Positions 1-64,000 of a DNA stretch of 64,000 bases are shown here, in pieces. Both the position numbers and the translations under genes were made by a program. The stretch comes from an uncultured Ectothiorhodospiraceae bacterium (GTDB lineage Bacteria; Pseudomonadota; Gammaproteobacteria; HK1), in contig CAYQVB010000021.1 of the NCBI GenBank assembly GCA_964420925.1, positions 587 through 64,586 on the forward strand. The letters are read 5' to 3'. Under the pieces are notes generated by a model. It saw only the letters and a list, made by a program, of their open reading frames with translations. It did not search any database and was not told where the DNA came from. Within the stretch, counting starts at the first letter, position 1. The number at the start of each line of letters is the position of its first letter.

Positions 1-1
1 T

Positions 2-586
2 CTCTGGAGCCTGTACCGGGTCTTCACCTCCTTCTTCCTCGCGGCGCTCACCGCGATCCCCATCGGCATCGCGATGGGGATGAGCCGGATCGCCCGTGGC
101 GTCTTCGATCCGCCGATCGAGTTCTACCGGCCGATACCGCCGCTCGCCTATCTGCCCCTCACCATCATCTGGTTCGGGATCGGCGAGTCGGGGAAGCTGT
201 TCCTGATCTACCTCGCCTGTTTCGCGCCCATCGCGATCAATGCCCGTGCCGGAGTGCGCTCCGTTTCGATAGAGCAGATCCACGCCGCGTACTCCATGGG
301 CGCGACCCGCCAGCAGGTCATCCGGCAAGTGGTAATCAAGGCGGCCCTTCCCGAGATCCTCACCGGCATGCGGGTCGCGATCGCCTTCGGCTGGACCACG
401 CTGGTGGCGGCGGAAATGGTCGCGGCCAAGGCCGGAATCGGGGTCATGGTGCTGAACGCCGCACGCTTTCTCGCCACCGACATCGTGTTCCTCGGCATCG
501 TCGTGATCGGCGCGGTCGCCTTCGTTTTCGACCTGATCATGCGCAAGGTAGAGCAGGCGCTCGTCCCCTGGAAGGGGAAGGTCTGA
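2..586 (+). CDS. ABC transporter permease, NitT/TauT (nitrate/sulfonate/taurine) type; 5' end lies outside the window
   Basis: The frame of track ORF 74..586 stays open back to nt 2. It has hydrophobic TM segments and a conserved cytoplasmic loop 'SMGATRQQVIRQVVIKAALPEILTGMRVA' typical of TauC/SsuC-like permeases. Confidence 0.8.
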   Translation, partial: LWSLYRVFTSFFLAALTAIPIGIAMGMSRIARGVFDPPIEFYRPIPPLAYLPLTIIWFGIGESGKLFLIYLACFAPIAINARAGVRSVSIEQIHAAYSMGATRQQVIRQVVIKAALPEILTGMRVAIAFGWTTLVAAEMVAAKAGIGVMVLNAARFLATDIVFLGIVVIGAVAFVFDLIMRKVEQALVPWKGKV

Positions 587-767
587 CCCGGCGGCGGAGG
601 ACCTCACCTGCCCACCGATTCCGGTGAGAAGGGCGGGTGCGGGCGCCCGCGCCGCGTGTCCGAGGACCGAACCTGAGCGGCCTCCTCCCGGACGAGACCC
701 CGAGCGCGAACACCGCGGGTGCCCGGCGGGACCGCATGGCTGGAAACACTCCTCACTCGTTGTCTTT

Positions 768-880
768 CGTGGATTCCCGCACACCAAGGGAATGACGGAA
801 ACCAGCGACTCGAACGCGCGACTCCCTCGATGTTCCTTCCGCGACGCCGGGGCGGTCTGCCGCCGTGACCGGCTTGTGCG
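768..880 (+). repeat. REP/MITE-like intergenic repeat, head+tail copy
   Basis: Head 'GTGGATTCCCGC..GGGAATGACGG' is followed by tail '..CGACTCGAACGCGCG..CGATGTTCC..'. It aligns by eye with 29963..30078 (+) and 51342..51456 (-). Confidence 0.7.
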
Positions 881-932
881 GCACCGGAGTCTTCTGCGAC
901 CCTGAAAGCGATCCACCGGAAGGATTCGCGAG

Positions 933-2654
933 ATGGAAGAGTTCGACTACATCGTCGTCGGAGCGGGGTCCGCGGGCTGCGTGCTCGCGAACCGGCTGAG
1001 CGAGGACTCCGGCACGCGAGTGCTGGTGCTGGAAGGGGGTGGGAGCGACCGCAGCGTGCTCATCCAGATGCCGGCCGCGCTCGGAATCCCCTTGTTCATG
1101 CCGCGATTCAACTGGGGTTTCGAGTCCGACCCCGAGCCCGGCCTCGACGGCCGGCGCATGAACTGTCCGAGGGGCAAGGCCCTGGGAGGGTCGTCGTCGA
1201 TTAACGGCATGGTATACGTACGCGGGCACGCCTGCGACTTCGACCAGTGGGAGGAGCACGGCGCGGCGGGCTGGAGCTACCGCCACTGCCTGCCGTACTT
1301 CCGCCGCGCCGAGAACTGGAAGGGCGGAGGCGACGAGTACCGCGGCGGAGAGGGGCCGCTCGCGACCTGCAGCGGCAACGAGATGCGCCTGAACCCCCTC
1401 TACGAAGCCTTCATCCGGGCCGGGGAGCAGGCGGGCTATCCCGTAAGCCCGGACTACAACGGATACCAGCAGGAAGGCTTCGGCCCGATGCACATGACGG
1501 TGAAAGGCGGAGTGCGCTGGTCGACGGCGAACGCGTACCTGCGCCCGGTCATGAGGCGGCCCAACCTGAAGGTGGAGACCAGGGCGCTCACGCGCCGCGT
1601 GATGCTCGAAGGACGCCGGGCGGTGGGCGTGGAGTACGAGCGGGGGGGGCAGACGCGCCAGGCGCGGGCGCGGCGGGAAGTGATCCTCTGCGCCGGTGCG
1701 ATAGGCTCGCCGGTTATCCTGCAGCTCTCCGGCATCGGGCCGGGGGCAGTGCTCGGCGCGGCGGGCGTGGAGCTTCGCCACGAGTTGCCCGGAGTGGGCG
1801 CGAACCTGCAGGACCACCTGGAGGTCTACTACCAGTTCCGGTGCAGGCAGCCGATCACCCTGAACGGAAAGCTCGGGGTCGCGAGCCGCATGTTCATCGG
1901 GGCACGCTGGCTGCTCCGCAAGGACGGGCTCGGCGCCACCAACCACTTCGAGTCCTGCGGCTTCATCCGGTCCCGAGCAGGACTGCGCTGGCCCGACATT
2001 CAGTACCACTTCATGCCGGCCGCGTACGTGCCGTCGAACGAGCCGGCGCATGCGCTCAGCGCGGGCGGCATGGGCAAGTTCCCGGGGCACGGCTACCAGG
2101 TGCACGTCGGGCCCAACAAGCCGAAGAGCCGGGGACGCGTGCACATCCGGTCCGCGGACCCGAGGGCGAAGCCGAGCATCCTGTTCAACTACCTCCAGCA
2201 CGAGCAGGATCGCATCGACTGGCGGGCCACGGTGCGCCTGACCCGCGAGATCATGCGCCAGCCCGCGCTGGACCCGTTCCGGGGCGAGGAGTTCGCGCCT
2301 GGAGACGAGGTGCGGAGCGACGAGGAGATCGACGCGTGGGTGCGCAAGGCGGGGGAAACCGCCTACCACCCCTCCAGCGCCTGCAAGATGGGCGCCGCCA
2401 CCGATCCGATGGCCGTCGTGGACCCGGAGTGCCGGGTCATCGGCATGAAAGGCCTGCGCGTCGTCGACTCGTCGATCTTTCCCGTGATCACCAACGGCAA
2501 CCTGAATGCGCCCACCATTATGAGCGCGGAGAAGGCGGCCGACCTCATCCGGGGCCTTCCTGCGCTGCCGCCCTCGAACGCGCCGACGTGGATCGACCCG
2601 GAGTGGGAGACCCGCCAGCGTCCGGGCGCGCCGGAGAGGTCGATCGAGGGGTGA
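933..2654 (+). CDS. GMC-family FAD oxidoreductase, choline dehydrogenase-like
   Basis: N-terminal FAD fold '[21 protein letters not shown]' and GMC signature '[18 protein letters not shown]'. C-terminal 'HPSSACKMG' and 'RVVDSSIFP' motifs are present. Confidence 0.9.
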
Positions 2655-2828
2655 ATCCGCACCTCCGACCCACGGGGTAAGCCAAGCCGCGAGTTGAGAG
2701 TGTGTTCGGGGAGAGCTTCTCTCGTTCTCGTGACCTGCTGCGGGTCGAACGATGCACTGCATTCGCGACGCTCGGCATTCCGCCTATCATCTCCGCTCGG
2801 GCGGCGGCACGGACATGAGGGAGGGCCG

Positions 2829-4757
2829 GTGGCCAAGAAGATAGCGCCCTTCGGGGAATGGGCATCCCCGATCGGTACCGACCGGATAACGGCCGGAAGC
2901 GTTCGCCTCGAGGCGGTGGCGATCGATGGCGACCGGATCTGCTGGCTGGAGGGGCGTCCTGCCGAGGGGGGACGTTACGCACTGGTGTGCCGCGAGTCGG
3001 ACGGAAGCGTTCGCGACCTCGTACCCCCACCGTTCAACGTGCGCACCCGGGTGCACGAGTACGGAGGCGGCAGCTTCCTGGCGCACAATGGCCGGGTGTG
3101 GTTCGCCAACGACGCCGACCAGCGCCTCTACGCAACTGACGCTGACTCGCCACCGGTCGCGCTCACGGGCGAAGGCCCCCATCGCTATGCCGACATGCAG
3201 CTCGACGAACGCCGATCGCGCCTCGTCTGCGTGCGCGAGACCCAATTCGAAGACGGCACGGAACCCGCCAATGACCTGGTCGCGGTCCCCCTCGCCGGCG
3301 GCGAAGCGCAGGTGCTGCATGAAGGTCACGACTTCTACTCGAACCCGGCTCCGAGCCCGGACGGGGAGTGGCTGGCGTGGATGACCTGGGACCACCCCAA
3401 CATGCCCTGGGACGAGAGCGAGGTGTGGCTCGCCCGCATCGCGGCCGATGGCTCGCTCGGCGAGGCAACGCGCGTCGCGGGCGGCGATGGCATATCCGTG
3501 TACCAGCCCGACTGGTCGCCCGACGGCGTGCTGCACCTGGTATGTGATCGCGCCGGCTGGTGGAACCTCTACCGCTGGCGGAACGGTGCCCTGGAGCCGG
3601 TGTACGAGGGCGAGGTCGAGATCGCGCACCCCCAGTGGCAGCTCGGCACCGCGACCTATGGGTTCGCCCGGGGCGGAAGCATCGTGTTCAGTTGCTGCGA
3701 AGCGGGGCGCTGGCGTCTCGTGCGCCTCGACGACGCCGGCGCAACCCGAGCCCAGCCTTCCTGCGCTCACCTGGAATCCATCGCGGATCTCGCAGTGCAC
3801 GGCGATACCTGCGCGTTGCTCGCGGGCGCTCCGGATCTGCCCGGGTCGGTGCTGCGGGTGGATATCGCCCGGGACGAGACGGAGACTCTGCGGCAGTCGT
3901 TCCCGCCCTCCCTCGACCCCGCGCACCTCTCGATTCCGCGACGGGTCGACTTCCCCACCGGCGAGGGCGAATGCGCCCACGCCTTCTTCTATCCGCCGGC
4001 AAACGCGGATTACGCGGCGCCGGAAGGGGAGACGCCCCCTCTCATCGTGGTCAGCCACGGGGGGCCGACCGGGGCCACCTCCACGACGTTGGACTTGCGC
4101 ATCCAGTTCTGGACGAGCCGGGGTTTCGCGGTCCTCGACGTCGACTACCGGGGCAGCACCGGCTACGGCCGCGCTTATCGTGACCGGCTCTCGGAGGCCT
4201 GGGGCCTCGCCGACGTCGAAGACTGCGTGAAGGGCGCCCTCCACCTGGCGGCGGAAGGCGATGTGGACGGCGAACGCCTCGCGATACGTGGCGGCAGCGC
4301 GGGCGGATTCACCACCCTGGCCGCGCTCGTGTTTCACGACGTCTTCAAGGCGGGGGCCAGCTACTACGGCATCAGCGATCTCGAGGCGCTGGCCCGTGAC
4401 ACCCACAAGTTCGAGTCACGCTACCTCGACCGCCTCATCGGCCCCTGGCCGGAGCAGGCCGAGCGCTACCGGGAGCGCTCTCCTATCCACTCTGCCGAGT
4501 GGCTTTCCTGCCCGGTGATCTTCTTCCAGGGACTCGAAGACAAGGTCGTGCCGCCGAACCAGGCCGAGCGCATGGTGCAGGTGCTGCGCGAACGCGGTCT
4601 CCCCGTGGCCTACCTCGCCTTCGAAGGCGAGCAGCACGGGTTCCGGCGGGCTGGGACCATCGAGGCCACATTGCAGGCCGAGCTCTCCTTCTACGGGCGG
4701 GTCTTCGGCTTCCGCCCCGCGGGAGACCCGCCGGCGCTCGAGATCGAGAATCTCTGA
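2829..4757 (+). CDS. S9 family serine peptidase (prolyl oligopeptidase / acylaminoacyl-peptidase type) with N-terminal propeller region
   Basis: Nucleophile elbow 'IRGGSAGGFTT', Asp region 'FFQGLEDKVVP' and His region 'EGEQHGF'. I chose GTG 2829 because it follows 'GAGGGAGGG'. The ORF extension back to 2694 looks non-coding. Confidence 0.85.
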   Translation: MAKKIAPFGEWASPIGTDRITAGSVRLEAVAIDGDRICWLEGRPAEGGRYALVCRESDGSVRDLVPPPFNVRTRVHEYGGGSFLAHNGRVWFANDADQRLYATDADSPPVALTGEGPHRYADMQLDERRSRLVCVRETQFEDGTEPANDLVAVPLAGGEAQVLHEGHDFYSNPAPSPDGEWLAWMTWDHPNMPWDESEVWLARIAADGSLGEATRVAGGDGISVYQPDWSPDGVLHLVCDRAGWWNLYRWRNGALEPVYEGEVEIAHPQWQLGTATYGFARGGSIVFSCCEAGRWRLVRLDDAGATRAQPSCAHLESIADLAVHGDTCALLAGAPDLPGSVLRVDIARDETETLRQSFPPSLDPAHLSIPRRVDFPTGEGECAHAFFYPPANADYAAPEGETPPLIVVSHGGPTGATSTTLDLRIQFWTSRGFAVLDVDYRGSTGYGRAYRDRLSEAWGLADVEDCVKGALHLAAEGDVDGERLAIRGGSAGGFTTLAALVFHDVFKAGASYYGISDLEALARDTHKFESRYLDRLIGPWPEQAERYRERSPIHSAEWLSCPVIFFQGLEDKVVPPNQAERMVQVLRERGLPVAYLAFEGEQHGFRRAGTIEATLQAELSFYGRVFGFRPAGDPPALEIENL

Positions 4758-4771
4758 ATCAGGAGACCCCC

Positions 4772-5671
4772 ATGGCGCAAGAAGTCATCCTCACCTGCGC
4801 GGTCAGCGGCAGCCACGACAACCACCACCGGCACCCCGACTTTCCCATCACCCCGAAGCAGATCGCGCAGGCCTGCCTCGACGCGCGCAGCGCCGGCGCC
4901 GCCGCGGTCCACATCCACGTACGGGATCCCGAGACCGGCATCCATTCCGGCGATCCCGAGCTCTTCCGGGAGGTGGTCGGGCGCATCCGGGACAGCGGCA
5001 GCGACGTCATCATCAATCTCACCACCGGCTGGGGAGCGCGCTACGTGCCCGATGAGGACGACCCCACGGTGCCCGCGGATGGCACCACCCTCACCACCCC
5101 GAAGCGCCGCATGCGCCACATCGAGGAGCTTCGCCCCGACATCTGCACTCTGGACGTCGCCACCTTCAACTTCGGCGAGCAGGTGTTCATGAACACCCCC
5201 GCCCATCTGCGGGTCATGGCCGGCATCGCGAAGGAGATCGGAGTGAAACCGGAGATCGAGTGCTTCGAGCCCGGTCACGTGGTGCTGGCGCGTCAGCTCA
5301 TCGACGAGGGAATGATCGAGGATCCGCCGATGTTCCAGCTCTGCCTCGGCATCCGCTACGCCTCGCCCGCCACCCCGGAAGCGATGTCCTTCATGCGCAG
5401 CCTCCTGCCCGAGGGCGCGCGTTGGGCGGCGTTCGGAATCTCGCGCTTCGAGTTCCCGATGGTAGCGCAGGCGGTGACCCTGGGTGGCCACACCCGCGTC
5501 GGGCTCGAGGACAACCTCTATCTCTCCAGGGGCGTGTTCGCTTCCAACGGCGACCTCGTGGAGAAGGCGGTGCGCATCATCCGCGAGCTCGGCGCCGACG
5601 TGGTCGAGCCCGCCCGCGCGGCCGAGATCCTCGAGCTCCCGCCGCGGGGCCAGACTCCGCCGCCGGTCTGA
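4772..5671 (+). CDS. BKACE family enzyme (3-keto-5-aminohexanoate cleavage-like, DUF849)
   Basis: ATG 4772 follows 'AGGAGA'. 'VILTCAVSGS..PDFPITPKQIAQACLDARSAGAAAVHIHVRDPETG' is the typical BKACE N-terminal TIM-barrel pattern. The track ORF start at 4499 overlaps the previous gene and is rejected. Confidence 0.85.
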   Translation: MAQEVILTCAVSGSHDNHHRHPDFPITPKQIAQACLDARSAGAAAVHIHVRDPETGIHSGDPELFREVVGRIRDSGSDVIINLTTGWGARYVPDEDDPTVPADGTTLTTPKRRMRHIEELRPDICTLDVATFNFGEQVFMNTPAHLRVMAGIAKEIGVKPEIECFEPGHVVLARQLIDEGMIEDPPMFQLCLGIRYASPATPEAMSFMRSLLPEGARWAAFGISRFEFPMVAQAVTLGGHTRVGLEDNLYLSRGVFASNGDLVEKAVRIIRELGADVVEPARAAEILELPPRGQTPPPV

Positions 5672-5846
5672 GCGGGACGAAGCTTCTCCTCGCCTCTGCG
5701 TGGCCAGGTCGGCCGGCGCGCCGCTCGACGGTCAACCCCCTGCGGACGGATGGCCCCGCCTGCAGAGGCTCTTCGATCACAGGCACGCCCGCGCAGTGGT
5801 GGTCGGCATCCGCGTTGATGGTGCGGTGCCCACGGAAGGAGCCCGG

Positions 5847-7334
5847 TCAGTGAACGACCCGCGCCGCGGACAGGCTGTACTTGCGCAGGACGCGTTCCGT
5901 TGCCTGGTCGAGGTCCGCACTGTCCAGCACCAGTCGGATCGGGCCGCGCTCGGGCAGGAGATCGATGACGTGAAAGCCCGCTTGCGGGCTTTGTAGAGCC
6001 GTTTCAAGGTCGCGCAGGTTGGCGACGGATTGCCCGTTGATCCGATCGACGATGCGGAAGGCGAATTCCCGGTAGCCGAGATTGAAGGGATCGGGCAGCA
6101 CCTGGGAGAGCATCACCAGGTGTCGCCGTTCGGAATGGGGTGACTGGTGGAGATAGTGGCGCAGCCGGAAGGGTGCCGACTTGCGCCACTCCGGGCCCCA
6201 ACTGCGAAGGTAATCGGTGGTCAACGGCTGGAAGACGAGCCCGCCGGCGACCACGTACTCCGGGCGCCGGTCGAAAACCCGATCCGGCACCAGCGCGTCC
6301 GCGTAGTACGCCGGCGGCAGGGGCAGCGCGATGGACATGGTCTGTCCGTCGCGCCAGACCTCGAAGGTCGACGAGTCACCCGCGAACTTCCCTCGGGTCG
6401 AGAGATTTCCGAAAGGCAGATAACCATACAACGGGTCGAGGTAGTTGCCGTCGCTCTCGATCTCGAATGCGTCGATGGAAAGGATGACGTCGCGCGAGCG
6501 GAGATGCTCCGCGAACGGCGAAAGGGCGGGGACCGCCGTGACCACGACCCCGCGCGGGGCGCCGGGGAGCCCGAGATACTCGGTGGTGGCCGGGTTCTGC
6601 GTGCCCTGCCAGGTGAAAGGGTACCGGCCGAGCGAGGCCTGCGGGTCGTGGCGCTTGCGCGCGAGCAACCCGGCGACGAGGGGAGCGGGAATCACCGAGA
6701 GCAGCTTTCCGTCGTGGCCGGCGCCGAGCCCGATCACCTCGTTTCCGGCCACCACGATCTGCGACGCAGCCTCGTCGCCAGCGTCCGCTTCGCCGGGTCC
6801 GCCATCCGCGGCGTCCAACCCTGCCTCCGAAGCGACCTCCAGCATCAGGTGCTGCACCATCCGTTGCGGATCGCGCGGGACGTGGACGCGCCGCAGGGTG
6901 CCGGGTGCCGACACCACCCGCCCATCGAGGAAGTGCCAGATCTGCACCGGTCCGCTCTCGGGAACTCGTCGAGCAAGCGGAGCGGCAGGGGCCGCCGGCC
7001 ACGCTTCTTCCTCCCCTGCCGACAGCACCGCGAGGTTCGCGTAGGGGTCAATCCACTCGACGCCTGCGAGCCGCCAGCGCCCATCCCCCTCGCGGCGCAC
7101 CCGCAGCAGGGTGGCGTGGTCCAGCCCTCCGGCGGTCGTCAGCAGCTTCCCGTCCTCGACCACGAGCCCGTTCTTCAGCACGGTCCGGGAAGTGCTCGAC
7201 CACGGCTGGTAGTGCGAGTAGCGCACCGCAGTGGCCTCGATCCACACCATCGACTGCTTCCAGTCCGCGGCGTAGACCGGCCCCGTCGCGAGGAGAGCTG
7301 CGAGCACGCCGGCGATAATCGTTGTGCGATTCAC
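5847..7334 (-). CDS. Secreted S1C-protease paralogue with apparently degenerate catalytic triad (pseudoprotease)
   Basis: Signal peptide 'MNRTTIIAGVLAALLATGPVYA'. It is collinear by eye with the upstream S1C protease, including the C-terminal 'VDRING..L.DL....FHVI' part. The His and Asp positions read 'TTAGGL' and 'YANLAVL', and no GxSGG motif is present. There is an ATGA stop/start overlap at 7331-7334. Confidence 0.7.
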   Translation of the reverse strand: MNRTTIIAGVLAALLATGPVYAADWKQSMVWIEATAVRYSHYQPWSSTSRTVLKNGLVVEDGKLLTTAGGLDHATLLRVRREGDGRWRLAGVEWIDPYANLAVLSAGEEEAWPAAPAAPLARRVPESGPVQIWHFLDGRVVSAPGTLRRVHVPRDPQRMVQHLMLEVASEAGLDAADGGPGEADAGDEAASQIVVAGNEVIGLGAGHDGKLLSVIPAPLVAGLLARKRHDPQASLGRYPFTWQGTQNPATTEYLGLPGAPRGVVVTAVPALSPFAEHLRSRDVILSIDAFEIESDGNYLDPLYGYLPFGNLSTRGKFAGDSSTFEVWRDGQTMSIALPLPPAYYADALVPDRVFDRRPEYVVAGGLVFQPLTTDYLRSWGPEWRKSAPFRLRHYLHQSPHSERRHLVMLSQVLPDPFNLGYREFAFRIVDRINGQSVANLRDLETALQSPQAGFHVIDLLPERGPIRLVLDSADLDQATERVLRKYSLSAARVVH

Positions 7335-8929
7335 AGCCGCCGGTCCGGAGCGAGCCCGTAGGCACTCGCGATCTCCGAGTGGGCGGCCTCCGCCTCCTCC
7401 CGGTCGACGACCGCGAACTGGCCGCTGTCCGAGAACTCGATGACGTGGAAGGGTCCGGCCGCCGCGTCGAAAGCGCGTGGCAGATCTCCGAGGCTCTCGA
7501 TGCGTACCCCGTTGATGCGATCGACGACACTCTTCTGGTGGAGCTTCAGGTCCGCGTTCACGGGGTGGGGCAGCACCCGGTCGAGCACGACGCTCTCCTG
7601 CCGGCGTTCCTCCGGATGCTCGTAGGGGTGGTAGTACAGCGCGTGGTGCAGGTGCGGATGCTCGAGCGCGCTCTGTCCTCCTTCGCTGATCGCTGCGAGG
7701 TAGTCGGCACTGAGCGGCAGGAACACCAGCCCCGCATACGCGAAGTAGCGCGGATGCAGATCGTACTGCGTGCCCTCGGCACGGTCCGCGGTGTAGACGT
7801 GGACCGGTAGATCGATCTCGATCCGCTCTCCGTTGCGGAAGAGCTCAACGCGCACCGCGTCGCCGGCCTGCACGGCATCGAACACGGTTCCCGCATGCAC
7901 CCGGTTGCCTTGGTAGAGCACGGTGCCGTCGCTGGCGACGGCGTGGCCGTCGACCGAGAGGAGGACGTCGTCCACGCGAAGCAGCGCCTCGGTGGACGGC
8001 ACATTCAGAATGTGGTCGATGCGCCCCCCCTGCCCATCGAGCTCCTCCGGCAACCCGAGATAGCGGCGGTACGCGTCGTTCTCGAGCCGGGAGAGCATGA
8101 TTCCCGCGTCCGGAAAGCCGTCATAGCGTCCGTCCTCGATGTCTTCGAGCACGTGCCGCACGAGCAGAGTCGGGATGAAGTAGCCGGTGTTCTCGAGCCG
8201 GGTGCGGTTCTGGAATGCCACTCCCACCACCAGGTCGTCCTGCATCACGGGGCCACCGCTGCTTCCCGGATTGATCGCCGCATCGGTCTGCACGGCCAGG
8301 AAGGTGCGGTTGCCGATATGGGCGTAGGGCTGGCTCTCGATGCGCGATACGACCCCTCGCGTGAAGGAGATCTGATCGCCGCCGGCAGGGTACCCCACGG
8401 TGGTGACGATGGAGCGCACCTCGGGCAGCCCTCCCAGGCGCAGCGGCTCGATGCCGGCGAAGAACTCCGGATCCTCCACTTCGAGCACCGCCAGATCGGC
8501 GTCATGGGCGATGTAGCGGGCGTGGGCGACATGGGACCGGGAACGCTGGTAGCCCCGGACGAGGATCTCCTTGGCCCAGCTCACGACGTGCGCGTTGGTG
8601 AGAATTCGCTGCCCCGGGATGACGAAGCCAGTGCCCGTCGATCCGCCCACGTGGCCCGAGCGCCACGGCTCGTCCCAGTGCGGGCGCTGCTTGAAGGTGG
8701 TGATGTGCACCACGGCGGTCTCGGGCGGGGCCGCAGATACGAGAGGGGGAAAAGCCGCAATCGATGCGATTGCGAGGATGTGCCCCAGAACTCGGAGCAG
8801 GCGGCGGCATGCGGGGTGCGCGCCGCGAACACCTGCTCCGATGGCCGCCGCCTCGGAACGGAAGATGGATACAACGCGCTTCACACCCGGCTCCACGGAA
8901 TGCCAAGCCGGTCGAGCTCTCCTTCGCAT
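7331..8929 (-). CDS. S1C (DegP/HtrA-like) serine protease with C-terminal PDZ-like region
   Basis: Catalytic motifs 'LTNAHVV' (His), 'HDADLAVLEV' (Asp) and 'NPGSSGGPV' (Ser). There is a signal-like segment 'LRVLGHILAIASIAAFPPLVSA'. The start is ambiguous: ATG 8929, or GTG 8884 in a GTGA overlap with the upstream stop. Confidence 0.85.
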   Translation of the reverse strand: MRRRARPAWHSVEPGVKRVVSIFRSEAAAIGAGVRGAHPACRRLLRVLGHILAIASIAAFPPLVSAAPPETAVVHITTFKQRPHWDEPWRSGHVGGSTGTGFVIPGQRILTNAHVVSWAKEILVRGYQRSRSHVAHARYIAHDADLAVLEVEDPEFFAGIEPLRLGGLPEVRSIVTTVGYPAGGDQISFTRGVVSRIESQPYAHIGNRTFLAVQTDAAINPGSSGGPVMQDDLVVGVAFQNRTRLENTGYFIPTLLVRHVLEDIEDGRYDGFPDAGIMLSRLENDAYRRYLGLPEELDGQGGRIDHILNVPSTEALLRVDDVLLSVDGHAVASDGTVLYQGNRVHAGTVFDAVQAGDAVRVELFRNGERIEIDLPVHVYTADRAEGTQYDLHPRYFAYAGLVFLPLSADYLAAISEGGQSALEHPHLHHALYYHPYEHPEERRQESVVLDRVLPHPVNADLKLHQKSVVDRINGVRIESLGDLPRAFDAAAGPFHVIEFSDSGQFAVVDREEAEAAHSEIASAYGLAPDRRL

Positions 8930-11823
8930 CCGGCTGCCGCGAGCACCCCCACCCGTCCCCGCTCCGGGTGAAGGTATCGCCGCGCCGTCTCCCGCACCGC
9001 TTCCGCGCTGGTGTCCAGCATCGCGTCGTGCCGACGCCGCACGCCTTCCGGGTCGTGGCCCTGGAGCTCGTCGAGGTAGCGTTCCAATGCCTCGATCTGG
9101 AAGACTCGGGGTCGATCGAGCTCGCGCACCGCCCGCAGGATGGCCTCTTCCAGGCGCCCGCGGGCGGGTGGACGACGGCGCAGCGACTCGCTCGCGCGAT
9201 CGAAGTCGTCCAGCGTCTCCGCCAGTCGCGGATCGCGGTACGAAAACAGGCGAAGCGTCGCGCTCCGCTCACAGTAACGCGCCCCCGCACCGTACGCGCC
9301 GCCCTCTTCGCGGATCGCGCGCGTCAGCAGGTCGCCGCCGAGCAGGGCAGCGAGCACGCCGAGCGGCGCGGCATCCGGGTGGTCGGCGCCCACCGCGGGG
9401 TACACCTTTGCACAGTAGTTCACCGTTCCCCCCAGGACCCATGCCGCGGAGGGTGGCGCACGGCGCGGGCCGCACTTTCGTCCGGGGGACGCCAGCGACT
9501 CGGGAGCGGAGCGCTCGCGCCATCTCCGGCGCGGGTCGGCGGCGCCGCGTCCGTTCTCGTCGCGCACGATCTGGAGCCGGCACGGCGATGTGGCGAGGGC
9601 GCGGTGGACCCGGTGCAGCCGTTCCCGAAGCGCCTCGCCGTCCGCATCTCCCCGCGAGACGCAGGCGAGAGCTTTCGCCGCGCTCGGGCCCCGCCAGCGT
9701 TCCTCGAGCGCGTTCCAGGGGCCGAGCTGCGCCGCCGCGAGGCGCTCGGCGTGCAGGTGACCAGTACGGGCGAGCGCCGCCGTCGAACGCAGCGCGGCCC
9801 TTGCCGCGATGTCCCGCGTGCCCGAATCGAAACGGACCTCGAGATGGGCGTCCGCGAGCGCATCGATGAGCTCCGCCTCGTCCGCGGCGCGCGCCCGCGC
9901 CGACAGCATGAATACCGCTCGCGAAGCGGAATCCGGCGCCTCCGGGCATCGGCCATGTCGGGCGAGAAGCACGGGTTCGGCCGAGATGCGATCGCACACT
10001 CTAGCCAGGTGGGCCCGGGTGCGGGCAGCGTCTCGGTCGCCGTGGCCCGACTCCGGCAGAATCTCGGCGATGAGTCCCAAGTCGTCCAGACAACGGGAAG
10101 CGATCCCGTTCGCGTCGACGGCAAGGCGGACGTAGACCAGTCCGCCGGTGGCGCCGCTGCTGATCCATACCCTCGGACTGCCGCGAGAATGGGCGGTGAG
10201 AGGAACACGCGGGCGTGCCGGTCCGATTGCGTCGAGGCCGAGCCTCGGCAGCGAGGATTCACCGGCGCGCGAGCGCTGTCCCGTCCCGGGAGCGGCCTTT
10301 CCGGTGACGCCACCCGGATCGGCACAGCGCGCTGACGGGACGCTGCGTCGGAGCATTGCGCGATCCTCCTCCTCGAGACGGCGCGCCGCAGCAGGGTCGG
10401 GAATCGCGGTCACCGACACCCTCTCGGGATTCTCGACGAGCTCCCGGCGGACGAGCTCCGCGGTGTCCCGGCGCGATTGGAGCCGGTCGCGCAGGTTCGC
10501 GAGCGTCGCGGCGGCGTCGAGCGCGGCGGCAGGCTCTCCGCCGTACAAGGCGGCGGGAAGAAGCCGGACCAGGTGCTTGAGAGGGGAAGGGTAACGCCGG
10601 TCGTGCTGCTCGCGGAGTTCGCGCTCGAGCGCCGCGCTTGCGGCGTCCACATCACCACCCGCAAACCCTTCCCGGGAGGCGTGCTCGAGCGCCGCGAGCA
10701 CGCGGGCCTCCAGGTCCTTCGCATCACGCGGGTCGCAACCGATCGCGCCACACTGCAACACGAGCCGACTCCGAGTCTCCTGGACACCGTTGGACGAGAG
10801 CGCCACCGCCGGGATGCCGGGCGCTTCGAGCGCGACGCGCAACGGGGCCCCTCCCTGTTCCAGGAGCAAACGGGAGAGCAGTCGGGCGCGGGCGAGCGCC
10901 TGCGGATCCGCGCTCTCGCCGAGGCGCCACGCGAGAGCCACCCCGGTTCCGCTTCGAGCGTCCGCACCCGAACCCTGGGGGGGATAACGCACCACGGATC
11001 GGGACGGCCGCACGAGCGGGGAGACCTTGACCGGCGGAGGAGGCGTGAAAGGTACGGGGAAGCGAGCCAGCACATCGTCCTGCAGCCGTTCCTGCAACCA
11101 ATGCGCTTCGAAAGGGCCTGCACTCAGGAACACAGCGTTGCCGGGGTGGTAGTGCCGGCGGTGATAGCGCAACAACGCCTCGTACTCGAGAGACGGAATC
11201 CGCCAGGGATCCCCCCCCGCGTTGAAGCGGTATGCGCTCTTCGGGAACAGAGCCCGGTTCAAAGCCTGCTGGAGTTGCGCCTCGGGCTCGCCCATCGCTC
11301 CACGCATTTCGCTCAGCACGACGCCGCGACGCATCGGCACCGGCTCCCCCTCTCCCATCTCCTCGAAATTCACATGGCTGCCCTCGCGGTGAAAGTCTCG
11401 CCGGTCGAGACGGGGAAAGAAGGCGGCGTCCAGATAGACCGAAAGCAGGTTGCCGTAGTCGGCGAGGTTGCGGGTTGCGAAGTGGAAAGCGGTGCAGTCC
11501 TCTCGGGTCAACGCGTTCATCGCGGTTCCGAGGGTGCGGCCCAGCATCGCGAAGAAGGCTCGCCGGCACGGGTAGCGCTCGCTGCCGCACATCACCAGGT
11601 GCTCGAGTACGTGGGTGAGGCCGCTCGAGTCCGGGGCGGGGGTCCGGAAGGCCATGAGGAAGGCGCAGTCCTCGCCGGACGTGGCGAGATGCAGGTGCTG
11701 CGCACCGGTGGATCGATGCACGTGGCACTCGAGGTGGGCGCCCGCGGCACGGATTCGGGTGCGGCTGCCGCACTCGAAGCCCGATCCCGCGGCGCGGTCC
11801 ATGCCCTCCGGGCGATTGATCAT
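8881..11823 (-). CDS. M16 family zinc metallopeptidase, M16C (presequence-protease/PreP-like) type
   Basis: Inverted zincin HxxEH motif in 'LTHVLEHLVMCGSERYP' near the N-terminus. The ~980 aa size is typical of M16C peptidasomes. No signal peptide. Confidence 0.85.
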   Translation of the reverse strand: MINRPEGMDRAAGSGFECGSRTRIRAAGAHLECHVHRSTGAQHLHLATSGEDCAFLMAFRTPAPDSSGLTHVLEHLVMCGSERYPCRRAFFAMLGRTLGTAMNALTREDCTAFHFATRNLADYGNLLSVYLDAAFFPRLDRRDFHREGSHVNFEEMGEGEPVPMRRGVVLSEMRGAMGEPEAQLQQALNRALFPKSAYRFNAGGDPWRIPSLEYEALLRYHRRHYHPGNAVFLSAGPFEAHWLQERLQDDVLARFPVPFTPPPPVKVSPLVRPSRSVVRYPPQGSGADARSGTGVALAWRLGESADPQALARARLLSRLLLEQGGAPLRVALEAPGIPAVALSSNGVQETRSRLVLQCGAIGCDPRDAKDLEARVLAALEHASREGFAGGDVDAASAALERELREQHDRRYPSPLKHLVRLLPAALYGGEPAAALDAAATLANLRDRLQSRRDTAELVRRELVENPERVSVTAIPDPAAARRLEEEDRAMLRRSVPSARCADPGGVTGKAAPGTGQRSRAGESSLPRLGLDAIGPARPRVPLTAHSRGSPRVWISSGATGGLVYVRLAVDANGIASRCLDDLGLIAEILPESGHGDRDAARTRAHLARVCDRISAEPVLLARHGRCPEAPDSASRAVFMLSARARAADEAELIDALADAHLEVRFDSGTRDIAARAALRSTAALARTGHLHAERLAAAQLGPWNALEERWRGPSAAKALACVSRGDADGEALRERLHRVHRALATSPCRLQIVRDENGRGAADPRRRWRERSAPESLASPGRKCGPRRAPPSAAWVLGGTVNYCAKVYPAVGADHPDAAPLGVLAALLGGDLLTRAIREEGGAYGAGARYCERSATLRLFSYRDPRLAETLDDFDRASESLRRRPPARGRLEEAILRAVRELDRPRVFQIEALERYLDELQGHDPEGVRRRHDAMLDTSAEAVRETARRYLHPERGRVGVLAAAGCEGELDRLGIPWSRV

Positions 11824-12105
11824 TCGGGAGCTTCAAGTTCGGACGGGGTTCGCGTCAGTGTAGCGGCGATTCCGCAGGGGGAGCCAGAGCAGGGAAGCGC
11901 GGTGGAGAGGGGATTGACATGCGCCCGGGGGACGGCCATGGTGCGCAGCGACCGTCGCGGGGCGGGGTCCGGGAGTCGCTCAGGCTCGCGGAGTTCAGGG
12001 TGAGGGTGGTACATTCCGGACTTCCGGTGTACTCTCTCCCACCCCGAGAGTCACCTGCTCGGCCAGACAGTTCCCGATTCACCTTACAAACCGGAGAGAA
12101 CAACG

Positions 12106-12177
12106 ATGTGGGTCAAGCCTGAATTCACCGAGATGCGTTTCGGCTTCGAAATCACGATGTATATCGGCAACCGCTGA
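12106..12177 (+). CDS. pqqA: PQQ precursor peptide PqqA (23 aa)
   Basis: Too short for the ORF track. ATG 12106 is preceded by a GGAGAG RBS. The peptide MWVKPEFTEMRFGFEITMYIGNR carries the PqqA hallmark Glu-x3-Tyr (E15, Y19). It lies upstream of pqqE. Confidence 0.9.
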   Translation: MWVKPEFTEMRFGFEITMYIGNR

Positions 12178-12305
12178 TAACACCACGCTGTTCAGGGGCG
12201 TCCCCGGGTTCTCCGGGCGTCCCGGACCGCAGCGGCAGTCACGCCTTGCGGCCCTTCCCCCGGTGCCCGGGCACGGCAGTGCCTTGAGCGCATCGGGGTA
12301 GTCTT

Positions 12306-13430
12306 TTGTCCGGCGTCCGGCCGAGGCCGCTGTGGCTGCTCGCAGAGCTGACCTACGCCTGCCCGCTGCAGTGTCCCTACTGTTCCAATCCCGTTGACTT
12401 TGCGCTCACGCGCGGGGAGCTCCGCACCGCGCAGTGGGTCGACACTTTGCGCGAGGCGCGGGCGCTCGGTGCTGCGCAGCTCGGGTTCTCCGGCGGCGAG
12501 CCTCTGGTTCGCCGCGATCTCGAGGACCTGGTCGCCGAGGCGCGGGCGCTCGGCTACTACACCAATCTCATCACCTCCTCGATCGGCATGGACGCCGGCC
12601 GGGTGAGGCGCCTCAAGGAGGCAGGCCTCGACCACATCCAGGTGAGCTTCCAGGCGAGCGATGCCGTTCTCGGCGACTACCTGGCAGGCACCGACGCCTT
12701 CGCGCACAAGGTCGAGATGGCGCGGGCGGTGAAGGCCGAGGGCTACCCGATGGTTTTGAACGTGGTCATCCATCGGCACAACATCGACCGCACCGACGCA
12801 ATCCTCGACCTGGCCCTCGAGCTCGAAGCGGACTACGTGGAGCTCGCCAACACCCAGTACTACGGCTGGGCCTTTCACAACCGGCGTCAATTGCTGCCCA
12901 CGCGGGAGCAGGTTCGACGCTCCGAGGCGGTCGCCAGACGCTACCGGGAGGAGCACGGGGACCGCATGAAGATCCTCTACGTCATTCCCGACTACTACGC
13001 GGACCGCCCCAAGCCCTGCATGAACGGCTGGGGACAGGTTTTTCTCAGCGTGGCGCCGGACGGCACCGCGACCCCCTGCCAGGGCGCGCGCATGCTTCCC
13101 GGCCTCGAGTTCCCCAAGGTGACCGAGCATTCGCTCGACTGGATCTGGAACGAGTCACCCGCCTTCAACCGCTATCGCGGCACGGCCTGGATGCAGGAGC
13201 CGTGCCGGAGCTGCCCGGAGCGCGACAAGGACTTCGGCGGCTGCCGTTGCCAGGCCTGGCTCGTCACCGGCGACGCATCGCGAGCGGATCCGGTGTGCGG
13301 CCTCTCGCCGGACCGCAGCGCGATCGACCGCATGGTGGAAGAGGTGAACAGCGCTCCCCCGGCGCAGGACGGCGTGGTCCCGGAGCTCCTGTTCCGCAAT
13401 CCCCGCAACTCCCGGGCGCTGCACTCGTAG
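12306..13430 (+). CDS. pqqE: PQQ biosynthesis radical-SAM enzyme PqqE
   Basis: CxxxCxxC in '[13 protein letters not shown]' and a Cys-rich SPASM-like C-terminus ('CMNGWG', '[18 protein letters not shown]'). TTG start at 12306. Confidence 0.9.
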
Positions 13431-13494
13431 CGTCCGGAAGCGCACACACCGGCGCGCGCGGTCCGGCCGCCCGGCGTCGATCCAACCGGGATGC

Positions 13495-15579
13495 TCACAG
13501 CGAGAGCAGCAGATTGCCTCTCGGGTCCAGCGTTGCCCGCACCCCCGGTGGCACCAGGCACGTGGAGTCGTACTCCTCGACGATGAGGGGGCCGTCCGCG
13601 TCGCGTGCGAGGGCGGATCGCGCGACCACCGGGGTATCGATCCACCCGAGCGTGCGCCCGTAGTAGGCACGTCGCACGCCGGTCTTCGGGGCGCGTTCGG
13701 CAATCTGCAGACTCCTCGGTACTCGGGGCCGGTCGCTCGAGCCCCGACCGAGAACCTGAGCGGTCACCAGCTCGACCGGTTCCCCGGCGCCGGCCCGGTG
13801 CCCGTAGGTCTGCTCGTGCTCGCGCCCGAACTCTTCTGCGAGCGTTTCCAGGGCGGCCCGGTCGACGGGTCCCGCCCCGACGCGCACCTCCAGCTCGTAG
13901 ATCTGCCCCCGGTAGTGGAGCATCGCGGATCGGGCAAAGCGGCGATGGTCGGCGTCGAAGCCGTCCGCTGCGAGCTGGGCATCGGCCTGCGCCTCGAGCT
14001 CCCGGTAGACGGCGCCAATCGCGTCGGCGTTCGAGCCCTGGAGCAGGCGTCGCACGGTGCGCGAGTAGTAGTGCTCGATCTCCGCGTAGAGCAGGCCGAA
14101 GGCGGAGAAGAGTCCCGCCGCTGGGGGCACGATGACCCGTTTCATCCCGAGCTCCGCCGCCATGCCCGCCGCGAAGAGGCCGCCGTTGCCGCCGAATGCG
14201 AAGAGTGTGTACTCGCGCGGGTCCCGACCCCGCTCGGAAGACACGGCGCGGATTGCGCGGATCATGCTCGCGATCGCCACTTGGCGCGCGCCCCAGGACG
14301 CATGCTCGACATCGAGCCGGAGCGGTCCGGCGATGGATTTCTCGATGGCGCGACGGCTCGCGCCGGCGTCGATGGGGAGTTCGCCCCCGCAGAGGTGGGA
14401 GGGGTTCAGGTATCCGAGCACGACGTTGGCGTCGGTCACCGTGGGAGCCTCCCCCCCGAGCCCGTAACACGCAGGCCCCGGACGCGCTCCCGCGCTCTTC
14501 GGTCCCGCCTGCATCGAGCCTCCGCCGTCGATCCACAAGATGGAGCCTCCGCCCGCGCCGACCTCCGCGAGGTCGACGGCGGGAACGTTCAGGAGATAGC
14601 CGCTGCCGGTGAGCAGGCGCGAGCCGGAGATGATTCCTCCGCCCACCGAGTATTCCCGGGTGCGGGTGTACTCGCCGCCTTCGATGAGCGAGGCCTTGGC
14701 GGTGGTCCCTCCCATGTCCAGGCTGATGACGTTCTCGATGCCCGACTGCCTGGCGACCGCTCGGGCGCCCACCACCCCCGCCGCCGGCCCCGACTCGACG
14801 ATGTCGACGGGCCTCGCCGCGGCCTGTGCCGCCGGGGTAAGCCCTCCGTTCGACTGCATGATGTGCAGGGGAGCGGAGACGCCGCGGGCATCGAGCTTCT
14901 CGCGCAAGGTCTCGAGGTAGCGCTGCACGGTGGGCAGCACATAGGCGTTGACGACGGTGGTCGAGGTGCGTTCGTACTCCTTGATCTCCGGCAGCACGTC
15001 GAAACTCGTGCTGCAAGGGTGATCAGGCGCGAGCTCCGCCGCGACCTCCGCGACCAGGCGTTCATGGCGAGGGTTCGCGTACGAATTGATGAGGCACACC
15101 GCGATCGCGTCGACGCCTTCGTCGACGAGGCGGCGCAGCGCCCGTCTCGCGTCGTCCCGAGCAAGCGGACGCACCACTTCGCCCGCGGCGTTCACGCGCT
15201 CGTCGACCGTCACCCGCAGGTAACGGTCGACGAGAGGAGGCGGCTTTTCCCAGGTGAGATCGTAGAGGCGCGGCATGCGCAGGTTGCGCAACTCGAGCAC
15301 GTCGCGGAATCCCCGACTGGTGACGAGCCCTACCCGCGCTCCGTTGCGTTCGAGAATCGCGTTCGACGCCACCGTGGTGCCGTGCATGATCTCGTCGACC
15401 TCGTCCGGCGCCATCCCCTGCTCGGCGAACAACGCCTCGAGCCCGTCGACGATCGCGAGCGCGTAGTTCTCGACGCTCGACGAGATCTTCTTCGACACCA
15501 CCTCTCCACCGCGGTCGAGCAGCACGATGTCGGTGAACGTACCGCCGATGTCGATCCCGGCGCGGTACTCGCCGCTCAC
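13495..15579 (-). CDS. hyuA: Hydantoinase/oxoprolinase family protein, A subunit type
   Basis: N-terminal ASKHA-type 'AGIDIGGTFTDIVLLD'. Length (694 aa) and overall pattern fit HyuA, acetone-carboxylase beta or oxoprolinase families. GTG start. Confidence 0.9.
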   Translation of the reverse strand: MSGEYRAGIDIGGTFTDIVLLDRGGEVVSKKISSSVENYALAIVDGLEALFAEQGMAPDEVDEIMHGTTVASNAILERNGARVGLVTSRGFRDVLELRNLRMPRLYDLTWEKPPPLVDRYLRVTVDERVNAAGEVVRPLARDDARRALRRLVDEGVDAIAVCLINSYANPRHERLVAEVAAELAPDHPCSTSFDVLPEIKEYERTSTTVVNAYVLPTVQRYLETLREKLDARGVSAPLHIMQSNGGLTPAAQAAARPVDIVESGPAAGVVGARAVARQSGIENVISLDMGGTTAKASLIEGGEYTRTREYSVGGGIISGSRLLTGSGYLLNVPAVDLAEVGAGGGSILWIDGGGSMQAGPKSAGARPGPACYGLGGEAPTVTDANVVLGYLNPSHLCGGELPIDAGASRRAIEKSIAGPLRLDVEHASWGARQVAIASMIRAIRAVSSERGRDPREYTLFAFGGNGGLFAAGMAAELGMKRVIVPPAAGLFSAFGLLYAEIEHYYSRTVRRLLQGSNADAIGAVYRELEAQADAQLAADGFDADHRRFARSAMLHYRGQIYELEVRVGAGPVDRAALETLAEEFGREHEQTYGHRAGAGEPVELVTAQVLGRGSSDRPRVPRSLQIAERAPKTGVRRAYYGRTLGWIDTPVVARSALARDADGPLIVEEYDSTCLVPPGVRATLDPRGNLLLSL

Positions 15580-15717
15580 CCCCTACTGTCCCGGGTCACG
15601 AAAGGGGGCGCTGAGCAGTCGTGCCTCATGTTGCGGATGGTAGCTCGCCGCCCACCACTATCCCCTATCGGGCGCAAGCGCTTGGCCAGCGGGCCTCTGT
15701 AAAGCGACCACCCCCGG

Positions 15718-16152
15718 TCACGGCGCCGTCACGACGATGTCCTCGAGCTCGAAGCGCTCAAAGTCCGCTACGTTGTAAGTGAGAATCTGGTCGACGACCG
15801 CCTTCTGTGCACAACGGGCGTGCAGCGCATCGTAGATCGCTCCGCTTGGCAGTCCGAGATCCGCCACCCGTCGGAGTACATGCAGGTAGTCTTCGGAAGT
15901 GAGTGGAACGGTCTGCAGCCGCTTTCCGATGCTCTCCTCCACCAGGACTCGGGCCTGTTCCGGCAGCACGCGCGATGGCAAAGGCAGGGCCGTCAGGGTC
16001 GCGTAGCACTCCGCCAACGCGTGAGTCGAGCAACATCCCCAGTGCTCTCCGCTGCTGTGCCGTCGCAGTGCACGAAAGGAGGATTGATGATTTGCGAGCT
16101 GATCGACCACGGCCGGCACCAGTACCGACGTATCGAACAGCGTGCGCATCAC
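15718..16152 (-). CDS. vapC: PIN-domain toxin (VapC-like)
   Basis: Acidic PIN residues in 'LFDTSVL', 'IYDALHA' and 'TYNVADF'. 144 aa. 4-nt overlap with the upstream antitoxin gene. Confidence 0.8.
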   Translation of the reverse strand: MMRTLFDTSVLVPAVVDQLANHQSSFRALRRHSSGEHWGCCSTHALAECYATLTALPLPSRVLPEQARVLVEESIGKRLQTVPLTSEDYLHVLRRVADLGLPSGAIYDALHARCAQKAVVDQILTYNVADFERFELEDIVVTAP

Positions 16153-16415
16153 TCGGCTTCGTCCGTCACGCGACGTATCCGCGCTTCACGCTCGGCGCGG
16201 ATGAACTCGCCGATGTCGATGGCCGCGCGAGCACTACCATGATGCACGAGAATCCCATGCTTGCGCACCAGAGAAGCCTCGTCACCGATCCTGCGAAGCT
16301 TCAGACCGTCTCCGACCGCCTTGATCTCCAACTCCGTTCCGGCCCTGAGGTTGAAGCGATCACGGAGCGTCTTCGGCACCACCACTCTTCCCGCCCGATC
16401 AATGGTAACAATCAT
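16149..16415 (-). CDS. vapB: AbrB/SpoVT-MazE fold antitoxin (VapB-like)
   Basis: 'IDRAGRVVVPKTLRDRFNLRAGTELEI' is the swapped-hairpin AbrB-type DNA-binding motif. 88 aa, immediately upstream of the PIN gene. Confidence 0.8.
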   Translation of the reverse strand: MIVTIDRAGRVVVPKTLRDRFNLRAGTELEIKAVGDGLKLRRIGDEASLVRKHGILVHHGSARAAIDIGEFIRAEREARIRRVTDEAE

Positions 16416-16607
16416 CCCATCATGGTATTTCCCGTGGCATTCAGCGTCAATTTTCGGTGGTGGTCCAGCGTCCTTCGCAAGGCGTCGTTCGAGCGCTTCC
16501 TCCGTGGCGGGGCACGAGTGCTCTCGTGAAGAGAAGCGCCGGCGCCATGCCGGGAAGACCCGGTACCAGCCACGGCAAGCGCCGAAGACGCGGCATCTGT
16601 ACCCCGC

Positions 16608-18383
16608 TCACCCCCCATCATCCCAGGCGACGAAGGGCACGCCGCGGCCGGCGCGCGCCGCCCGGCGCTGCTCGCGGAGGCGGGCGGTGGCCGCTTCGTC
16701 GACCTGCCATCCCTCGGTGTCGATGATCACGCCGTACTCGCGCTCCGCCGCGGCCGGGCTCACGAGCTCGTTGCGAACGTCCTGGAGCACGCGCTGCGGC
16801 TCGCGTTCGAGCGGATCGCCCCACCCACCGCCGCCCGGCAGCACCCAGCGCACGAGGTCGCCGCGCCGGCAAGTCATGGTGACCTTGGACGGCAGGGTTC
16901 TCGCCTCGCCTCCGGGATTGAGCACGACCTCGCCGGGCGCACCGGGCTTGCCGCCGTAGAGCCCGTAGGGGCGGTGGGTCTGGCGGTCCGAGCGCACCTG
17001 GACCACCGCCTCCTCTTCGCTCATGCGGTAGTCGCGGTAGAAGGGCGCGCCGCCCCGGTAGCGGCCGGCGCCGCAGGCGTCGGTGACGAGCTCGTTGCCG
17101 AGGATCTCGACCGGGTTTTCGAGCTCCGAGACCTCGGCCGACTGCGCGGCCATGTTGGCGAGCAGGTTCGAGTTGCCTTCCAGTCCGTCCGAGAAAGGGC
17201 GGCCGCCCCAGGTGCCGCAAGTGAAGTCGACATAGATGAAGGGACTCCGGTCGGCGCGGTAGCCACCCACCGAGATGCCGACGTTACCGCCGTCGGAGGC
17301 CGCGCAGACTTTGTCCGGCGCCATCTTCGCCAGCGCTCCGAACGCGCAGTCGAGCATGCGGAATCCGGTGAGCCCGCGCGCCGCGCAGGCTCCGGGAAGC
17401 TCCATGTTCGCGATGGATCCCGGCGGCGCATTCACTTCGACCGCCCGGAAAGTGCCGTCGTTGTTCGGGATGTCAGGAGGAAGGATCGAGCGGATGGCGG
17501 TGAAGGAGGTCGCGCGGGTGACGGAGAGGGTAGCGTTGATCGCGCCCCGGACCTGGAGCGAGCTGCCGCTCCAGTCGAAGGCGATGCGCCCGCCGAGCTT
17601 CCGCACGGTGACGAATAGCCTAATGGGCTGCCCGAAATCGACGCCATCGTCGTCGATCCAGTCCTCGAAGTCGTACTCACCGTCCGGGAAGGGGCGAAGC
17701 GCCGCTCGAGTCATGCGCTCGGTGTAGTCGAGCATCTCGCGCATCATCGCCCGCACCGCGTCGAAGCCGTAGCGGGCGACCTGGGCGCGGATCTCCCGCT
17801 CGCCGATCTCGCAGGCCGCAAGCTGCGCGCGCAGATCCCCGAACACCTGTACGGGAACCCGCACGTTGCGCTCGATCATCCGCCACAGGGTATCGTTGGG
17901 CACACCGCCGTCCACGAGCTTCACGGGCGGGATGCGCAGCCCCTCCTGGTAGATCTCGGTCGAGTCCGCCGCGTTCGAACCGGGCACCCGCCCGCCGATG
18001 TCGGTCTGGTGCGCGGTGCAGCACGCAAAGCCGGCCCGCTCGCCATCCACGAACACCGGCTTGAACATGAAGATGTCCGGCAGGTGCATTCCGCCCTCGA
18101 AGGGATCGTTCAGCACGTAGACGTCGCCTTCGCGCATGTCCGACCCGTATCGGGAGAGCACCGCGGCGAGCGCGGTGCGCACCGAGCCGAGGTGCATCGG
18201 AAGGGTGAGGCCCTGGGCGACCACCTCGCCGCGTGAATCGGCGATCGAGGTGGAGAAGTCCATGTTGTCGCGCAGCACCCCGGAATAAGTGGTACGGCAC
18301 ACGGTCACCGCCATCTCGTCGGCGGCCGCGAAGAGCGCGCTCTTGAACAGCTCGAAGTCGATGCGATCGAAACCGGGGGACAT
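16608..18383 (-). CDS. hyuB: Hydantoinase/oxoprolinase family protein, B subunit type
   Basis: ATG 18383 gives 'MSPGFDRIDFELFKSALFAAADEM..'. The HyuB hallmark 'NDPFEGGMHLPDI' is present. The track extension to 18518 was rejected. Confidence 0.9.
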   Translation of the reverse strand: MSPGFDRIDFELFKSALFAAADEMAVTVCRTTYSGVLRDNMDFSTSIADSRGEVVAQGLTLPMHLGSVRTALAAVLSRYGSDMREGDVYVLNDPFEGGMHLPDIFMFKPVFVDGERAGFACCTAHQTDIGGRVPGSNAADSTEIYQEGLRIPPVKLVDGGVPNDTLWRMIERNVRVPVQVFGDLRAQLAACEIGEREIRAQVARYGFDAVRAMMREMLDYTERMTRAALRPFPDGEYDFEDWIDDDGVDFGQPIRLFVTVRKLGGRIAFDWSGSSLQVRGAINATLSVTRATSFTAIRSILPPDIPNNDGTFRAVEVNAPPGSIANMELPGACAARGLTGFRMLDCAFGALAKMAPDKVCAASDGGNVGISVGGYRADRSPFIYVDFTCGTWGGRPFSDGLEGNSNLLANMAAQSAEVSELENPVEILGNELVTDACGAGRYRGGAPFYRDYRMSEEEAVVQVRSDRQTHRPYGLYGGKPGAPGEVVLNPGGEARTLPSKVTMTCRRGDLVRWVLPGGGGWGDPLEREPQRVLQDVRNELVSPAAAEREYGVIIDTEGWQVDEAATARLREQRRAARAGRGVPFVAWDDGG

Positions 18384-18600
18384 GGAACGGCTCCGGTGCA
18401 CGGGCGCAGGTTCGTGCACGATGATACGCTGCCGCCTTCCGAGCGTCGGCGCCTGCTCGCTCGGGCGTCGCTCTTCCTGAGCCCGCCCCCGCAGTGGCAA
18501 TCCACGCTCACGAAGCACCGGGGAGCGTGTACCCGCGGCTCATGTCCACAGACTCGGTCGGAAGTGTGCCGTCCGAGCCGCGGCCCGGGAGGAGCGGCGC

Positions 18601-19530
18601 TCAGCCGTCGAGCGACATGCCGTCCCGGGCGACCTCCCAACCTTGCGCGGCGAGCGCCTGTCGTTCCTCGCTGTCGTCCAGCAGCACCGGGTTGGTGGTG
18701 TTGATGTGGATGAAGACCTTGCGCCGGACCCCGAGGGGCGCAAAGGCGGCCAGGGTGCCGTCCTCCCCCGAGATACTCATGTGCCCCATGCGCCGTCCCG
18801 TCTTCACTCCCACCCTGCCTCGGATCATCTCGTCGTCGGTCCACAAGGTCCCGTCGAAGAGCACGAGCTCCGCACCCGTGAGGCGAGCGGCGAGCGCTTC
18901 GGTCATCCGCGCGCAGGCCGGTATGTAGAAGAGCCGGGTCGCGCCACCGGCGTCGCGCACCTCGAGGGCAATGGTGTCCTCCTCGACAGATCCGAAATCC
19001 GGTCCCTTGCTCTCGTCTTCGAGCCACAGCGCGACCTTGCCCGGCACCGCGAAGGGCACCACCTCGACGCCGGTCCCCTCTCCGTCGTGGCGCAGGACCG
19101 GGAGCGGCTCTTCCAGGCGCATGGGCCCGCGGGTCACGAAACGCGGGTTCAATACGTTGAAGACCGGGTTCGCTTCGAGCACCGAGAGCACGCGCTCGGT
19201 CGCGTAGAGGCGAAGCGGCTGCGACTCGCGCAGATTGAGCAGGCCGGCAATGTGATCGACATCGGCATTGGTGAGCACCACCGCCTTGATGGGGCTGTGC
19301 CGCAGTCCTTCATTCGGATGGAGGAAGGGGTTGTCGCCAATCTGCTGGCGGAGATCCGGGGACGCGTTGCAGATGACCCAGTCCTCGCCGTTGGCGCTGA
19401 GCGCGATGGAGGACTGCGTCCTCGGCCGTGCGGCAGGGTCGCCCGAACGCGCACGGCGGCTGTTCGGGTGATTGCAGTTCCACTGGGGATAGCCGCCGCC
19501 CGCACCGGCTCCAAGGACCCGGATCTTCAC
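18601..19530 (-). CDS. pqqB: PQQ biosynthesis protein PqqB (MBL fold)
   Basis: GTG 19530 gives 'VKIRVLGAGAGGGYPQWNCNHPN..'. 'TNADVDHIAGLLNLRE' is present. 309 aa. The upstream in-frame extension to 19692 runs through a repeat element. Confidence 0.9.
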   Translation of the reverse strand: MKIRVLGAGAGGGYPQWNCNHPNSRRARSGDPAARPRTQSSIALSANGEDWVICNASPDLRQQIGDNPFLHPNEGLRHSPIKAVVLTNADVDHIAGLLNLRESQPLRLYATERVLSVLEANPVFNVLNPRFVTRGPMRLEEPLPVLRHDGEGTGVEVVPFAVPGKVALWLEDESKGPDFGSVEEDTIALEVRDAGGATRLFYIPACARMTEALAARLTGAELVLFDGTLWTDDEMIRGRVGVKTGRRMGHMSISGEDGTLAAFAPLGVRRKVFIHINTTNPVLLDDSEERQALAAQGWEVARDGMSLDG

Positions 19531-19610
19531 GAGCGGGACCCAATCCGGCGCAACCGGAAGCAAGCCCGCCGATTCCCGCCAGCACCGACGTTGCCAATCT
19601 CTCTCTCTAT

Positions 19611-19694
19611 TCGTGGATTCCCGCTTCCGCGGGAATGACGGCCGGTGGCGTCTGGCATTGTCTCCGTCATTCCCGCGGAAGCGGGAATCCACGA
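19611..19694. repeat. Perfect 31-bp inverted repeat pair of the REP-like head unit, 22-bp spacer
   Basis: Left arm TCGTGGATTCCCGCTTCCGCGGGAATGACGG (19611-19641) is the exact reverse complement of the right arm (19664-19694). Each arm also contains the internal hairpin ATTCCCGC-TTCC-GCGGGAAT. Confidence 0.85.
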
Positions 19695-19809
19695 ATCACG
19701 AACAGTCTTCATCAATGTTGCGTGAGATTTCGAGGATGACAGGCCAACCACTCGATGCCGTGTGCCGGCCGCAGCGGTCCGGCGCGCGGTGACCACAGTA
19801 CCGTACTCA

Positions 19810-20544
19810 TCATGTGGCATCGGCGGGCACGAAGGCGCCGGGAGGCGGGAGACCGGGTTCGACGTACGCGAAATGGAGCGCGTCGAGCTGCGACCACAGC
19901 ACCGCAGTCTTGAACAGGAGCGCATCGCATACCGTCTCGCGCAGTGCCGGGGTGGTGGCGTGGCGCTTCACGTAGTCGAGCGCGAAGTCGGCGTCGCGCG
20001 GGGCCTGCGTGAGGCGGTCGCTGAAGTAGGTCAGCGTATCCTCGTCGATGAAGTCGTAGCGTGAGAGCATCGCGCTCGTGCGCTCGCCGATGATCGCGGG
20101 GGCGAAGAGCTCGGTGAGCGACGAGGCGATCGCTTCCAGGAGCGGGCGCTCGCGCACGAAGTTGACGTAGGCGTCCACCGCGAAGCGGGTGGCGGGGAGC
20201 ACCCCCTGTTCTCCAAGAACATCCTCACGGTCGAGCCCCAGGCGCTCGCAGAGGTGCAGCCACTTCGCCACCCCGCCCTGCCCTTCCCGGGTGCCGTCGT
20301 GATCGACCACCCGCTGCGACCACTCGCGGCGCAGGTCCGCGTCGACAACCCGGGACATGAGCGCGGAGTCCTTGATGGGAATTCGGCTCTGGTAGTAGTA
20401 GCGGTTGAGCGCCCAGGCCTGGAGCTGCCCGCGGGTGAGGCGGCCTTCACGCATCAGCACGTGGAAAGGGTGCTTGTCGTGATAGCGCTCGGCGCCGATC
20501 TCGCACAGCCGTGCCTCCAGCGCTTCGGGTGAATCGAGTCTCAC
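19810..20544 (-). CDS. pqqC: Pyrroloquinoline-quinone synthase PqqC
   Basis: 'ERYHDKHPFHVLMREGRLTRGQLQAWALNRYYYQ' is the conserved PqqC N-terminal region. GTG 20544 has GGAGG about 10 nt upstream, giving 244 aa. Confidence 0.9.
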   Translation of the reverse strand: MRLDSPEALEARLCEIGAERYHDKHPFHVLMREGRLTRGQLQAWALNRYYYQSRIPIKDSALMSRVVDADLRREWSQRVVDHDGTREGQGGVAKWLHLCERLGLDREDVLGEQGVLPATRFAVDAYVNFVRERPLLEAIASSLTELFAPAIIGERTSAMLSRYDFIDEDTLTYFSDRLTQAPRDADFALDYVKRHATTPALRETVCDALLFKTAVLWSQLDALHFAYVEPGLPPPGAFVPADAT

Positions 20545-20753
20545 CGTTGCCTTGCCTCCCCGTCGTTTCGCCGCGAATCGACTTTCCGCTGCACCTTCGC
20601 TCCGTCCTGCCGGCCGCACCTGACCCGGCCTCACTTCGCAAGCCTCACTCTCCAAACGCCACGGGATCGGCCGCAGCATGCGCCACGCGTCTTCCGGCAG
20701 CGGTACATGAGGGTATGATGGAATGCCATCATCGGCAAAGGGGAAATGTCACG

Positions 20754-21743
20754 ATGAGCACGCGCAGGGCGTCGCTCTTCGGGTGGACTCTCGCGGCGGC
20801 GCTGAGCCTCCCGAGCCTGGCGGGCGCCGGAGACTCCCGAGTACGGGTCGGGGTGCTGGAGTTCGGCACCGTGAACTGGGAGCTCGACGTGATCGCCACC
20901 CACGGTCTCGCCGAACGCGAGGGGGTCGACCTCGAAGTGGTGGGGCTCGGCGGCAAGCGGGCCACCGCGGTGGCGCTCCAGGGTGGCGCCGCCGACATCA
21001 TCGTCACCGACTGGATCTGGGTCTCCCGGCAGCGTGCCGAAGGCCGGGACTACACCTTCGTGCCCTACTCGCTGAGTGTCGGCGGCCTGATGGTGCGCCC
21101 CGATGCCGGCATCGCGGAGCTTTCCGATCTGCGAGACAAGAAAGTAGGCATCGCCGGCGGTCCCGTGGACAAGAGCTGGCTGCTCCTCCAGGCCTACGCC
21201 AGGAGCCGGGGCATCGATCTCGCGGAGTCGATGGAGCCGACCTTCGGCGCGCCCCCTCTACTCAACGAGCTCATCCAGCGCGGCGACCTGCCCGCGGTGC
21301 TCAACTTCTGGCACTACAACGCGCGCCTCGCCGCAGCGGGAATGCAGGAGCTCGTTTCCGTGCGCGAGATTCTGCCCGCACTGGGGATCGAGCAGCCGAT
21401 TCCGCTGCTTGGCTGGGTCTTCAACCGAGGCTGGGCAGAGAAGAACCGTGAGGCGCTCGACGGCTTCCTGCGCGCCTCCTACGCCGCGAAACACCTCCTG
21501 CTCGGGTCCGACGCGGAGTGGGAACGGCTGCAACCCCGGATGAAGGTCTCGGACCCCGCGACGGCGACCGCGCTGCGCGACGCCTGGAGGGCCGGCGTGC
21601 CGCGAAGCTTCGACGAGTCGGATCGCGAGGCCGCAGCCCGGACCTTCGCCATCCTCGCGCGCGAAGGGGGCGAGGAGCTCGTCGGCTCGAGCGAGGCCCT
21701 GGCTCCCGGCACTTTCTGGACCGAGTTCGATCTGCCGGGGTGA
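20754..21743 (+). CDS. ABC transporter periplasmic substrate-binding protein (NMT1/SsuA-like, NitT/TauT family)
   Basis: Signal peptide 'MSTRRASLFGWTLAAALSLPSLAGA'. It is followed by a coupled permease and ATPase. Family assignment is by overall resemblance only. Confidence 0.75.
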   Translation: MSTRRASLFGWTLAAALSLPSLAGAGDSRVRVGVLEFGTVNWELDVIATHGLAEREGVDLEVVGLGGKRATAVALQGGAADIIVTDWIWVSRQRAEGRDYTFVPYSLSVGGLMVRPDAGIAELSDLRDKKVGIAGGPVDKSWLLLQAYARSRGIDLAESMEPTFGAPPLLNELIQRGDLPAVLNFWHYNARLAAAGMQELVSVREILPALGIEQPIPLLGWVFNRGWAEKNREALDGFLRASYAAKHLLLGSDAEWERLQPRMKVSDPATATALRDAWRAGVPRSFDESDREAAARTFAILAREGGEELVGSSEALAPGTFWTEFDLPG

Positions 21744-22501
21744 CCGGGCCAGCGCCGCGACGTCCGCTGCCCGGGCTGCGCAGCCTCTCCCTCCTCGGCT
21801 TCGTGGCGTTGTGGCAGCTCGCCGCGTGGGTGGCGGCGAGCGACCTGCTTCCCACTCCCGCCGCGGTGCTTACAAGCCTGTGGGGCCACGCGAAGAGCGG
21901 CGAGCTCGGCTATCACCTCGAGGTCACGCTCGCCCGGGTCGCGGTGAGCTTCCTCATCGCGATGGCGGTGGGCACCGCCATCGGCATCCTGATGGGGCGC
22001 TCCCGGCGCCTCGACATGACGCTCGACGGCGTGCTCGTCCTCGGCCTCAACATTCCCGCGCTCGTCACCATCATTCTCTGCTACGTCTGGTTTGGACTCA
22101 CCGAGGTGGCGGCGATCCTCGCGGTCTCCGTCAACAAGATTCCGACGGTGGTGGTGACGGTGCGCGAGGGGGCGAAGGCGGTGGACCGCGGCCTGATGGA
22201 AGTCGCGAAGGTGTACCGGGTGGGCAAGCTCACCACGTTGTTCAAGGTGTACCTGCCGCAGCTCTACCCCTACCTGATGGCGGCGGCGCGCTCCGGGCTC
22301 GCTCTCATCTGGAAGATCGTGCTCGTGGTGGAGCTGCTCGGGCGCAGCAACGGGGTGGGTTTCCAGCTCGGCAACTATTTCCACTTCTTCGACATCGAGA
22401 GCATCCTCGCGTACACGCTCGCTTTCGCCGCGGTCATCATGCTGGTGGAAGCGGTCGGAATGCGGCCGCTGGAACGGAGGTTCACCCGCTGGCGAACCTG
22501 A
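21740..22501 (+). CDS. ABC transporter permease (NitT/TauT family)
   Basis: GTG 21740 overlaps the preceding stop (GTGA). Multi-TM protein with the loop 'VAKVYRVGKLTTLFKVYLPQLYPYLMAA'. Confidence 0.85.
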   Translation: MTGPAPRRPLPGLRSLSLLGFVALWQLAAWVAASDLLPTPAAVLTSLWGHAKSGELGYHLEVTLARVAVSFLIAMAVGTAIGILMGRSRRLDMTLDGVLVLGLNIPALVTIILCYVWFGLTEVAAILAVSVNKIPTVVVTVREGAKAVDRGLMEVAKVYRVGKLTTLFKVYLPQLYPYLMAAARSGLALIWKIVLVVELLGRSNGVGFQLGNYFHFFDIESILAYTLAFAAVIMLVEAVGMRPLERRFTRWRT

Positions 22502-22530
22502 CGCACCCAGGCCCGGCGCGCCTTGGCGCT

Positions 22531-23364
22531 ATGATGGCGGCGTCGCGGCCCGGCCCGGACGCTATGGATTCGGCACACACGCATGCGAGAGCGGACCACG
22601 ATGGCGGGCTGCGGGTCGCGATTGCGCGCAAAGCCTTCGAAAAGCCGCCGAACCTAGTGCTCGAAGGCATCGAGTTCCGAGTTGCGCCCGGGGAGTTCGT
22701 GGCCATCGTGGGACCCTCCGGAGCCGGAAAGAGCACGCTGCTCAACATCGTGGCCGGACTCGACCGACATTACGAGGGCAAAGTGGGGTCCTCCGGCCCA
22801 TCGAAAGCCGGCGAATGGGAACCGCGAATCGGCTACGTGTTCCAGGCCCCGCGTCTCATGCCCTGGCTCAGCGCGCTCGATAACGTGCGCCTCGTGCTGC
22901 CTCCCGACTCCGCGAGTGCCGACGCCGCGCAGGAAGTCCTGCGGGAGGTGGGGCTCGAGGGCTACGAGCACGCTTACCCCGGACAGCTCTCCGGCGGCAT
23001 GCAGCGACGGGTGGCGCTCGCCCGCGCCTTCGGCGTGAATCCGGCGCTGTTGCTCATGGACGAGCCTTTCGGCTCACTCGACGAGCCGCTCGCGTGGCGC
23101 CTGCGCGAGCATCTGCAATCGTTGTGGCTTCACCGGCGCTCGATGGTGCTCTTCGTTACCCACAACCTCGAAGAAGCGTTGTCCCTCGCCGATCGGGTGC
23201 TCTTCCTGTCCCCGCGTCCTGCCCGGGTGGTGTGGGAACAGGTAGTGGACCTGCCCCGTCCGCGCGGCCGCGACGACCCGGGAGTGGAGCGCCTGCGAAG
23301 TGAACTGCTCGCCCGCCACCCCGATCTGCTCGCCGGACGAACAGTCGAGGGAGAGGTCAGATGA
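22531..23364 (+). CDS. ABC transporter ATP-binding protein (NitT/TauT family)
   Basis: Walker A 'GPSGAGKST', signature 'LSGGMQRRVALARA', Walker B 'LLMDEPFGSLD'. The track ORF start at 21811 overlaps the permease in another frame and is rejected. Confidence 0.85.
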   Translation: MMAASRPGPDAMDSAHTHARADHDGGLRVAIARKAFEKPPNLVLEGIEFRVAPGEFVAIVGPSGAGKSTLLNIVAGLDRHYEGKVGSSGPSKAGEWEPRIGYVFQAPRLMPWLSALDNVRLVLPPDSASADAAQEVLREVGLEGYEHAYPGQLSGGMQRRVALARAFGVNPALLLMDEPFGSLDEPLAWRLREHLQSLWLHRRSMVLFVTHNLEEALSLADRVLFLSPRPARVVWEQVVDLPRPRGRDDPGVERLRSELLARHPDLLAGRTVEGEVR

Positions 23365-23401
23365 CTTACGGGAACTTCCATCCAAGCGGGCGTGGGGAGC
23401 C

Positions 23402-24157
23402 ATGAGCAGGAAGGAGCTACCGGCGCTAGAGGTCCAGGAGCTCAGCAAGTCCTACGGGCCGCTCAAGGCGCTCGACGAAGTGAGCCTGAGCGTAGGGGGC
23501 GGGGAGTTCGTCGGCCTGCTCGGACCAAACGGCGCGGGCAAGACGACCCTGTTCCAGATCCTGAGCGGCCTCTTCGTTGCTGATGCGGGGAGCGTCATGG
23601 TGCTCGGCCATGACATCCGATACTCCGCGACCGCGGCGCTCGCCGGCATCGGCGTCGTGTTCCAGCAGCCCACACTGGACCTCGATCTCTCCGCGCGCGC
23701 CAACCTGCGCTTCAACGCGAGGCTCCACGGCATGTCCCGCGCCCGGCGCCGCCAACGGATTGAGGCCGAGCTCGAGCGGCTTGGATTGACGGAGCGGGCG
23801 GGCGCCCTCGCCCGTACCCTGAGCGGCGGCAACCGGCGCCGGCTCGAGCTCGCCCGCGCGCTCGTCCACGAGCCGAGCGTCCTGCTCATGGACGAGCCTA
23901 CCGTCGGGCTCGATCCCGCCTCGCGCCGCGACCTCCTCGACTATGTCCACGCGCTCTGCGCGGAACGCTCGGTCGGGGTGCTCTGGGCCACCCACCTCGT
24001 GGACGAGGTGGAGGGGGCGGATCGCCTCGTCATCCTGCATCGCGGCCGGATCCTCGAAAGCGGCCCCCCCGGAGACATCGTCGCCCGCAACGGGGCGCCG
24101 GACCTGGGAGAGGCATTCCTCGCGATGACCTCGAGGAAGCCGGACCCGGCGCCTTGA
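23402..24157 (+). CDS. ABC-2 type exporter ATP-binding protein (PQQ-dependent alcohol dehydrogenase system-associated type)
   Basis: Walker A 'GPNGAGKTT', signature 'LSGGNRRRLELARA', Walker B 'LLMDEPTVGLD'. It heads the propeller, binding-protein and ABC-2 permease gene set. Confidence 0.85.
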   Translation: MSRKELPALEVQELSKSYGPLKALDEVSLSVGGGEFVGLLGPNGAGKTTLFQILSGLFVADAGSVMVLGHDIRYSATAALAGIGVVFQQPTLDLDLSARANLRFNARLHGMSRARRRQRIEAELERLGLTERAGALARTLSGGNRRRLELARALVHEPSVLLMDEPTVGLDPASRRDLLDYVHALCAERSVGVLWATHLVDEVEGADRLVILHRGRILESGPPGDIVARNGAPDLGEAFLAMTSRKPDPAP

Positions 24158-24423
24158 TGCCCGGTTGGGCACGGAAAGCGTCAGCGCCTGGAGAGCTGCC
24201 GATACACGTCATCGTCGTTGCGTTTGCCGGCAACGAGGATCAGTGCTTTTTGCCTGTTTCAGCCGCCCAAGCAATCCTTCCACGTGGGCCGACGCTCTTG
24301 TTCTTTGCCCATGGGCGCAAGTGAGGATAGATTTCCGTACCGATTGGCTCAACTGAGAGTGTCCACGGTGCTCGTGAATCCGGGGACGGGCGCCCTCCGA
24401 CCATCTTCACCGAGGAGGAGAAC

Positions 24424-25581
24424 ATGAACATCATGCGCACACCGCTCGCGATGCTCGGAGCGGCGGTTCTGTGGGCTACCGCCCCCGCGGGATGGGCCGC
24501 GGGCACCGGGTATCTGTTCGTGAGCAGCGAGAAGGACCACGCGATCAGCGTGCTCGACGGGGAGAGCTACGAGCTGATCACGCAGATCCGCACCGCGGCC
24601 CGTCCCCGTCATCTCGCGTTCAACCCCGACCGCACCCGGCTCTACGCCGCCTGCGGTGACGGCAACGCCATCGACATCATCGACGTCGCGAGCCTCGAGC
24701 TCGTCGATCGCATCGGACCCATCGACGATCCGGAGGCCTTCGACTTCAGCCCGGACGGCGAGACCATGTACATCTCGCTCGAGGACGACGCGAAGCTCGG
24801 CATCCTGAACCTGCGCGAGTACTTCGAGGGCCGTGAAGAGAAGCCGGAGCTCACCGTCGCCGAAGTCTCGGAAGTCCGCGAGGAGGATGACGATGATGAT
24901 GATGATGATGACGACGAGGAGGAGGAGGACGAAGAGGAGGAAGGCGAGGACGATGACGAAGAGGGTGAGGACGACGACAACGGCGAGATGATCGAGGGGA
25001 TGTCCACCGTCGAGGTCGGCGCGGAGCCCGAGGGCATTCTGGTGAGCCCGGACGGAGAGACGGTGTTCGTGACTTCCGAGGTCGCCAACATGGTCCATGT
25101 CGTCGACGCCGAATCGGAATCGATCCGCGCGAACATCGTGGCCGGCAATCGTCCCCGTCGCTTCGCGGTACCCGGAGGCGGAGACATGCTCTGGGTCACC
25201 AACGAGCTCTCCGGATCGGTCAGCATCATCGATCTCGGCGCGATGGAAGTGAGCGCGACCATCGAGTTCCTGCCGCCGGGGTTCCGTCCCGAGGACGTGA
25301 CTCCGGTCGGAATCACCACGACCGCGGACGGCGGCACCGCCTTCGTCGCGTTGGGACGGGCCAATCACGTGGCGGTGGTCGACGTGGCCTCCGGCGAAGT
25401 GGAGGACTACATCCTGGTCGGAAGCCGGGCCTGGAACACCACCCTCAACCGGGACGAATCCGTCCTCTACGTGGCCAACGGCCTGAGCGACGACATTTCG
25501 ATCATCGACGTCGCGGACCGCAAGGTCGTCAAGTCGGTCCCGGTGGGGCGGGTCCCCTATGCGGTTCTGGTCGACGACTGA
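24424..25581 (+). CDS. Periplasmic YVTN-type beta-propeller protein (PQQ-dependent catabolism-associated) with a poly-acidic insertion
   Basis: Signal peptide is present. Blade motifs recur: 'YLFVSSEKDHAISVLD', 'LYAACGDGNAIDIIDV', 'VFVTSEVANMVHVVD', 'LWVTNELSGSVSIIDL', 'AFVALGRANHVAVVDV', 'LYVANGLSDDISIIDV'. The insertion is 'EEDDDDDDDDDDEEEEDEEEEGEDDDEEGEDDD'. Confidence 0.8.
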   Translation: MNIMRTPLAMLGAAVLWATAPAGWAAGTGYLFVSSEKDHAISVLDGESYELITQIRTAARPRHLAFNPDRTRLYAACGDGNAIDIIDVASLELVDRIGPIDDPEAFDFSPDGETMYISLEDDAKLGILNLREYFEGREEKPELTVAEVSEVREEDDDDDDDDDDEEEEDEEEEGEDDDEEGEDDDNGEMIEGMSTVEVGAEPEGILVSPDGETVFVTSEVANMVHVVDAESESIRANIVAGNRPRRFAVPGGGDMLWVTNELSGSVSIIDLGAMEVSATIEFLPPGFRPEDVTPVGITTTADGGTAFVALGRANHVAVVDVASGEVEDYILVGSRAWNTTLNRDESVLYVANGLSDDISIIDVADRKVVKSVPVGRVPYAVLVDD

Positions 25582-25588
25582 GGAGAAA

Positions 25589-26776
25589 GTGCGGCGCACA
25601 TTGGGCATCGCGTTCGGGCTGGCGCTCGCGCTGACCTTCGCCGCCGCCCCCTCCGCCGGCGTGACGGCGGACGAGCTGGTCATCGGGTACGTCGCGCTCA
25701 AGAAGGACCCCCGCTACACCCGCAAGAGGACCTACGCGCGTTTCCTCACCCAGCCCCTTGGCCGCCCCTACGTCGCGGCCAAGGTCGCGATCGAGGAATC
25801 GAAGTTTCTCGGTGCCGCGCTCGGGGTCGAGTTCAAGCTGAAACGCAAGCGGACGAAGAGCGAAAAGAAGCTCGCCGCTGCGGCCCTGAAGCTGGCCGAT
25901 GCCGGCGTGCACTACCTGCTCATCGACGCTCCGGCGCCGCTGGTGGACGAAGTGGCGCGGGCCACGGCAGGGCGGGACCTGCTCCTGTTCAACGTCTCGG
26001 CGCACGACGACGTGCTCCGGGAGGAGCAGTGCCAGCCCCACCTGCTGCACGTCATCCCCAGCTATGCGATGCTCACCGACGCCCTGGTCCAGTACCTGGT
26101 GTCGAAGAAGTGGCGCAAGGTCCTGGTGCTCGCCGGGCCGCTCCCGGAAGACGAAAAGTTGACCGCGGCCTTCGAGCGATCCGCCCGGCGCTTCGGTGTC
26201 GAGATCGTGGAGCAGCGCCCCTTCGTGCTCAGCAACGATCCGCGGGAGCGGGAGAAGAACAACGTCGCCCTGCTCACCGCGGGCGCCGAGTACGACGTGG
26301 TGTTCATCGCGGACACCGACGGAGAGTTCGCCCGCGGCGCCCCCTACCACACGGTGCTGCCCCGCCCCGTGGTGGGCACGGAGGGGCTTGCGGCAGCGGC
26401 CTGGCACTGGTCGTGGGAGCGCCACGGTGCGCCGCAACTGGAGAATCGTTTCGAGAAGAAGGCGAAGCGCCCCATGCGAGGCGTGGACTGGGCGGCATGG
26501 ATGGCGGTCAAGGCGGTGGTCGAGGCGTTGCTGCGCACCGACAATGCAGATTTCGCGACGGTGCGCGACTACCTACTCGGCGACGAGATCGTGCTGGACG
26601 GGTTCAAGGGCAACCGGCTGAACTTCCGGCCGTGGAACCGGCAGTTGCGCCAGCCCCTCCTGCTCGTCACCCACAACTGGGTGGTGGAGCGGGCGCCGCT
26701 GCGGGGCTTCCTGCACCAGACCAACAACCTGGACACTCTGGGCTTCGATGAACGCGACAGCCGCTGCGAACTCTGA
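25589..26776 (+). CDS. Periplasmic binding protein (type I PBP-like; PQQ-dependent alcohol dehydrogenase system-associated)
   Basis: GTG 25589 follows AGGAG and gives the signal peptide 'VRRTLGIAFGLALALTFAAAPSAG'. ATG 25559 is the alternative start. The call rests mainly on position in the conserved gene set. Confidence 0.65.
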   Translation: MRRTLGIAFGLALALTFAAAPSAGVTADELVIGYVALKKDPRYTRKRTYARFLTQPLGRPYVAAKVAIEESKFLGAALGVEFKLKRKRTKSEKKLAAAALKLADAGVHYLLIDAPAPLVDEVARATAGRDLLLFNVSAHDDVLREEQCQPHLLHVIPSYAMLTDALVQYLVSKKWRKVLVLAGPLPEDEKLTAAFERSARRFGVEIVEQRPFVLSNDPREREKNNVALLTAGAEYDVVFIADTDGEFARGAPYHTVLPRPVVGTEGLAAAAWHWSWERHGAPQLENRFEKKAKRPMRGVDWAAWMAVKAVVEALLRTDNADFATVRDYLLGDEIVLDGFKGNRLNFRPWNRQLRQPLLLVTHNWVVERAPLRGFLHQTNNLDTLGFDERDSRCEL

Positions 26777-26827
26777 GCCCAGCGCGCGGCACGGCCGGCT
26801 GAGTCCGGGAACGACGGGAGAGCACCG

Positions 26828-27637
26828 ATGACCCCCGCCCACGCGATGCGCGCCCTGATCGCGGTGAGCGGACGCGAGATGTTCAAGTTCGCCCGCCAGC
26901 GGGGACGACTCTTCTCCGCGCTGGTGCGCCCCACCCTGTGGCTGGTGGTGTTCGCGGTCGGGTTCCAGAACGTGTTCGGGGTCTCGATCATCCCGCCCTA
27001 CCAGACCTACATCGAGTACCAGGAGTACATCGTCCCCGGCCTCGTGAGCATGGTGCTGCTCTTCAACGGCATGCAGTCCTCGCTCGCGATGGTCTACGAC
27101 CGGGAGATGGGCATGATGCGCCTGCTCCTCACCGCGCCCCTGCCGCGCTGGTACCTGCTCCTGTGCAAGCTGGTGGCGGGCACCGTGCTCTCGGTGCTGC
27201 AGGTCTATGCCTTCCTCATCGTGGTCGCGCTCTTCGGCGTCGACGTGCCCCTGCTGGGATGGATCTACGCGCTTCCCGCGATCGCGCTCGGGGGGATGAT
27301 GCTGGGCGCCACTGGTCTCCTGCTCTCGGTCTACATCCGGCAGCTCGAGAACTTCGCGGGCACCATGAACTTCGTCATCTTCCCGATGTTCTTCATCTCG
27401 TCCGCGCTCTACCCCCTGTGGAAGCTCCGTGAGGCGGGAGCGGAGGCGGTGTACCTCGCCGCGCAGTGGAATCCCTTCACCTACGTGGTGGAATCGGTGC
27501 GCTTCTCGCTCTACGGTGAGCCTCACCCGCTCGCGTTCGCGGTCGTCGCGGCGACGCTGGTGCTGGTCTTCGTGCTCGCGGTGATCGGCTACGACCCGCA
27601 GCGCGGACTAGTGCGACGGGTCCAGCGCCCCGCCTGA
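26828..27637 (+). CDS. ABC-2 type transporter permease
   Basis: Six predicted hydrophobic segments, and an N-terminal 'REMFKFARQRGRLFSALVRPTLWLVVF' typical of ABC-2 permeases. RBS GGGAGAG. Confidence 0.85.
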   Translation: MTPAHAMRALIAVSGREMFKFARQRGRLFSALVRPTLWLVVFAVGFQNVFGVSIIPPYQTYIEYQEYIVPGLVSMVLLFNGMQSSLAMVYDREMGMMRLLLTAPLPRWYLLLCKLVAGTVLSVLQVYAFLIVVALFGVDVPLLGWIYALPAIALGGMMLGATGLLLSVYIRQLENFAGTMNFVIFPMFFISSALYPLWKLREAGAEAVYLAAQWNPFTYVVESVRFSLYGEPHPLAFAVVAATLVLVFVLAVIGYDPQRGLVRRVQRPA

Positions 27638-27711
27638 GCGCAGCCTCGGCCCACGCTACGTCGCGGCGCGAGCGCCGCGCACTACAAGGCGTCAGGCCAG
27701 GGAGTGGCGCT

Positions 27712-28557
27712 TCAGTTCTGGACGACCGACGAGTCTGCGCTCTCGCTCCGGGCCAGCATCTCGGACTCGGACAGGTGCCAGGACCGGGCGAAGACCTGCT
27801 CCTTGCTGTCGACCACCTTCACCGAGAGCTCACCGGGTCCATCGGGCACGTAGTGGAAGTGGATGCTCGGATCCTCGCTGAGCGAGATGTCGGACTCCAC
27901 CGTGAGGACCGGCTCATCCGCGTAGCGCACCTCGATGTTGTTCACGAAGTAGGCCGGCACATAGCGGCGGGTCATCTGGTCCATCTGCATCCCGGTATGG
28001 TTCGGGTGACTGATGAGAATCTGCGCGCGGTTCAGCTCGCCCGGCACCAGCTCCTCGCCCGGGCGCAGCTTCATCTTGCCGAGGCGGGCCAGCGCCTCGT
28101 CCGGGTCCTTGCCCGCGGGCGCGGAGCACCCACCCGAGGCCTTGACGAAGCGCTTGGTCATGAAGAGCTCGCCGTCGTTGGTCTCCGCAATCGCGCGGAT
28201 GTAGGTGTACGAGTTCACGCGGACGCGCGTGCTGAAGGATGCGAGGCCGCTCGCGGGAGTGAAGTGGAAGCGGCCGGCCATCGGCAGCGGGTTCTCGTCG
28301 ATGAGGAGCGTGATGGTCTTGATGTAGCGTTCCTCGCTCTGGGGAAACGCGGCGTCGAGGCTGATGGGGACGAGCGCGGCGTCGTGCGCCCGGTACGGCG
28401 CCTCGATGCTCAGGATCTCGCTGCCGTCCTGGATGGAGCGCTCCTCGAAGAGCAGATCGCGCATCGCCTCCCAGCGACTCTCATCCACATCTTTCGCCGC
28501 GACCGGGGTGGCGAGCAGAATCGCGAGGGCAGCGGAGAGTACCGGAACGGCTCTCAT
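27712..28557 (-). CDS. Quinoprotein dehydrogenase-associated SoxYZ-like carrier protein
   Basis: ATG 28557 follows GGAGG, and a signal peptide is present. A SoxY-like carrier cysteine lies in 'VKASGGCSAPAG' (Cys144, nt 28126-28128). A SoxZ-like C-terminal half follows. The track extension to 28977 was rejected. Confidence 0.75.
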   Translation of the reverse strand: MRAVPVLSAALAILLATPVAAKDVDESRWEAMRDLLFEERSIQDGSEILSIEAPYRAHDAALVPISLDAAFPQSEERYIKTITLLIDENPLPMAGRFHFTPASGLASFSTRVRVNSYTYIRAIAETNDGELFMTKRFVKASGGCSAPAGKDPDEALARLGKMKLRPGEELVPGELNRAQILISHPNHTGMQMDQMTRRYVPAYFVNNIEVRYADEPVLTVESDISLSEDPSIHFHYVPDGPGELSVKVVDSKEQVFARSWHLSESEMLARSESADSSVVQN

Positions 28558-28692
28558 GGGTCTGTTCCTCCCCTGGGACTGACTCTCCACTCTAGCACGA
28601 GGCACAGGGATGCGCGATGGCGACGACATCCTGCCCCAGGAGTACTTGACGCTGGCCGAACTCATGCTTCCAACGCGACCTGCACGGTCTCG

Positions 28693-28775
28693 GGTGGATT
28701 CCCGTTTGCACGGGAATGACGAATTGTGGCACCCGGTTGGGTTTCCGTCATTCCATATGATGTGCGGGAAACCAC
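28693..28775. repeat. Degenerate inverted pair of the REP-like head unit
   Basis: Left arm 'GGTGGATTCCCGTTTGCACGGGAATGACG' faces a decayed right arm 'CGTCATTCCATATGATGTGCGGGAAACCAC'. Confidence 0.6.
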
Positions 28776-29007
28776 GCGAAACAACGAGTCGAGGCAGGTG
28801 CCGTGGGAACGTGAAATGCCACTGAATCCAGCCGATGGCCGCTCCTGGCCCACGGATTTCCTGCTTCCGGCTCGATAGCCGTCGGACCTTCGATTGGCGC
28901 CGGGCCTCCCCCGCCTCACCTCCCCGAACCGGGACCCTCCCACAGGACGAGACGCCGCGGGGACGAAGTGCCGGCACGCGGCAGATGCGCCGCTGACCGC
29001 CCGGCTT

Positions 29008-29943
29008 CTACTCCCACTCGAGCTCGGTGAAGCTGGCCGTCACGTTGCGCGGATGACTCCACTCGAACCCGATCCACCGCCCGCGTTCCTCGCGAGCCGT
29101 ACGCGCGATCGCCGACTCGATACTGCCTCCCTCGGCGATCTCCCGCCGCACATCGCGCAGCAACGCCTGCAGGTAGCGCTCCTGGGCGTCGAGCGCCTCG
29201 GGCCAGGATGCGCTGGCAGGACCGTGTCCGGGAACCACGCGGGCCGCGGGTATCCGGCGCAGCTCCGCCATGACCGCCAACCAGCCCTTCAGGCTGCCGT
29301 CCACCACCGGCAGTCGATCGACGAAGAGCAGGTCGCCCGCGAACAGAGTACCGGTGCGCAGATCGTGCACGCTCAGGTCGCTGTCGGTGTGGGCGGTGCG
29401 CCAGGCGTTCAGCACCAGGATCCGATCGCCGAGATCGATCCGGGTTTCGTCCCGAACCTCGATATCCGGTTCCACGACCCGAGTCCCCTCGAAGGTCGGA
29501 CCGATGAGGCGCTCGAACGCCTCCAGGTAGAAGGGAGCGCGCAGAGCGAGCGCACGTCCGAGCTTGTGGTGGCCGGCAAACGCGGTGTCGCCGTCGTCGA
29601 AGGCCGCATTGCCGAAGGCGTGATCGGGGTGCGCGTGGGTGTTGAGCACATAGGCGATGGGAAGGTCGGTGAGCGCCTCGACGCTCGCGCGCAGGCGCCG
29701 GCCGAAAGCGAGGCTGCCCCCGCTGTCGATGAGCGCGACCGACTTCCCCCCGATGACCACGCCGGCGTTGCCGAACCCTCCCAGGTTCTCGGTAGTCGCA
29801 TCCTCGTGGGGGCCGACGTAGACGTGGACCCCCTCCGCCACCTCGACCAGCTCGAGGGGCGCGACATCCGCTCCTGCCCCGGAAGTGAGCGAGAGGCAGG
29901 CGGCAAGCGCAATCCCCCGCCACCGATCGCTTTCATGGAACAT
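29008..29943 (-). CDS. MBL-fold zinc metallohydrolase (quinoprotein relay system-type)
   Basis: HxHxDH in 'NTHAHPDHAFGN', with a later 'GHGP' His. Signal peptide 'MFHESDRWRGIALAACLSLTSGAGA'. ATG 29943. Confidence 0.85.
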   Translation of the reverse strand: MFHESDRWRGIALAACLSLTSGAGADVAPLELVEVAEGVHVYVGPHEDATTENLGGFGNAGVVIGGKSVALIDSGGSLAFGRRLRASVEALTDLPIAYVLNTHAHPDHAFGNAAFDDGDTAFAGHHKLGRALALRAPFYLEAFERLIGPTFEGTRVVEPDIEVRDETRIDLGDRILVLNAWRTAHTDSDLSVHDLRTGTLFAGDLLFVDRLPVVDGSLKGWLAVMAELRRIPAARVVPGHGPASASWPEALDAQERYLQALLRDVRREIAEGGSIESAIARTAREERGRWIGFEWSHPRNVTASFTELEWE

Positions 29944-29962
29944 CCCCTGCCACCTCGGCTCC

Positions 29963-30078
29963 GGTGGATTCCCGCTAATCAAGGGAATGACGGGAACAGA
30001 CGACTCGAACGCGCGTGCTGCCCCGATGTTCCTCGAGCGACAGCGGCGACACGTCCCCTGGCCATGGCAGGCTTCCGG
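29963..30078 (+). repeat. REP/MITE-like intergenic repeat, head+tail copy
   Basis: 'GGTGGATTCCCGCTAATCAAGGGAATGACGGGAACAGACGACTCGAACGCGCG..CGATGTTCC..CTGGCCATGGCAGGCTTCCGG'. It is near-identical in layout to 51342..51456 (reverse) and 768..880. Confidence 0.75.
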
Positions 30079-30288
30079 TCAGGGGGCCCATCAGCCTCGT
30101 CCGGCCGAATGCCACCGAATCTGCGCCTCGCCCCCCGGCTTGCGCAACGGCACCGCCACCACCGCACCAGGACCGATGCGGCATGGATTGGTGAGCCCTG
30201 GAGTGCTGCTCTACCATCACCGGCCATGATATCCGCATTGAATCTTCCACAGCGCACGCTTCGATCCGACTACGAGTGGTCGTCCGTC

Positions 30289-30966
30289 ATGGATGGGGAG
30301 GACGAGCCCCGATACCGCCGTCCCGCCTGCGCCCTGCGTTCCGCCTCGCCGGGCTCGGAGCCGGCACGATCCTGCGCTCGTCCTGGTGCGCGCCTCGTTC
30401 TCACCCTGGGATTGACGCTGGGCGCAATCGGGATTCCGGGCGTTCTTGCAGCGTTTGAACTCGGCGCGGAATGCGTAGCCGAGGAGCCGTCAGGCTACCG
30501 CATGTCCGACTTCCGCGCGCCCGTGCCCTGTACCCTCGACGGCGCATGGGTGGTGTCCACCGAAGACCTGCAGCGATTGATCGCGGAGCAGCCCCCGGTG
30601 CTCATCGACGTGCTTCCCTCTCCCCGCCGCCCCGAGGGCCTCTCGGAGGACGCGCTATGGCAGCCCCCCGCCCGGAGGAACATACCCGGCACCGTGTGGC
30701 TCCCGAACACCGGGTTCGGCGAGCTCCCGGTCGAGGAGGAGGCATACCTGCGTGCGAATCTCGAACGCGTGACCCAAGACGATCCCTCGCGCCGCATCGT
30801 CTTCTACTGCCTCGCAGACTGCTGGATGTCGTGGAATGCAGCGCGCCGGGCACTCGAGTGGGGCTACACCTCGGTGGTCTGGTATCCCTTCGGCAGCGAC
30901 AGCTGGGCCGCCGAGGGCCTGCCGCTCGCTGAATCGACTCCGGTACCGAGAGAGGCCGGTCAGTAG
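30289..30966 (+). CDS. Rhodanese-like protein with C-x3-CW motif (PQQ-dependent catabolism-associated CXXCW-motif family-like)
   Basis: C-terminal 'IVFYCLADCWMSWNAARRALEWGYTSVVWYPFG' (Cys codons at 30808 and 30820) and a signal-like 'RLVLTLGLTLGAIGIPGVLAA'. The start is uncertain (ATG 30289 or 30226). The 690-aa track ORF from 28894 is an artefact. Confidence 0.65.
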   Translation: MDGEDEPRYRRPACALRSASPGSEPARSCARPGARLVLTLGLTLGAIGIPGVLAAFELGAECVAEEPSGYRMSDFRAPVPCTLDGAWVVSTEDLQRLIAEQPPVLIDVLPSPRRPEGLSEDALWQPPARRNIPGTVWLPNTGFGELPVEEEAYLRANLERVTQDDPSRRIVFYCLADCWMSWNAARRALEWGYTSVVWYPFGSDSWAAEGLPLAESTPVPREAGQ

Positions 30967-31006
30967 CAAGCGGCGCGAGCGCGATGGGCGGTCGCACTCT
31001 CAACTA

Positions 31007-31618
31007 CTACGCACCATCGAGAAGACGTTCCATCAGGATGTTGTCCAGCAGGTAAGTGGTGGCGCGCCGCCATGAGCGTTCGGTATTGCCGCGCAGGTCC
31101 ACGAAGGCGTGGCCGACGGGAACTCCGCTCTCGACATCGAGGACGACCACGTTGAGGTTGACGATCAGATAGCTGACTATCTGTATCCAACCCACCGCCA
31201 CCCAGTCGGCTCCGAGCGCCCGGGCGATGGTCCGCTCGCAGCCGTTGCACTGGTGCAGGTACTGGCCGGGATCGGCGGCAAGGATCGCGGAGCGGGTGGC
31301 ATCGGCGGGCACCGCATCGAAGCCTTCCGCACGCAGCCCTTCGCGGATCAGCTCCGCGACCATGTCGAGACGTTGACGCTCCTCGGGAGTGGTGCGCCCG
31401 GCGTCCGGCAGGTAGTCCGCCTTCATCAGCTCGATGTCGAGCACCGCGACGCGAGTGGCGGCTCGCTCCGCCGACAGGGCCGGTGCACACGAGACCGCTA
31501 GCGACAGCGCCACCGCCAACAGACGGGTCACGCCAGGAATCCGGGCGCGCGATATCCAACCTCGCGGCGGCGGCGGCGGGCGGGGCTTCCTGACAATCGA
31601 ACGGGCATTCGTTAGCAT
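31007..31618 (-). CDS. Hypothetical exported protein, possible lipoprotein
   Basis: Signal/lipobox-like 'LLAVALSLAVSC' (alternative GTG start at 31531). There is a 'CNGC' pair. I did not recognise a family. Confidence 0.5.
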   Translation of the reverse strand: MLTNARSIVRKPRPPPPPRGWISRARIPGVTRLLAVALSLAVSCAPALSAERAATRVAVLDIELMKADYLPDAGRTTPEERQRLDMVAELIREGLRAEGFDAVPADATRSAILAADPGQYLHQCNGCERTIARALGADWVAVGWIQIVSYLIVNLNVVVLDVESGVPVGHAFVDLRGNTERSWRRATTYLLDNILMERLLDGA

Positions 31619-31648
31619 CGGGGGCCGGCTCCACCGGAGTATCGCAAG

Positions 31649-32011
31649 ATGAAGCAGTTGCTCATGGCGGCGGCGAGCTTGTCATTGTACGCCGGGACCG
31701 CATCGGCAAATGACTTCCCGACCCAGGCGCGGGTCGAGTACGTCATCGCCTGCATGAATGAGCGAGGGGAGCAGAGTTACGACACCCTCTATCCCTGCGT
31801 GTGCATCGTGGATCGGATCGCGTCCAGCATGTCCTACCGGGAGTATGTCGAGGCGGAGACGCTCACCTTCCTCTTCAGCACTCCGGGTGAGAAGGGCGGG
31901 GTGTTCCGGGACGCTGCTCCGTCTTCCAGGAAACGCATCAAGGCGTTGAAGGCCCTGCGCGAGGAGTCGGAAGCCGCGTGTCATGTATCCCGGGTCGCGA
32001 GCAGTCAGTAG
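31649..32011 (+). CDS. Hypothetical small secreted protein (120 aa)
   Basis: Signal peptide 'MKQLLMAAASLSLYAGTASA'. It has four internal Cys and a basic C-terminus. I did not recognise a family. Confidence 0.5.
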   Translation: MKQLLMAAASLSLYAGTASANDFPTQARVEYVIACMNERGEQSYDTLYPCVCIVDRIASSMSYREYVEAETLTFLFSTPGEKGGVFRDAAPSSRKRIKALKALREESEAACHVSRVASSQ

Positions 32012-32439
32012 CCGTCGACTCGGCTCGCTCGCATCGACATTCGGTCGCCCCATGCTGCCCCGGGTCGGGATGGCGGGCGGCGTGCACATGAGGGCCGGTG
32101 CCCGGTCGGAGCGCCTCGTGCTCCATCCTGGCGGAAGCCCCACCAGGGATTGACGGCGGGGTCTCGATTGAGTGATCCGGTCCCCTGCCCGGTACATCGT
32201 CCGGCGCTGCGGGAGACTTCAACTCTCGGCGCACATGTTGTGGCGGCCCGCGTCTCGGCAGGGTACTTCACGCTGGCCTCTCGGAGGCTTCGCTTTTCCG
32301 GTGAAACGACGTATGCTAGCGAGCGGTGCGCTCTCGAATTCATACGCCCAAACTGCCGAATCACAGCGAAAACTGCATGTCTTTCAGTCACTTGAAGCAC
32401 AGTTCGGTCACCTCACCAACACGAGCAACGGAGAAGAAG

Positions 32440-34254
32440 ATGATCAAGAAGCTACTTCCACTCGTTGGCTCCATCGCCGTGGGTGCGGCGATAGGGGTTC
32501 CGGGGGTCGCCTCGGCCAACGATGAATTGATGGCGTTGTCCGCAGACGCCAACAACTGGGTGATGTGGGGCAGGACCTACGACGGTTCCCGCTACAGCCC
32601 TCTCAATCAGATCAACAAGGAGAACGCCGGCAACCTGCAGGTCGCCTGGACCTTCTCCACCGGGGTTCTGCGCGGACACGAAGGCGGGCCCCTGGTAATC
32701 GGTGACACCATGTGGGTGCATACCCCGGTGCCGAACAAGGTGTTCTCGATCAACCTCAACGATCAGACCATCAACTGGATGTACGTACCCAAGCAGGATG
32801 AGGCGGTGACCGTACCCGTCATGTGCTGCGACACGGTGTACCGGGGCCTCGCGTATGCCGAAGGCAAGATCTTCCTGCAGCAGGCGGACACCACCCTGGT
32901 CGCGCTCGACGCGATGACCGGTGAAGTCATCTGGAAGGCCGTGAACGGCGATCCGACCATCGGCGAGACCAACACCAACTCCCCCATCGTGGTCGGAGAC
33001 AAGGTGTACACGGGTATCAGCGGAGGCGAGTTCGGGGTACGCGGCTTCCTCGCCGCCTACAACATCAACGACGGCAGCCTGGTATGGAAGGGTTACAGCA
33101 CCGGTCCCGACGAAGAGATGCTGATCGACCCCGAGATGACCACCTCGATGCTGAAGCCGGTCGGCCCGAACTCGAGCCTCGACTCGTGGAAGGGCGACCA
33201 GTGGAAGATCGGCGGAGGCACGACCTGGGGTTGGTTCACCTATGACCCCGATCTGAATCTCATTTACTACGGCACCGGCAACCCCAGCACCTGGAACCCC
33301 GTGGTGCGCCCCGGCGACAACAAGTGGTCGATGACCCTCTTCGCACGCGATGCGGATACCGGAATGGCGCGCTGGGTTTACCAGATGACGCCTCACGACG
33401 AGTGGGACTATGACGGCGTCAACGAGAGCATCCTCGCCGACATCGAGATCGACGGCCAGATGCGCAAGGTGCTCGTGCACTTCGACCGCAACGGTTTCGG
33501 TTACACCCTCGACCGGGTGACCGGTGAGCTGCTGGTGGCGGAGAAGTACGATCCTGCCGTCAACTGGGCGACCCACGTCGACATGGAGACGGGGCGGCCC
33601 TCGGTCGTGGCGCGCTACAGCACCCGCTGGCACGGTGAGGACGTCAACACCACCGACGTCTGCCCGGCCGCGCTCGGCAGCAAGGACCAGCAGCCGGCCG
33701 CCTACTCGCCGGACACCGGCCTGTTCTACGTGCCCACCAACCACGTGTGCATGGACTACGAGCCCTTCTACGTCGACTACGTGGCCGGGCAGCCCTATGT
33801 CGGGGCGACTCTCAGCATGTTCCCGGCCGGGCGCGTGATGGGCGACGGCACCGACAACCTCGGCAACTTCATCGCCTGGGACGCGGCGAAGGGCGAGATC
33901 GTCTGGTCCATCCCGGAGGCCTTCTCGGTGTGGAGCGGCGCGCTCGCCACCGGCGGCGGCGTGGTGTTCTACGGCACCCTGGACGGGTACCTGAAGGCGG
34001 TGGATGCCGACACCGGTGATCTGCTCTACAGCTTCAAGACCCCGTCCGGCATCATCGGCAACGTGAACACCTGGGTGCACAACGGCAAGCAGTACCTCGG
34101 AATCCTCTCCGGCCTCGGTGGCTGGGCCGGCATCGGCATGGCCGCGGGTCTGGAAGGCGATACCGACGGTCTGGGTGCGGTAGGCGCCTACAAGGGCCTC
34201 TCCCAGCACACCCAGCTCGGAGGCGTGCTGACCGTCTTCGCCCTGCCGGGCTGA
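32440..34254 (+). CDS. xoxF: PQQ-dependent methanol/ethanol-family dehydrogenase, XoxF (lanthanide-dependent) type
   Basis: ATG 32440 follows GGAGAAG, and a signal peptide is present. '[21 protein letters not shown]', the vicinal disulfide 'VMCCDTV' and 'GGTTWGW' are present. '[11 protein letters not shown]' carries the extra Asp (D-Y-D, nt 33406-33414) characteristic of Ln-dependent enzymes. Confidence 0.9.
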
Positions 34255-34313
34255 GACTTCTTCGATGGGTGACGGCGGCCACGGAGGCCGCCGGATCCCT
34301 CTTCCGACTGCAG

Positions 34314-34350
34314 CGGCTGCGGCCCCTTGAGCCGCAGCCGTTTTCGTTTC
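34314..34350 (+). terminator. Rho-independent terminator/attenuator between xoxF and xoxG
   Basis: 10-bp stem CGGCTGCGGC / GCCGCAGCCG with loop CCCTTGA, followed by TTTTCGTTTC. Confidence 0.6.
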
Positions 34351-34444
34351 CGCGAGGGACTCGGGTCGAGTCCTTCCGGGAAGGTGCTTCCACTCCGCGC
34401 CGCCTCAGCTCGCGGTGCCGGTCACATGTCAAGGGGACTCGAAC

Positions 34445-34897
34445 GTGAAACCCTTCCTTCGCTCCATCCATACGGGCCTGGCCGGATCGGCGCTCCTCGG
34501 CATCTTCGCCGCGCTCCTGACCCCCTTCGCCCTGGCCCAGGACGTGCCCACCTACGAAGGTCACATCCAATGCGAGACTGAAGGCTCGCCCAGATCCTGC
34601 AAGATCGATCTCTGGCTGACCCGCGGGTACCGCGCGTTCAGCCAGTGCCAGGTCTGCCACGGGCTGGACGGCAGCGGCAGTACCATCGGACCGAGCCTGC
34701 TCGACAAGATGAAGGAAATCGACCATGCGCGTTTCATGGAGGTCGTCACCAAGGGCATGCAGGGAACGATCGGGGTCATGCCGGGTTGGGAGAACAATCC
34801 CAACGTCATGAAGTACGTCGACCAGCTCTACGCATACCTCATGGCGCGCTCGGACGGAGTGCTTCCGGGAGGCAAGGTGAAACGCTACGACAGATGA
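34445..34897 (+). CDS. xoxG: Mono-haem cytochrome c (XoxG / cytochrome cL-like)
   Basis: Haem site 'CQVCH', a signal peptide, and a position directly after xoxF. GTG 34445 has AAGGGGA upstream (the track start is 34415). Confidence 0.8.
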   Translation: MKPFLRSIHTGLAGSALLGIFAALLTPFALAQDVPTYEGHIQCETEGSPRSCKIDLWLTRGYRAFSQCQVCHGLDGSGSTIGPSLLDKMKEIDHARFMEVVTKGMQGTIGVMPGWENNPNVMKYVDQLYAYLMARSDGVLPGGKVKRYDR

Positions 34898-34907
34898 GGT
34901 ATCGGGA

Positions 34908-35783
34908 ATGAATGCGAAGACCCGAATGCCGGCGGCGACGTTCCGCGCCACGCTTGCCGCGGGGCTGATGGTGGTGACGATGGGGGGCGCGACCAGCGTC
35001 GCTGCCGAAGACGCGCGAAGCGCCTTCAAGGTCTGCGCGGACCCCCATTACCTCCCGTGGTCGAACGAAGCGGGGGAGGGCTACGAGAACCGGATCGCGT
35101 CGCTGCTCGCCGGCGAGCTCGGCCTGCCGGTCGAGTACACCTGGTTCCCGCAGCGCATGGGCTTCATCCGGAACACCCTGCGCGCCAAGGACGACGACGG
35201 AGATTACAAGTGCGACGTCGTGATGGGATTGCCCGCAGGCTACGAGCTGGCGATCACCACCGACCCCTACTACCACTCGACCTACGCCCTGGTCTACGTG
35301 AAGGGTCGAGGACTGGATGATATTCGCTCGGCCACGGATCTGCTGACACTCGATCCGGCCCAGCGTGATCGGCTTCGCTTCGGTCTCGCCGAACGAAATC
35401 CCGGCACGGTGTGGCTGGCGAAGCACGGACTGCTCGACCTGCTCCAGGTCGCGTACGCGTCGCAGCACGGCGACCCGGAGGTGCAGCCGGGGCAACTCGA
35501 GCGCGAAGACCTTCTCGCGGGGAACATCGATGTCACCATCATGTGGGGACCCATCGCGGGCTACTTTGCGCTCAGCAACCCCGACACTCCGATCGCGGTG
35601 ATTCCGATGGCTTCGGAGCCCGGAGTGCACCTGCACTTCGGAATCTCGGCCGGCGTGCGTTTCGGGCAGGGAGAGCGAAAGAACGAGCTTCAGGCCCTGC
35701 TCGACGAAAACGCGGACGCCATCGAAACCATACTCCGCGAGTACGGCGTCCCCCTGGTGGATGAGAACGGCGCGCTGATTTGA
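34908..35783 (+). CDS. xoxJ: MxaJ/XoxJ-like periplasmic binding protein
   Basis: Signal peptide. 'FKVCADPHYLPWSNE..GYENRIASLLAGELG' is the MoxJ-family N-terminus. The gene order is xoxF-G-J. Confidence 0.8.
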   Translation: MNAKTRMPAATFRATLAAGLMVVTMGGATSVAAEDARSAFKVCADPHYLPWSNEAGEGYENRIASLLAGELGLPVEYTWFPQRMGFIRNTLRAKDDDGDYKCDVVMGLPAGYELAITTDPYYHSTYALVYVKGRGLDDIRSATDLLTLDPAQRDRLRFGLAERNPGTVWLAKHGLLDLLQVAYASQHGDPEVQPGQLEREDLLAGNIDVTIMWGPIAGYFALSNPDTPIAVIPMASEPGVHLHFGISAGVRFGQGERKNELQALLDENADAIETILREYGVPLVDENGALI

Positions 35784-35991
35784 TTGCCGGGCCGGCCCGC
35801 TCAGCGGAGGCCGTCCGGGTGGAGGTGGACGCGCAACGCCGAGTGTGTCCCCGCACGAGGGGCGGTCACGCACACTCGCTCTCATGCCAACAGGGCGGAG
35901 GACGGCTTGGCGCTAAGGGCGAGGTGCTCGCTGGTGCCGGACGCGCCCGCTTCGACGGGGGGAGCGAGACCCTCCGGCCTGGTGATCAGAT

Positions 35992-36732
35992 CTACTGGAG
36001 GTGCCAGTTGCCGTTGCGGTCGCGGCAGGCTACCCGGTAGCCCTGCTCGGTCCGGTTGCCCACCCGTACCGTCTGGTGGTACTCCCGGCACGGATTGCCA
36101 TAGTCGTCCCGACCGTTTCTGGTAACCCTCACCTCGCCGCTCGCGCTGCCGCTCAGGTTCGCGGGGTTTGTCCAGGTGGTCGCGCTGTTGCCGCCGGCAT
36201 CGAGGGCTCGGCGAATCGCCTGGCTTTGGCGCCGCTGTGAGTGGAGGTCGAGACTGCGGGATTGCACGCCGGTGTGACCGGAGGGGCCGGTTGTGTTGCC
36301 GCCATCCGCGAACTGGTTGAGAAATAGCATCCCGGCCAGCACGCCCAACGCGATACCGGCTCCCTCCTCCCAGTCGTCGTTCCGGCGGTGGCCATGGCGT
36401 CTCGGCTTCGGGTGCCCGTGACGTCGCCACTCCCGGTGGACGTGCCAGCCGAGCCCGTCGTGACGATGCTCCATCGTATGGAGGGTCCAGCGTCCCTTCC
36501 CGGATCCGCGACGGTGGTCGTGCCGGTACCAGTCGTGGCGCCAGTGGCCGTGTCTTCCGTGGTGATGCCGGTGGTCTCCGAGGTGGCGTCCGGCTCCGAC
36601 ATGCACCGTCGAAGCTCCGAACCAGGTGGCGTGGTCGTGCAGACCGAACAGTCCGGCGGCAGATGCGGGCAGGGCCGTCAAAACGACGCCCATTGCGACC
36701 ACGGTGCCAAGGAAGCTACGGTGTACTTGCAT
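35992..36732 (-). CDS. Secreted His-rich protein with glycine-zipper and C-terminal surface-antigen (17-kDa antigen/COG4520-like) domain
   Basis: ATG 36732 follows GGAGGAG, with signal peptide 'MQVHRSFLGTVVAMGVVLTALPASAAG'. By hand count there are 22 His in about 97 residues. 'GAGIALGVLAGMLF' is present. The C-terminus reads 'GNPCREYHQTVRVGNRTEQGYRVACRDRNGNWHLQ'. Confidence 0.7.
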   Translation of the reverse strand: MQVHRSFLGTVVAMGVVLTALPASAAGLFGLHDHATWFGASTVHVGAGRHLGDHRHHHGRHGHWRHDWYRHDHRRGSGKGRWTLHTMEHRHDGLGWHVHREWRRHGHPKPRRHGHRRNDDWEEGAGIALGVLAGMLFLNQFADGGNTTGPSGHTGVQSRSLDLHSQRRQSQAIRRALDAGGNSATTWTNPANLSGSASGEVRVTRNGRDDYGNPCREYHQTVRVGNRTEQGYRVACRDRNGNWHLQ

Positions 36733-36956
36733 CGACGTGCTCCTCCGAGGGCGAAGCGGGCCGAGGGGGAGTCTTTCTCGTTCTCTCTCGCCATGCCCTT
36801 TGCTATTCGCGCTCCATCTCGCAACGCGTACGCCGATTCTACGCCCTTCAATCACTCCCCGATCGATTCGTACTTTCCGCCAAAAAGCGTAAGCGGGCCA
36901 GCCCCCGGGACGACTCCTTTCGAGGTCGTGTCCGACCGAGTTCCGGACTCCGAGAC

Positions 36957-39900
36957 TCACGCCATCCGGGCCGCATGGGTGATCTTGTCCTTCGTTTTGT
37001 TCAGGTCGGTGACCACCGCGTAGCTCCAGGTGCCGAAGCTGGCCTCTGCATTCACAGCTCGAACCCATCGCTCGGCCGCCTGCTCCTTTACCTCTTTCAG
37101 AGGGTCATAGCCCTTGGTTTCCAGGATCAGGTAGCGCGGCTTGTCGCCGTTCAACCGGACGATGAAATCCGGGAGGTACTCATGCTGCTCTCCGTTGTGG
37201 AGATACGGGATCGCGAAGCCGAGGCCGGCATTCTTGACGAACGAGTGCACGAGATCGTGAGTATCCAGCCGGTAGGCCGCTGACTGCTCCCACTGTGCGG
37301 TGTCGGGAACGACTGCGTTGACATGGCTCTTGATGACGGGATAGGGCTCTCGCCGGGTCTCGAAGTCGACATCGGCCGTGGTGCCTGGACCCCGACCAGT
37401 CTCGTAGCGGGGGATCTCGGCATCCTCCCCGCTCTCGTCATCCGGTCGGATCGCGGCCGACAGCCGTTCCACCAGCAATCCGTACCACGGCGAGAGGAAG
37501 GCATCGACGGCCTGCGCCGGTTCCACCGGGCGGACTTTCTCCTCGACGTAGCGAGCAACGATGGCGGCAAGCTGGGTAAACAACACGTGAACCGGGACAT
37601 CGCAGCCCGGCTGTTGTCGATAGTCCCGAGTCAGTTCTCGCGCCATCTCGAACACCAGTTTCTGTGGGCGGTGGTCTGTGCGGTACGGATTGAGATCCAC
37701 GCGTTCGAGACGCCCCGGGCCAACGAGCGAAGGTCGTCCGGTATTGCTCGGTAGCCCCGCCTTCATCTCCACCTCGGGCGGAATGTCCATCGGGTTAAGG
37801 TTCAGCGGCGCGATACTCTCCCAGTCGACCTTGAGACGATGCCGGATGCGCTGGGTGTACCCCTCGACGCGAGGGAAACGGATCTCGAGGCCGGCCTTTG
37901 CAGGGAGCGCCCGGATCTGCCAAGTCTTCGGGGGCGGGCGTGGTCCATTTTCCCGAGTGGTCTCCTTTAGCGGCACGATCTCGAAAGGGACTCCGAAGAT
38001 CTTCGCCACTTCCTCTCCGAGCTTTCCGTCATCTCCCACGGCATAGCTGGAGCGGCGCAGACCCCGGCCGACGACCTGCTCACAGAGCAACTGCGACATG
38101 AAGGGGCGAAGCCCGACGATGTGGGTGACGGTATTGCAGTCCCAACCCTCGGTCAGCATCCCGACACTCACGATGCAGCGCACGTCCCGCCCCGGTGGAT
38201 GGAGGGGGCGTTCGAGCTTCTTTGCCAGTGCCGCAAAACCCTCCGGGTAGATGGATCGTCCCTGCACGTCCCGCGGCCAGTCGGTCTTCCCGACCGTATC
38301 CAATGTGAGGCGCATCCACCGATCTGCATCGGTCTTGGCCGCTCCACCGTCCGACTCGCGCACGACCTTCGAGTCCACCCGGATGGTTCGGATGTCTTTG
38401 TCGGTGTTGCTCAACCCCTCGATGCGGGCAGGCGGGATCCCCACCGGCGCCTCGTCTTCGGCGAGCCACCGGTAGACAACCTTCGCGAGCGCGGTGTTTT
38501 TGCACACGATAATAAAGACCGGCGGGCGGCGCTCTCCCTCGCGCTCACTCCATTCCCGGCGCAGCGTCTCCCACAGTCCGCCGAGCATTGCGATCGGCAC
38601 ATGTGCGTACTTGAGCACGGCCTCCGGCTTCACGCTGCCCCGTCTCCCACCACGCTCGGCAGGAGTCAGTCTCGGCAGGATCCATCGCCAGATGTTGAAA
38701 TAGCCGGGTATGGAGGAACCGCTCGTGTCCCGTACCGCGAGCTGCGGAATCTTGACCAGCCCGGACTCGATGGCGTCGACGAGCCCAAAGTCGCTTACTA
38801 CCCAAGGGAAAGGCCGGTTGGCGTCCTGGCCGACCCGCCCCAAGTAGTAGGGAGTGGCGGAGAGATCGATGCAGAGATTGATGCCGCGGTGCTTATGGAT
38901 GCGATCGAGGCCGTCGACCCACACCGTGGCCTCTCGATAGAACTCCTCGCTCTCGTCGGCCTCGCCGAACAGATCCGCCTCGCCCTCGTCCGGCTCCTCG
39001 TGTCGGATTCGGTATGCATGATGGGCCTCGTCATTCATGACGAGAATGTTGCGTTTTCCCCCTACCTCGCGATCGAGTACCCGCTCGATGAGCCTGGTGT
39101 CGCTCTCGACGTAACGGACCGATTCCACCGAGACCGACTTGAGGTTTCCTTGCCGATCCTGGTGCTCATTGCGAACGGAAATCAGACCAATGGCCGTCTG
39201 GCGTTCGAGATCCTCCGGTGTCAGATAGCGAATCCCCCGGGCGGTCGTCGTTTTTGCACCGATGCGGATGGTTTCCCGAGTGCGGACTTCCCGGCCGGTA
39301 CGGAGCACCTTCGCGGATTGGCCGGCAGCCTGGGCAGTCTTGGGCTCGAACACATGCCAATTGGTGACCAGCACATGTCCGCGGACAATCTGGGGCATGA
39401 GGTGCGAGGGGACCAAGTCGCGCGTCCGGTACAGGCTCGCCTCTCCACCACTTGGCTTCAGCTCTTCGAGCCGGTTGCGGATGGTTACGTTGGGACATAC
39501 GACCAGCACCACGTCCGAATAGCGTGCGTCGCCTCGATTCGAAATCTTGTTGAGAATGCTCCAGGCCGCGAGCATTCCCATGACCGTAGTCTTCCCGGTG
39601 CCCGTCGCCATCTTGCATGCGTAGCGCCGGAAGGCCTGGAATCCCTCCGCCTGCGCCTCGGGACCCGGTTCATCGAGCGGGACATCGATCCCTTGCAGGA
39701 AGTCCGCGCGCGCCTCGGTGAGAAAGATGATCGTCTCGGCGGCCTCAAGCTGGGCGAAGAAGAGCCGGTGCTTTCTCCCTTCCCGGCGCCAATAGCGCAT
39801 CAGCTCCATGGTCGTTCGAGTTACGCCCCCCTCGCCGCGCAACGCCAAGGGCCTCCACTCGGCGAGCTTCGTGCGGATCCGGTTGACCAGCTTCAATCCA

Positions 39901-40082
39901 ATGGCTATCCCGACTCCCTGGTGCTCTGATGCCATGGCACGCTCAGGTCGCCGGTAGTAGTACATGGCCGGGCGCCGGCCCGAGCGCCGCTCCGGTGGCT
40001 CGTGCTCCAGGATCCACCAATGCTCCCTGGGTTCCTCGAAAGGCGAGTTGAGGATCGGTTCAGGGACCTCGCGCGCGTTCAC
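36957..40082 (-). CDS. Type III-like restriction enzyme Res subunit (SF2 helicase + PD-(D/E)xK nuclease)
   Basis: Helicase motifs 'MATGTGKTTV', 'VMNDEAHHAY' and 'DLSATPYY'. C-terminal nuclease-like 'EYLPDFIVRL..RYLILETKGYD'. The GTG start overlaps the upstream stop (GTGA, 40079-40082). Confidence 0.85.
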   Translation of the reverse strand: MNAREVPEPILNSPFEEPREHWWILEHEPPERRSGRRPAMYYYRRPERAMASEHQGVGIAIGLKLVNRIRTKLAEWRPLALRGEGGVTRTTMELMRYWRREGRKHRLFFAQLEAAETIIFLTEARADFLQGIDVPLDEPGPEAQAEGFQAFRRYACKMATGTGKTTVMGMLAAWSILNKISNRGDARYSDVVLVVCPNVTIRNRLEELKPSGGEASLYRTRDLVPSHLMPQIVRGHVLVTNWHVFEPKTAQAAGQSAKVLRTGREVRTRETIRIGAKTTTARGIRYLTPEDLERQTAIGLISVRNEHQDRQGNLKSVSVESVRYVESDTRLIERVLDREVGGKRNILVMNDEAHHAYRIRHEEPDEGEADLFGEADESEEFYREATVWVDGLDRIHKHRGINLCIDLSATPYYLGRVGQDANRPFPWVVSDFGLVDAIESGLVKIPQLAVRDTSGSSIPGYFNIWRWILPRLTPAERGGRRGSVKPEAVLKYAHVPIAMLGGLWETLRREWSEREGERRPPVFIIVCKNTALAKVVYRWLAEDEAPVGIPPARIEGLSNTDKDIRTIRVDSKVVRESDGGAAKTDADRWMRLTLDTVGKTDWPRDVQGRSIYPEGFAALAKKLERPLHPPGRDVRCIVSVGMLTEGWDCNTVTHIVGLRPFMSQLLCEQVVGRGLRRSSYAVGDDGKLGEEVAKIFGVPFEIVPLKETTRENGPRPPPKTWQIRALPAKAGLEIRFPRVEGYTQRIRHRLKVDWESIAPLNLNPMDIPPEVEMKAGLPSNTGRPSLVGPGRLERVDLNPYRTDHRPQKLVFEMARELTRDYRQQPGCDVPVHVLFTQLAAIVARYVEEKVRPVEPAQAVDAFLSPWYGLLVERLSAAIRPDDESGEDAEIPRYETGRGPGTTADVDFETRREPYPVIKSHVNAVVPDTAQWEQSAAYRLDTHDLVHSFVKNAGLGFAIPYLHNGEQHEYLPDFIVRLNGDKPRYLILETKGYDPLKEVKEQAAERWVRAVNAEASFGTWSYAVVTDLNKTKDKITHAARMA

Positions 40083-41806
40083 GGCTCGACTCCGAACGCC
40101 CGACAGATGGCGTTGAGCTTCTCCACGACTTCAGGGTGGATCTCCTCGGGGAGCATGAGCGCCGCGATCTCGTGATAGCGGGTATAGGGTAGGCCGTGGA
40201 GTTCGGCCGCTTCAAGCAGCGGGGGAAGGAGTTCCGTGCGTGCCTTGGTTCCGTTCAGGAGCAGGTGTTCACCGAGCGGATCTTCGACGACGCCTAGAGG
40301 AAACTCACGGCGCATGTACGCGAGCATATCTTCGACGTGCGGCGCGGCGGCATCCGCTCCAATCACCGACTCGACAAAGCAGGATAGTGCATTCGGGTGT
40401 ACGAGGTAGCTTTCGATCTCATAGCGCCGCCAGTGAAGCCGCTGCAAGCCGATACCCGTGATCTCGGTATCCGGAACCTCCGGCCGCGCATCCCGGTCGC
40501 GAAGCTCGACTCCGGGAAGCCCTTCACGCACGAGCTGCAAGGCGTCGTAATGATCGCGAGCCCGGATCCCCGGACGCCTCTCCTGGGCCTGGAACACCAG
40601 AGGTTTCCACATCAACTCAGTGGTGAGCAATCCGGTCGCCCGGTGTTCGAGCGTCGCCGCCCACGCGCGCAGGATGTTGATGTCTGTGTAGTCCTCAACG
40701 TAAAGAACGCCGCGGACTCCCAGTGCTTGCATGACGTCCGCATTGCTGAGTACCCGGAGGGAGGTAATCACCCGGCCACGCTCTTCGTTGTCGGCTACCA
40801 TCCTCGGTTCGTGAAGCATGACACACAGCTCGCGTGGCTCGACGGAATTGATGACCACTTCGGAATGGGTCGCAACAATGAGCTGTGAGTGTTGCCGGGC
40901 GGCTACCGCCCGCAACTCGTGATAGATAGCGTCCTGCAGGATCATGTGCAGGTGTGCGTCCGGCTCGTCCAGGAGCAGTACTGAACCTTCGCGGGTATTG
41001 AGGAAGGTAAGCAGCATCAACACCTGCTGGAACCCGCTGCCCGCGCTCGCGATGTCCAGCGACGGCCCACCATCGGTCATCGTGTATTCGGCCCGGATGT
41101 ACGGCCCACCAGAATCGGGAGGCAGTAGTATGTAGCCGAAGAGTTTCATGATGGAGCTCTGAAGCGCGGCCCATGTAGGTTCGTTACGGTGCGCCGTTGC
41201 GAGCAGATTGCGTAGCACTTCACCGGGGCGACCGAGACCGAGGAGCCGCTCTATCAGTGGCGGCTGAAACAGCGGCTCGTCCGTGCTCAAGCCCGTCATC
41301 GGTGGCACGAATACCGCCTGGAGATCGAGTTCCCGCAGCGTTGCCGCCGGGGCATCCCATCGGGGTCGGACATAGATCTGTTCGGTGCTGTCCGCAATGA
41401 ACTCCATGGTCACCGACCAGCCCGCGTCGTGCTGAACCTCGATCTGAATCTCCTGCCCATGCTTGCGATATCCACGGTCCCTCCATAGAAGGTCGAAGCT
41501 TCTTAGCGGAACCGTGGTGAACGCCTGCCGGGCGATTGGAGCGCGGGTGTATCCCTGGCGCGGATTGAAGTCGTTGAGCTCGCGCCAACGCTGCAAGGCG
41601 AGCGACCATGATGCAATCGCCTGGAGCACCGTCGTTTTGCCGGTGTTGTTGGGACCTGCCAGCACCACGTGCCCGGGCAGATGGAACTCAACTTCGCTGA
41701 AACGCTTGAAGCCGCGGATGCGGACCGTGCGGATCACGTCCTGGCCTCCGAGACGGGTTTGGCGTACATCAACCGGTATCGCGGGCGTCTCGGGCATCGG
41801 ACGCAT
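40079..41806 (-). CDS. ABC-type (RecF/SMC-like, AAA_15/21) ATPase fused to a Toprim-like (DUF4435/OLD/RloB-like) C-terminal domain
   Basis: Walker A 'GPNNTGKT', signature-like 'SAGSGFQQ', Walker B 'LLLDEPDAHLH' and H-loop 'VATHS'. C-terminal motifs are 'VLYVEDYTDINIL', 'ELRDRDARP' and 'WRRYEIESYLVHPNAL'. Confidence 0.75.
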   Translation of the reverse strand: MRPMPETPAIPVDVRQTRLGGQDVIRTVRIRGFKRFSEVEFHLPGHVVLAGPNNTGKTTVLQAIASWSLALQRWRELNDFNPRQGYTRAPIARQAFTTVPLRSFDLLWRDRGYRKHGQEIQIEVQHDAGWSVTMEFIADSTEQIYVRPRWDAPAATLRELDLQAVFVPPMTGLSTDEPLFQPPLIERLLGLGRPGEVLRNLLATAHRNEPTWAALQSSIMKLFGYILLPPDSGGPYIRAEYTMTDGGPSLDIASAGSGFQQVLMLLTFLNTREGSVLLLDEPDAHLHMILQDAIYHELRAVAARQHSQLIVATHSEVVINSVEPRELCVMLHEPRMVADNEERGRVITSLRVLSNADVMQALGVRGVLYVEDYTDINILRAWAATLEHRATGLLTTELMWKPLVFQAQERRPGIRARDHYDALQLVREGLPGVELRDRDARPEVPDTEITGIGLQRLHWRRYEIESYLVHPNALSCFVESVIGADAAAPHVEDMLAYMRREFPLGVVEDPLGEHLLLNGTKARTELLPPLLEAAELHGLPYTRYHEIAALMLPEEIHPEVVEKLNAICRAFGVEP

Positions 41807-41870
41807 GTCCTCGCAATCGTCCTTGAGCAGGCCAGAGGTCCACGCAACGGAGTAGCTCTGCCGAAGAGGA

Positions 41871-44633
41871 TCATGTTTTCGTTTCGGAGAGCGACTTGAC
41901 CACCAGCAGTTCGTTGCCCCGGTCGTCGATGACTTTCACCGCGATCTGGCCGTGTTCCCCTGACTGAAACGGGGCGCTGAGCGTCCCGGACAGGTGTGCC
42001 CACACGCTGTCCTCGAACTCGCCCCGGAGCGAACGCTTGATGCCCTCCCACGCCGATGTCCGGGGAAAGAACGCCTGACAGACGTGAAAGCAGAGTCCGT
42101 TATAGTCCGTGTCCAGGAACCACGCCGGGACATCGCGGCCCTCCCGGTGGTCGGAATCCATCTCGATTGGATCGAAAACATCGAGGCCGAGCAGCTCGAC
42201 TTGGTAGTCATGTTCTCCAGATCGCGTGATGCGTACGTCGGGTAACCCGCACACCGAGAAGATTTGACTCGAGCGGAGGTTGCGAAGCAGGTCACCCATG
42301 ACGAGGTCCATGCTCGCCTGGACGTAGGTGGCGGCCACCCCTACCGCTTCCTCGCAGTCGTCTATCAGGCGCCTCGCGTCGGGTTGGATGGCAAACCCGA
42401 TGACGTAGAGGTGCTCGTATCCCTTGGCATACGCCTCGCGCGCCGCTTCGAACACGAGGGTTTGGGAGACCGCACCATTCTCAGAGCCGAAGACGATCGC
42501 GACCGCGTTGTCTCCCTCGCCCTCGACTTGCGCCTCGGCGGAGAGGCTCATCGTTCGAGCAGGTCGACGGATCTTGTCCAAGCTAACCGTTCGGCCGCCT
42601 CCAAGATGCAGCACCGGCGAACGCCGCAGCACCTCGATCATGCGTTCGACATGGTCGGCGTGGGTCACCGTGGCGGCCACATCTGCGGAATCCTCCTCGC
42701 CGTCCCCCTCCCAGTCCACCGGGGTCGGTATGGTCGCCTCTACGCAGAACGGCCCGCTTACCCGGGTCACTCCGTCCTCGGCTTCAGGCCGATCGACGAG
42801 GACTTCCTCCTTTGGCGGTTCATTGTTGGCTATGGACTTAAGTGTGACATGCGGCACGATCCCGCCTACCTCCTCTCCCTTTGCGCTTTGCCGGCGCCGA
42901 TAGTGAAAACCTCCCGCGGGACCTCGAGCCGGATCCTGGAGCGCATAGAACGCGAATGTGCTGGTGAGCAGTCGTTGCCGTGCAAGGGCGATTGGAACCC
43001 GGGAGGTGTCGGTGGTGATCCAACGACGCCCCCACTTCTCCGCGCAGTACGCCGTCGTCCCCGAGCCGCAGGTGGGGTCGAGGACGAGGTCGCCCGGATC
43101 GGAAGTCATCAGGAGACAGCGTTCGACGACCTTGGGGTTCGTCTGGACGACGTAGGTCTTCTCATCGGTAAAGCTGCCGGTGAGGGTATCCGTCCAGAGA
43201 TTGCCTCGTGTCTTGTAGGGGAAATCCGAGGGGAAACGCCGGTATTGCAAGCTGTTGGCCGCGACGTGAATCCGTCCCGTGGCCGCGAGACGTTCGAGCC
43301 CATCGGGATAGTTGGCTGCCCAATGACGATTGGGATTAGGCACGTAGACCTTACCCTCAAACTTGAAAGGTTGAGGCTCCCGTGGTGGGCCTGGAGATTG
43401 CATGTTGTCCGGTTTGTAAAGACGACCACCTTCTGGCAACTGCACTTCCTGGCGCTTCTCCGCCGCCGTTAAGCCACGATAGCTTCCGTCCGGGAGCAGC
43501 ACCCATCGGGCATTCCCCTCGCCGAGGACCACCGGCTGCTCCTCGAACAGCTTCCGTACCTTCAGTCGCTCCGGATCTCGTGCGTACCACAGCAGGAAGT
43601 CGCCCAGCGTCGCGAGGGTCCGCGTCGGGAAACCTGACGTAGTCTGGAAACTGATCTGCGAGACGAAGCACTCCGCCCCGAACACTTCATCGAGTACTTC
43701 GCGGACATGGTGCAGGTTGGTGTCCGACATCTGGACAAAGATGCTCCCCGACGGATGGAGCAGATCCCGTGCCAGCAGCAGCCGGTCACGGAGATAGGTC
43801 AGGAACGAGTGCACGCCCAGCTCCCAGGTGTCCCGGTACGCTTGCACCATCTCCGGTTCGCGCACCATGTGCTGGTCGTCTCCGTGCGTGACGTCGCGCT
43901 TGCGTACGAAGGGCTGGAAGTTGGAGCCGAACTTCACAGCGTAGGGCGGATCCATATAGATGGTCTGCACCTGTCCGCCCAAACCCTCGTAGCGAAGCAG
44001 GGAGTTCATCACCACCAGGGAATCGCCGAGGATCAGCCGGTTCACCCACCCGTTCTGGTGTTCGTAGGCCTTAAGCAACCGGTCTCGGATCGACAAGTCA
44101 CTCTCGCCGAAGAGATCGAACATGTTGATCTGGCGGTCCCGGGTATGACCTTTCAGCGTCTCGAGGATCGCGGAGGTCGAGAGACGCTCGTGAACGAACA
44201 GGGGCAGAGTGGGAACGTCGAAGGACAGCCGTTCGGCCTTCCCTGCCCAGTTGAGGAAGGGCTCGGAGAGCGCGTTCAGCTCGGCGGCGTCTTCCCGGGC
44301 CGAGGCGAGCTCCTGCTTGATCTCTGCAAGGCTGTCCGGGAGGATGCCATCGTTTCCGCTATGTCCGGCGGCGACGATGGCCGAGAGCTTCTCGATGCGA
44401 TCTACCAGCGTGACGAGCTTTGCTTCAGCCTGCTCGCGCGCGGGATTCTGCTGGTCCCAGTCGAGAGCCGGAGCAAGAGAAGAATCGTAACGATAGGTAG
44501 CCGGCGGCTTCTTCTTGCGGAACTGCGCCTGCGTGCCGATATCCGGCCGGAGCAACGCGCTCGCTTCGGGATGCGCGTAGCTCTTGGTGCTCCGTTCCCT
44601 CCTGGCACGAACTTTCGTCTTCTTCTTTGCCAC
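41871..44633 (-). CDS. Type III-like Mod DNA methyltransferase (beta-class N6A/N4C amino-methyltransferase), 920 aa
   Basis: Motif IV 'IYMDPPYAVKF' lies upstream of the AdoMet motif I 'VLDPTCGSGTTAY'. The N-terminus is basic ('MAKKKTKVRARRER'). Confidence 0.85.
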   Translation of the reverse strand: MAKKKTKVRARRERSTKSYAHPEASALLRPDIGTQAQFRKKKPPATYRYDSSLAPALDWDQQNPAREQAEAKLVTLVDRIEKLSAIVAAGHSGNDGILPDSLAEIKQELASAREDAAELNALSEPFLNWAGKAERLSFDVPTLPLFVHERLSTSAILETLKGHTRDRQINMFDLFGESDLSIRDRLLKAYEHQNGWVNRLILGDSLVVMNSLLRYEGLGGQVQTIYMDPPYAVKFGSNFQPFVRKRDVTHGDDQHMVREPEMVQAYRDTWELGVHSFLTYLRDRLLLARDLLHPSGSIFVQMSDTNLHHVREVLDEVFGAECFVSQISFQTTSGFPTRTLATLGDFLLWYARDPERLKVRKLFEEQPVVLGEGNARWVLLPDGSYRGLTAAEKRQEVQLPEGGRLYKPDNMQSPGPPREPQPFKFEGKVYVPNPNRHWAANYPDGLERLAATGRIHVAANSLQYRRFPSDFPYKTRGNLWTDTLTGSFTDEKTYVVQTNPKVVERCLLMTSDPGDLVLDPTCGSGTTAYCAEKWGRRWITTDTSRVPIALARQRLLTSTFAFYALQDPARGPAGGFHYRRRQSAKGEEVGGIVPHVTLKSIANNEPPKEEVLVDRPEAEDGVTRVSGPFCVEATIPTPVDWEGDGEEDSADVAATVTHADHVERMIEVLRRSPVLHLGGGRTVSLDKIRRPARTMSLSAEAQVEGEGDNAVAIVFGSENGAVSQTLVFEAAREAYAKGYEHLYVIGFAIQPDARRLIDDCEEAVGVAATYVQASMDLVMGDLLRNLRSSQIFSVCGLPDVRITRSGEHDYQVELLGLDVFDPIEMDSDHREGRDVPAWFLDTDYNGLCFHVCQAFFPRTSAWEGIKRSLRGEFEDSVWAHLSGTLSAPFQSGEHGQIAVKVIDDRGNELLVVKSLSETKT

Positions 44634-44663
44634 GTCTACTCCCGCCCCTCCCGCATCATCTCT

Positions 44664-46112
44664 TTACCCGTCGCGATGGGATAAGTCACTGACGATCCAA
44701 GTCGCGTCCGCTGACGGATCACGAATAGCTCTGTGACCCACCATGTAGCAGTACACGCTGGTAGGTATGAAGTCGAAAAGAATCTCTTCGGGACCCTGAC
44801 CAAGTCTTGCCGACTGAGTGCGCGTGGTAACGAGAGGTGTAACTCCGGAATGCCGAACTGCGAATTCCGTCAGGCCCCTCAGTTCGCCTGATCGCTCGAC
44901 ATACCGATCTGACCACTTGACGTCTACACACCAAGCAGGTCGCTGGCGGCCGTCGAGATGCACAATATCCACCTCACCGCTTCGCCACCGTGCATAGTGG
45001 AGATCAATATCGGAGTGAAACCACTGAGCGAAGACAGCAGTCTCGGCAAGCGGGCCCATTTCCTTGTCGTCCTTAGCTACCGGACCGAACAACGCGCAAC
45101 GCAGCGCTGGCGTAGTGACGTACACCTTGAATTGATTGGCGCGCTTGAAACGGCGGGCGTTGTGATCGATACGGTGGACCACCTTGATGAGGAATGCGGC
45201 CTCCAGATATTGCAAGTAACGCTTGAGCGTTGGCTTGGTCACGCCGGATTGCTGAGACAGTGCCTCCAGTGACACTTCTCCGGCGGTGTTGAATGCCAAC
45301 GTCATGAACAGTGCGTTGAGCTCCTGCACATCCTGGATGCCATAAAGGCTCGGGAGGTCGCGCAGCAGGACCTTCTCAACGATGTCGGTGCCGATGTAAC
45401 GGGCGGAATCGGAACGGATAGCCGGAGACGAGATGGATTCCGGATAACCTCCAAAGTTGACGTAGTCGACAAAGTGGCGGTTCAGCTCTCCGATGTCGCT
45501 TACTGTGTATAGGCCGTCTGGCTCCTCGCGTTCGACCAAGCCCTCGATACCCTGCAAGTCGAGGTATTCATAAAAGGTCAATGGCGGCAGAAGGAAATCC
45601 GTGAAGCGACCGGCTCCCGATTCGATGCTCTTGAGCCGGAGCGCTGCCGCGGCCGAACCGGACACCACGCATCTGGTGCCCGGGTGAGCATCCACGAAAG
45701 CTTTGAGGTGGCGTTCCCACTCGGGCAGATACTGAATCTCATCCAGGAACAGCACTTGGGGACCATTGGGGTTTTCGCTCGACCGGCGAATCTCCTCCGC
45801 GGCTTCCTCGATGGAGAGTCGGGTGTAGAGCGGCTGATCGAGCGAGATGTAGCCGAGGTCCTGAGGTGCGTATTCACCGCCTTCGAGCAAGCGCGCGATA
45901 ACGTGATGTAGCAACACCGTCTTCCCAACGCGGCGCGGGCCCATGAGCACCACCGCCCGGCGCACTCCGGTTTCCTCCACGAGACGTGCGAAGCGCTCAA
46001 AGTACGCGCGCGGCTTCAGCTCTCGATAGTCGTCGCGGATTCCCCCGCCATCCCACCAAGGGTTTTCGGCGCGGATGCGATGGCGCCGCTGACTCGAGGA
46101 GATCTCCCGCAT
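44664..46112 (-). CDS. COG1373-type AAA+ ATPase (AAA_14 + DUF4143-like C-terminal nuclease-fold domain)
   Basis: Walker A 'GPRRVGKT', Walker B-like 'VLFLDEIQ', wHTH-like 'LKRYLQYLEAAFLIKVV', and C-terminal 'GEVDIVHL..WCVDVKWS' (D..D-x-K). Confidence 0.8.
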   Translation of the reverse strand: MREISSSQRRHRIRAENPWWDGGGIRDDYRELKPRAYFERFARLVEETGVRRAVVLMGPRRVGKTVLLHHVIARLLEGGEYAPQDLGYISLDQPLYTRLSIEEAAEEIRRSSENPNGPQVLFLDEIQYLPEWERHLKAFVDAHPGTRCVVSGSAAAALRLKSIESGAGRFTDFLLPPLTFYEYLDLQGIEGLVEREEPDGLYTVSDIGELNRHFVDYVNFGGYPESISSPAIRSDSARYIGTDIVEKVLLRDLPSLYGIQDVQELNALFMTLAFNTAGEVSLEALSQQSGVTKPTLKRYLQYLEAAFLIKVVHRIDHNARRFKRANQFKVYVTTPALRCALFGPVAKDDKEMGPLAETAVFAQWFHSDIDLHYARWRSGEVDIVHLDGRQRPAWCVDVKWSDRYVERSGELRGLTEFAVRHSGVTPLVTTRTQSARLGQGPEEILFDFIPTSVYCYMVGHRAIRDPSADATWIVSDLSHRDG

Positions 46113-46199
46113 ACGGCGAGGTTAGTGGTACCGCGGCCAGGAGTCAACATAGAGAAAGTCGACTTATCTTATGTGATGGTTTGGAGAAAAATACCGTAG

Positions 46200-46343
46200 T
46201 TACAACGAGTTGAGTGCTCCATTCCGGGATGCGCTCAGCCTCGCGTCGATACCGGCCGCCGCCAAGCGCTCGCATCCTCGTCCCGGGATGACGGCGAATG
46301 CCGGGTTTCCATTGCCATCGTGGATGACCTGCGCTTTGGTCAT
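46200..46343 (-). CDS. Short ORF (47 aa) resembling the N-terminus of an antitoxin-type protein; possibly a remnant
   Basis: Not in the track. ATG 46343 has a strong GGAGG 6 nt upstream. The peptide starts 'MTKAQVIHDGNGNPAFAVIPGRGCERLAAAG..' and ends at TAA 46200-46202. Confidence 0.35.
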   Translation of the reverse strand: MTKAQVIHDGNGNPAFAVIPGRGCERLAAAGIDARLSASRNGALNSL

Positions 46344-46448
46344 GTCGCCCTCCTATGCTCTCGTCACAACTGGAGCTCGTGCTCCCTCGACTCCCGGGCG
46401 CGACGGACTGAGCAGACGACCGAGTCGCGACTCACGGCCTCCCCCTCT

Positions 46449-47642
46449 CTACCCCTTCACGCACACGACCTGCCTGAGCGCGTGCACGACCTCGACCAAG
46501 TCATCCTGATTGGCCATTACGGTTTCGATGTCCTTGTACGCGGCCGGGATCTCGTCGACAACTCCCGCATCCTTCCGGCACTCGACCCCGGCCGTCTGCC
46601 GGACCAGATCGTCCGCGCTGAACGCCTTCTTCGCCTGTGAGCGCGACATCCGGCGTCCCGCGCCGTGGGCGCAGGAGCAGAAGCTCTCCTCGTTGCCCTT
46701 GCCACGCACGATGTAGGACTTCGCCCCCATCGAGCCCGGGATGATCCCGAGCTCGCCGAGGCCGGCACGGATCGCACCTTTCCGAGTGACGTACACATCG
46801 ATGTCGAAGTGGTGCTCGCGGACCACGTAGTTGTGATGGCAGTTGACCGCGTGCTCCGTGACCTCGAATGGCGGGAGGGTGACATGCAGCGCATCGAGAA
46901 CGAGCTCGAGCATCTGAACGCGGTTCTCGGAGGCATAGTCCTGCGCCCAACCGAGCGCCTGGACATAGAGGTCGAAGGACTCCGTGCCCTCGCGCAGGTA
47001 GGCGAGGTTCTTGTCCGGCAGCTTGACGTCGAGCGCGAGCATCTCCTCGCGGGCGAGTGCGATGAAGTGACGACCGATCCGATTTCCGATCCCTCTCGAT
47101 CCCGAGTGGAGCATCACCCACACGCGGTCCAATTCGTCGAGGCAGACCTCGATGAAGTGGTTGCCGCCTCCGAGCGTGCCGAGCTGGCGTTGCCACCCGT
47201 CCCGGGTTTTCATCATCGTGGCAAGGGCCGACACCCGGTCGACGAGGGCATCGTAGCCCTTCTTCAGACGCTCGACCCCGCTCGTTCGTACATCGCGTTC
47301 GTCGTGCATGTGGAAGCCGACCGGCACCCGCGCTTCGATCTCCGATCGAAGGGTGCTGAGCGAATCCGGTAACGCGATTGCGTCGATCGAGAGCCGGGCG
47401 GCGATCATCCCGCAGCCGATATCCACTCCGACCGCAGCCGGAACGATCGCGTCGCGAGTCGGAATCACCGAGCCAACGCTCGCCCCGATTCCGGGGTGTA
47501 CATCCGGCATTGCCGCCACATACGGGTACACGAAGGGCAAGTGCGCGACGTGTTCGAGCTGCTGCACGGCATTATGTGTGACATCCTCGGTCCAGATGCG
47601 CACCGGCACCGGGGTGTGCTCGATGGTCCGCTTGACGGTCAT
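46449..47642 (-). CDS. rtcB: RNA 3'-phosphate/5'-OH ligase RtcB
   Basis: 'DVHPGIGASVGSVIPT', 'GVDIGCGM', 'GGGNHFIE', 'HSGSRGIGN', 'NCHHNY' and 'SCAHGAGR' are all present. ATG 47642 gives 397 aa. The track extension to 47855 was rejected. Confidence 0.9.
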   Translation of the reverse strand: MTVKRTIEHTPVPVRIWTEDVTHNAVQQLEHVAHLPFVYPYVAAMPDVHPGIGASVGSVIPTRDAIVPAAVGVDIGCGMIAARLSIDAIALPDSLSTLRSEIEARVPVGFHMHDERDVRTSGVERLKKGYDALVDRVSALATMMKTRDGWQRQLGTLGGGNHFIEVCLDELDRVWVMLHSGSRGIGNRIGRHFIALAREEMLALDVKLPDKNLAYLREGTESFDLYVQALGWAQDYASENRVQMLELVLDALHVTLPPFEVTEHAVNCHHNYVVREHHFDIDVYVTRKGAIRAGLGELGIIPGSMGAKSYIVRGKGNEESFCSCAHGAGRRMSRSQAKKAFSADDLVRQTAGVECRKDAGVVDEIPAAYKDIETVMANQDDLVEVVHALRQVVCVKG

Positions 47643-47854
47643 CGCTTCATATCCTCTCGTCTTCGGCTCTCGACGATACCCGGACAGCTTCGATCGCCAG
47701 CGAAATGCGCAAAACCAACGAGGTATGGGAAGTACCATATGGGCCGGAATCCGGAAAGCCCGGTCCCGGCTGCGCCGGCCCGGAGTGCCTTTCCCGAGAC
47801 GGGCGGGGGATCCGTTCCCCGCTCCGTCCCGGGAAGGCTTGGCGTGCCGCTGCA

Positions 47855-49009
47855 TCAGTCGGCCTTGATCCCGATGCGCACGGTGTCGTGGAGGACGCCG
47901 TCCAAACCGCCGAAGACGGTCAGACGCTCGACCTTGTCCGCCACCTTCTCTAGCGCCTCCAGCTCCTTGAGGCGCATGAGGGTCGGGTTCTCGTCCATGA
48001 GCCGGGCCGTGTTGAGCAGCGAACGGGTCGCCGCCGTCTCTTCACGGCGCTTGATGACGTTGGCCTGCGCGACCTTCTCCGCCTCGACGACCTGGTTGAA
48101 GAGCTCGCGCATGTCGCCGGGGAGGATCAGGTCCTTGACACCCACCCCCGTCACCTCGATTCCGTGCACCGCGACCTTCTCGCACACGTAGTCGAGAACC
48201 GACCGGTCGAGTTGTCCCTTGTTCTCGAGCAGCGCGTCCAGGGTGCGGGTACCGACCGCCTGCCGGAGACCGAACTGGAGCTCTCGGTAGAGGTAGTCGG
48301 TGAAGCGATCCAAAGTGCTCCGCGCCTTCACCGGATCCGAGACCCGGTACGACGCGGTCATGTTCACTCGAATCGTCACCTTGTCCCGGGTCAGGATCTC
48401 CTGGCCCTGGACCTCCATCGGCTGCAGGCGTTGGTCGATCTGCTCGACCTTTACGGTCCGGTTGAAGGTCCAGTACGCGTACCGCCCCGGATCGAGCGTG
48501 CGCACGAGCCGGCCGTCCACCAGCAACAGGCCGAGGTGGCGGTCGGCAACCTCGGCCACGTACACGTAGCGATAGCGTAGCTTGGCGAGCGCCGACTCCT
48601 CGCGGGGCCGCGCGAGCAACGACAGCACCGGCTCCGAGACTTCCGGATCGGCGTCGAGGTCGATCGGATCGACACGCACCTCAGCCGCGTCCTTCCAGTA
48701 GTACCGGCGCGAGCCCGGCGGCAACACATCGGTGAGAACACCGTCTACGTAGACCAGTCCCGCCTCGTCGTCGCCGAGACGCACGATGATGAAATGGTCC
48801 TCGAGGAGCGCCGGCACCGAGCGGGCCAGCACGTCCAGGTGCGGGTGCTGGAACTCAACCCGCGAAATGTCGTGGATCTCGACCTCCACTCGACGGTGCG
48901 GATCGGCGATCCGGAGTACCCCCGGTGCGAGCACGGCCTGAAGCAATCGGTCCCGAAAGAGCAGGCCCCGCTCGTGCCGGGCAATAACGATACGTTTGTA
49001 GGGATACAT
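47855..49009 (-). CDS. SPFH/band-7 (slipin-like) domain protein with an extra N-terminal domain
   Basis: 'EILTRDKVTIRVNMTASYRVSDP', 'GIEVTGVGVKDLILPGDM' and 'AEKVAQANVIKRREETAATRSL' are typical SPFH and coiled-coil segments. Confidence 0.85.
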   Translation of the reverse strand: MYPYKRIVIARHERGLLFRDRLLQAVLAPGVLRIADPHRRVEVEIHDISRVEFQHPHLDVLARSVPALLEDHFIIVRLGDDEAGLVYVDGVLTDVLPPGSRRYYWKDAAEVRVDPIDLDADPEVSEPVLSLLARPREESALAKLRYRYVYVAEVADRHLGLLLVDGRLVRTLDPGRYAYWTFNRTVKVEQIDQRLQPMEVQGQEILTRDKVTIRVNMTASYRVSDPVKARSTLDRFTDYLYRELQFGLRQAVGTRTLDALLENKGQLDRSVLDYVCEKVAVHGIEVTGVGVKDLILPGDMRELFNQVVEAEKVAQANVIKRREETAATRSLLNTARLMDENPTLMRLKELEALEKVADKVERLTVFGGLDGVLHDTVRIGIKAD

Positions 49010-49412
49010 CGCTTTGCCCTCCTGAGCGAAATGGTTGATGGATGGTTCTCATGGCCTTCCTCTTCACCGGTACTCGCGCGAGCGAGACGCCACCGACCGG
49101 CATGGTCAGGTTCCAGACACGGCTTCACTTCTCCTCTGTTGCGAAAATGCTCGATTCATGGGATTCACTGGCAAATGCAGGATATGGGTGGAGGCGGCCC
49201 ACGACGGTGGGCGGGCGCCGCGGGTGCACCATTGCGAGACCGCCGGCCGGTCGATCGCGGTCCATTCCATCGGAAGACAGGACCTCCCGGTCCGATCCGC
49301 GACCGCCGTAGCGGCGGCTTGGCGACAGCGCGGCACATCGGCGCTCAAGGTCGCATCCGGCGCTGTGCTCGCATGACTGGGCGTCACGCGCGCACCGGAC
49401 CGCCTCCAGGGA

Positions 49413-49495
49413 TGGTGCTGACGTGCACCAGGACGGCGGATTCGAACCGCAAGGCTTTGCAGGCCTCTTTCCAGCGAGCGGATTTTCAGTCCGCC
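49413..49495 (-). other. tRNA-derived fragment (anticodon-arm-like hairpin, long irregular variable region, T-arm, no matching 5' acceptor strand)
   Basis: Minus strand reads GGCGGACTGAAAATCCGC..GAGGCCTGCAAAGCCTT-GCGGTTCGAATCCGC-CGTCCTGG, then the hairpin TGGTGC-ACGTCA-GCACCA. There is no CCAGGAC partner nearby. Confidence 0.4.
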
Positions 49496-49498
49496 GAG

Positions 49499-49572
49499 TT
49501 CCGAAGGAGGGAATCGAACCCTCGACCGCGTGATTATGAGTCACGTGCTCTGTCCAACTGAGCTACTTCGCT
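49499..49572 (-). tRNA. tRNA-Met(CAT)-like gene with two mismatched terminal acceptor pairs and no encoded CCA (possibly defective)
   Basis: Minus strand reads AGCGAAG-TA-GCTC-AGTTGGACA-GAGC-A-CGTGA-CTCATAA-TCACG-CGGTC-GAGGG-TTCGATT-CCCTC-CTTCGGA-A. The D, anticodon and T arms are canonical. Pairs 1-72 (A/A) and 2-71 (G/G) do not pair. Confidence 0.6.
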
Positions 49573-49901
49573 GGCATAACGAGCCGCCGACACCGAATGG
49601 CACACGCCGTGCGATGCTGAGCCTGAGCGCGCCGGACCGGTGTGCAGAACCGGAACCGCTATTCGAACCGCGATCTCGTTACTCGGTGGACGAGCGCCGC
49701 AGTGGCGGCCGTCCTTATTCGTTCGGCACGTCGTGGACGCGCCGTTGCAGACCCGGCGGCACCGGACGGGGCGGTGCGGGCCATCCGGTACGCGGTACCG
49801 TGGGCAGGGGCCTGCATCCGCTCCGGCGCCGCCGGGCGATCGAAGATGTCCGAGCTGTCAAAGAGCATTCCGGGTGCTTGGGCATCCGGCTTCGGGGCAA
49901 C

Positions 49902-49941
49902 AAAAACCCCGGTCAAGCCACGTGCCTGCCGGGGTTCTTTG
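49902..49941 (-). terminator. Rho-independent terminator (potentially bidirectional)
   Basis: Stem CCCCGG (49907-49912) pairs with CCGGGG (49929-49934). On the minus strand it is followed by TTTTTGTTG, and on the plus strand by TTCTTTG. Confidence 0.5.
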
Positions 49942-50280
49942 TCCGGGAGACAGGTGGCGGATGTTTCTTCCGCGGGTCTCCCGGCCGATGTTCGGGAGAC
50001 CTACCTCATGATCACACCGCTAATGCGCTGCACGGCGCAGAGCGGACGCGATCCGCGCTCGTCGAGCGCAGGCATCGGCACTGCCCGGCGACGCGGCCGG
50101 CGTGTTCCGTTCCGTGATATCAGCAGTGTTTTCGACAAGTTCGTACTCTCGCTCACGGCGCGCAACATCGCGCCTCCTCGAAAGGGCGGCGCCCTCTATG
50201 TGTCATCCATGAAGTTGTCAAGCGAGTATTTCAGTGACTCGAGAATGCGGCACACCTCCCGCCCCGATAGAACCCGCAGC

Positions 50281-50502
50281 CTAGCCAACCGCCACCTCGA
50301 CATGGGTGACGTAGAACTCGCTCCGGGTCCGCCGCTCGACCTCTTCCGCTGGCGCCATCTCAAAGAACAGCGTCAACGCCTCCTCGAGGTTGTCGCGCGC
50401 CTCGACCACGCTGTCCCCCTGGCTGGCGATATCCAGCTCAGGACAAAGCGCGACATAGCCCTCGCCATCGCGCTCGACAATCGCCGTCAGCCGCCTGTTC
50501 AT
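50281..50502 (-). CDS. hicB: HicB-family (UPF0150) antitoxin
   Basis: 'MNRRLTAIVERDGEGYVALCPELDIASQGDSVVEARDNLEEALTLFFE' is the typical HicB N-terminal fold pattern. 73 aa. Confidence 0.7.
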   Translation of the reverse strand: MNRRLTAIVERDGEGYVALCPELDIASQGDSVVEARDNLEEALTLFFEMAPAEEVERRTRSEFYVTHVEVAVG

Positions 50503-50753
50503 GTCCGCTCTGCTTCCCGGTTCCGGCAGCCTGCCGGGGATCGCAGCACTCTGGCATCGCTCTTCGCCGGCGGCAATGGTGCCGGTACCCCTGTGGGAAC
50601 CCTCGCCATACAGATATCCAATCCGGAGGATGCCTCGGATGATCTCGGGCTCGGCGGAAACAGCTACCGCCTCATGTCCGTGACGGCCTCGTACTCTGTC
50701 GCGCCATCCGCTTTGCCGGTGAAAAGAGCCGGTTTCCATACTGGCAATAGAGA

Positions 50754-51107
50754 TCAAGCATCCACGAGAATCTCGAACCCACCGAAGATCATGCGCTTGC
50801 CGTCGAAGGGCATCGGGTTCGCGTCCGGTTGGAGACGGGGATCGGCCAGGATCTTCGGCACCGCCTCGTCGCGAACTTCGCGTGACGGCCAGAGGATCCA
50901 CGAGAAGCAGACGGTCTCGTCTTCCCGGCATTGGACGGCCATGGGAAACGATGTCACCTCGCCGTCGGGCACGTCGTCGCCCCAGCATTCCACCACCGAG
51001 AGCGCGCCGAGCTCCTTGAACACCTCGGCCGCCGCCGCGGCATGCTGTCGATAGGCATCCTTGTTGGCGGTTGGCACCGCCGCGACAATTCCGTCCACGT
51101 ACGGCAT
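50754..51107 (-). CDS. DUF1428 family protein
   Basis: ATG 51107 follows AGGAG. 'MPYVDGIVAAVPTANKDAYRQHA..VVECWGDDVPDGEVTSF..ETVCFSWILWPS..MPFDGKRMIFGGFE' matches the DUF1428 pattern. Confidence 0.8.
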   Translation of the reverse strand: MPYVDGIVAAVPTANKDAYRQHAAAAAEVFKELGALSVVECWGDDVPDGEVTSFPMAVQCREDETVCFSWILWPSREVRDEAVPKILADPRLQPDANPMPFDGKRMIFGGFEILVDA

Positions 51108-51189
51108 CGCCTGCTCCTGACAACTCGGGCTCAAGACTCCAGAATGCCTGAATTCCCGCTCCCCGGGGAGACGCCATGACCTGCGGCCT

Positions 51190-51456
51190 TTCGTGGATTC
51201 CCATGTACACGCGGTCGTGTTCGGATGAGCTGGCCACGGTCAGGGAACCTGCCCCCGCTGTCACGCAAGGAACTCAAAGAGTGGATTCCCGCTTCCGCGG
51301 GAATGACGGAGAAGCCGAAGCACGCCACTCATCGTCATACCCGCGGAAGCCTGCCATGGCCAGAGGATCTGTCCCCGCTGTTGCGAAGGGAACATCGGGG
51401 GAGTACACGCCTTCGAGTCGCCTGTTCCCGTCATTCCCGCGGAAGCGGGAATCCAC
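51190..51456. repeat. Cluster of at least three nested/partial REP/MITE-like copies
   Basis: Heads at 51192 (decayed), 51281-51310 (+) and 51428-51456 (-). A full reverse head+tail copy spans 51342-51456. A partial reverse tail lies at about 51226-51275. Confidence 0.7.
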
Positions 51457-51574
51457 CCGAGCCGAGATGGCGGGGAGTTTTCCACCCAAGCAGGAATCCA
51501 CTCGATTGACTGATCGCGGATGCATAAGCCGGCGATTGACGGGAAGCAGAATCCGTGTCGCCCGCGGAGTCGTA

Positions 51575-52567
51575 ATGGCGTGGCTCGGCCTCTTCGCGGT
51601 CGGTTCGCTCGCGCTCGCGGCCGAACCTTCGGTATCCGAGCTCGAGTCTCCGCCTGGGGTCATGGTGGAGATAGGCAGCCACCGACTTCATGTCCACTGC
51701 ACGGGCGAGGGATCGCCTGTCGTGATCTTCGAATCGGGGCTCGGCGGCACTTCGCTCGACTGGAGCAGAGTGCAGCCCGCGGTCTCCGAGTTCACTCGGG
51801 CCTGCAGCTACGACCGGGCGGGCTACGGCTGGAGCGATCCCGGCCCGCGCCCTCGCCATGCGGTTCGGCTCGCGGCAGAGCTCGACCGGCTTCTCCTCTC
51901 CGCGGGAGTTCCGCCCCCTTACGTGCTGGTCGGCCACTCCTTCGGCGGACTCACCGTTCGCATCCTTGCCGCACGGCGGGAGCAGACGGTGGCCGGGCTG
52001 GTGCTGGTCGATACGGTGCACGAGCGTCAGTTCCAGCACATGAAGGCGGTGGGTGTGCACACTCCGACCGCGCCCACCGGCCGCAGATTCGTGATCACCA
52101 ACCCCGGAATCGTGCCGGAGGGACTGCCGGAATCCGTGAAACCCCTGGCGCAGCGCCTTGCCGCGATGCCCAAGGCGGTGCGGGCCCTCTACGGCGAGCT
52201 CGAGTGGATGCGCACGAGCGCGCGTCAGGTGGGATCGATTCGCCGCGTTCCCGACGCTCCGGTCATCGTGCTCTCGCGAGGGCCGCGCCCCGGCGACACT
52301 TCCTTGGAAACGGCTCGCCTAGACGGAGCCTGGCTCGACCTCCAGCATCGTCTTGCGGGCTCTATGAGCAACAGCGCGATCCAGGTGGTCGATGACAGTG
52401 GTCACCACATCCACCTGGATCGCCCGGAACAGGTCGTCGCCGCGATCCGTGCGCTGGTCGAGGCGGTTCGCACCGAGCCAGCCCTGGACTCTTCTCGAGT
52501 CGCTGCGAGTCGGGAGGGGGAATCCACCCCTGACCCGTGGCCTGGATCGCTTCGAGAGAGTCGCTGA
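51575..52567 (+). CDS. Secreted alpha/beta-fold hydrolase
   Basis: Signal peptide 'MAWLGLFAVGSLALAA', oxyanion-region 'VVIFESGLGG' and nucleophile elbow 'LVGHSFGG'. The track extension to 51176 crosses repeat elements. Confidence 0.8.
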   Translation: MAWLGLFAVGSLALAAEPSVSELESPPGVMVEIGSHRLHVHCTGEGSPVVIFESGLGGTSLDWSRVQPAVSEFTRACSYDRAGYGWSDPGPRPRHAVRLAAELDRLLLSAGVPPPYVLVGHSFGGLTVRILAARREQTVAGLVLVDTVHERQFQHMKAVGVHTPTAPTGRRFVITNPGIVPEGLPESVKPLAQRLAAMPKAVRALYGELEWMRTSARQVGSIRRVPDAPVIVLSRGPRPGDTSLETARLDGAWLDLQHRLAGSMSNSAIQVVDDSGHHIHLDRPEQVVAAIRALVEAVRTEPALDSSRVAASREGESTPDPWPGSLRESR

Positions 52568-52665
52568 TTCGCGATTTGGAAGGCGACTTGGCGAAGTCGC
52601 AAGCGGCGGGGTATGTTCACGAGCAGGGCTCCACCATCACGCGACCGGAAACCGAGGCATCTCTC

Positions 52666-53568
52666 ATGGCGAAGCTCAAGATAAACGGCGTATCCATCCA
52701 GGACGACTACTCCGAGACCTTCAGCGGACGGCTGGCACGCGTGCTCGTCACCAGCGTCAACCGGCGCTGGGCGCTGGAAGCAGCCATGGAGACCAAGGGG
52801 CTCGGCCGCTCCGCCACCGCCCCGCCCTGCGAAGCGACCCTGGAGCGCGAGGTGCCGCCGGAGGAGACTCCCGACGGGCGCCCCGGATTCATCATTCAGA
52901 TGATGGACCGGAAGCTCGAGCACCTCGCCAGGTGCCTGGTGCTCCGAATCCGCAAGGGCGCGCTGCCCAACCCCAAGACCAGCGTGTTCGATGCGCTTCC
53001 CCCGGAGCTTGCCGAGGAGTCGATCGACATGGAGGGCACCATCATCCAGCGCTTCGGGGACGGCTACGAAGAGGCGGACACCGTCTTCGGGCGCGAGGTG
53101 TTTCGGGTGCCGAAGATGGATGGCGCCTTTCACGTCGAACGGCGCTTCGGAGTGGTGCGCGAAGCGGTCACCGGAGGCATGTTCCTCATCCTCGCGACGG
53201 ACGACGAAAGGGCTCTGCAAGCGGCGGAGGCGGCGCTGGAAGCGGTGTCGAAGGTCCCCCTGGCCGTAGTCAAGAATGCGGCCAGCGGGTCGAAGGTCGG
53301 CGCCCGCAACTACGAGGACATGGTGGCGACCACCAATCACCACTACTGCCCGATGCTGGCCGGGGACTCGGAGAGCGCACTGCCGGACTCGGTACGCTGC
53401 GTCTACGAGATCATCGTCAGCGCACCCCGCCTCGACGAAGTACGCGAGGGAATGCGGGTCGGCATCGAAGCGGCCACCTCGGTCGACGGCGTGGTGGAGA
53501 TCCACACCGCCAACTACGGCGGCAAGCTGGGCAAGGGCAAGATCCACCTGCACAGCCTCTTCGGATAG
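52666..53568 (+). CDS. fhcD: Formylmethanofuran--tetrahydromethanopterin N-formyltransferase (Ftr/FhcD)
   Basis: 'MAKLKINGVSIQDDYSETFSGRLARVLVTS', 'TANYGGKLGKGKIHLHSLF', and a 300 aa length match the Ftr family. Confidence 0.9.
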   Translation: MAKLKINGVSIQDDYSETFSGRLARVLVTSVNRRWALEAAMETKGLGRSATAPPCEATLEREVPPEETPDGRPGFIIQMMDRKLEHLARCLVLRIRKGALPNPKTSVFDALPPELAEESIDMEGTIIQRFGDGYEEADTVFGREVFRVPKMDGAFHVERRFGVVREAVTGGMFLILATDDERALQAAEAALEAVSKVPLAVVKNAASGSKVGARNYEDMVATTNHHYCPMLAGDSESALPDSVRCVYEIIVSAPRLDEVREGMRVGIEAATSVDGVVEIHTANYGGKLGKGKIHLHSLFG

Positions 53569-53587
53569 GCGCCCGCGCGGATTCCGC

Positions 53588-54565
53588 ATGTCGCGCCGTG
53601 CCGAGCACCGCGTCTGCATTCAGGCACCGGCCCGGCTGCACATGGGATTCGTCGATCTGCACGGCGGCCTGGGCCGCCGCTACGGCAGTCTCGGTCTCGC
53701 GCTGGAACGTCCTTTCACTCGCTTGCGTCTCACGAGCGCCGCGAGGACGAGCGCGGAGGGACCGGACGCAGCGCGCGCGACCCGCTACGCGAAGATGCTT
53801 GCGCAACACTTCAACCTGTCGTCGGGCGTCCGCATCGACATTCAGGAGGCGATTCCTCCGCATGCCGGGCTCGGTTCCGGAACGCAGCTCGCGCTCAGCG
53901 TCGGCATCGGCATGGCGAGGCTCTTCGATCTCGATGCGGGCAGTCTCGAGATCGCGACCGTGCTCGGCCGGGGTGCGCGATCCGGCCTGGGTCTCGGGCT
54001 CTTCGAGCAGGGCGGCTTCGTGGTCGACGGCGGCAGTGCCGGCGGATACGCACCTCCTCCCATCATTGCTCGCCTGCCCTTCCCCCCCGAGTGGCGCCTG
54101 GTGCTCGTTTTCGATCGCACCCGGGAGGGCGTGCACGGAGAGGCGGAGCGGGAAGCCTTTGCCGCGCTTCCCCCCTTTCCCGAGGCCGATGCCGCCGAAC
54201 TCTGCCGGCTGGTGCTGATGCAGGTGCTGCCCGGCCTCGTGGAAGACGACCTCGGTGCGGTGGGCCCCGCATTGACCCGGATCCAGGCGCAGGTAGGGGA
54301 TCACTTCGCAGCCGCGCAGGGTGGCCGCTTCGCAAGCCCCGGCGTGACCCGCGTTCTCGAGTGGCTGAGTGCGTGCGGCATAGAGGGATTCGGTCAGAGC
54401 TCCTGGGGGCCGACCGGATTCGCCCTCTGTCCCGACGAGGAGACGGCGAAGCGGCTCGTGGCGGAGGCGAGACGCCGTTTCTCCGACGAGATCGCGTTAG
54501 ACTTCGTCGTGACCCGCGGGCGCAATGAAGGTGCCGGCATCAGGAGCGATTCCCTCGTCCACTGA
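53588..54565 (+). CDS. mptG: Beta-ribofuranosylaminobenzene 5'-phosphate synthase (GHMP-kinase fold; H4MPT biosynthesis)
   Basis: 'IQAPARLHMGFVDLHGGLGRRYGSLGLAL' and the GHMP motif 'IPPHAGLGSGTQLALS'. Confidence 0.8.
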   Translation: MSRRAEHRVCIQAPARLHMGFVDLHGGLGRRYGSLGLALERPFTRLRLTSAARTSAEGPDAARATRYAKMLAQHFNLSSGVRIDIQEAIPPHAGLGSGTQLALSVGIGMARLFDLDAGSLEIATVLGRGARSGLGLGLFEQGGFVVDGGSAGGYAPPPIIARLPFPPEWRLVLVFDRTREGVHGEAEREAFAALPPFPEADAAELCRLVLMQVLPGLVEDDLGAVGPALTRIQAQVGDHFAAAQGGRFASPGVTRVLEWLSACGIEGFGQSSWGPTGFALCPDEETAKRLVAEARRRFSDEIALDFVVTRGRNEGAGIRSDSLVH

Positions 54566-54581
54566 CGCACCGGAGCGAGCC

Positions 54582-55478
54582 ATGGCCAAGCCGAAAGTCC
54601 TCCACATGCTGGACCCCCGAGCCAACGTCAGTCCCTTCGACGTGAACATGGCAGTGGACGCAGGGTTCGAAGTGATCGTTCCCTACCCGCGCGTCTCCGC
54701 CGACGATGTCGCCGGACTGGTCCAGGACGCGATCTTCTCCCGGCCCCCGGGGCGCTTCAACGAGACCGGGATCTTCATCGGAGGTCACGACGTCAACCTC
54801 GCCGCCGACATGCTGAAGCGGGCGAGGGGCGCGATGGTGCCGCCCTTCGAGGTCGCGGTGCTCGCCGACCCGAACGGAGCCTACACCACGTCGGCGGCGC
54901 TGGTCGCGCTGGTGTCGAAACACCTCGTCGCACGCACCGGCCGGGGGCTCGAGGGACGCAACGTGCAGATCCTCGGCGGCGGTCCGGTGGGGCTCTGCAC
55001 CGCGGTGCTGGCGTCGCGCCAGGGCGCGCACCCGCGGCTGGTGCGCCTCACCGAGATGACGCCGGGCAAGGAAGCACCGGTGGAGCGCTTTGCGCGGCGC
55101 TACGAGATCGAGCTGCCCTGGACCGCGCGGCGCGACGATGCGGAAAGGCTCGCCGCGCTCGAATCCGCCGAGGTCGCGGTTTGCTGCGCAAAGGCGGGAG
55201 TGCAGATTCTGTCCGCGGAGGTCCTCGCGCAGTGCACGGCCCTCGTCGTTGCCGCAGACGTCAATGCGGTGCCGCCGGCCGGCATCGAAGGGTTGTCGGT
55301 GAGTGACGACGGGGCCGAGTTGCCGGGCGGCGCGCTCGGGATCGGTGCGCTCGCGATCGGAGGGGTCAAGTACAAGGTGCAGCGCGGACTGCTCGAGCGG
55401 ATGCTCGGCGCCGATCACGCGGTGGCTCTCGACTTTCCCGACGCGTTCGATCTCGCACAAGAGGTGGTCAGGGCTTGA
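54582..55478 (+). CDS. mtdB: NAD(P)-dependent methylene-tetrahydromethanopterin dehydrogenase MtdB
   Basis: 'KVLHMLDPRANVSPFDVNMAVDAGFEVIVPY..LVQDAIFSRPP..TGIFIGGHDV..PPFEVAVLADPNGAYTTSAA'. Confidence 0.85.
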   Translation: MAKPKVLHMLDPRANVSPFDVNMAVDAGFEVIVPYPRVSADDVAGLVQDAIFSRPPGRFNETGIFIGGHDVNLAADMLKRARGAMVPPFEVAVLADPNGAYTTSAALVALVSKHLVARTGRGLEGRNVQILGGGPVGLCTAVLASRQGAHPRLVRLTEMTPGKEAPVERFARRYEIELPWTARRDDAERLAALESAEVAVCCAKAGVQILSAEVLAQCTALVVAADVNAVPPAGIEGLSVSDDGAELPGGALGIGALAIGGVKYKVQRGLLERMLGADHAVALDFPDAFDLAQEVVRA

Positions 55479-55491
55479 GCTTCCGCCTCGC

Positions 55492-56466
55492 ATGAGCCAG
55501 CGCCCGAGCGTCAGTGCGTGCTCCGCTCCCCTGGTGGCGGAGCTGATCGAGCGGGCGGAACACCTGCGAATCGGTGTCGATCAAAAAGCGGGCGGCACCC
55601 GCGTCGTGGATGCCGGCATCGACCATCCGGGCAGCATCGAGGCGGGGCTCCTCGTCGCCCGGATCTGCATGGCCGGCCTGGGCGAGGTGGGCTTGCGCGC
55701 CAACCCGGTGTTTCCCGACTGGCCCTGGCAGGTGGAGGTGCGCACCAGTCAGCCGGTGCTCGCCTGTCTGCTGAGCCAGTACGCCGGCTGGAGTCTGAGC
55801 GTGGATGGACCCGACAAGAAGTGGAGCGCGCTCGGTTCGGGGCCGGGGAGAGCGCTCGCCGCCCGGGAACCGCTCTTCGCGGAGCTCGACTACCGCGACC
55901 GCGCCGACGATGCCTGTCTGGTGCTCGAGACCGACCGCCATCCTCCGCCGGCGCTCGCGGAGAAGGTCGCGCGGGACTGTGGAGTGGCGCCGGATCGGGT
56001 ATCCCTGGTGCTCACCCCTACCGGCAGTCTCGCCGGGGTGGTCCAGATCGCGGCGCGGGTGGTGGAGGTGGCGCTGCACAAGGCTCACGAGCTCGGCTTT
56101 CCCCTCGATGCGATCCTCGAGGGCGCCGGCACTACTCCGCTCCCGCCGCCGATCCGGGACGCGCTCACCGCGATGGGCCGGACCAACGACACCATCCTCT
56201 TCGGCGGCCAGGTGCAGCTCCTGGTGTCGTGCGCCGATGAAGACGCCCGCGACCTCGCCGAACGGTTGCCGAGCAACGCCTCGCGAGACTACGGCAAACC
56301 CTTCGCCGAAGTGTTTCGCGACTGCGGCTACGACTTCTTCCAGATCGATCCCATGCTCTTCAGTCCCGCGCAGGTAGCGGTCACCGCAATCGGAAGCGGC
56401 CGCACGTTTCGCGCCGGAGCCCTGAACGACGAGCTGCTGGCGCGCTCCTTCGGCGGCGGTGCCTGA
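55492..56466 (+). CDS. mch: Methenyltetrahydromethanopterin cyclohydrolase
   Basis: 'LACLLSQYAGWSL', 'ALGSGPGRALA', 'TPTGSLAGVVQIAARVVEVALHK', 'NDTILFGG' and 'DPMLFSPAQV' are present. Confidence 0.9.
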   Translation: MSQRPSVSACSAPLVAELIERAEHLRIGVDQKAGGTRVVDAGIDHPGSIEAGLLVARICMAGLGEVGLRANPVFPDWPWQVEVRTSQPVLACLLSQYAGWSLSVDGPDKKWSALGSGPGRALAAREPLFAELDYRDRADDACLVLETDRHPPPALAEKVARDCGVAPDRVSLVLTPTGSLAGVVQIAARVVEVALHKAHELGFPLDAILEGAGTTPLPPPIRDALTAMGRTNDTILFGGQVQLLVSCADEDARDLAERLPSNASRDYGKPFAEVFRDCGYDFFQIDPMLFSPAQVAVTAIGSGRTFRAGALNDELLARSFGGGA

Positions 56467-57343
56467 GACCCGGCCCGCCTGGCGCGCTCCCAACCCCGTT
56501 GCCGATGCGGTCTGGCGGGCCTGCATCGAAGAGCTGGAAGCCCCCAAGCCGGGCAATGTGAGCTTCGCCTCGGCCGGACACGGGATGGAGGCGCAGGACT
56601 TCGTGACGAGCGCGCGCTGTTCCGCCGAGGTGCTCGGCACGCCCGACCTTTCGCTGGGTGAAAGGGTGCTGCGCAGCATCGAAGCCACGCGGGCGGCGGT
56701 GGGCTGCAACACCAACCTGGGGATCGTGCTGCTGTGTGCGCCTCTTGCACAGGCCGCGCTCGAAGGCAACCCGCAGCGACCGCTGCGCGCCCGGCTCGAG
56801 GAGGCGCTCTCGGTGGCCGGGATCGACGACACCGAGCGCGTGTTTGCCGCCATTCGCCTCGCCGCACCCGGGGGACTCGGCGCGAGCGATCGCCACGATG
56901 TCCGGTCCTCCGCCAGCGCCCCCTTGCTCGCAGTGATGCGCGAGGCGGAGGACCGCGACCGGGTGGCCCGCCAGTACGCCCGCTGCTTCGAGGACGTCTT
57001 CGACCTCGGGCTCCCCGTACTCGCCCGAAGCCGCGCGCGCTGGCCGCACGCGCAGGCGGTGGTGGCCCTCTACCTCGCCTTTCTCGCACGGTTTAAGGAC
57101 TCCCACATAGAGCGTAAACTCGGCACCGTCGCCGCGGAGGCGGTCCGGCGCGAAGCTATGCAGCTCGTAGAGAGCCTCGAATCGTCGAAGTCACCCGAAA
57201 TGAACATCGAGGAACTGGCGCATTTCGATCGCAGCCTGAAGCGCCGGGGCATCAACCCGGGCACCAGCGCCGACCTGACGGTGGCGACGCTGCTCGCCGG
57301 CAACCTCCTCCACGGGAGGGGGATTCCCGTCGCGGCCCGCTGA
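56459..57343 (+). CDS. Triphosphoribosyl-dephospho-CoA synthase (CitG/MdcB)-like protein of H4MPT/methanofuran-linked clusters
   Basis: 'EAPKPGNVS', 'NTNLGIVLLCAPLA' and 'INPGTSADLTVATL' are CitG-family motifs. The GTG start overlaps the mch stop. Confidence 0.8.
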   Translation: MPETRPAWRAPNPVADAVWRACIEELEAPKPGNVSFASAGHGMEAQDFVTSARCSAEVLGTPDLSLGERVLRSIEATRAAVGCNTNLGIVLLCAPLAQAALEGNPQRPLRARLEEALSVAGIDDTERVFAAIRLAAPGGLGASDRHDVRSSASAPLLAVMREAEDRDRVARQYARCFEDVFDLGLPVLARSRARWPHAQAVVALYLAFLARFKDSHIERKLGTVAAEAVRREAMQLVESLESSKSPEMNIEELAHFDRSLKRRGINPGTSADLTVATLLAGNLLHGRGIPVAAR

Positions 57344-57388
57344 GCGCGGGGCGCGACTCAAGTGACAACAACGCTTAAGGAGGTAGCA

Positions 57389-57898
57389 ATGGCTATCACG
57401 AATGTTCGAGTGGGAGAGTCCCTGGTGGGAGACGGCAACGAGATTGCCCACATCGATCTCATCCTGGGTCCCCGGGGCTCGGCGGCGGAGACCGCCTTCT
57501 GCACGGGTCTGGTCAACAACAAGGACGGCTTCACCAGCCTGCTGGCGGTGGTGTCGCCCAACGTACCCGCCAAGCCCAACACGATGATGTTCAACAAGGT
57601 CACCATGAAAGGCGCCAAGCAGGCGGTGCAGATGTTCGGCCCGGCCCAGCGCGCGGTCGCCCGTGCGGTCATGGAGGCGGTTGCGGAGGGAACGATTCCC
57701 GCCGACGAGGCCGACGATCTCTACATCTGCGTCGGGGTGTTCATTCACTGGGAAGCCGAGGACGACGCGAAGATCGAGCAGTACAACTACCAGGCGACGA
57801 AGGAGGCAATCGAGCGCGCGGTTGCCGGCCAGCCCTCGGTGCAGGACGTTCTCGCCCAGAAGAACGCGGAGCATCCCTTCGCCGCCAACGTCTCCTGA
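57389..57898 (+). CDS. fae: Formaldehyde-activating enzyme
   Basis: ATG 57389 follows AAGGAGG. '[75 protein letters not shown]' closely resembles Fae as I recall it. Confidence 0.95.
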
Positions 57899-57925
57899 CG
57901 GGACTCGTACTCGACGACTCGAACG

Positions 57926-57958
57926 GCTCTCCCGGCTCGAACGGGAGAGCTGTTTTCC
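57926..57958 (+). terminator. Rho-independent terminator after fae
   Basis: 9-bp stem GCTCTCCCG / CGGGAGAGC with loop GCTCGAA, followed by TGTTTTCC. Confidence 0.7.
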
Positions 57959-58216
57959 GGGCCGCCTCCGGCGGCCCCGCGCATCGCGCCGGGTACGCAT
58001 CGGTGCTTGCGCGGAGCGTGCAGTGTCGGCGAAGCGCTTGCCGGCGGGGTTGAAGAGTGCAGTTTTTCGACCGCCGGTTCCGGTGCGGGGAAGTACCGGC
58101 GTGTTTCGTTGACCGCAAGTCGTTGAGAAAACGCGAGCGGCCCTGGACCCGGGTTACCGGACCGTGCGGCCGAGACCGTGGATGACCGGTTCTCTCATCC
58201 GGCCGAGGGGGCGCCG

Positions 58217-59864
58217 ATGGTGAACGCGTTCGTGCCCGCGGACTATCCGCTCGAGGAACGCACCGTGGGTCGGGTGCTCGAGCGCTCGGTGGAGCGCTTC
58301 GGAGACAAGCCCTTCGTCGAGACAGTCGCCGGAGAGCGGGTGAGCTACCGCGAGATGGACCGCCTCTCCAACCGTTTCGCGCACGGCGCCGCCGCATTCG
58401 GGATCGCGCACCAGGAGCCGGTCCTGGTGATGCTGCCGGACGTTGTCGACTACCTCGTCGTCTGGTGCGGCCTCGGCAAGCGCGGCGCGGTGGAGGTGCC
58501 GGTAAACCTCGCCTACCGAAAGGGGATCCTGCGGCGCATCTGCAACGATTCCACCGCCCGGACGATCATCGTCGACCGTGACTACCTGCCCTGGTTCGAG
58601 GAGATTGCGGACGAGCTGGAAACCCTCGAGAACTGCATCCTCTACTCCGAAGATCCCGGTCGGCGCGGCGATCTGACGCTGCCGCCACAACTCACCCGAC
58701 GCTGCCGGCCAGCCGCCTTCGAGCAGCTCCTCTCCGATGACGAGGCGCCCTTCGAGCCTGCGCCCGCCTTCCACGACCTCGTCGGCATCATGTTCACCTC
58801 GGGGACCACCGGCCCCTCCAAGGGGGTGAGCACCACGCACGCCCACTCCTTCGCCTACTCCGATTCGGCGGCCGAGATCTTTGCGCTCGAGCCCGAGGAC
58901 CGTGCCTACACCTGCGGACTGCCCCTCTTCCACCTCGGCTGCCAGTGGGCGATCTGCTACGCCTGCATGATCTACGGCGCCACCGTGGTGCTCCGGAAGG
59001 GTTATCGGAACGAGTACTTCTGGCCCGACATCGCCGCTCACCGGTGCACCGTCGCCTTCCTCCTCGGCGCGATCGCCAACTTCCTGTGGCAGCAGCCGGA
59101 ACGACCGGAAGACCGCGACACGCCGTTGCGCAAGGTGGGAATGTTCCCCCTCCTTCCCGAGCACGAGGCGTTCTCGAAGCGCTTCGGGGTGGCGCTCTCC
59201 ACCGGCTATGGCTCGACCGAGGAGGCCTGCCCGCTGATCCATCACTTCGGCGAGCCCTTCCCCAACAACCAGTGCGTCGGCTATCCGACCTCCCGCTTCG
59301 AGGTGAAGATACTCGATGAATTCGATCGGGAGTGCCCGCCCGGAGTAATGGGCGAGATCTGCACCCGGCCGAAGAATCCATGGGACATCCTGGTCGGCTA
59401 CTGGAAGCACCCCGAGTACACCGCCCGCGCCTTTCGCAATCTCTGGTACCACACCGGCGATGCCGGCTACCGGGATGAAGAGGGGCGCTTCTACTTCGTC
59501 GATCGCCTCACCGACTCGATGCGCCGGCGCGGCGAGAACATCTCCTCCATGGAAGTGGAGGACGAGATCAACCAGCATCCCGACGTGCTCGAGTGCGCGG
59601 TGTTCCCGGTCTGGGACGAGCACACCGAACAGGAGGTGATGACGGTGATCACGCCGAAGCCGGGGCGCCGCATCGAGCCGGCCGATCTCATCGCCTTACC
59701 TGGACCGGCGCATGGCCTACTTCATGATTCCCCGCTACGTCGACTTCCGAGACGAGATCCCCAAGACCCCGACCGGCAAGATCGAGAAATACAAGCTCCG
59801 CAACGAGGGCATCACCCCCACCACCTGGGACCGGGTAGCGGCCGGAGTCGAGCTGACCCGCTGA
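58217..59864 (+). pseudogene. AMP-dependent acyl-CoA synthetase/ligase interrupted by a +1 frameshift near nt 59696
   Basis: Frame 1 carries 'MFTSGTTGPSKGV', 'GYGSTE' and 'YHTGDAGYRDEEGRFYFVDR' up to '..EPADLIA'. The conserved C-terminus 'YLDRRMAYFMIPRYVDFRDEIPKTPTGKIEKYKL..' continues in the next frame (59697-59864). The frame-1 tail out to 60271 is low-complexity nonsense. Confidence 0.75.
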
Positions 59865-59917
59865 GTGGGGCGAAGTCCGGGGTTGGCCGCGTGTCGGCGG
59901 CGAGTACGCTTCTGTGC

Positions 59918-60547
59918 TCAGTGGCCCGCGATGCCGTCGTGGGCCTGGTCTCCCCAGATCTCCTGCACGCGAGCGTCACGGCGGCAGGCGAATCGATAGA
60001 ACCGGTATCGAGCCGGGTTCTTCTCGTAGTAGTCCTGGTGATAGTCCTCGGCCGGATAGAATGCCCCGGCCGGTTCGATCGGGGTGACCACCATGTCCTC
60101 CAGTATCCCGGAGCGTTCGAGCGCAGCCTTCGAGGCCAGAGCGAGACGTCGCTCCTCCTCGGTTGCGGCGAAGATCGCGGTGCGATAGCTCTCGCCGCGG
60201 TCGCAGAACTGCCCTCCGGCATCGGTCGGGTCGACGCTGCGCCAGAAGACGTGGAGCAACCCTTCGTATGAGACCAGCTTCGGGTCGTAGTGGATCTGCA
60301 CCGCCTCCCAATGCCCCGTGCCGCCCGCGCTGACCTGCTCGTAGGTCGGGTCGTCCAGGCTCCCGCCAGTGTAGCCGGAGGTGGTCTTCACCACGCCGGG
60401 CACCTTGTCGAAGTCCGACTCCACGCACCAGAAGCACCCGCCCGCGAACGTTGCGACCGCGAGCCCGTCACCGACCGTGGCGAGGACGGGGGGTGACGCG
60501 AGCACTGCGAGCATCGATGCGCTGACCCAGGATGCAAGCCGATTCAT
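59918..60547 (-). CDS. msrA: Peptide-methionine (S)-S-oxide reductase MsrA, exported form
   Basis: Active site 'FAGGCFWCVE', 'GHWEAVQIHYDP' and 'YHQDYY'. N-terminal signal peptide. Confidence 0.9.
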   Translation of the reverse strand: MNRLASWVSASMLAVLASPPVLATVGDGLAVATFAGGCFWCVESDFDKVPGVVKTTSGYTGGSLDDPTYEQVSAGGTGHWEAVQIHYDPKLVSYEGLLHVFWRSVDPTDAGGQFCDRGESYRTAIFAATEEERRLALASKAALERSGILEDMVVTPIEPAGAFYPAEDYHQDYYEKNPARYRFYRFACRRDARVQEIWGDQAHDGIAGH

Positions 60548-60688
60548 CTCGTTACCCTCTCTCGGTGGTACCGGGCGATCGGGAATCGGTCGAGCTCCGC
60601 CGCTTCAATGCCCATGACCCGCGCAATCGCGCCCAGTTTATCCGTGATCTCGGGATCGATCTCGGGGACGGCAATGTGATCCACCAGC

Positions 60689-61546
60689 TCACTCGGGCTC
60701 GAAGCTCGCGAAGAACTGATCGCTCCCGACCCCGTCGTAGTGGTCCAGATACAGGGAGTGAAGCCGTAGCGTGCCGGCGGCGCCGAGCAACCCTCCGCGG
60801 AGCATGGTGTCGAAGCGCTTGCCCCCCACCATGCGGTGGCTGATCGTGGCGTAGAGCCGCGAGAGCACACGGTCGCGCAGGGCAGTCTCCAGCATCCCCG
60901 GACCGGTCTGGAGGTAGGCCCGGCGGTAGCCGCGTTCGCTCAGGACGGTGGCAACATCCCGGCCGCGCACTCGCGAACCCGCACCAGTCACCACGACCTC
61001 GCATCCCGCCGCGCGGAGGGCAGCGATCCGATGGTGCGCGGCCGCCGGCGTGGTCAGCACGTGGACCACTTGACCATGCCCTGACAATGAGCGGGGCAGC
61101 GTCCAGTCCAGGCTCCCGCTCACCACGGCCACCGCAGGCTGGGCGCGCATGCCCCGCTCCCTCCTCCACGCCCGGATGTCCTCGCTGCCGGAAGCGATAC
61201 CCACCTGCAGGATGTTACCGAGGATGCCCGCGGCGAGCGCGCGAAGATAGCCGCCGTGGGTCACCAGGCAGTCGGCGTGCGCCTGCAGCTCCTGGAACAG
61301 GCGCCAGTCCCTCGGGTTGGTGAGCCCCTCGGGCAGGTGCGACAGGCCGTCGTCCCCGGCTACCGCGATGCGCCCGTCCAGGCTGGTGACGAAGTTGGCA
61401 TAGAGAAAGGGCGCCACCCCTTCGGATTCCGGCGCGGGCAGACTCTCCTCGAGGTAGAGCCCCGAGAGCGGCCGCTTCCGGACCGGTAGCGGGAAGAGCT
61501 GCAGCACCTCGGGCGGCGCCGGTGAGGTAGTCGTATGGGGAGCCAT
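60689..61546 (-). CDS. RibD C-terminal domain (pyrimidine-reductase/DHFR-like) protein
   Basis: 'LYANFVTSLDGRIAV' and 'DWRLFQELQAHADCLVTHGGYL' are typical of the RibD_C fold. It sits within the H4MPT cofactor gene neighbourhood. Confidence 0.7.
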   Translation of the reverse strand: MAPHTTTSPAPPEVLQLFPLPVRKRPLSGLYLEESLPAPESEGVAPFLYANFVTSLDGRIAVAGDDGLSHLPEGLTNPRDWRLFQELQAHADCLVTHGGYLRALAAGILGNILQVGIASGSEDIRAWRRERGMRAQPAVAVVSGSLDWTLPRSLSGHGQVVHVLTTPAAAHHRIAALRAAGCEVVVTGAGSRVRGRDVATVLSERGYRRAYLQTGPGMLETALRDRVLSRLYATISHRMVGGKRFDTMLRGGLLGAAGTLRLHSLYLDHYDGVGSDQFFASFEPE

Positions 61547-61616
61547 GGAAGCGGTGTGCAGGACCTTAGTTTACACTGCCCGAATCCGTATCCGACGCGA
61601 GCCGGAGGGCACTGCC

Positions 61617-61997
61617 ATGACCAGCGATCGACGGAAAGACCGGACCTACAGCGAAGAGGAGATCCAGGCGAAGCTCGAGGCGGAGCTGCCGCACTGGTAC
61701 TACGAAAGAGGCTGGATCCGCCGCCGCTACCGCACCAGCGGCTGGAAGGGGACGCTGATGGTGATCAACGCCGTCGGCCACCTCGCCGAGGCGGCCTGGC
61801 ATCACCCCGACATCACCGCCTCCTACGCGTTCGTGATCGTCAAGCTGACGAACCACGCCGCCAAGGGCGTGACCGACAAGGACTTCGAGCTGGCGCACAA
61901 GATCGAGGAGTTCGTGCACTGGCAGCCGGCACAGGAGGGAGGATCGCTCGAGGGCACACCCCGGGATCAGCGGTTCCGCTACGTCAAGTACGACTGA
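61617..61997 (+). CDS. Pterin-4a-carbinolamine dehydratase (PCD/DCoH)-like protein
   Basis: ATG 61617. 'WKGTLMVINAVGHLAEAAWHHPDITASYAFVIVKLTNH' is the PCD core with the HHP motif. Confidence 0.8.
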   Translation: MTSDRRKDRTYSEEEIQAKLEAELPHWYYERGWIRRRYRTSGWKGTLMVINAVGHLAEAAWHHPDITASYAFVIVKLTNHAAKGVTDKDFELAHKIEEFVHWQPAQEGGSLEGTPRDQRFRYVKYD

Positions 61998-63341
61998 ATG
62001 GGAGAGCGCATCCTTTTCCTCACCGGCCGCCTCGCGCGAGACAGCCTGCACCGCGAGCTGGAGGGTCTGAAGAAGAGGGACTTCTCCTACCGGGTGCACG
62101 AGCTCGGCCTGCAGGTGGCGGGTCTGATGACCGCGAACATGATCCGCCGGCGCCTCGACGGTCCCGGAGACGCGCAGCGCATCCTCGTGCCGGGGCTGTG
62201 CGGCGGGGAGGTCGATGCGCTCTCGGAAGCGTACGGGGTACCGGTCGAACGCGGCCCCAAGGACCTCAAGGACCTGCCCGAGTACTTCGGCACCGGGGGC
62301 CGGCAACCTGATCTGAGCCGGCATTCCGTCACCATCATCGCCGAGATCGTGGATGCGCCCCACCTGACGCCCGAAGAGATCGTCGAGCGCGCCGCCGCCT
62401 ACCGGACCGACGGCGCGGACGTCATCGATCTGGGCTGCCTTCCCGGCACCTCCTTTCCGCACCTGGAAGACAGCGTGAGCGCACTCCGGCGAGAAGGACA
62501 CGCGGTGAGCGTCGACTCTCTGGAAACAGAGGATCTGCTGCGCGGGGGCCGGGCAGGGGCAGACTACCTGCTGAGTCTGAGAGAAAGCACCCTTCACGTT
62601 GCGGACGAGGTCGCGAGCACCCCGGTGCTCATCCCGGAGTCGCCCTCGGATCTGGAAAGCCTCTACCGCGCGGCGGAGATCCTGGCGGCGCGAGGCCGGC
62701 GCTATCTCCTCGATCCCGTCCTCGAGCCCATCCAGTTCGGCTTTACCGAGTCCTTGCTGCGCTACCACGCCGTGCGCCGTCGCTTCCCGGAGGCCGAGAT
62801 GATGATGGGGATCGGCAACGTCACCGAGCTCACCGATGCCGACACCACCGGCATGACCGCGGTCCTCATGGGCGTGGTGTCCGAGCTCGACATCGGCGCC
62901 GTCCTGACCACGGAGGTCAGCCCCCACGCGCACACGGCAGTGCGCGAGGCCGACATCGCGAGGCGCATCATGTTTGCCGCGAATCGCGACGCCAACCTGC
63001 CGCAGCGCTACCACCCCGGGCTGATGGCGCTCAAGGACCGCAAGCCCTTCCCCTACGAGACCGAGGAAGTGGCGCAGACCGCGGCCGCGATCAAGGACCC
63101 GAGCTTCCGCATCCAGCTCACCCGGGACGGCATCCACGTGTACAACCGGGACGGACACCGGATCGCGACCGACCCCTTCGCGCTCTTTCCGGGGCTCGGG
63201 GTGGACGACGACGCCAGTCACGCCTTCTACCTCGGGGTGGAGCTCGGCCGCGCCCAGATCGCGTGGCAGCTCGGCAAGCGCTACCTGCAGGACAACGAGC
63301 TCGAATGGGGAGTGGCGGCCCGCGGCACGGCGAACCCGTGA
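61998..63341 (+). CDS. Dihydropteroate synthase-like pterin-binding protein of H4MPT biosynthesis
   Basis: The pterin-binding barrel segments 'GADVIDLGC', 'VSVDS' and 'MMMGIGNVTELTDADTTG' are present. The N-terminal domain is as seen in methylotroph and archaeal homologues. Confidence 0.8.
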   Translation: MGERILFLTGRLARDSLHRELEGLKKRDFSYRVHELGLQVAGLMTANMIRRRLDGPGDAQRILVPGLCGGEVDALSEAYGVPVERGPKDLKDLPEYFGTGGRQPDLSRHSVTIIAEIVDAPHLTPEEIVERAAAYRTDGADVIDLGCLPGTSFPHLEDSVSALRREGHAVSVDSLETEDLLRGGRAGADYLLSLRESTLHVADEVASTPVLIPESPSDLESLYRAAEILAARGRRYLLDPVLEPIQFGFTESLLRYHAVRRRFPEAEMMMGIGNVTELTDADTTGMTAVLMGVVSELDIGAVLTTEVSPHAHTAVREADIARRIMFAANRDANLPQRYHPGLMALKDRKPFPYETEEVAQTAAAIKDPSFRIQLTRDGIHVYNRDGHRIATDPFALFPGLGVDDDASHAFYLGVELGRAQIAWQLGKRYLQDNELEWGVAARGTANP

Positions 63342-63937
63342 TCCGCGAGACGATCGTCACCACGCTGGGAGCCGCCGGCCGGCCCAACATCGCCGCAATG
63401 GGAGTGCGCGAGGAGCGCGGCCTCTACCTCATCTCGCCCTTTCGGCCCTCCCGGACCTTCGACAACCTGAAGCGCAGCCGCCAGGCGGTGATCAACCACA
63501 CCGACGACGTGCGCGTCTTTGCCGGCTGTCTGACCGGCCGGAAAGACTGGCCGACGCTCCCGGTGAAGAGTATCGCCGGAGTGCGCCTCGCGAATGCGCT
63601 CGCCCACGTGGAGGTCGAGGTCACGGAGTGGGAGGACGACGACGTGCGCCCTCGCTTCTATTGCCGGGAAATGGGACGCGAGACGCACGCCGAGTTCCGA
63701 GGATTCAATCGGGCGCAGGTGGCGGTCATCGAGGCATCCATCCTGGTCAGCCGACTGCACCTGCTCCCGGCGGAGAAGATCGACCGCGAGATGGAGTATC
63801 TGCGCATCGCGGTGGAGAAGACCGCGGGACCGCGCGAACGGGAAGCCTGGCGATGGATGGTGGAGCGAATCGCCGACCACCGGCGATCGAATCAGGGAAG
63901 GGCCGCTCAGCCCACCAGGTGTGTCCATCCCCGGTAG
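63338..63937 (+). CDS. DUF447 family protein (H4MPT-cluster associated)
   Basis: GTG 63338 overlaps the preceding stop (GTGA). 'IRETIVTTLGAAGRPNIAAMGV' and 'FNRAQVAVIEASILVSRLHLL' are present. Confidence 0.7.
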   Translation: MIRETIVTTLGAAGRPNIAAMGVREERGLYLISPFRPSRTFDNLKRSRQAVINHTDDVRVFAGCLTGRKDWPTLPVKSIAGVRLANALAHVEVEVTEWEDDDVRPRFYCREMGRETHAEFRGFNRAQVAVIEASILVSRLHLLPAEKIDREMEYLRIAVEKTAGPREREAWRWMVERIADHRRSNQGRAAQPTRCVHPR

Positions 63938-64000
63938 GCGGCGAGGTGGCCCGGCACGTCGTGGACCCGGATGATGTCCACGCCCTGGGCGCAGAGGTGC
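63907..64000 (-). CDS. 3' end of a dihydropteroate synthase-family gene running in from beyond the window
   Basis: Minus-strand frame from 63999 reads 'HLCAQGVDIIRVHDVPGHLAAYRGWTHLVG*', the classic DHPS C-terminal 'RVHDV' motif. Only 30 codons are visible. Confidence 0.45.
   Translation of the reverse strand, partial: HLCAQGVDIIRVHDVPGHLAAYRGWTHLVG

Follow-up and report, generated by a model that had tools for sequence, protein, structure and literature searches.

A predicted ABC ATPase-Toprim gene embedded in a type III-like restriction-modification locus of an uncultured Ectothiorhodospiraceae bacterium

Introduction

Proteins of the OLD family (classes 1-4, GajA of Gabija included) carry an ABC ATPase and a Toprim domain in one polypeptide. 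PARIS pairs the ABC ATPase AriA with the DUF4435/Toprim nuclease AriB, which on activation is set free by the ATPase. Ocr is sensed by PARIS and tRNA-Lys is cleaved by AriB (PMC11464382, PMC12707154), and ariAB fusions exist (Rousset 2022, PMC9122126). Genes of this type can be embedded in larger loci, as in BREX StySA, where ATPase and DUF4435 (PARIS-type) genes lie between pglX and pglZ (PMC9009780), and a type Ic restriction-modification (R-M) system is guarded by PrrC (PMC3710099). The principle that embedding predicts defence function, termed "guilt-by-embedding", was applied to Hma, BREX, DISARM and type I R-M, not to type III-like loci, in the study that also describes HEC-04, a fused ATPase-TOPRIM with validated defence activity (Payne et al. 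2024, bioRxiv 10.1101/2024.01.29.577857). The concept of a guardian within an R-M locus is already known from PrrC, PARIS-in-BREX and "guilt-by-embedding", and the embedding of ATPase-Toprim genes in multi-gene defence loci is established and as a principle not new (PMC9009780; bioRxiv 10.1101/2024.01.29.577857). A search of the literature found no paper describing such a gene inside a type III-like locus, in line with the initial annotation. Here, a locus of this kind was analysed in a 64,000-nucleotide stretch of DNA, referred to as the window.

Results

The window was found to include four co-directional open reading frames on the minus strand. In order of transcription, these encode a COG1373-type ATPase (482 aa, 44664-46112), a methyltransferase, Mod (920 aa, 41871-44633), a putative ATPase-Toprim protein (575 aa as the longest ORF, 40079-41806) and a restriction endonuclease, Res (1041 aa, 36957-40082). 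The coordinates and orientation were confirmed from the ORF listing, and inspection of the sequence confirmed the annotated inter-gene gaps of 30 nt (44634-44663) and 64 nt (41807-41870, which holds for an ATG start of the third gene) and the GTGA at 40079-40082, where the GTG start of res and the stop codon of the ATPase-Toprim gene overlap. The four genes are judged to be real rather than chance ORFs of high GC, since matches were obtained to NF046055 for Res, to MTase_III for Mod and to AAA_14 and DUF4143 for the COG1373 protein, and homologues of the middle protein number in the thousands.

Mod and Res form a type III-like pair, as proposed previously, and every motif quoted for them was present where claimed. 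Mod is predicted to be a type III-like beta-class DNA methyltransferase, with matches to PADLOC MTase_III (PDLC03632, 5.4e-140) and Pfam N6_N4_Mtase (89.4 bits), and its nearest solved relatives are the type III Mods 6k0w and 4zcf. IYMDPPYAV at residue 225 (DPPY at 228-231) lies ahead of the SAM-binding DPTCGSGTT at residue 519, and the DPPY motif suggests N6-adenine as the target. Res matches NCBIfam NF046055 ("BPTD_3080 restriction endonuclease", cut-off 800 bits) with 1015.8 bits across residues 7-1036, and Pfam ResIII with 28.7 bits. The SF2 helicase motifs ATGTGKT (motif I or Walker A, residues 159-165, minus strand 39588..39608), NDEAHH (350) and LSATP (407) are followed by a C-terminal PD-(D/E)xK nuclease with PDF at 971 and LILETKG at 985, such that the nuclease motif PD(971-972)...E988-x-K990 spans 37113..37172 on the minus strand. 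When the window Res was aligned with 79 relatives, GxGKT, DEAH, SAT, QxxGRGxR, PD and ExK were conserved in 80/80 sequences, PD and ExK being invariant.

The pair shares with the type III systems EcoP15I and EcoP1I the mod-then-res order, a beta-class Mod with DPPY ahead of the SAM motif, and a Res in which an N-terminal SF2 helicase is followed by a C-terminal PD-(D/E)xK nuclease. However, the window Mod exceeds that of EcoP15I in length by about 280 aa. For Res, no solved structure could be matched by sequence, type III Res profiles are reached over only about 50 residues, and NCBI keeps the protein in a separate family, NF046055.

The middle protein is predicted, from profiles and a structural model, to be an ABC ATPase fused to an OLD/PARIS-like Toprim nuclease domain, in agreement with its earlier description as ABC-ATPase/Toprim-like. 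Its ATPase domain (residues about 24-336, 40799..41737, minus strand) matches Pfam AAA_21 (67 bits) and AAA_15 (63.5 bits), and PADLOC profiles NsnB, AriA (2.5e-20), AriAB (1e-16), HEC-01A (1.7e-13), PtuA, GajA and Old; the Ts OLD structure 6p74 was reached by the ATPase profile. The expected motifs are Walker A GPNNTGKT (51), a signature-like SAGSGFQ (about 254), Walker B LLLDEPD (277) and H-loop THS (313), and G56/K57, G258, D280, P282, D283, H285 and H314 show little or no variation across 41 diverse homologues.

The remainder of the protein (residues 338-575, 40082..40795, minus strand) was assigned from an AF2 model and Foldseek to a Toprim (DUF4435-like) nuclease domain and a C-terminal helical domain. 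The model of residues 330-575 (pLDDT 95.2, pTM 0.90) displays canonical Toprim topology as defined in PMC12065111, with a Glu ending beta-1 and DxD after beta-3. Conserved residues are E371 (end of beta-1), D375, D437-x-D439 (after beta-3) and E463/E465 in 'RYEIE[SN]YL'. The best Foldseek matches were the class 2 OLD catalytic regions 6njv, 6nk8, 6njx and 6njw (prob 0.97-1.0), followed by PARIS AriB (8ux9_A, 8v46_D), and these matches are moderate (TM 0.39-0.51, E about 3e-3, 15-18% identity to OLD). As the C-terminal domain of the window protein itself matches no Pfam or PADLOC profile, DUF4435 and AriB included, its connection to DUF4435/AriB runs transitively by way of relatives: Pfam DUF4435 is matched by 4/41 family members, and PADLOC AriAB and AriB by 19/29 and 5/29 diverse C-terminal domains, respectively. 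None of the C-terminal domains gave a match to HEC-04, and a profile built from those of diverse homologues found no PDB chain. Some homologues are named "ATP-dependent endonuclease" in NCBI entries.

Compared with OLD, the window protein has the same single-polypeptide architecture, class 2 regions as best fold matches and Old and GajA profiles on its ATPase half, but structural and sequence similarity are limited, as given above, and its partner is neither the UvrD/PcrA helicase of class 2, the GajB of class 4 nor a retron; the gene instead lies between Mod and a Res that is an SF2 helicase-nuclease. With PARIS (Burman 2024, PMC11464382) it shares an AAA_15/AAA_21-type ABC ATPase, a DUF4435-kind Toprim nuclease, for which a fused form exists, AriB among the top structural matches, and the precedent of PARIS-type genes inside a BREX locus. 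It differs in that its C-terminal domain reaches no DUF4435/AriB profile and in that its clade is nearly restricted to a type III-like R-M host locus; PARIS is often phage- or satellite-borne, whereas viral contigs and plasmids contain almost no members of the window family. PrrC of EcoprrI, an anticodon nuclease, is likewise regulated by an ABC ATPase and located within an R-M operon as a presumed second line of defence, though with a HEPN effector in place of Toprim. Among the candidates of Payne et al. 2024 (HEC-01, HEC-04, PDC), HEC-01A resembles the ATPase half and PDC-S01 the neighbouring gene, but HEC-04 is not matched by the C-terminal domains and type III-like loci lay outside that survey.

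The start codon of the middle gene is most likely the GTG at 41737 (residue 24 of the longest ORF), giving a protein of 552 aa, and not the ATG at 41806. This is favoured because GGAGG is located 7 nt upstream of the GTG, homologues begin with 'MIRTV', gene callers give 552 aa for close relatives, and 29/46 related loci have a start codon at exactly the equivalent position, in a 4-nt overlap with the stop of Mod. With this start, the gap between Mod and the ATPase gene in the window is 133 nt (41738..41870, minus strand) rather than 64 nt; such a spacer is atypical for the family, though it also occurs in two related loci (L164 and L165).

The ATPase-Toprim gene was found between Mod and Res in 49/75 species-level loci, which by their record titles cover at least 13 phyla. 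A metagenome search anchored on the ATPase gave 59 loci with Res directly downstream, 50 with Mod upstream, and only three homologues at >=42% identity without Res, such that the linkage of this gene and the Mod/Res clade is strongly conserved in both directions. Pairwise distances of Res correlated with those of the ATPase (0.916) and of Mod (0.939). The conserved unit is the three genes Mod-ATPase/Toprim-Res, which are widespread and co-evolving.

In the other loci of the family, Mod adjoins Res directly (11/75) or the junction holds other cargo (15/75), including ATPase+DUF4276, COG1373, HEPN and IS200 genes. This cargo is nested within ATPase-bearing Res clades, and the helicase and nuclease motifs of Res are intact in every slot class, with or without the ATPase. 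Thus, the ATPase-Toprim gene is accessory and not essential to this R-M family. The 4-nt overlap with res, present in 45/48 related loci carrying the ATPase, had been regarded as a sign of functional integration. That reading did not hold: since Mod itself (8/11 direct junctions) and unrelated cargo (L048, L053, L054, L056 and L070) overlap the res start in the same way, the overlap is a property of the slot and not of the ATPase-Toprim gene.

The COG1373 protein matches AAA_14 (103.6 bits), DUF4143 (75.5 bits), which forms a nuclease-fold tail, and PADLOC PDC-S01 (6.6e-53). Two of the parts are not new, as Res has a curated NCBIfam model and the leading gene is a PADLOC candidate. Among 54 GTDB loci with >=2.5 kb of upstream sequence, none had a COG1373-related gene directly upstream of Mod, and no flanking gene family was common to more than five; the sole upstream matches were two in L001, both weak (23-26% identity) and at a distance of 1-3 kb. 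Of the two genes whose co-occurrence with Mod/Res the initial annotation suggested testing, the middle gene shows it and the COG1373 gene does not, as the latter recurs only where close relatives are syntenic with the window. It lies outside the conserved unit and would be a separate, lineage-specific candidate defence gene in the same island.

Discussion

The locus is best explained, with a probability of about 0.6, as a small defence island in which a type III-like R-M system carries an embedded second-line ATPase-Toprim guardian and has a COG1373 neighbour. The first layer would be an ATP-dependent BPTD_3080-family R-M system, with host DNA methylated by Mod and incoming unmodified DNA cut by Res with its own nuclease. 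The second would be the ABC ATPase-Toprim protein, built as in single-polypeptide OLD or fused PARIS (AriAB). On the model of PARIS, OLD, Gabija and PrrC, we infer that the nuclease is kept inactive by the ATPase part, which may respond to a phage-related signal, for instance an anti-restriction protein or the loss of R-M activity. Toprim activity would then be unleashed on tRNA or DNA, and growth of the infected cell would stop after restriction had been evaded (abortive infection). The activation step must differ from that of PARIS, as a covalent fusion cannot release its nuclease. Co-transcription with mod and res would hold together the two layers, which have passed on as a single unit by descent and by horizontal transfer. 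The mod-res junction is also an exchange slot, occupied in other family members by second-line or toxin-like cargo of other kinds.

It is also conceivable, though unlikely, that the ATPase-Toprim protein belongs to a three-component restriction enzyme as its integral third subunit, where it might act in SMC/Rad50-like DNA loading or clamping, or provide a second strand-cleavage activity beside Res. Its near-obligate association in both search directions, a divergence that follows Res about as tightly as that of Mod, the 4-nt overlaps on both sides (Mod/ATPase 29/46, ATPase/Res 45/48) and the small, specialised family (330 representative clusters among 1.84 billion proteins) would all suit a subunit. 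However, Mod is coupled straight to Res without a third gene in 11/75 loci, unrelated cargo, IS200 and HEPN genes included, occupies the slot in 15/75, cargo is swapped even among close Res relatives (L048 versus L035, L038 and L039), Res keeps all its motifs without the ATPase, the res overlap belongs to the slot, and one homologue with 62% identity (L082) has neither Mod nor Res. The same heterogeneity of cargo (IS200 transposase in L027 and L034, a HEPN protein in L079, a HipA-like protein with DUF3037 in L047, DUF5131 in L053), together with wider-family members in unrelated contexts (L147-L149, L152, L158), might indicate that the junction is a permissive insertion or recombination site and the ATPase-Toprim gene a selfish, toxin-like or addiction passenger of unrelated function. 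This we consider improbable, as one specific clade fills the slot across about two-thirds of the family and at least 13 phyla, co-diverges with Res and Mod and retains exact 4-nt overlaps on both sides over deep divergence, and its sister clade (35-40% identical) is embedded in another helicase/methylase R-M-like system, which points to a functional affinity with such systems.

The defence island with a separate neighbour is also preferred over a single obligate composite system of all four genes, the initial proposal, which is now very improbable. The genes are indeed co-directional, no terminator is predicted in the 30-nt gap between COG1373 and Mod, four related metagenome contigs have the same order, and COG1373-type genes recur in the slot (L059, L071, L074) or nearby (L001, L042, L064). 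Nevertheless, the absence of a related gene directly upstream of Mod in all 54 GTDB loci argues against it. The four contigs also keep the chromosomal flanks of the window (Band_7, RtcB, cytochrome c and PQQ dehydrogenase), so their shared order reflects common descent and not independent association. Moreover, a DUF6508 gene separates COG1373 from Mod in L163 and L165, and the slot-borne COG1373 genes are only 26-27% identical to that of the window.

Organization of the locus

The ORF list placed four minus-strand genes at exactly the positions given in the initial annotation: a COG1373-type ORF (44664-46112, 482 aa), mod (41871-44633, 920 aa), a middle ORF for an ATPase-Toprim protein (40079-41806, 575 aa) and res (36957-40082, 1041 aa). 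Reading the sequence confirmed the gaps of 30 and 64 nt, the GTGA overlap and every motif quoted there. The GC content is 0.59-0.62 over 39-47 kb versus 0.66-0.70 in the flanks, which fits an acquired island. A consensus scan disclosed no promoter and no terminator at any gene boundary of the locus, so that an operon structure can be proposed from spacing alone.

The middle gene probably starts at the GTG at 41737 (residue 24) rather than at the ORF start of the initial annotation, as suggested by a GGAGG motif 7 nt upstream of this codon, by homologues starting at 'MIRTV', by the 552-aa length that gene callers assign in close relatives, and by 29 of 46 related loci, in which the Mod stop overlaps by 4 nt a start codon located precisely here. 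With this start, the spacer between Mod and the ATPase gene would be 133 nt in the window, a length shared with two related metagenome contigs (L164 and L165) and atypical of the family, the usual layout being Mod-[4 nt]-ATPase/Toprim-[4 nt]-Res.

Two further ORFs touch res. The first, of 602 aa (38121-39929, plus strand), is antisense to it and very likely a high-GC artefact, since the Res frame on the minus strand has full-length homology. The second, His/Arg-rich and without a Pfam match, lies directly downstream (35992-37068, minus strand); its reading as 358 aa, which overlaps the res stop, is probably too long, and the gene in the same position is called as 245-246 aa in related contigs (L081, L163-L165).

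Modification and restriction proteins

Res belongs to NCBIfam NF046055, the 'BPTD_3080 family restriction endonuclease' (1015.8 bits, equivalog cut-off 800), with residues 7-1036 aligned to model positions 2-968 of 970, i.e. over the full length. Conserved SF2 helicase motifs are followed by a conserved C-terminal PD-(D/E)xK nuclease motif. Matches to type III profiles were short and weak: PADLOC REase_III (4e-9) covered residues 632-677 only, and PRK15483 of NCBIfam gave 15.7 bits (cut-off 564). A sequence search of the PDB returned no solved-structure relative of Res, and no mention of BPTD_3080 was found in the literature.

In Mod, DPPY (in IYMDPPYAV, residue 225) precedes DPTCGSGTT (519), the motif order of a beta-class N6/N4 methyltransferase. 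Mod matched PADLOC MTase_III at 5.4e-140, and its top PDB matches were the type III Mods 6k0w and EcoP15I 4zcf. As judged from sequence, the pair is a type III-like R-M system, with a beta-class Mod and a Res that resembles type III profiles weakly and over a short stretch.

Domains of the middle protein

The N-terminal half of the middle protein is an ABC ATPase (AAA_21, 67.2 bits, cut-off 27; AAA_15, 63.5 bits, cut-off 32.1) with conserved Walker A, signature, Walker B and H-loop residues, and in PADLOC it resembles Menshen NsnB, PARIS AriA/AriAB, Septu PtuA, Gabija GajA and OLD. Taken alone, the C-terminal domain of the window protein (residues ~338-575) had no Pfam match even at E ≤ 1 and no PADLOC match at E ≤ 0.1. 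When 1.84 billion representative proteins were searched with this domain, only 330 relatives emerged, mostly fused and of about 540-590 aa. Pfam DUF4435 was reached by 4 of 41 diverse relatives (best 7e-6), PADLOC AriAB by 19 of 29 diverse C-terminal domains, and AriB by 5 of the 29 (best 1.3e-8). A profile of diverse C-terminal domains had no match in the PDB.

A model of the whole protein, based on 33 close homologues, was dropped (pLDDT 61, Toprim region unresolved) and replaced by a model of the C-terminal domain only, built from an alignment of 121 diverse sequences, which was confident (pLDDT 95.2, pTM 0.90). Its best fold matches in the PDB (Foldseek) were the C-terminal Toprim regions of class 2 OLD proteins 6njv, 6nk8, 6njx and 6njw (probability 0.97-1.0, TM 0.39-0.51), followed by PARIS AriB (8ux9_A and 8v46_D) and Ts OLD. 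In the model beta-1 comprises residues 366-370 and precedes E371, beta-3 comprises residues 432-436 and precedes D437-x-D439, and E463 and E465 lie after beta-4 in 'RYEIE[SN]YL'. Toprim catalysis uses a Glu at the end of beta-1 and a DxD after beta-3 (PMC12065111), and the conserved acidic residues of the domain are predicted by the model to be placed as it requires. The ATPase profiles and the Toprim-fold evidence show that the ORF had rightly been described as ABC-ATPase/Toprim-like; by architecture its product is an OLD / fused-PARIS-like enzyme.

Relationship to known defence systems

Detection of PARIS requires DUF4435 (PF14491) above threshold (score 27), and fused AriAB proteins have already been described (PMC9122126). 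The window protein has the AAA_15/AAA_21 ATPase of PARIS; it differs in its C-terminal domain, which has no match, DUF4435, AriB and AriAB being reached by relatives alone. It is therefore called PARIS/OLD-like rather than a PARIS member: by the published rule it falls outside PARIS, and it is a distant relative of fused PARIS and would work like it. As in OLD nucleases, an ATPase and a C-terminal Toprim domain with the Glu and DxD positions occur in one polypeptide; none of the OLD classes (stand-alone, class 1; with a UvrD/PcrA neighbour, class 2; retron, class 3; with GajB, class 4) fits a gene located between Mod and Res.

Two other assignments were rejected. Menshen (NsnABC) provided the best PADLOC match, NsnB (2.9e-22), which covers the ATPase half only, and neither DUF262 nor NsnC occurs next to it; for MADS, the mad3 profile MADS3 scored 44.7 bits, far below the cut-off of 420, and the mad partner genes are absent.

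Conservation of the three-gene core

A search anchored on Res in the GTDB species set gave at least 227 relatives, from which 80 loci were taken; 75 have both Mod and Res. The ATPase-Toprim gene lies between the two, as in the window, in 49 of the 75, Mod abuts Res in 11, and the junction holds other content in 15. By record titles, at least 13 phyla are represented among the ATPase-bearing loci, and across them Res is 62-84% identical, implying wide horizontal transfer of the Mod-ATPase/Toprim-Res unit. Pairwise divergence followed that of Res for both the ATPase (r = 0.916) and Mod (r = 0.939). In metagenome contigs scanned with the C-terminal domain, the ATPase gene was followed immediately by Res in 59 loci and preceded immediately by Mod in 50; of the homologues with an identity of 42% or above, just three were without Res (L082, L098 and L146). 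The proposed linkage of the middle gene to this Mod/Res clade was borne out, and a three-gene core is supported by linkage and by co-divergence.

A sister clade, 35-40% identical, is without the window-type Mod/Res pair. Three or more of its members occur in another R-M-like system (L150 173-11712, L151 1207-12258 and L156 4197-10535), flanked on one side by a SNF2 helicase carrying NOV_C/DUF3883 and on the other by a DUF1156 methylase and then DUF499, a class known from Anantharaman et al. 2013 (PMC3710099); other members sit in unrelated neighbourhoods. The plasmid collection gave only distant ATPase matches (up to 27% identity), the phage collection no Res match, and the viral contig scan one weak match (31% identity); no meaningful match came from the viral fold library BFVD.

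In L082, where the homologue (6044-7696, plus strand, 62% identity) has no Mod or Res, an ATP-dependent RNA ligase (PF09414 and PHA02142 OB fold; 7739-9049, minus strand) lies beside it on the opposite strand, a single case.

The mod-res slot

In relatives the slot holds a variety of cargo: a split AAA_21 ATPase with DUF4276, a Toprim-superfamily domain (PMC12065111), in L048 and L070; an ATPase with a 200-aa protein in L080; COG1373-type ATPases in L059, L071 and L074; DUF5131 with a 355-aa protein in L053 (8143-10004); a HipA-like protein with DUF3037 in L047 (8427-9943); a HEPN protein in L079; IS200 transposases in L027 and L034; a 345-aa protein without a Pfam match in L054 (8967-10004) and L056 (8922-10004); and proteins of 205 aa in L064 (8691-9308) and 248 aa in L036 (9224-9970). 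Several other slot genes had no match. On the Res tree such cargo is nested in ATPase-bearing clades, with L048 beside L035/L038/L039, L047 beside L067, and L070/L071/L074 beside L069, which indicates in-situ replacement of the slot content.

The overlap of the middle gene with res had been read as translational coupling. Mod itself overlaps the res start by 4 nt (ATGA) in 8 of the 11 direct loci, in which Mod abuts Res, and unrelated cargo does so by the same 4 nt in L048, L053, L054, L056 and L070; the overlap is a property of the slot and was rejected as a sign of functional integration. Every Res helicase motif and the PD...ExK nuclease motif are kept in all three classes of loci (ATPase-bearing, direct and with other cargo). 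Given the variable slot, the nested cargo, the intact Res motifs and the generic overlap, the middle gene looks like accessory cargo that has long been transferred together with an R-M pair sufficient in itself, a catalytic subunit being the less likely alternative. By the logic of embedding, the uncharacterised cargo of L054, L056, L053, L047, L064 and L036 are candidate defence genes, and the slot provides a short list that includes the 345-aa protein, DUF5131 with its 355-aa partner and DUF3037 with the HipA-like protein.

The COG1373-type gene

The fourth gene encodes AAA_14 (103.6 bits) and DUF4143 (75.5 bits) and belongs to the PADLOC candidate PDC-S01 (profile PDLC04787, 6.6e-53; residues 35-419 on positions 13-377 of 412). 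The initial annotation included it in a candidate four-gene composite system, a reading that the related loci do not support. Among the 54 GTDB loci offering 2.5 kb or more of upstream sequence, none had a relative of this gene immediately before Mod, the only upstream matches being two weak ones in L001 (23-26% identity, 1-3 kb upstream), and no flanking gene family was common to more than five loci. The order COG1373-Mod-ATPase/Toprim-Res recurs in four metagenome contigs (L162-L165), where the ATPase is 84-90% identical and, as far as the contigs reach, the chromosomal flanks of the island seen in the window are kept (Band_7, RtcB, a 245-aa protein, cytochrome c and PQQ dehydrogenase); the recurrence is a matter of common descent rather than of independent association. 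A DUF6508 gene (150 aa) absent from the window lies between COG1373 and Mod in L163 (6784-7236) and L165 (6650-7102), so the region upstream of mod is variable too, and an HTH gene precedes COG1373 in L164. COG1373-type genes do recur loosely around the family, slot included, but those copies are only 26-27% identical to that of the window. The fourth gene is best taken as a candidate for defence in its own right, located in the same island.

Proposed function

The most likely role of the ATPase-Toprim protein, to judge from its architecture and position, is a second-line, abortive one. Mod and Res would provide first-line restriction, and the embedded protein would form a second line, in which the ATPase part would keep the nuclease inactive and sense a phage cue, the Toprim nuclease then being licensed to cause growth arrest. 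Precedents are PARIS, in which Ocr is sensed and AriB then cleaves tRNA-Lys (PMC11464382, PMC12707154), OLD and Gabija, PrrC, which guards the EcoprrI R-M system (PMC3710099), the validated fused ATPase-TOPRIM HEC-04 (bioRxiv 10.1101/2024.01.29.577857), and PARIS-type genes inside a BREX locus (PMC9009780). Here the nuclease is covalently fused, so a PARIS-style release cannot apply and activation would have to be conformational or by oligomerisation. Pipelines calling the locus plain 'type III R-M' would miss this probable abortive-infection layer.

A more specific proposal, considered rather unlikely, is that the protein is a dedicated guardian that co-evolved with the type III-like enzyme, monitors Mod/Res physically and fires upon their inhibition, following the PrrC-EcoprrI logic with a fused Toprim effector and representing the first such type III-like case; the mod-res junction, a pair of 4-nt overlaps, would then be a recombination cassette site at which second-line defence cargo is swapped between lineages. 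The 'guilt-by-embedding' principle covers Hma, BREX, DISARM and type I R-M (bioRxiv 10.1101/2024.01.29.577857), and such a guardian, if real, would extend the R-M guardian principle from these to a type III-like family. R-M-embedded guardians, fused AriAB, the embedding principle, the curated Res family and the COG1373 candidate label are already established. No PARIS, OLD or DUF4435 gene inside a type III locus was found in the literature, nor were the BPTD_3080 host, the near-exclusive co-diverging association or the mod-res junction as an exchange slot.

For a guardian role, if confirmed, one Mod/Res family in three states (no cargo, co-evolving ATPase-Toprim fusion, swapped cargo) in at least 13 phyla would be an unusually clean natural experiment, which would let inhibition of the protein's own partner be set against sensing of a free phage protein, and the switching of a fused PARIS-like nuclease be addressed.

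Flanking genes

Directly upstream of the island (46449-49009, minus strand) are genes for RtcB, an RNA ligase (Pfam, 421.7 bits), and for a Band_7/SPFH protein, and beyond them a tRNA-Met gene (49498-49572, minus strand). The Band_7-RtcB pair recurs in L163 and L165, while L164 has only RtcB. The location of an RNA-repair ligase beside a possible tRNA-cleaving nuclease is suggestive, but RtcB was not found as a recurrent neighbour across the family.

An exact-sequence look-up gave no names for the ATPase, Res and COG1373 proteins of the window. The flank at 32326-35783 (plus strand), conserved in L163-L165, encodes a PQQ-dependent alcohol/methanol dehydrogenase (642-aa ORF) together with a c-type cytochrome and a 291-aa protein; it looks like an XoxF/MxaF-style cluster, a hint that the host may be methylotroph-like. 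In L164, about 6 kb past the island, a gene with DruA and DDE_Tnp_1_assoc matches (21217-21514) may represent further defence or mobile content nearby.

Follow-up and report, generated by a model that had tools for sequence, protein, structure and literature searches.

A single-chain OLD-family-like ABC ATPase with a predicted Toprim-type domain, encoded between Mod and Res of a Type III-like restriction-modification operon

The window analysed here is a stretch of 64,000 nucleotides from an uncultured Ectothiorhodospiraceae bacterium, and its minus strand carries a fused ABC-ATPase/Toprim gene flanked by the two genes of a restriction-modification (R-M) operon. The order of the flanking genes, Mod and then a Res helicase-nuclease, fits a Type III-like system. 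The genes and features are listed below, with residues numbered on the 575-aa form of the central reading frame (start ATG 41806).

41871-44633, minus strand: Mod, Type III-like N6/N4 DNA methyltransferase (PADLOC MTase_III, 5.4e-140; Pfam N6_N4_Mtase, 4.4e-25)
41745-41749, minus strand: GGAGG, Shine-Dalgarno-like, 7 nt upstream of GTG 41737, read from the sequence
40079-41806, minus strand: central open reading frame in its longest form, 575 aa from ATG 41806, as in the list of open reading frames
40079-41737, minus strand: fused ABC-ATPase/Toprim gene in its probable form, 552 aa from GTG 41737
40817-41737, minus strand: OLD-type ABC ATPase, residues 24-330 (Pfam, PADLOC, family profile)
41633-41656, minus strand: Walker A, GPNNTGKT, residues 51-58
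41024-41047, minus strand: signature, SAGSGFQQ, residues 254-261
40946-40978, minus strand: Walker B, LLLDEPDAHLH, residues 277-287
40862-40876, minus strand: H-loop, VATHS, residues 311-315
40712-40816, minus strand: helical linker, residues 331-365 (AlphaFold helices 342-352 and 355-363)
40397-40711, minus strand: predicted Toprim-type core, residues 366-470 (AlphaFold model, fold matches, conservation)
Residues 367-379, minus strand: motif VLYVEDYTDINIL, within the Toprim-type core
Residues 434-442, minus strand: motif ELRDRDARP, within the Toprim-type core
Residues 459-474, minus strand: motif WRRYEIESYLVHPNAL, running from the Toprim-type core into the helical bundle
40082-40396, minus strand: C-terminal helical bundle, residues 471-575 (AlphaFold secondary structure, conserved motifs)
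36957-40082, minus strand: Res, BPTD_3080-family Type III-like restriction endonuclease (NCBIfam NF046055, Pfam ResIII)

The central reading frame is present as the original prediction described it, with every motif quoted from it in the place given. Its true start is probably GTG 41737, because homologues begin at 'MIRTVRIRGF', the point (residue 24) at which the family consensus opens in the homologue alignment, and because GGAGG lies 7 nt upstream.

The N-terminal half is an ABC ATPase, as had been proposed, and its class is OLD-type. With 67.2 bits for AAA_21 and 63.5 bits for AAA_15 it exceeds the respective Pfam cut-offs of 27 and 32.1, it is matched by the PADLOC ATPase models NsnB, AriA, PtuA and GajA, and the family profile matches Thermus OLD (6p74, 1.5e-15), GajA (3e-10), PtuA and AriA. 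The set of ATPase motifs is intact, and the motifs are invariant in 46 close homologues.

Evidence for the nature of the C-terminal half comes from conservation, from relatives and from a structural model. E371, D375, D437, D439 and W459/R461/Y462-L468 are invariant in the 46 close homologues, and among 42 relatives of 28-55% identity D375, D437, W459, E465, Y467 and L468 are still invariant, with at least 90% conservation at E371. Because this conservation extends across both sets, the C-terminal motifs are not a product of chance. Motifs of the helical bundle, such as 'EIHPEV.EKLD', are likewise conserved family-wide. Five conserved acids, E371/D375/D437/D439/E465, have a spacing like that of AriB and mirror its acidic pattern E26/D30/D88/E90/E122 (PMC11464382).

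Taken alone, the C-terminal 245 aa of the window protein match no Pfam or PADLOC model, even at E values up to 10. The window protein itself thus shows neither the DUF4435 nor the RloB match that the original reading suggested. Among its relatives, PF14491 (DUF4435) was matched by the C-termini of 9 of the 42 diverse relatives (best E 9.4e-07), the inspected matches scoring 13-23 bits against a gathering cut-off of 27 and covering profile positions 4-106 of 238. These matches come from a subgroup of solitary genes; neither the family consensus nor ten members of the other subgroup match DUF4435. The relatives used in the scan match the window C-terminus at E values of 1e-13 to 1e-96, and besides DUF4435 no family recurs in more than 3 of the 42. 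Pfam OLD-like_TOPRIM (PF20469) was matched by a single relative of the 42 (E 0.18), and RloB (PF13707) by neither the window C-terminus nor any of the 42. Profile-profile alignment with hhalign against P2 Old gave a probability of 89% (E 2e-06) and paired 'VLYVEG.TD' with 'VLLVEGKTE' of Old. A profile of the C-terminal domain (A3) aligned with the Toprim half of P2 Old at a probability of 2.8%, and with a DUF3226 protein resident in the same operon position elsewhere at 16%, in both cases through the first 'VEG.(S/T)(D/E)' motif only. Neither this profile nor a second (A5), covering the Toprim core in the DUF4435-like subgroup, retrieved a Toprim protein from PDB sequences, and a tblastn search of plasmids with a DUF4435-like C-terminus returned no match.

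The AlphaFold model of the C-terminal domain has a pLDDT of 96.4 and a core of four strands, in which E371 ends strand 1 and is followed by D375, strand 3 leads into D437-x-D439, and the 'YEIESYL' helix contributes E463/E465. In a Foldseek search of the PDB with this model, the top six fold matches are Toprim regions of Class 2 OLD proteins together with AriB (8ux9_A); the OLD matches (6njv, 6njw, 6njx, 6nk8) have probabilities of 0.97-1.0, E values of 6e-3 to 4e-2 and TM-scores of 0.42-0.48, with no match reaching E 1e-3. Nothing significant was found in the viral BFVD library. A full-length model built from the 46 close homologues was poor (pLDDT 57) and was left out of the fold search, so the interface between the ATPase and the Toprim-type domain is not visible. 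Taken together, the conserved residues and the domain model indicate that the C-terminal half is a Toprim-type, divergent DUF4435-like domain with its set of five acids intact, in agreement with the Toprim-like assignment made originally: DUF4435 appears in relatives, and OLD Toprim regions and AriB head the fold matches.

The gene had also been predicted to lie within an R-M operon, and it does, with Mod upstream and Res downstream. Its stop codon overlaps the GTG start of Res by 4 nt ('GTGA'), and the gene is translationally coupled to Res. A scan of the whole operon for promoter-like sites, and of its gene junctions for terminator-like ones, found neither. Res scores 1015.8 bits against NCBIfam NF046055 (cut-off 800) and combines an SF2 helicase with a C-terminal PD-(D/E)xK motif, in which D972, E988 and K990, like the DEAH motif, are invariant. 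Outside the operon, the 3' end of a tRNA-Met has no second copy elsewhere in the window, and there is thus no att-like island boundary; a neighbouring RtcB gene is conserved in none of the related loci and is therefore not linked to the system.

In 65 informative metagenome loci anchored on Res, the gene is present in 25, Mod abuts Res directly in 23, and 17 hold other cargo. The gene is therefore accessory, and dispensable for the R-M family as a whole. Where present, it has been co-inherited with Mod and Res over the long term: it clusters on the Res tree, where its presence changes 8 times compared with about 32 times in shuffled data; Res-ATPase distances are correlated to much the same degree as Res-Mod distances (Spearman 0.72 and 0.74); and the fused gene and its R-M partners have remained together over a range of identity from about 80% to about 45%, with some 8 gains or losses. 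In loci anchored on the ATPase the order Mod-ATPase-Res is found in about 55 of 82, and about one third have no R-M genes nearby, several of these at 63-76% identity to the window protein. Such solitary homologues share no conserved neighbour. Neither Res nor Mod has a residue or an indel that is correlated with the presence of the ATPase. At E <= 1e-5 the wider family numbers over 5,000 proteins from many bacterial phyla, the majority of them matched through the ATPase half; no close relatives were found in viral contigs, and in a BREX-1 operon on the Nostoc plasmid pNsp_c a distant fused homologue separates pglX from pglZ.

The 4-nt stop/start overlap, the conserved gene order and the parallel diversification of Res with both partners would suit a MADS-like third subunit, an ATPase-Toprim protein required in this Mod/Res clade for the restriction of unmethylated DNA, much as MADS defence needs its ABC ATPase/Toprim pair mad3-4 (bioRxiv 10.1101/2023.03.30.534895). 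However, the 23 loci in which Mod abuts Res and the 17 in which unrelated cargo takes the place of the gene argue against such a requirement, Res retains invariant nuclease and helicase motifs of its own, neither Res nor Mod shows correlated changes, and the gene is also found solitary. We regard a third subunit as very unlikely.

[quoted passage not shown] This heterogeneity, together with the existence of solitary family members and the absence from Res and Mod of any adaptation to the gene's presence, would be expected if the junction were simply a permissive, well-expressed site, and the gene a Class-1-OLD-like abortive-infection gene functionally unconnected to restriction-modification. 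Yet the cargo is enriched for ABC ATPase plus Toprim-superfamily modules, stacked two or three deep at two loci (L047 and L048), and a hitch-hiker is harder to reconcile with so few gains and losses over so wide a range of identity. We consider functional independence of this kind unlikely.

A PARIS-like guard, the specific reading first put forward for this gene, is a tentative alternative, one that we find doubtful: the ATPase would sense Ocr-like DNA mimics, or an inhibited Mod/Res, and then unleash the Toprim nuclease, on the model of PrrC for EcoprrI and of PARIS for Ocr. The gene's position within the R-M operon, its translational coupling to Res, its co-inheritance with Res and Mod and the fused relative inside a BREX-1 operon all point this way, the PARIS ABC ATPase does sense Ocr (PMC11464382), and a like logic has been proposed for BREX modules (PMC12839542). 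Against this stand the third of ATPase-anchored loci that lack both R-M genes and a conserved neighbour, an ATPase without insertions of the size found in AriA, and the lack of any residue or indel in Res or Mod that tracks its presence. Still less do we expect the Mod/Res junction to be a dedicated 'guard slot', in which the fused protein would monitor the Mod/Res complex and fire on tRNA or DNA upon inhibition by a phage. If this were true, the three genes would form one integrated, two-layer immune system, the Type III counterpart of PrrC-EcoprrI, and the pairs of an ATPase with DUF4276 or DUF3226 would be interchangeable guards.

We favour, with a probability of roughly 0.6, the interpretation that the window protein is a single-chain, OLD-family-like defence nuclease carried as an accessory, co-transcribed passenger of a Type III-like Mod-Res operon, where its most likely role is that of a second line of defence. 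For both P2 Old and AriB an ABC ATPase controls the cutting of tRNA, through ATP hydrolysis in P2 Old and through trigger-induced release from AriA in PARIS (PMC12445682, PMC12409363, PMC11464382), and a backup-effector role in BREX loci has been suggested for modules of OLD-ABC and Toprim proteins (PMC12839542). If the window protein works like P2 Old, GajA and PARIS, its ATPase would dimerise and act both as the sensor and as the gate, the binding or hydrolysis of ATP would license a two-metal Toprim nuclease, and this nuclease would cut either tRNA, the target of AriB and P2 Old, or DNA, so that infection is halted once the R-M enzyme has been evaded or disabled by a phage. Candidate triggers would include anti-restriction proteins. 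It is from these analogies that we infer nuclease activity, substrate, trigger and functional link to restriction-modification alike. The anti-anti-restriction backup role originally suggested for the gene is plausible as a hypothesis, and a similar one has been put forward in print for modules within BREX loci (PMC12839542); the gene is also found solitary in many genomes.

These observations define a large family that databases label merely as a generic ATPase, and whose Toprim domain, in the fused relatives, escapes current Pfam models. Members of this family have become stable residents of a Type III-like R-M operon, and ABC-ATPase/Toprim defence modules have landed repeatedly at the Mod/Res junction of BPTD_3080-type systems. 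The idea of layered defence, for which PrrC, PARIS and the OLD modules within BREX loci are precedents, is thereby extended to Type III-like systems, and the locus offers a compact three-gene system for asking whether such modules act as guards of restriction enzymes when phages deploy anti-restriction factors.

Several named systems can be set aside on their defining components. Gabija would call for an adjacent UvrD-like helicase, GajB, in place of which the flanks hold a methyltransferase and a ResIII-type helicase-nuclease. Menshen (NsnABC) is defined by NsnA (DUF262), NsnC and an NsnB with a DUF3696 C-terminus (PMC12065111); here the neighbours are Mod and Res, DUF3696 is not matched, and the NsnB model covers residues 25-322 only. 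A Type-1 BR system (DUF499 with a DUF1156 MTase) was rejected on the same grounds. MADS is defined by MAD6-8 (bioRxiv 10.1101/2023.03.30.534895), and PADLOC found neither MAD6 nor MAD7 in the four proteins scanned, the single hit to these components being a weak mad8 match (E 0.001) on the DUF4143 ATPase; MAD3-MAD4 is likewise an ABC ATPase and Toprim pair within a methylation-based defence operon, yet the window protein reaches 44.7 bits against the NCBIfam MAD3 cut-off of 420, with a weak PADLOC mad3 match.

The original label of a PARIS/AbiL-type effector is not supported. PARIS likewise pairs an ABC ATPase with a Toprim, there of DUF4435 type, whose five acids follow the pattern seen here; AriB ranks with the top fold matches, and merged, single-gene AriAB forms are documented (PMC11464382). 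However, the window C-terminus itself lacks a DUF4435 or RloB match, and of two stretches matched by the PADLOC AriA/AriAB models the best, and the only one located, falls in the ATPase part (residues 240-346). Walker A and Walker B are about 225 residues apart (K57 to D280/E281) compared with about 354 in AriA (K39 to E393, PMC11464382); the window ATPase thus lacks some 130 residues of insertions, which in AriA form trigger-binding pores and a trigger-sensing assembly (PMC11464382). PARIS is also often phage- or satellite-borne, whereas viral contigs yielded no close relatives of the window protein. AbiL was rejected in view of the missing RloB domain, and AbiLi matches the ATPase only.

PrrC (of EcoprrI, Type Ic) and the 'restriction-linked ORFs' RloA/RloB place an ABC-type NTPase nuclease between the genes of R-M subunits. 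PrrC and RloC are nucleases regulated by an ABC ATPase (PMC12065111), PrrC with another nuclease domain and a Type I host system, and the RloB domain was detected neither in the window C-terminus nor in the 42 relatives.

Class 1 OLD proteins (P2 Old, Thermus scotoductus OLD) have the same build, in which a single chain of about 530-590 aa begins with an OLD-type ABC ATPase and ends in a Toprim bearing a Glu and a DxD motif, and the collinearity of the window protein with P2 Old extends through the first Toprim motif. They are often solitary genes, as are many members of the window family; by contrast, the window clade lies within an R-M operon, and its Toprim is nearer to DUF4435 than to Pfam OLD-like_TOPRIM. 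The OLD-ABC and Toprim modules embedded in BREX and BR loci (PMC12839542) show the same design, placed among the core genes of a methylation-based defence, whereas the host here is a two-gene Type III-like R-M system of the BPTD_3080 family, with which the association is old and co-diversifying.

The fused ATPase-Toprim gene belongs to a Type III-like restriction-modification (R-M) operon as an accessory module, stably co-inherited where present, and in other genomes the module is autonomous. Its predicted reading frame was recovered in full at 575 aa, and its placement inside an R-M operon is confirmed by PADLOC and NCBIfam matches to a methyltransferase gene (Mod) upstream and a restriction endonuclease gene (Res) downstream. 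The operon and a nearby tRNA gene, all on the minus strand, are arranged as follows:

49498-49572, minus strand: tRNA-Met, near the end of a low-GC region
44664-46112, minus strand: AAA_14-DUF4143 ATPase, directly upstream of Mod
41871-44633, minus strand: Mod (PADLOC MTase_III, 5.4e-140)
40079-41806, minus strand: ATPase-Toprim gene
36957-40082, minus strand: Res (NCBIfam BPTD_3080 restriction endonuclease, 1015.8 bits)

The stop codon of the ATPase-Toprim gene overlaps the start of Res in a GTGA, no promoter-like sites were found in the operon, and none of four terminator-like sites lies at one of its gene junctions. Because Res keeps its helicase and PD-(D/E)xK motifs, which are invariant, the Toprim domain is not substituting for a lost nuclease.

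GC content drops to 0.59-0.64, vs ~0.68 in the flanks, over the segment at ~36 to 48 kb that holds the R-M and ATPase genes; the region (36000-49572) ends near tRNA-Met. No integrase was found, and no att-like second copy of the tRNA-Met 3' end elsewhere in the window. The AAA_14-DUF4143 ATPase matches the PADLOC candidate system PDC-S01 (6.6e-53) and could be another defence gene in a small island. An SPFH/Band 7 gene (47855-49009) ends against the start codon of an RtcB RNA ligase gene (46449-47855, minus strand; Pfam 5.5e-126). The presence of an RNA-repair ligase beside a probable nuclease of tRNA or DNA is suggestive, but RtcB was found in 0 of the 82 ATPase-anchored loci checked. On the other side, a 358-aa histidine-rich ORF of uncertain gene call (35992-37068, minus strand) shares ~110 nt with the 3' end of Res, its sole Pfam match being a weak one to 17kDa_Anti_2 (E 0.0077). 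Beyond it, a cluster at 32326-35783 (plus strand) looks methylotrophy-type, with a PQQ-dependent alcohol/methanol dehydrogenase-like ORF and a small cytochrome c-like ORF with CxxCH, both assigned by eye, and a final 291-aa ORF with no Pfam match.

Homologues of the fused protein begin at 'MIRTVRIRGF', which is residue 24 of the 575-aa ORF, and the GTG at 41737 has a GGAGG 7 nt upstream; the true product is therefore probably 552 aa, although we keep the 575-aa numbering throughout. All motifs quoted in the original prediction occur at the residues assigned to them. The ABC ATPase assignment of the N-terminal half held, with Pfam scores above cut-off (AAA_21, 67 bits; AAA_15, 63.5 bits) and Walker A, signature, Walker B and H-loop motifs that are invariant in homologues. 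PADLOC ATPase models also match it (NsnB 2.9e-22, AriA 2.5e-20, as well as PtuA, GajA, Old and AbiLi), and a profile of 42 diverse relatives finds Thermus OLD (6p74) among PDB sequences at 1.5e-15, together with retron and Septu PtuA, GajA and AriA. This half is an OLD-type ABC ATPase.

The Toprim-like assignment of the C-terminal half stands through its relatives and its predicted fold, although the window protein's own C-terminus has no Pfam or PADLOC match with the E limit relaxed to 10. Residues 331-575, used as query in an exhaustive search, gathered 330 representative proteins, and nearly all the full-length ones share the ATPase plus C-terminal-domain architecture. Their consensus reads 'VLYVEG.TD..IL ... 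L.D.D ... W.RYEIENYL', with D375, D437, W459, E465, Y467 and L468 invariant and E371 at least 90% conserved. The C-termini of 9 of 42 relatives individually match PF14491 DUF4435 (best E 9.4e-07), no other family recurring in more than three of the 42; the inspectable matches cover profile positions 4-106 of 238, and their 13-23 bits fall short of the gathering cut-off of 27.

AlphaFold models the domain very confidently from the diverse alignment (pLDDT 96.4, pTM 0.92) as a four-stranded alpha/beta core followed by a helical bundle, with E371 after strand 1 and D437-x-D439 after strand 3, the placement of acidic residues described for the Toprim signature (PMC12065111). Foldseek's top six PDB matches are the C-terminal Toprim regions of Class 2 OLD proteins of Xanthomonas and Burkholderia (probability 0.97-1.0) and the AriB chain of the PARIS complex, with retron Eco2/Eco8, GajA and Thermus OLD further down the ranking. 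E-values reach just 6e-3 to 4e-2, however, and TM-scores just 0.42-0.48. By hhalign the family matches phage P2 Old (probability 89%, E 2e-06), and the two stay collinear from Walker B as far as the first Toprim motif. Nothing was returned by hhalign against just the Toprim half of P2 Old, by HMM searches of PDB sequences with C-terminal-domain profiles, or by a viral fold library search with the model. The family's five acidic residues parallel E26, D30, D88, E90 and E122 of AriB, spacing included (PMC11464382). The relatives' DUF4435 matches, the model, the fold matches and the P2 Old alignment thus tie the domain to Toprim nucleases, and as judged from alignment and model it is a genuine Toprim domain of DUF4435-like type, divergent enough to escape current models.

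About 55 of 82 ATPase-anchored loci have abutting genes in the order Mod-ATPase-Res, and identity to the window copies declines in step for the three proteins. In the remaining ~27, R-M genes are missing and no neighbour is conserved between loci. Since the DUF4435-matching members belong to this solitary group, we suggest that the R-M-embedded clade descended from solitary fused genes. Viral contigs hold distant relatives only (at most 34% identity). In one locus (L002 9001-11848) a homologue with 76% identity to the window protein is not part of any R-M system; after it come an 89-aa ORF, which has a weak MqsA-antitoxin-like match, and an HNH_2 nuclease of 311 aa. In L019 the ATPase gene likewise adjoins an HNH_2-like ORF. 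Two other loci retain the gene beside what seem to be decayed R-M remnants, a 101-aa Res fragment (L004 10713-11012) and a 217-aa Mod fragment (L012 7434-8078), which suggests that it can outlive its R-M partners.

Anchoring on Res instead, which removes the bias towards the ATPase, gave 65 informative loci: 25 with the fused gene, 23 in which Mod directly abuts Res, and 17 with other inserts at this junction, among them:

AAA_21 ATPase + DUF4276 pairs
an AAA_15 ATPase + DUF3226 pair
AAA_15 ATPases with a small partner lacking family assignment
an AAA_14-DUF4143 ATPase
a DUF3368 PIN-like protein
DUF1828/1829

The AAA_14-DUF4143-type insert, in L122, is of the kind found upstream of Mod in the window. 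In some operons two or three different ATPase modules follow one another between Mod and Res (L047 6670-12486, L048 10644-13544): an AAA_15 ATPase of 466-608 aa with a ~155-aa partner, the fused gene, and an AAA_21 ATPase paired with a DUF4276-like protein. The cargo of L048 comes after a 309-aa ORF beginning like Res. With such varied cargo in view, the fused gene might be a pure hitch-hiker at the junction, a reading we consider unlikely; its presence changes state just 8 times on the Res tree vs ~32 after shuffling. Pairwise distances correlate nearly as well between Res and ATPase (Spearman 0.72) as between Res and Mod (0.74), and one could read the protein as an integral subunit of the restriction enzyme. 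We regard that as improbable; in neither Res nor Mod was any residue or indel found to track ATPase presence, and the module also occurs alone.

By analogy, the module would most likely provide a second defence layer, an ATP-gated Toprim nuclease. AriB cleaves tRNAs once AriA senses Ocr (PMC11464382, PMC12409363), and in GajA the ATPase regulates its own Toprim domain (summarised in PMC12065111). On Nostoc sp. ATCC 53789 plasmid pNsp_c, a BREX-1 operon holds a distant fused homologue between its pglX and pglZ genes, an 'AAA family ATPase' of 625 aa (NZ_CP046706.1 70190-72067; L083 6001-7878). It shares the family's Toprim motifs (hhalign probability 87%) in a fused ATPase + 'E..D / DGD / EIENYL' layout, and the same operon carries a HEPN-domain gene between brxC and pglX. 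For OLD-ABC/Toprim modules in BREX loci, triggering by an anti-restriction protein has been proposed (PMC12839542); for the ATPase-Toprim protein such a trigger is conceivable yet doubtful.

ABC ATPase + Toprim modules inside methylation-based systems are a general theme already known. Three points appear new, with the proviso that Krishnan et al. 2020 may already list the Mod-ATPase-Toprim-Res arrangement: a large family, unnamed in our sources, whose Toprim domain is invisible to Pfam; its long-standing three-gene association with BPTD_3080-type R-M; and the Mod/Res junction as a cargo hotspot. Beyond the suggested resemblance to PARIS/AbiL effectors, membership is not supported: for PARIS and AbiL, as for Menshen, Gabija and MADS, the defining features are either absent or not demonstrable. 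In organisation, it is closest to Class 1 OLD nucleases and merged AriAB.
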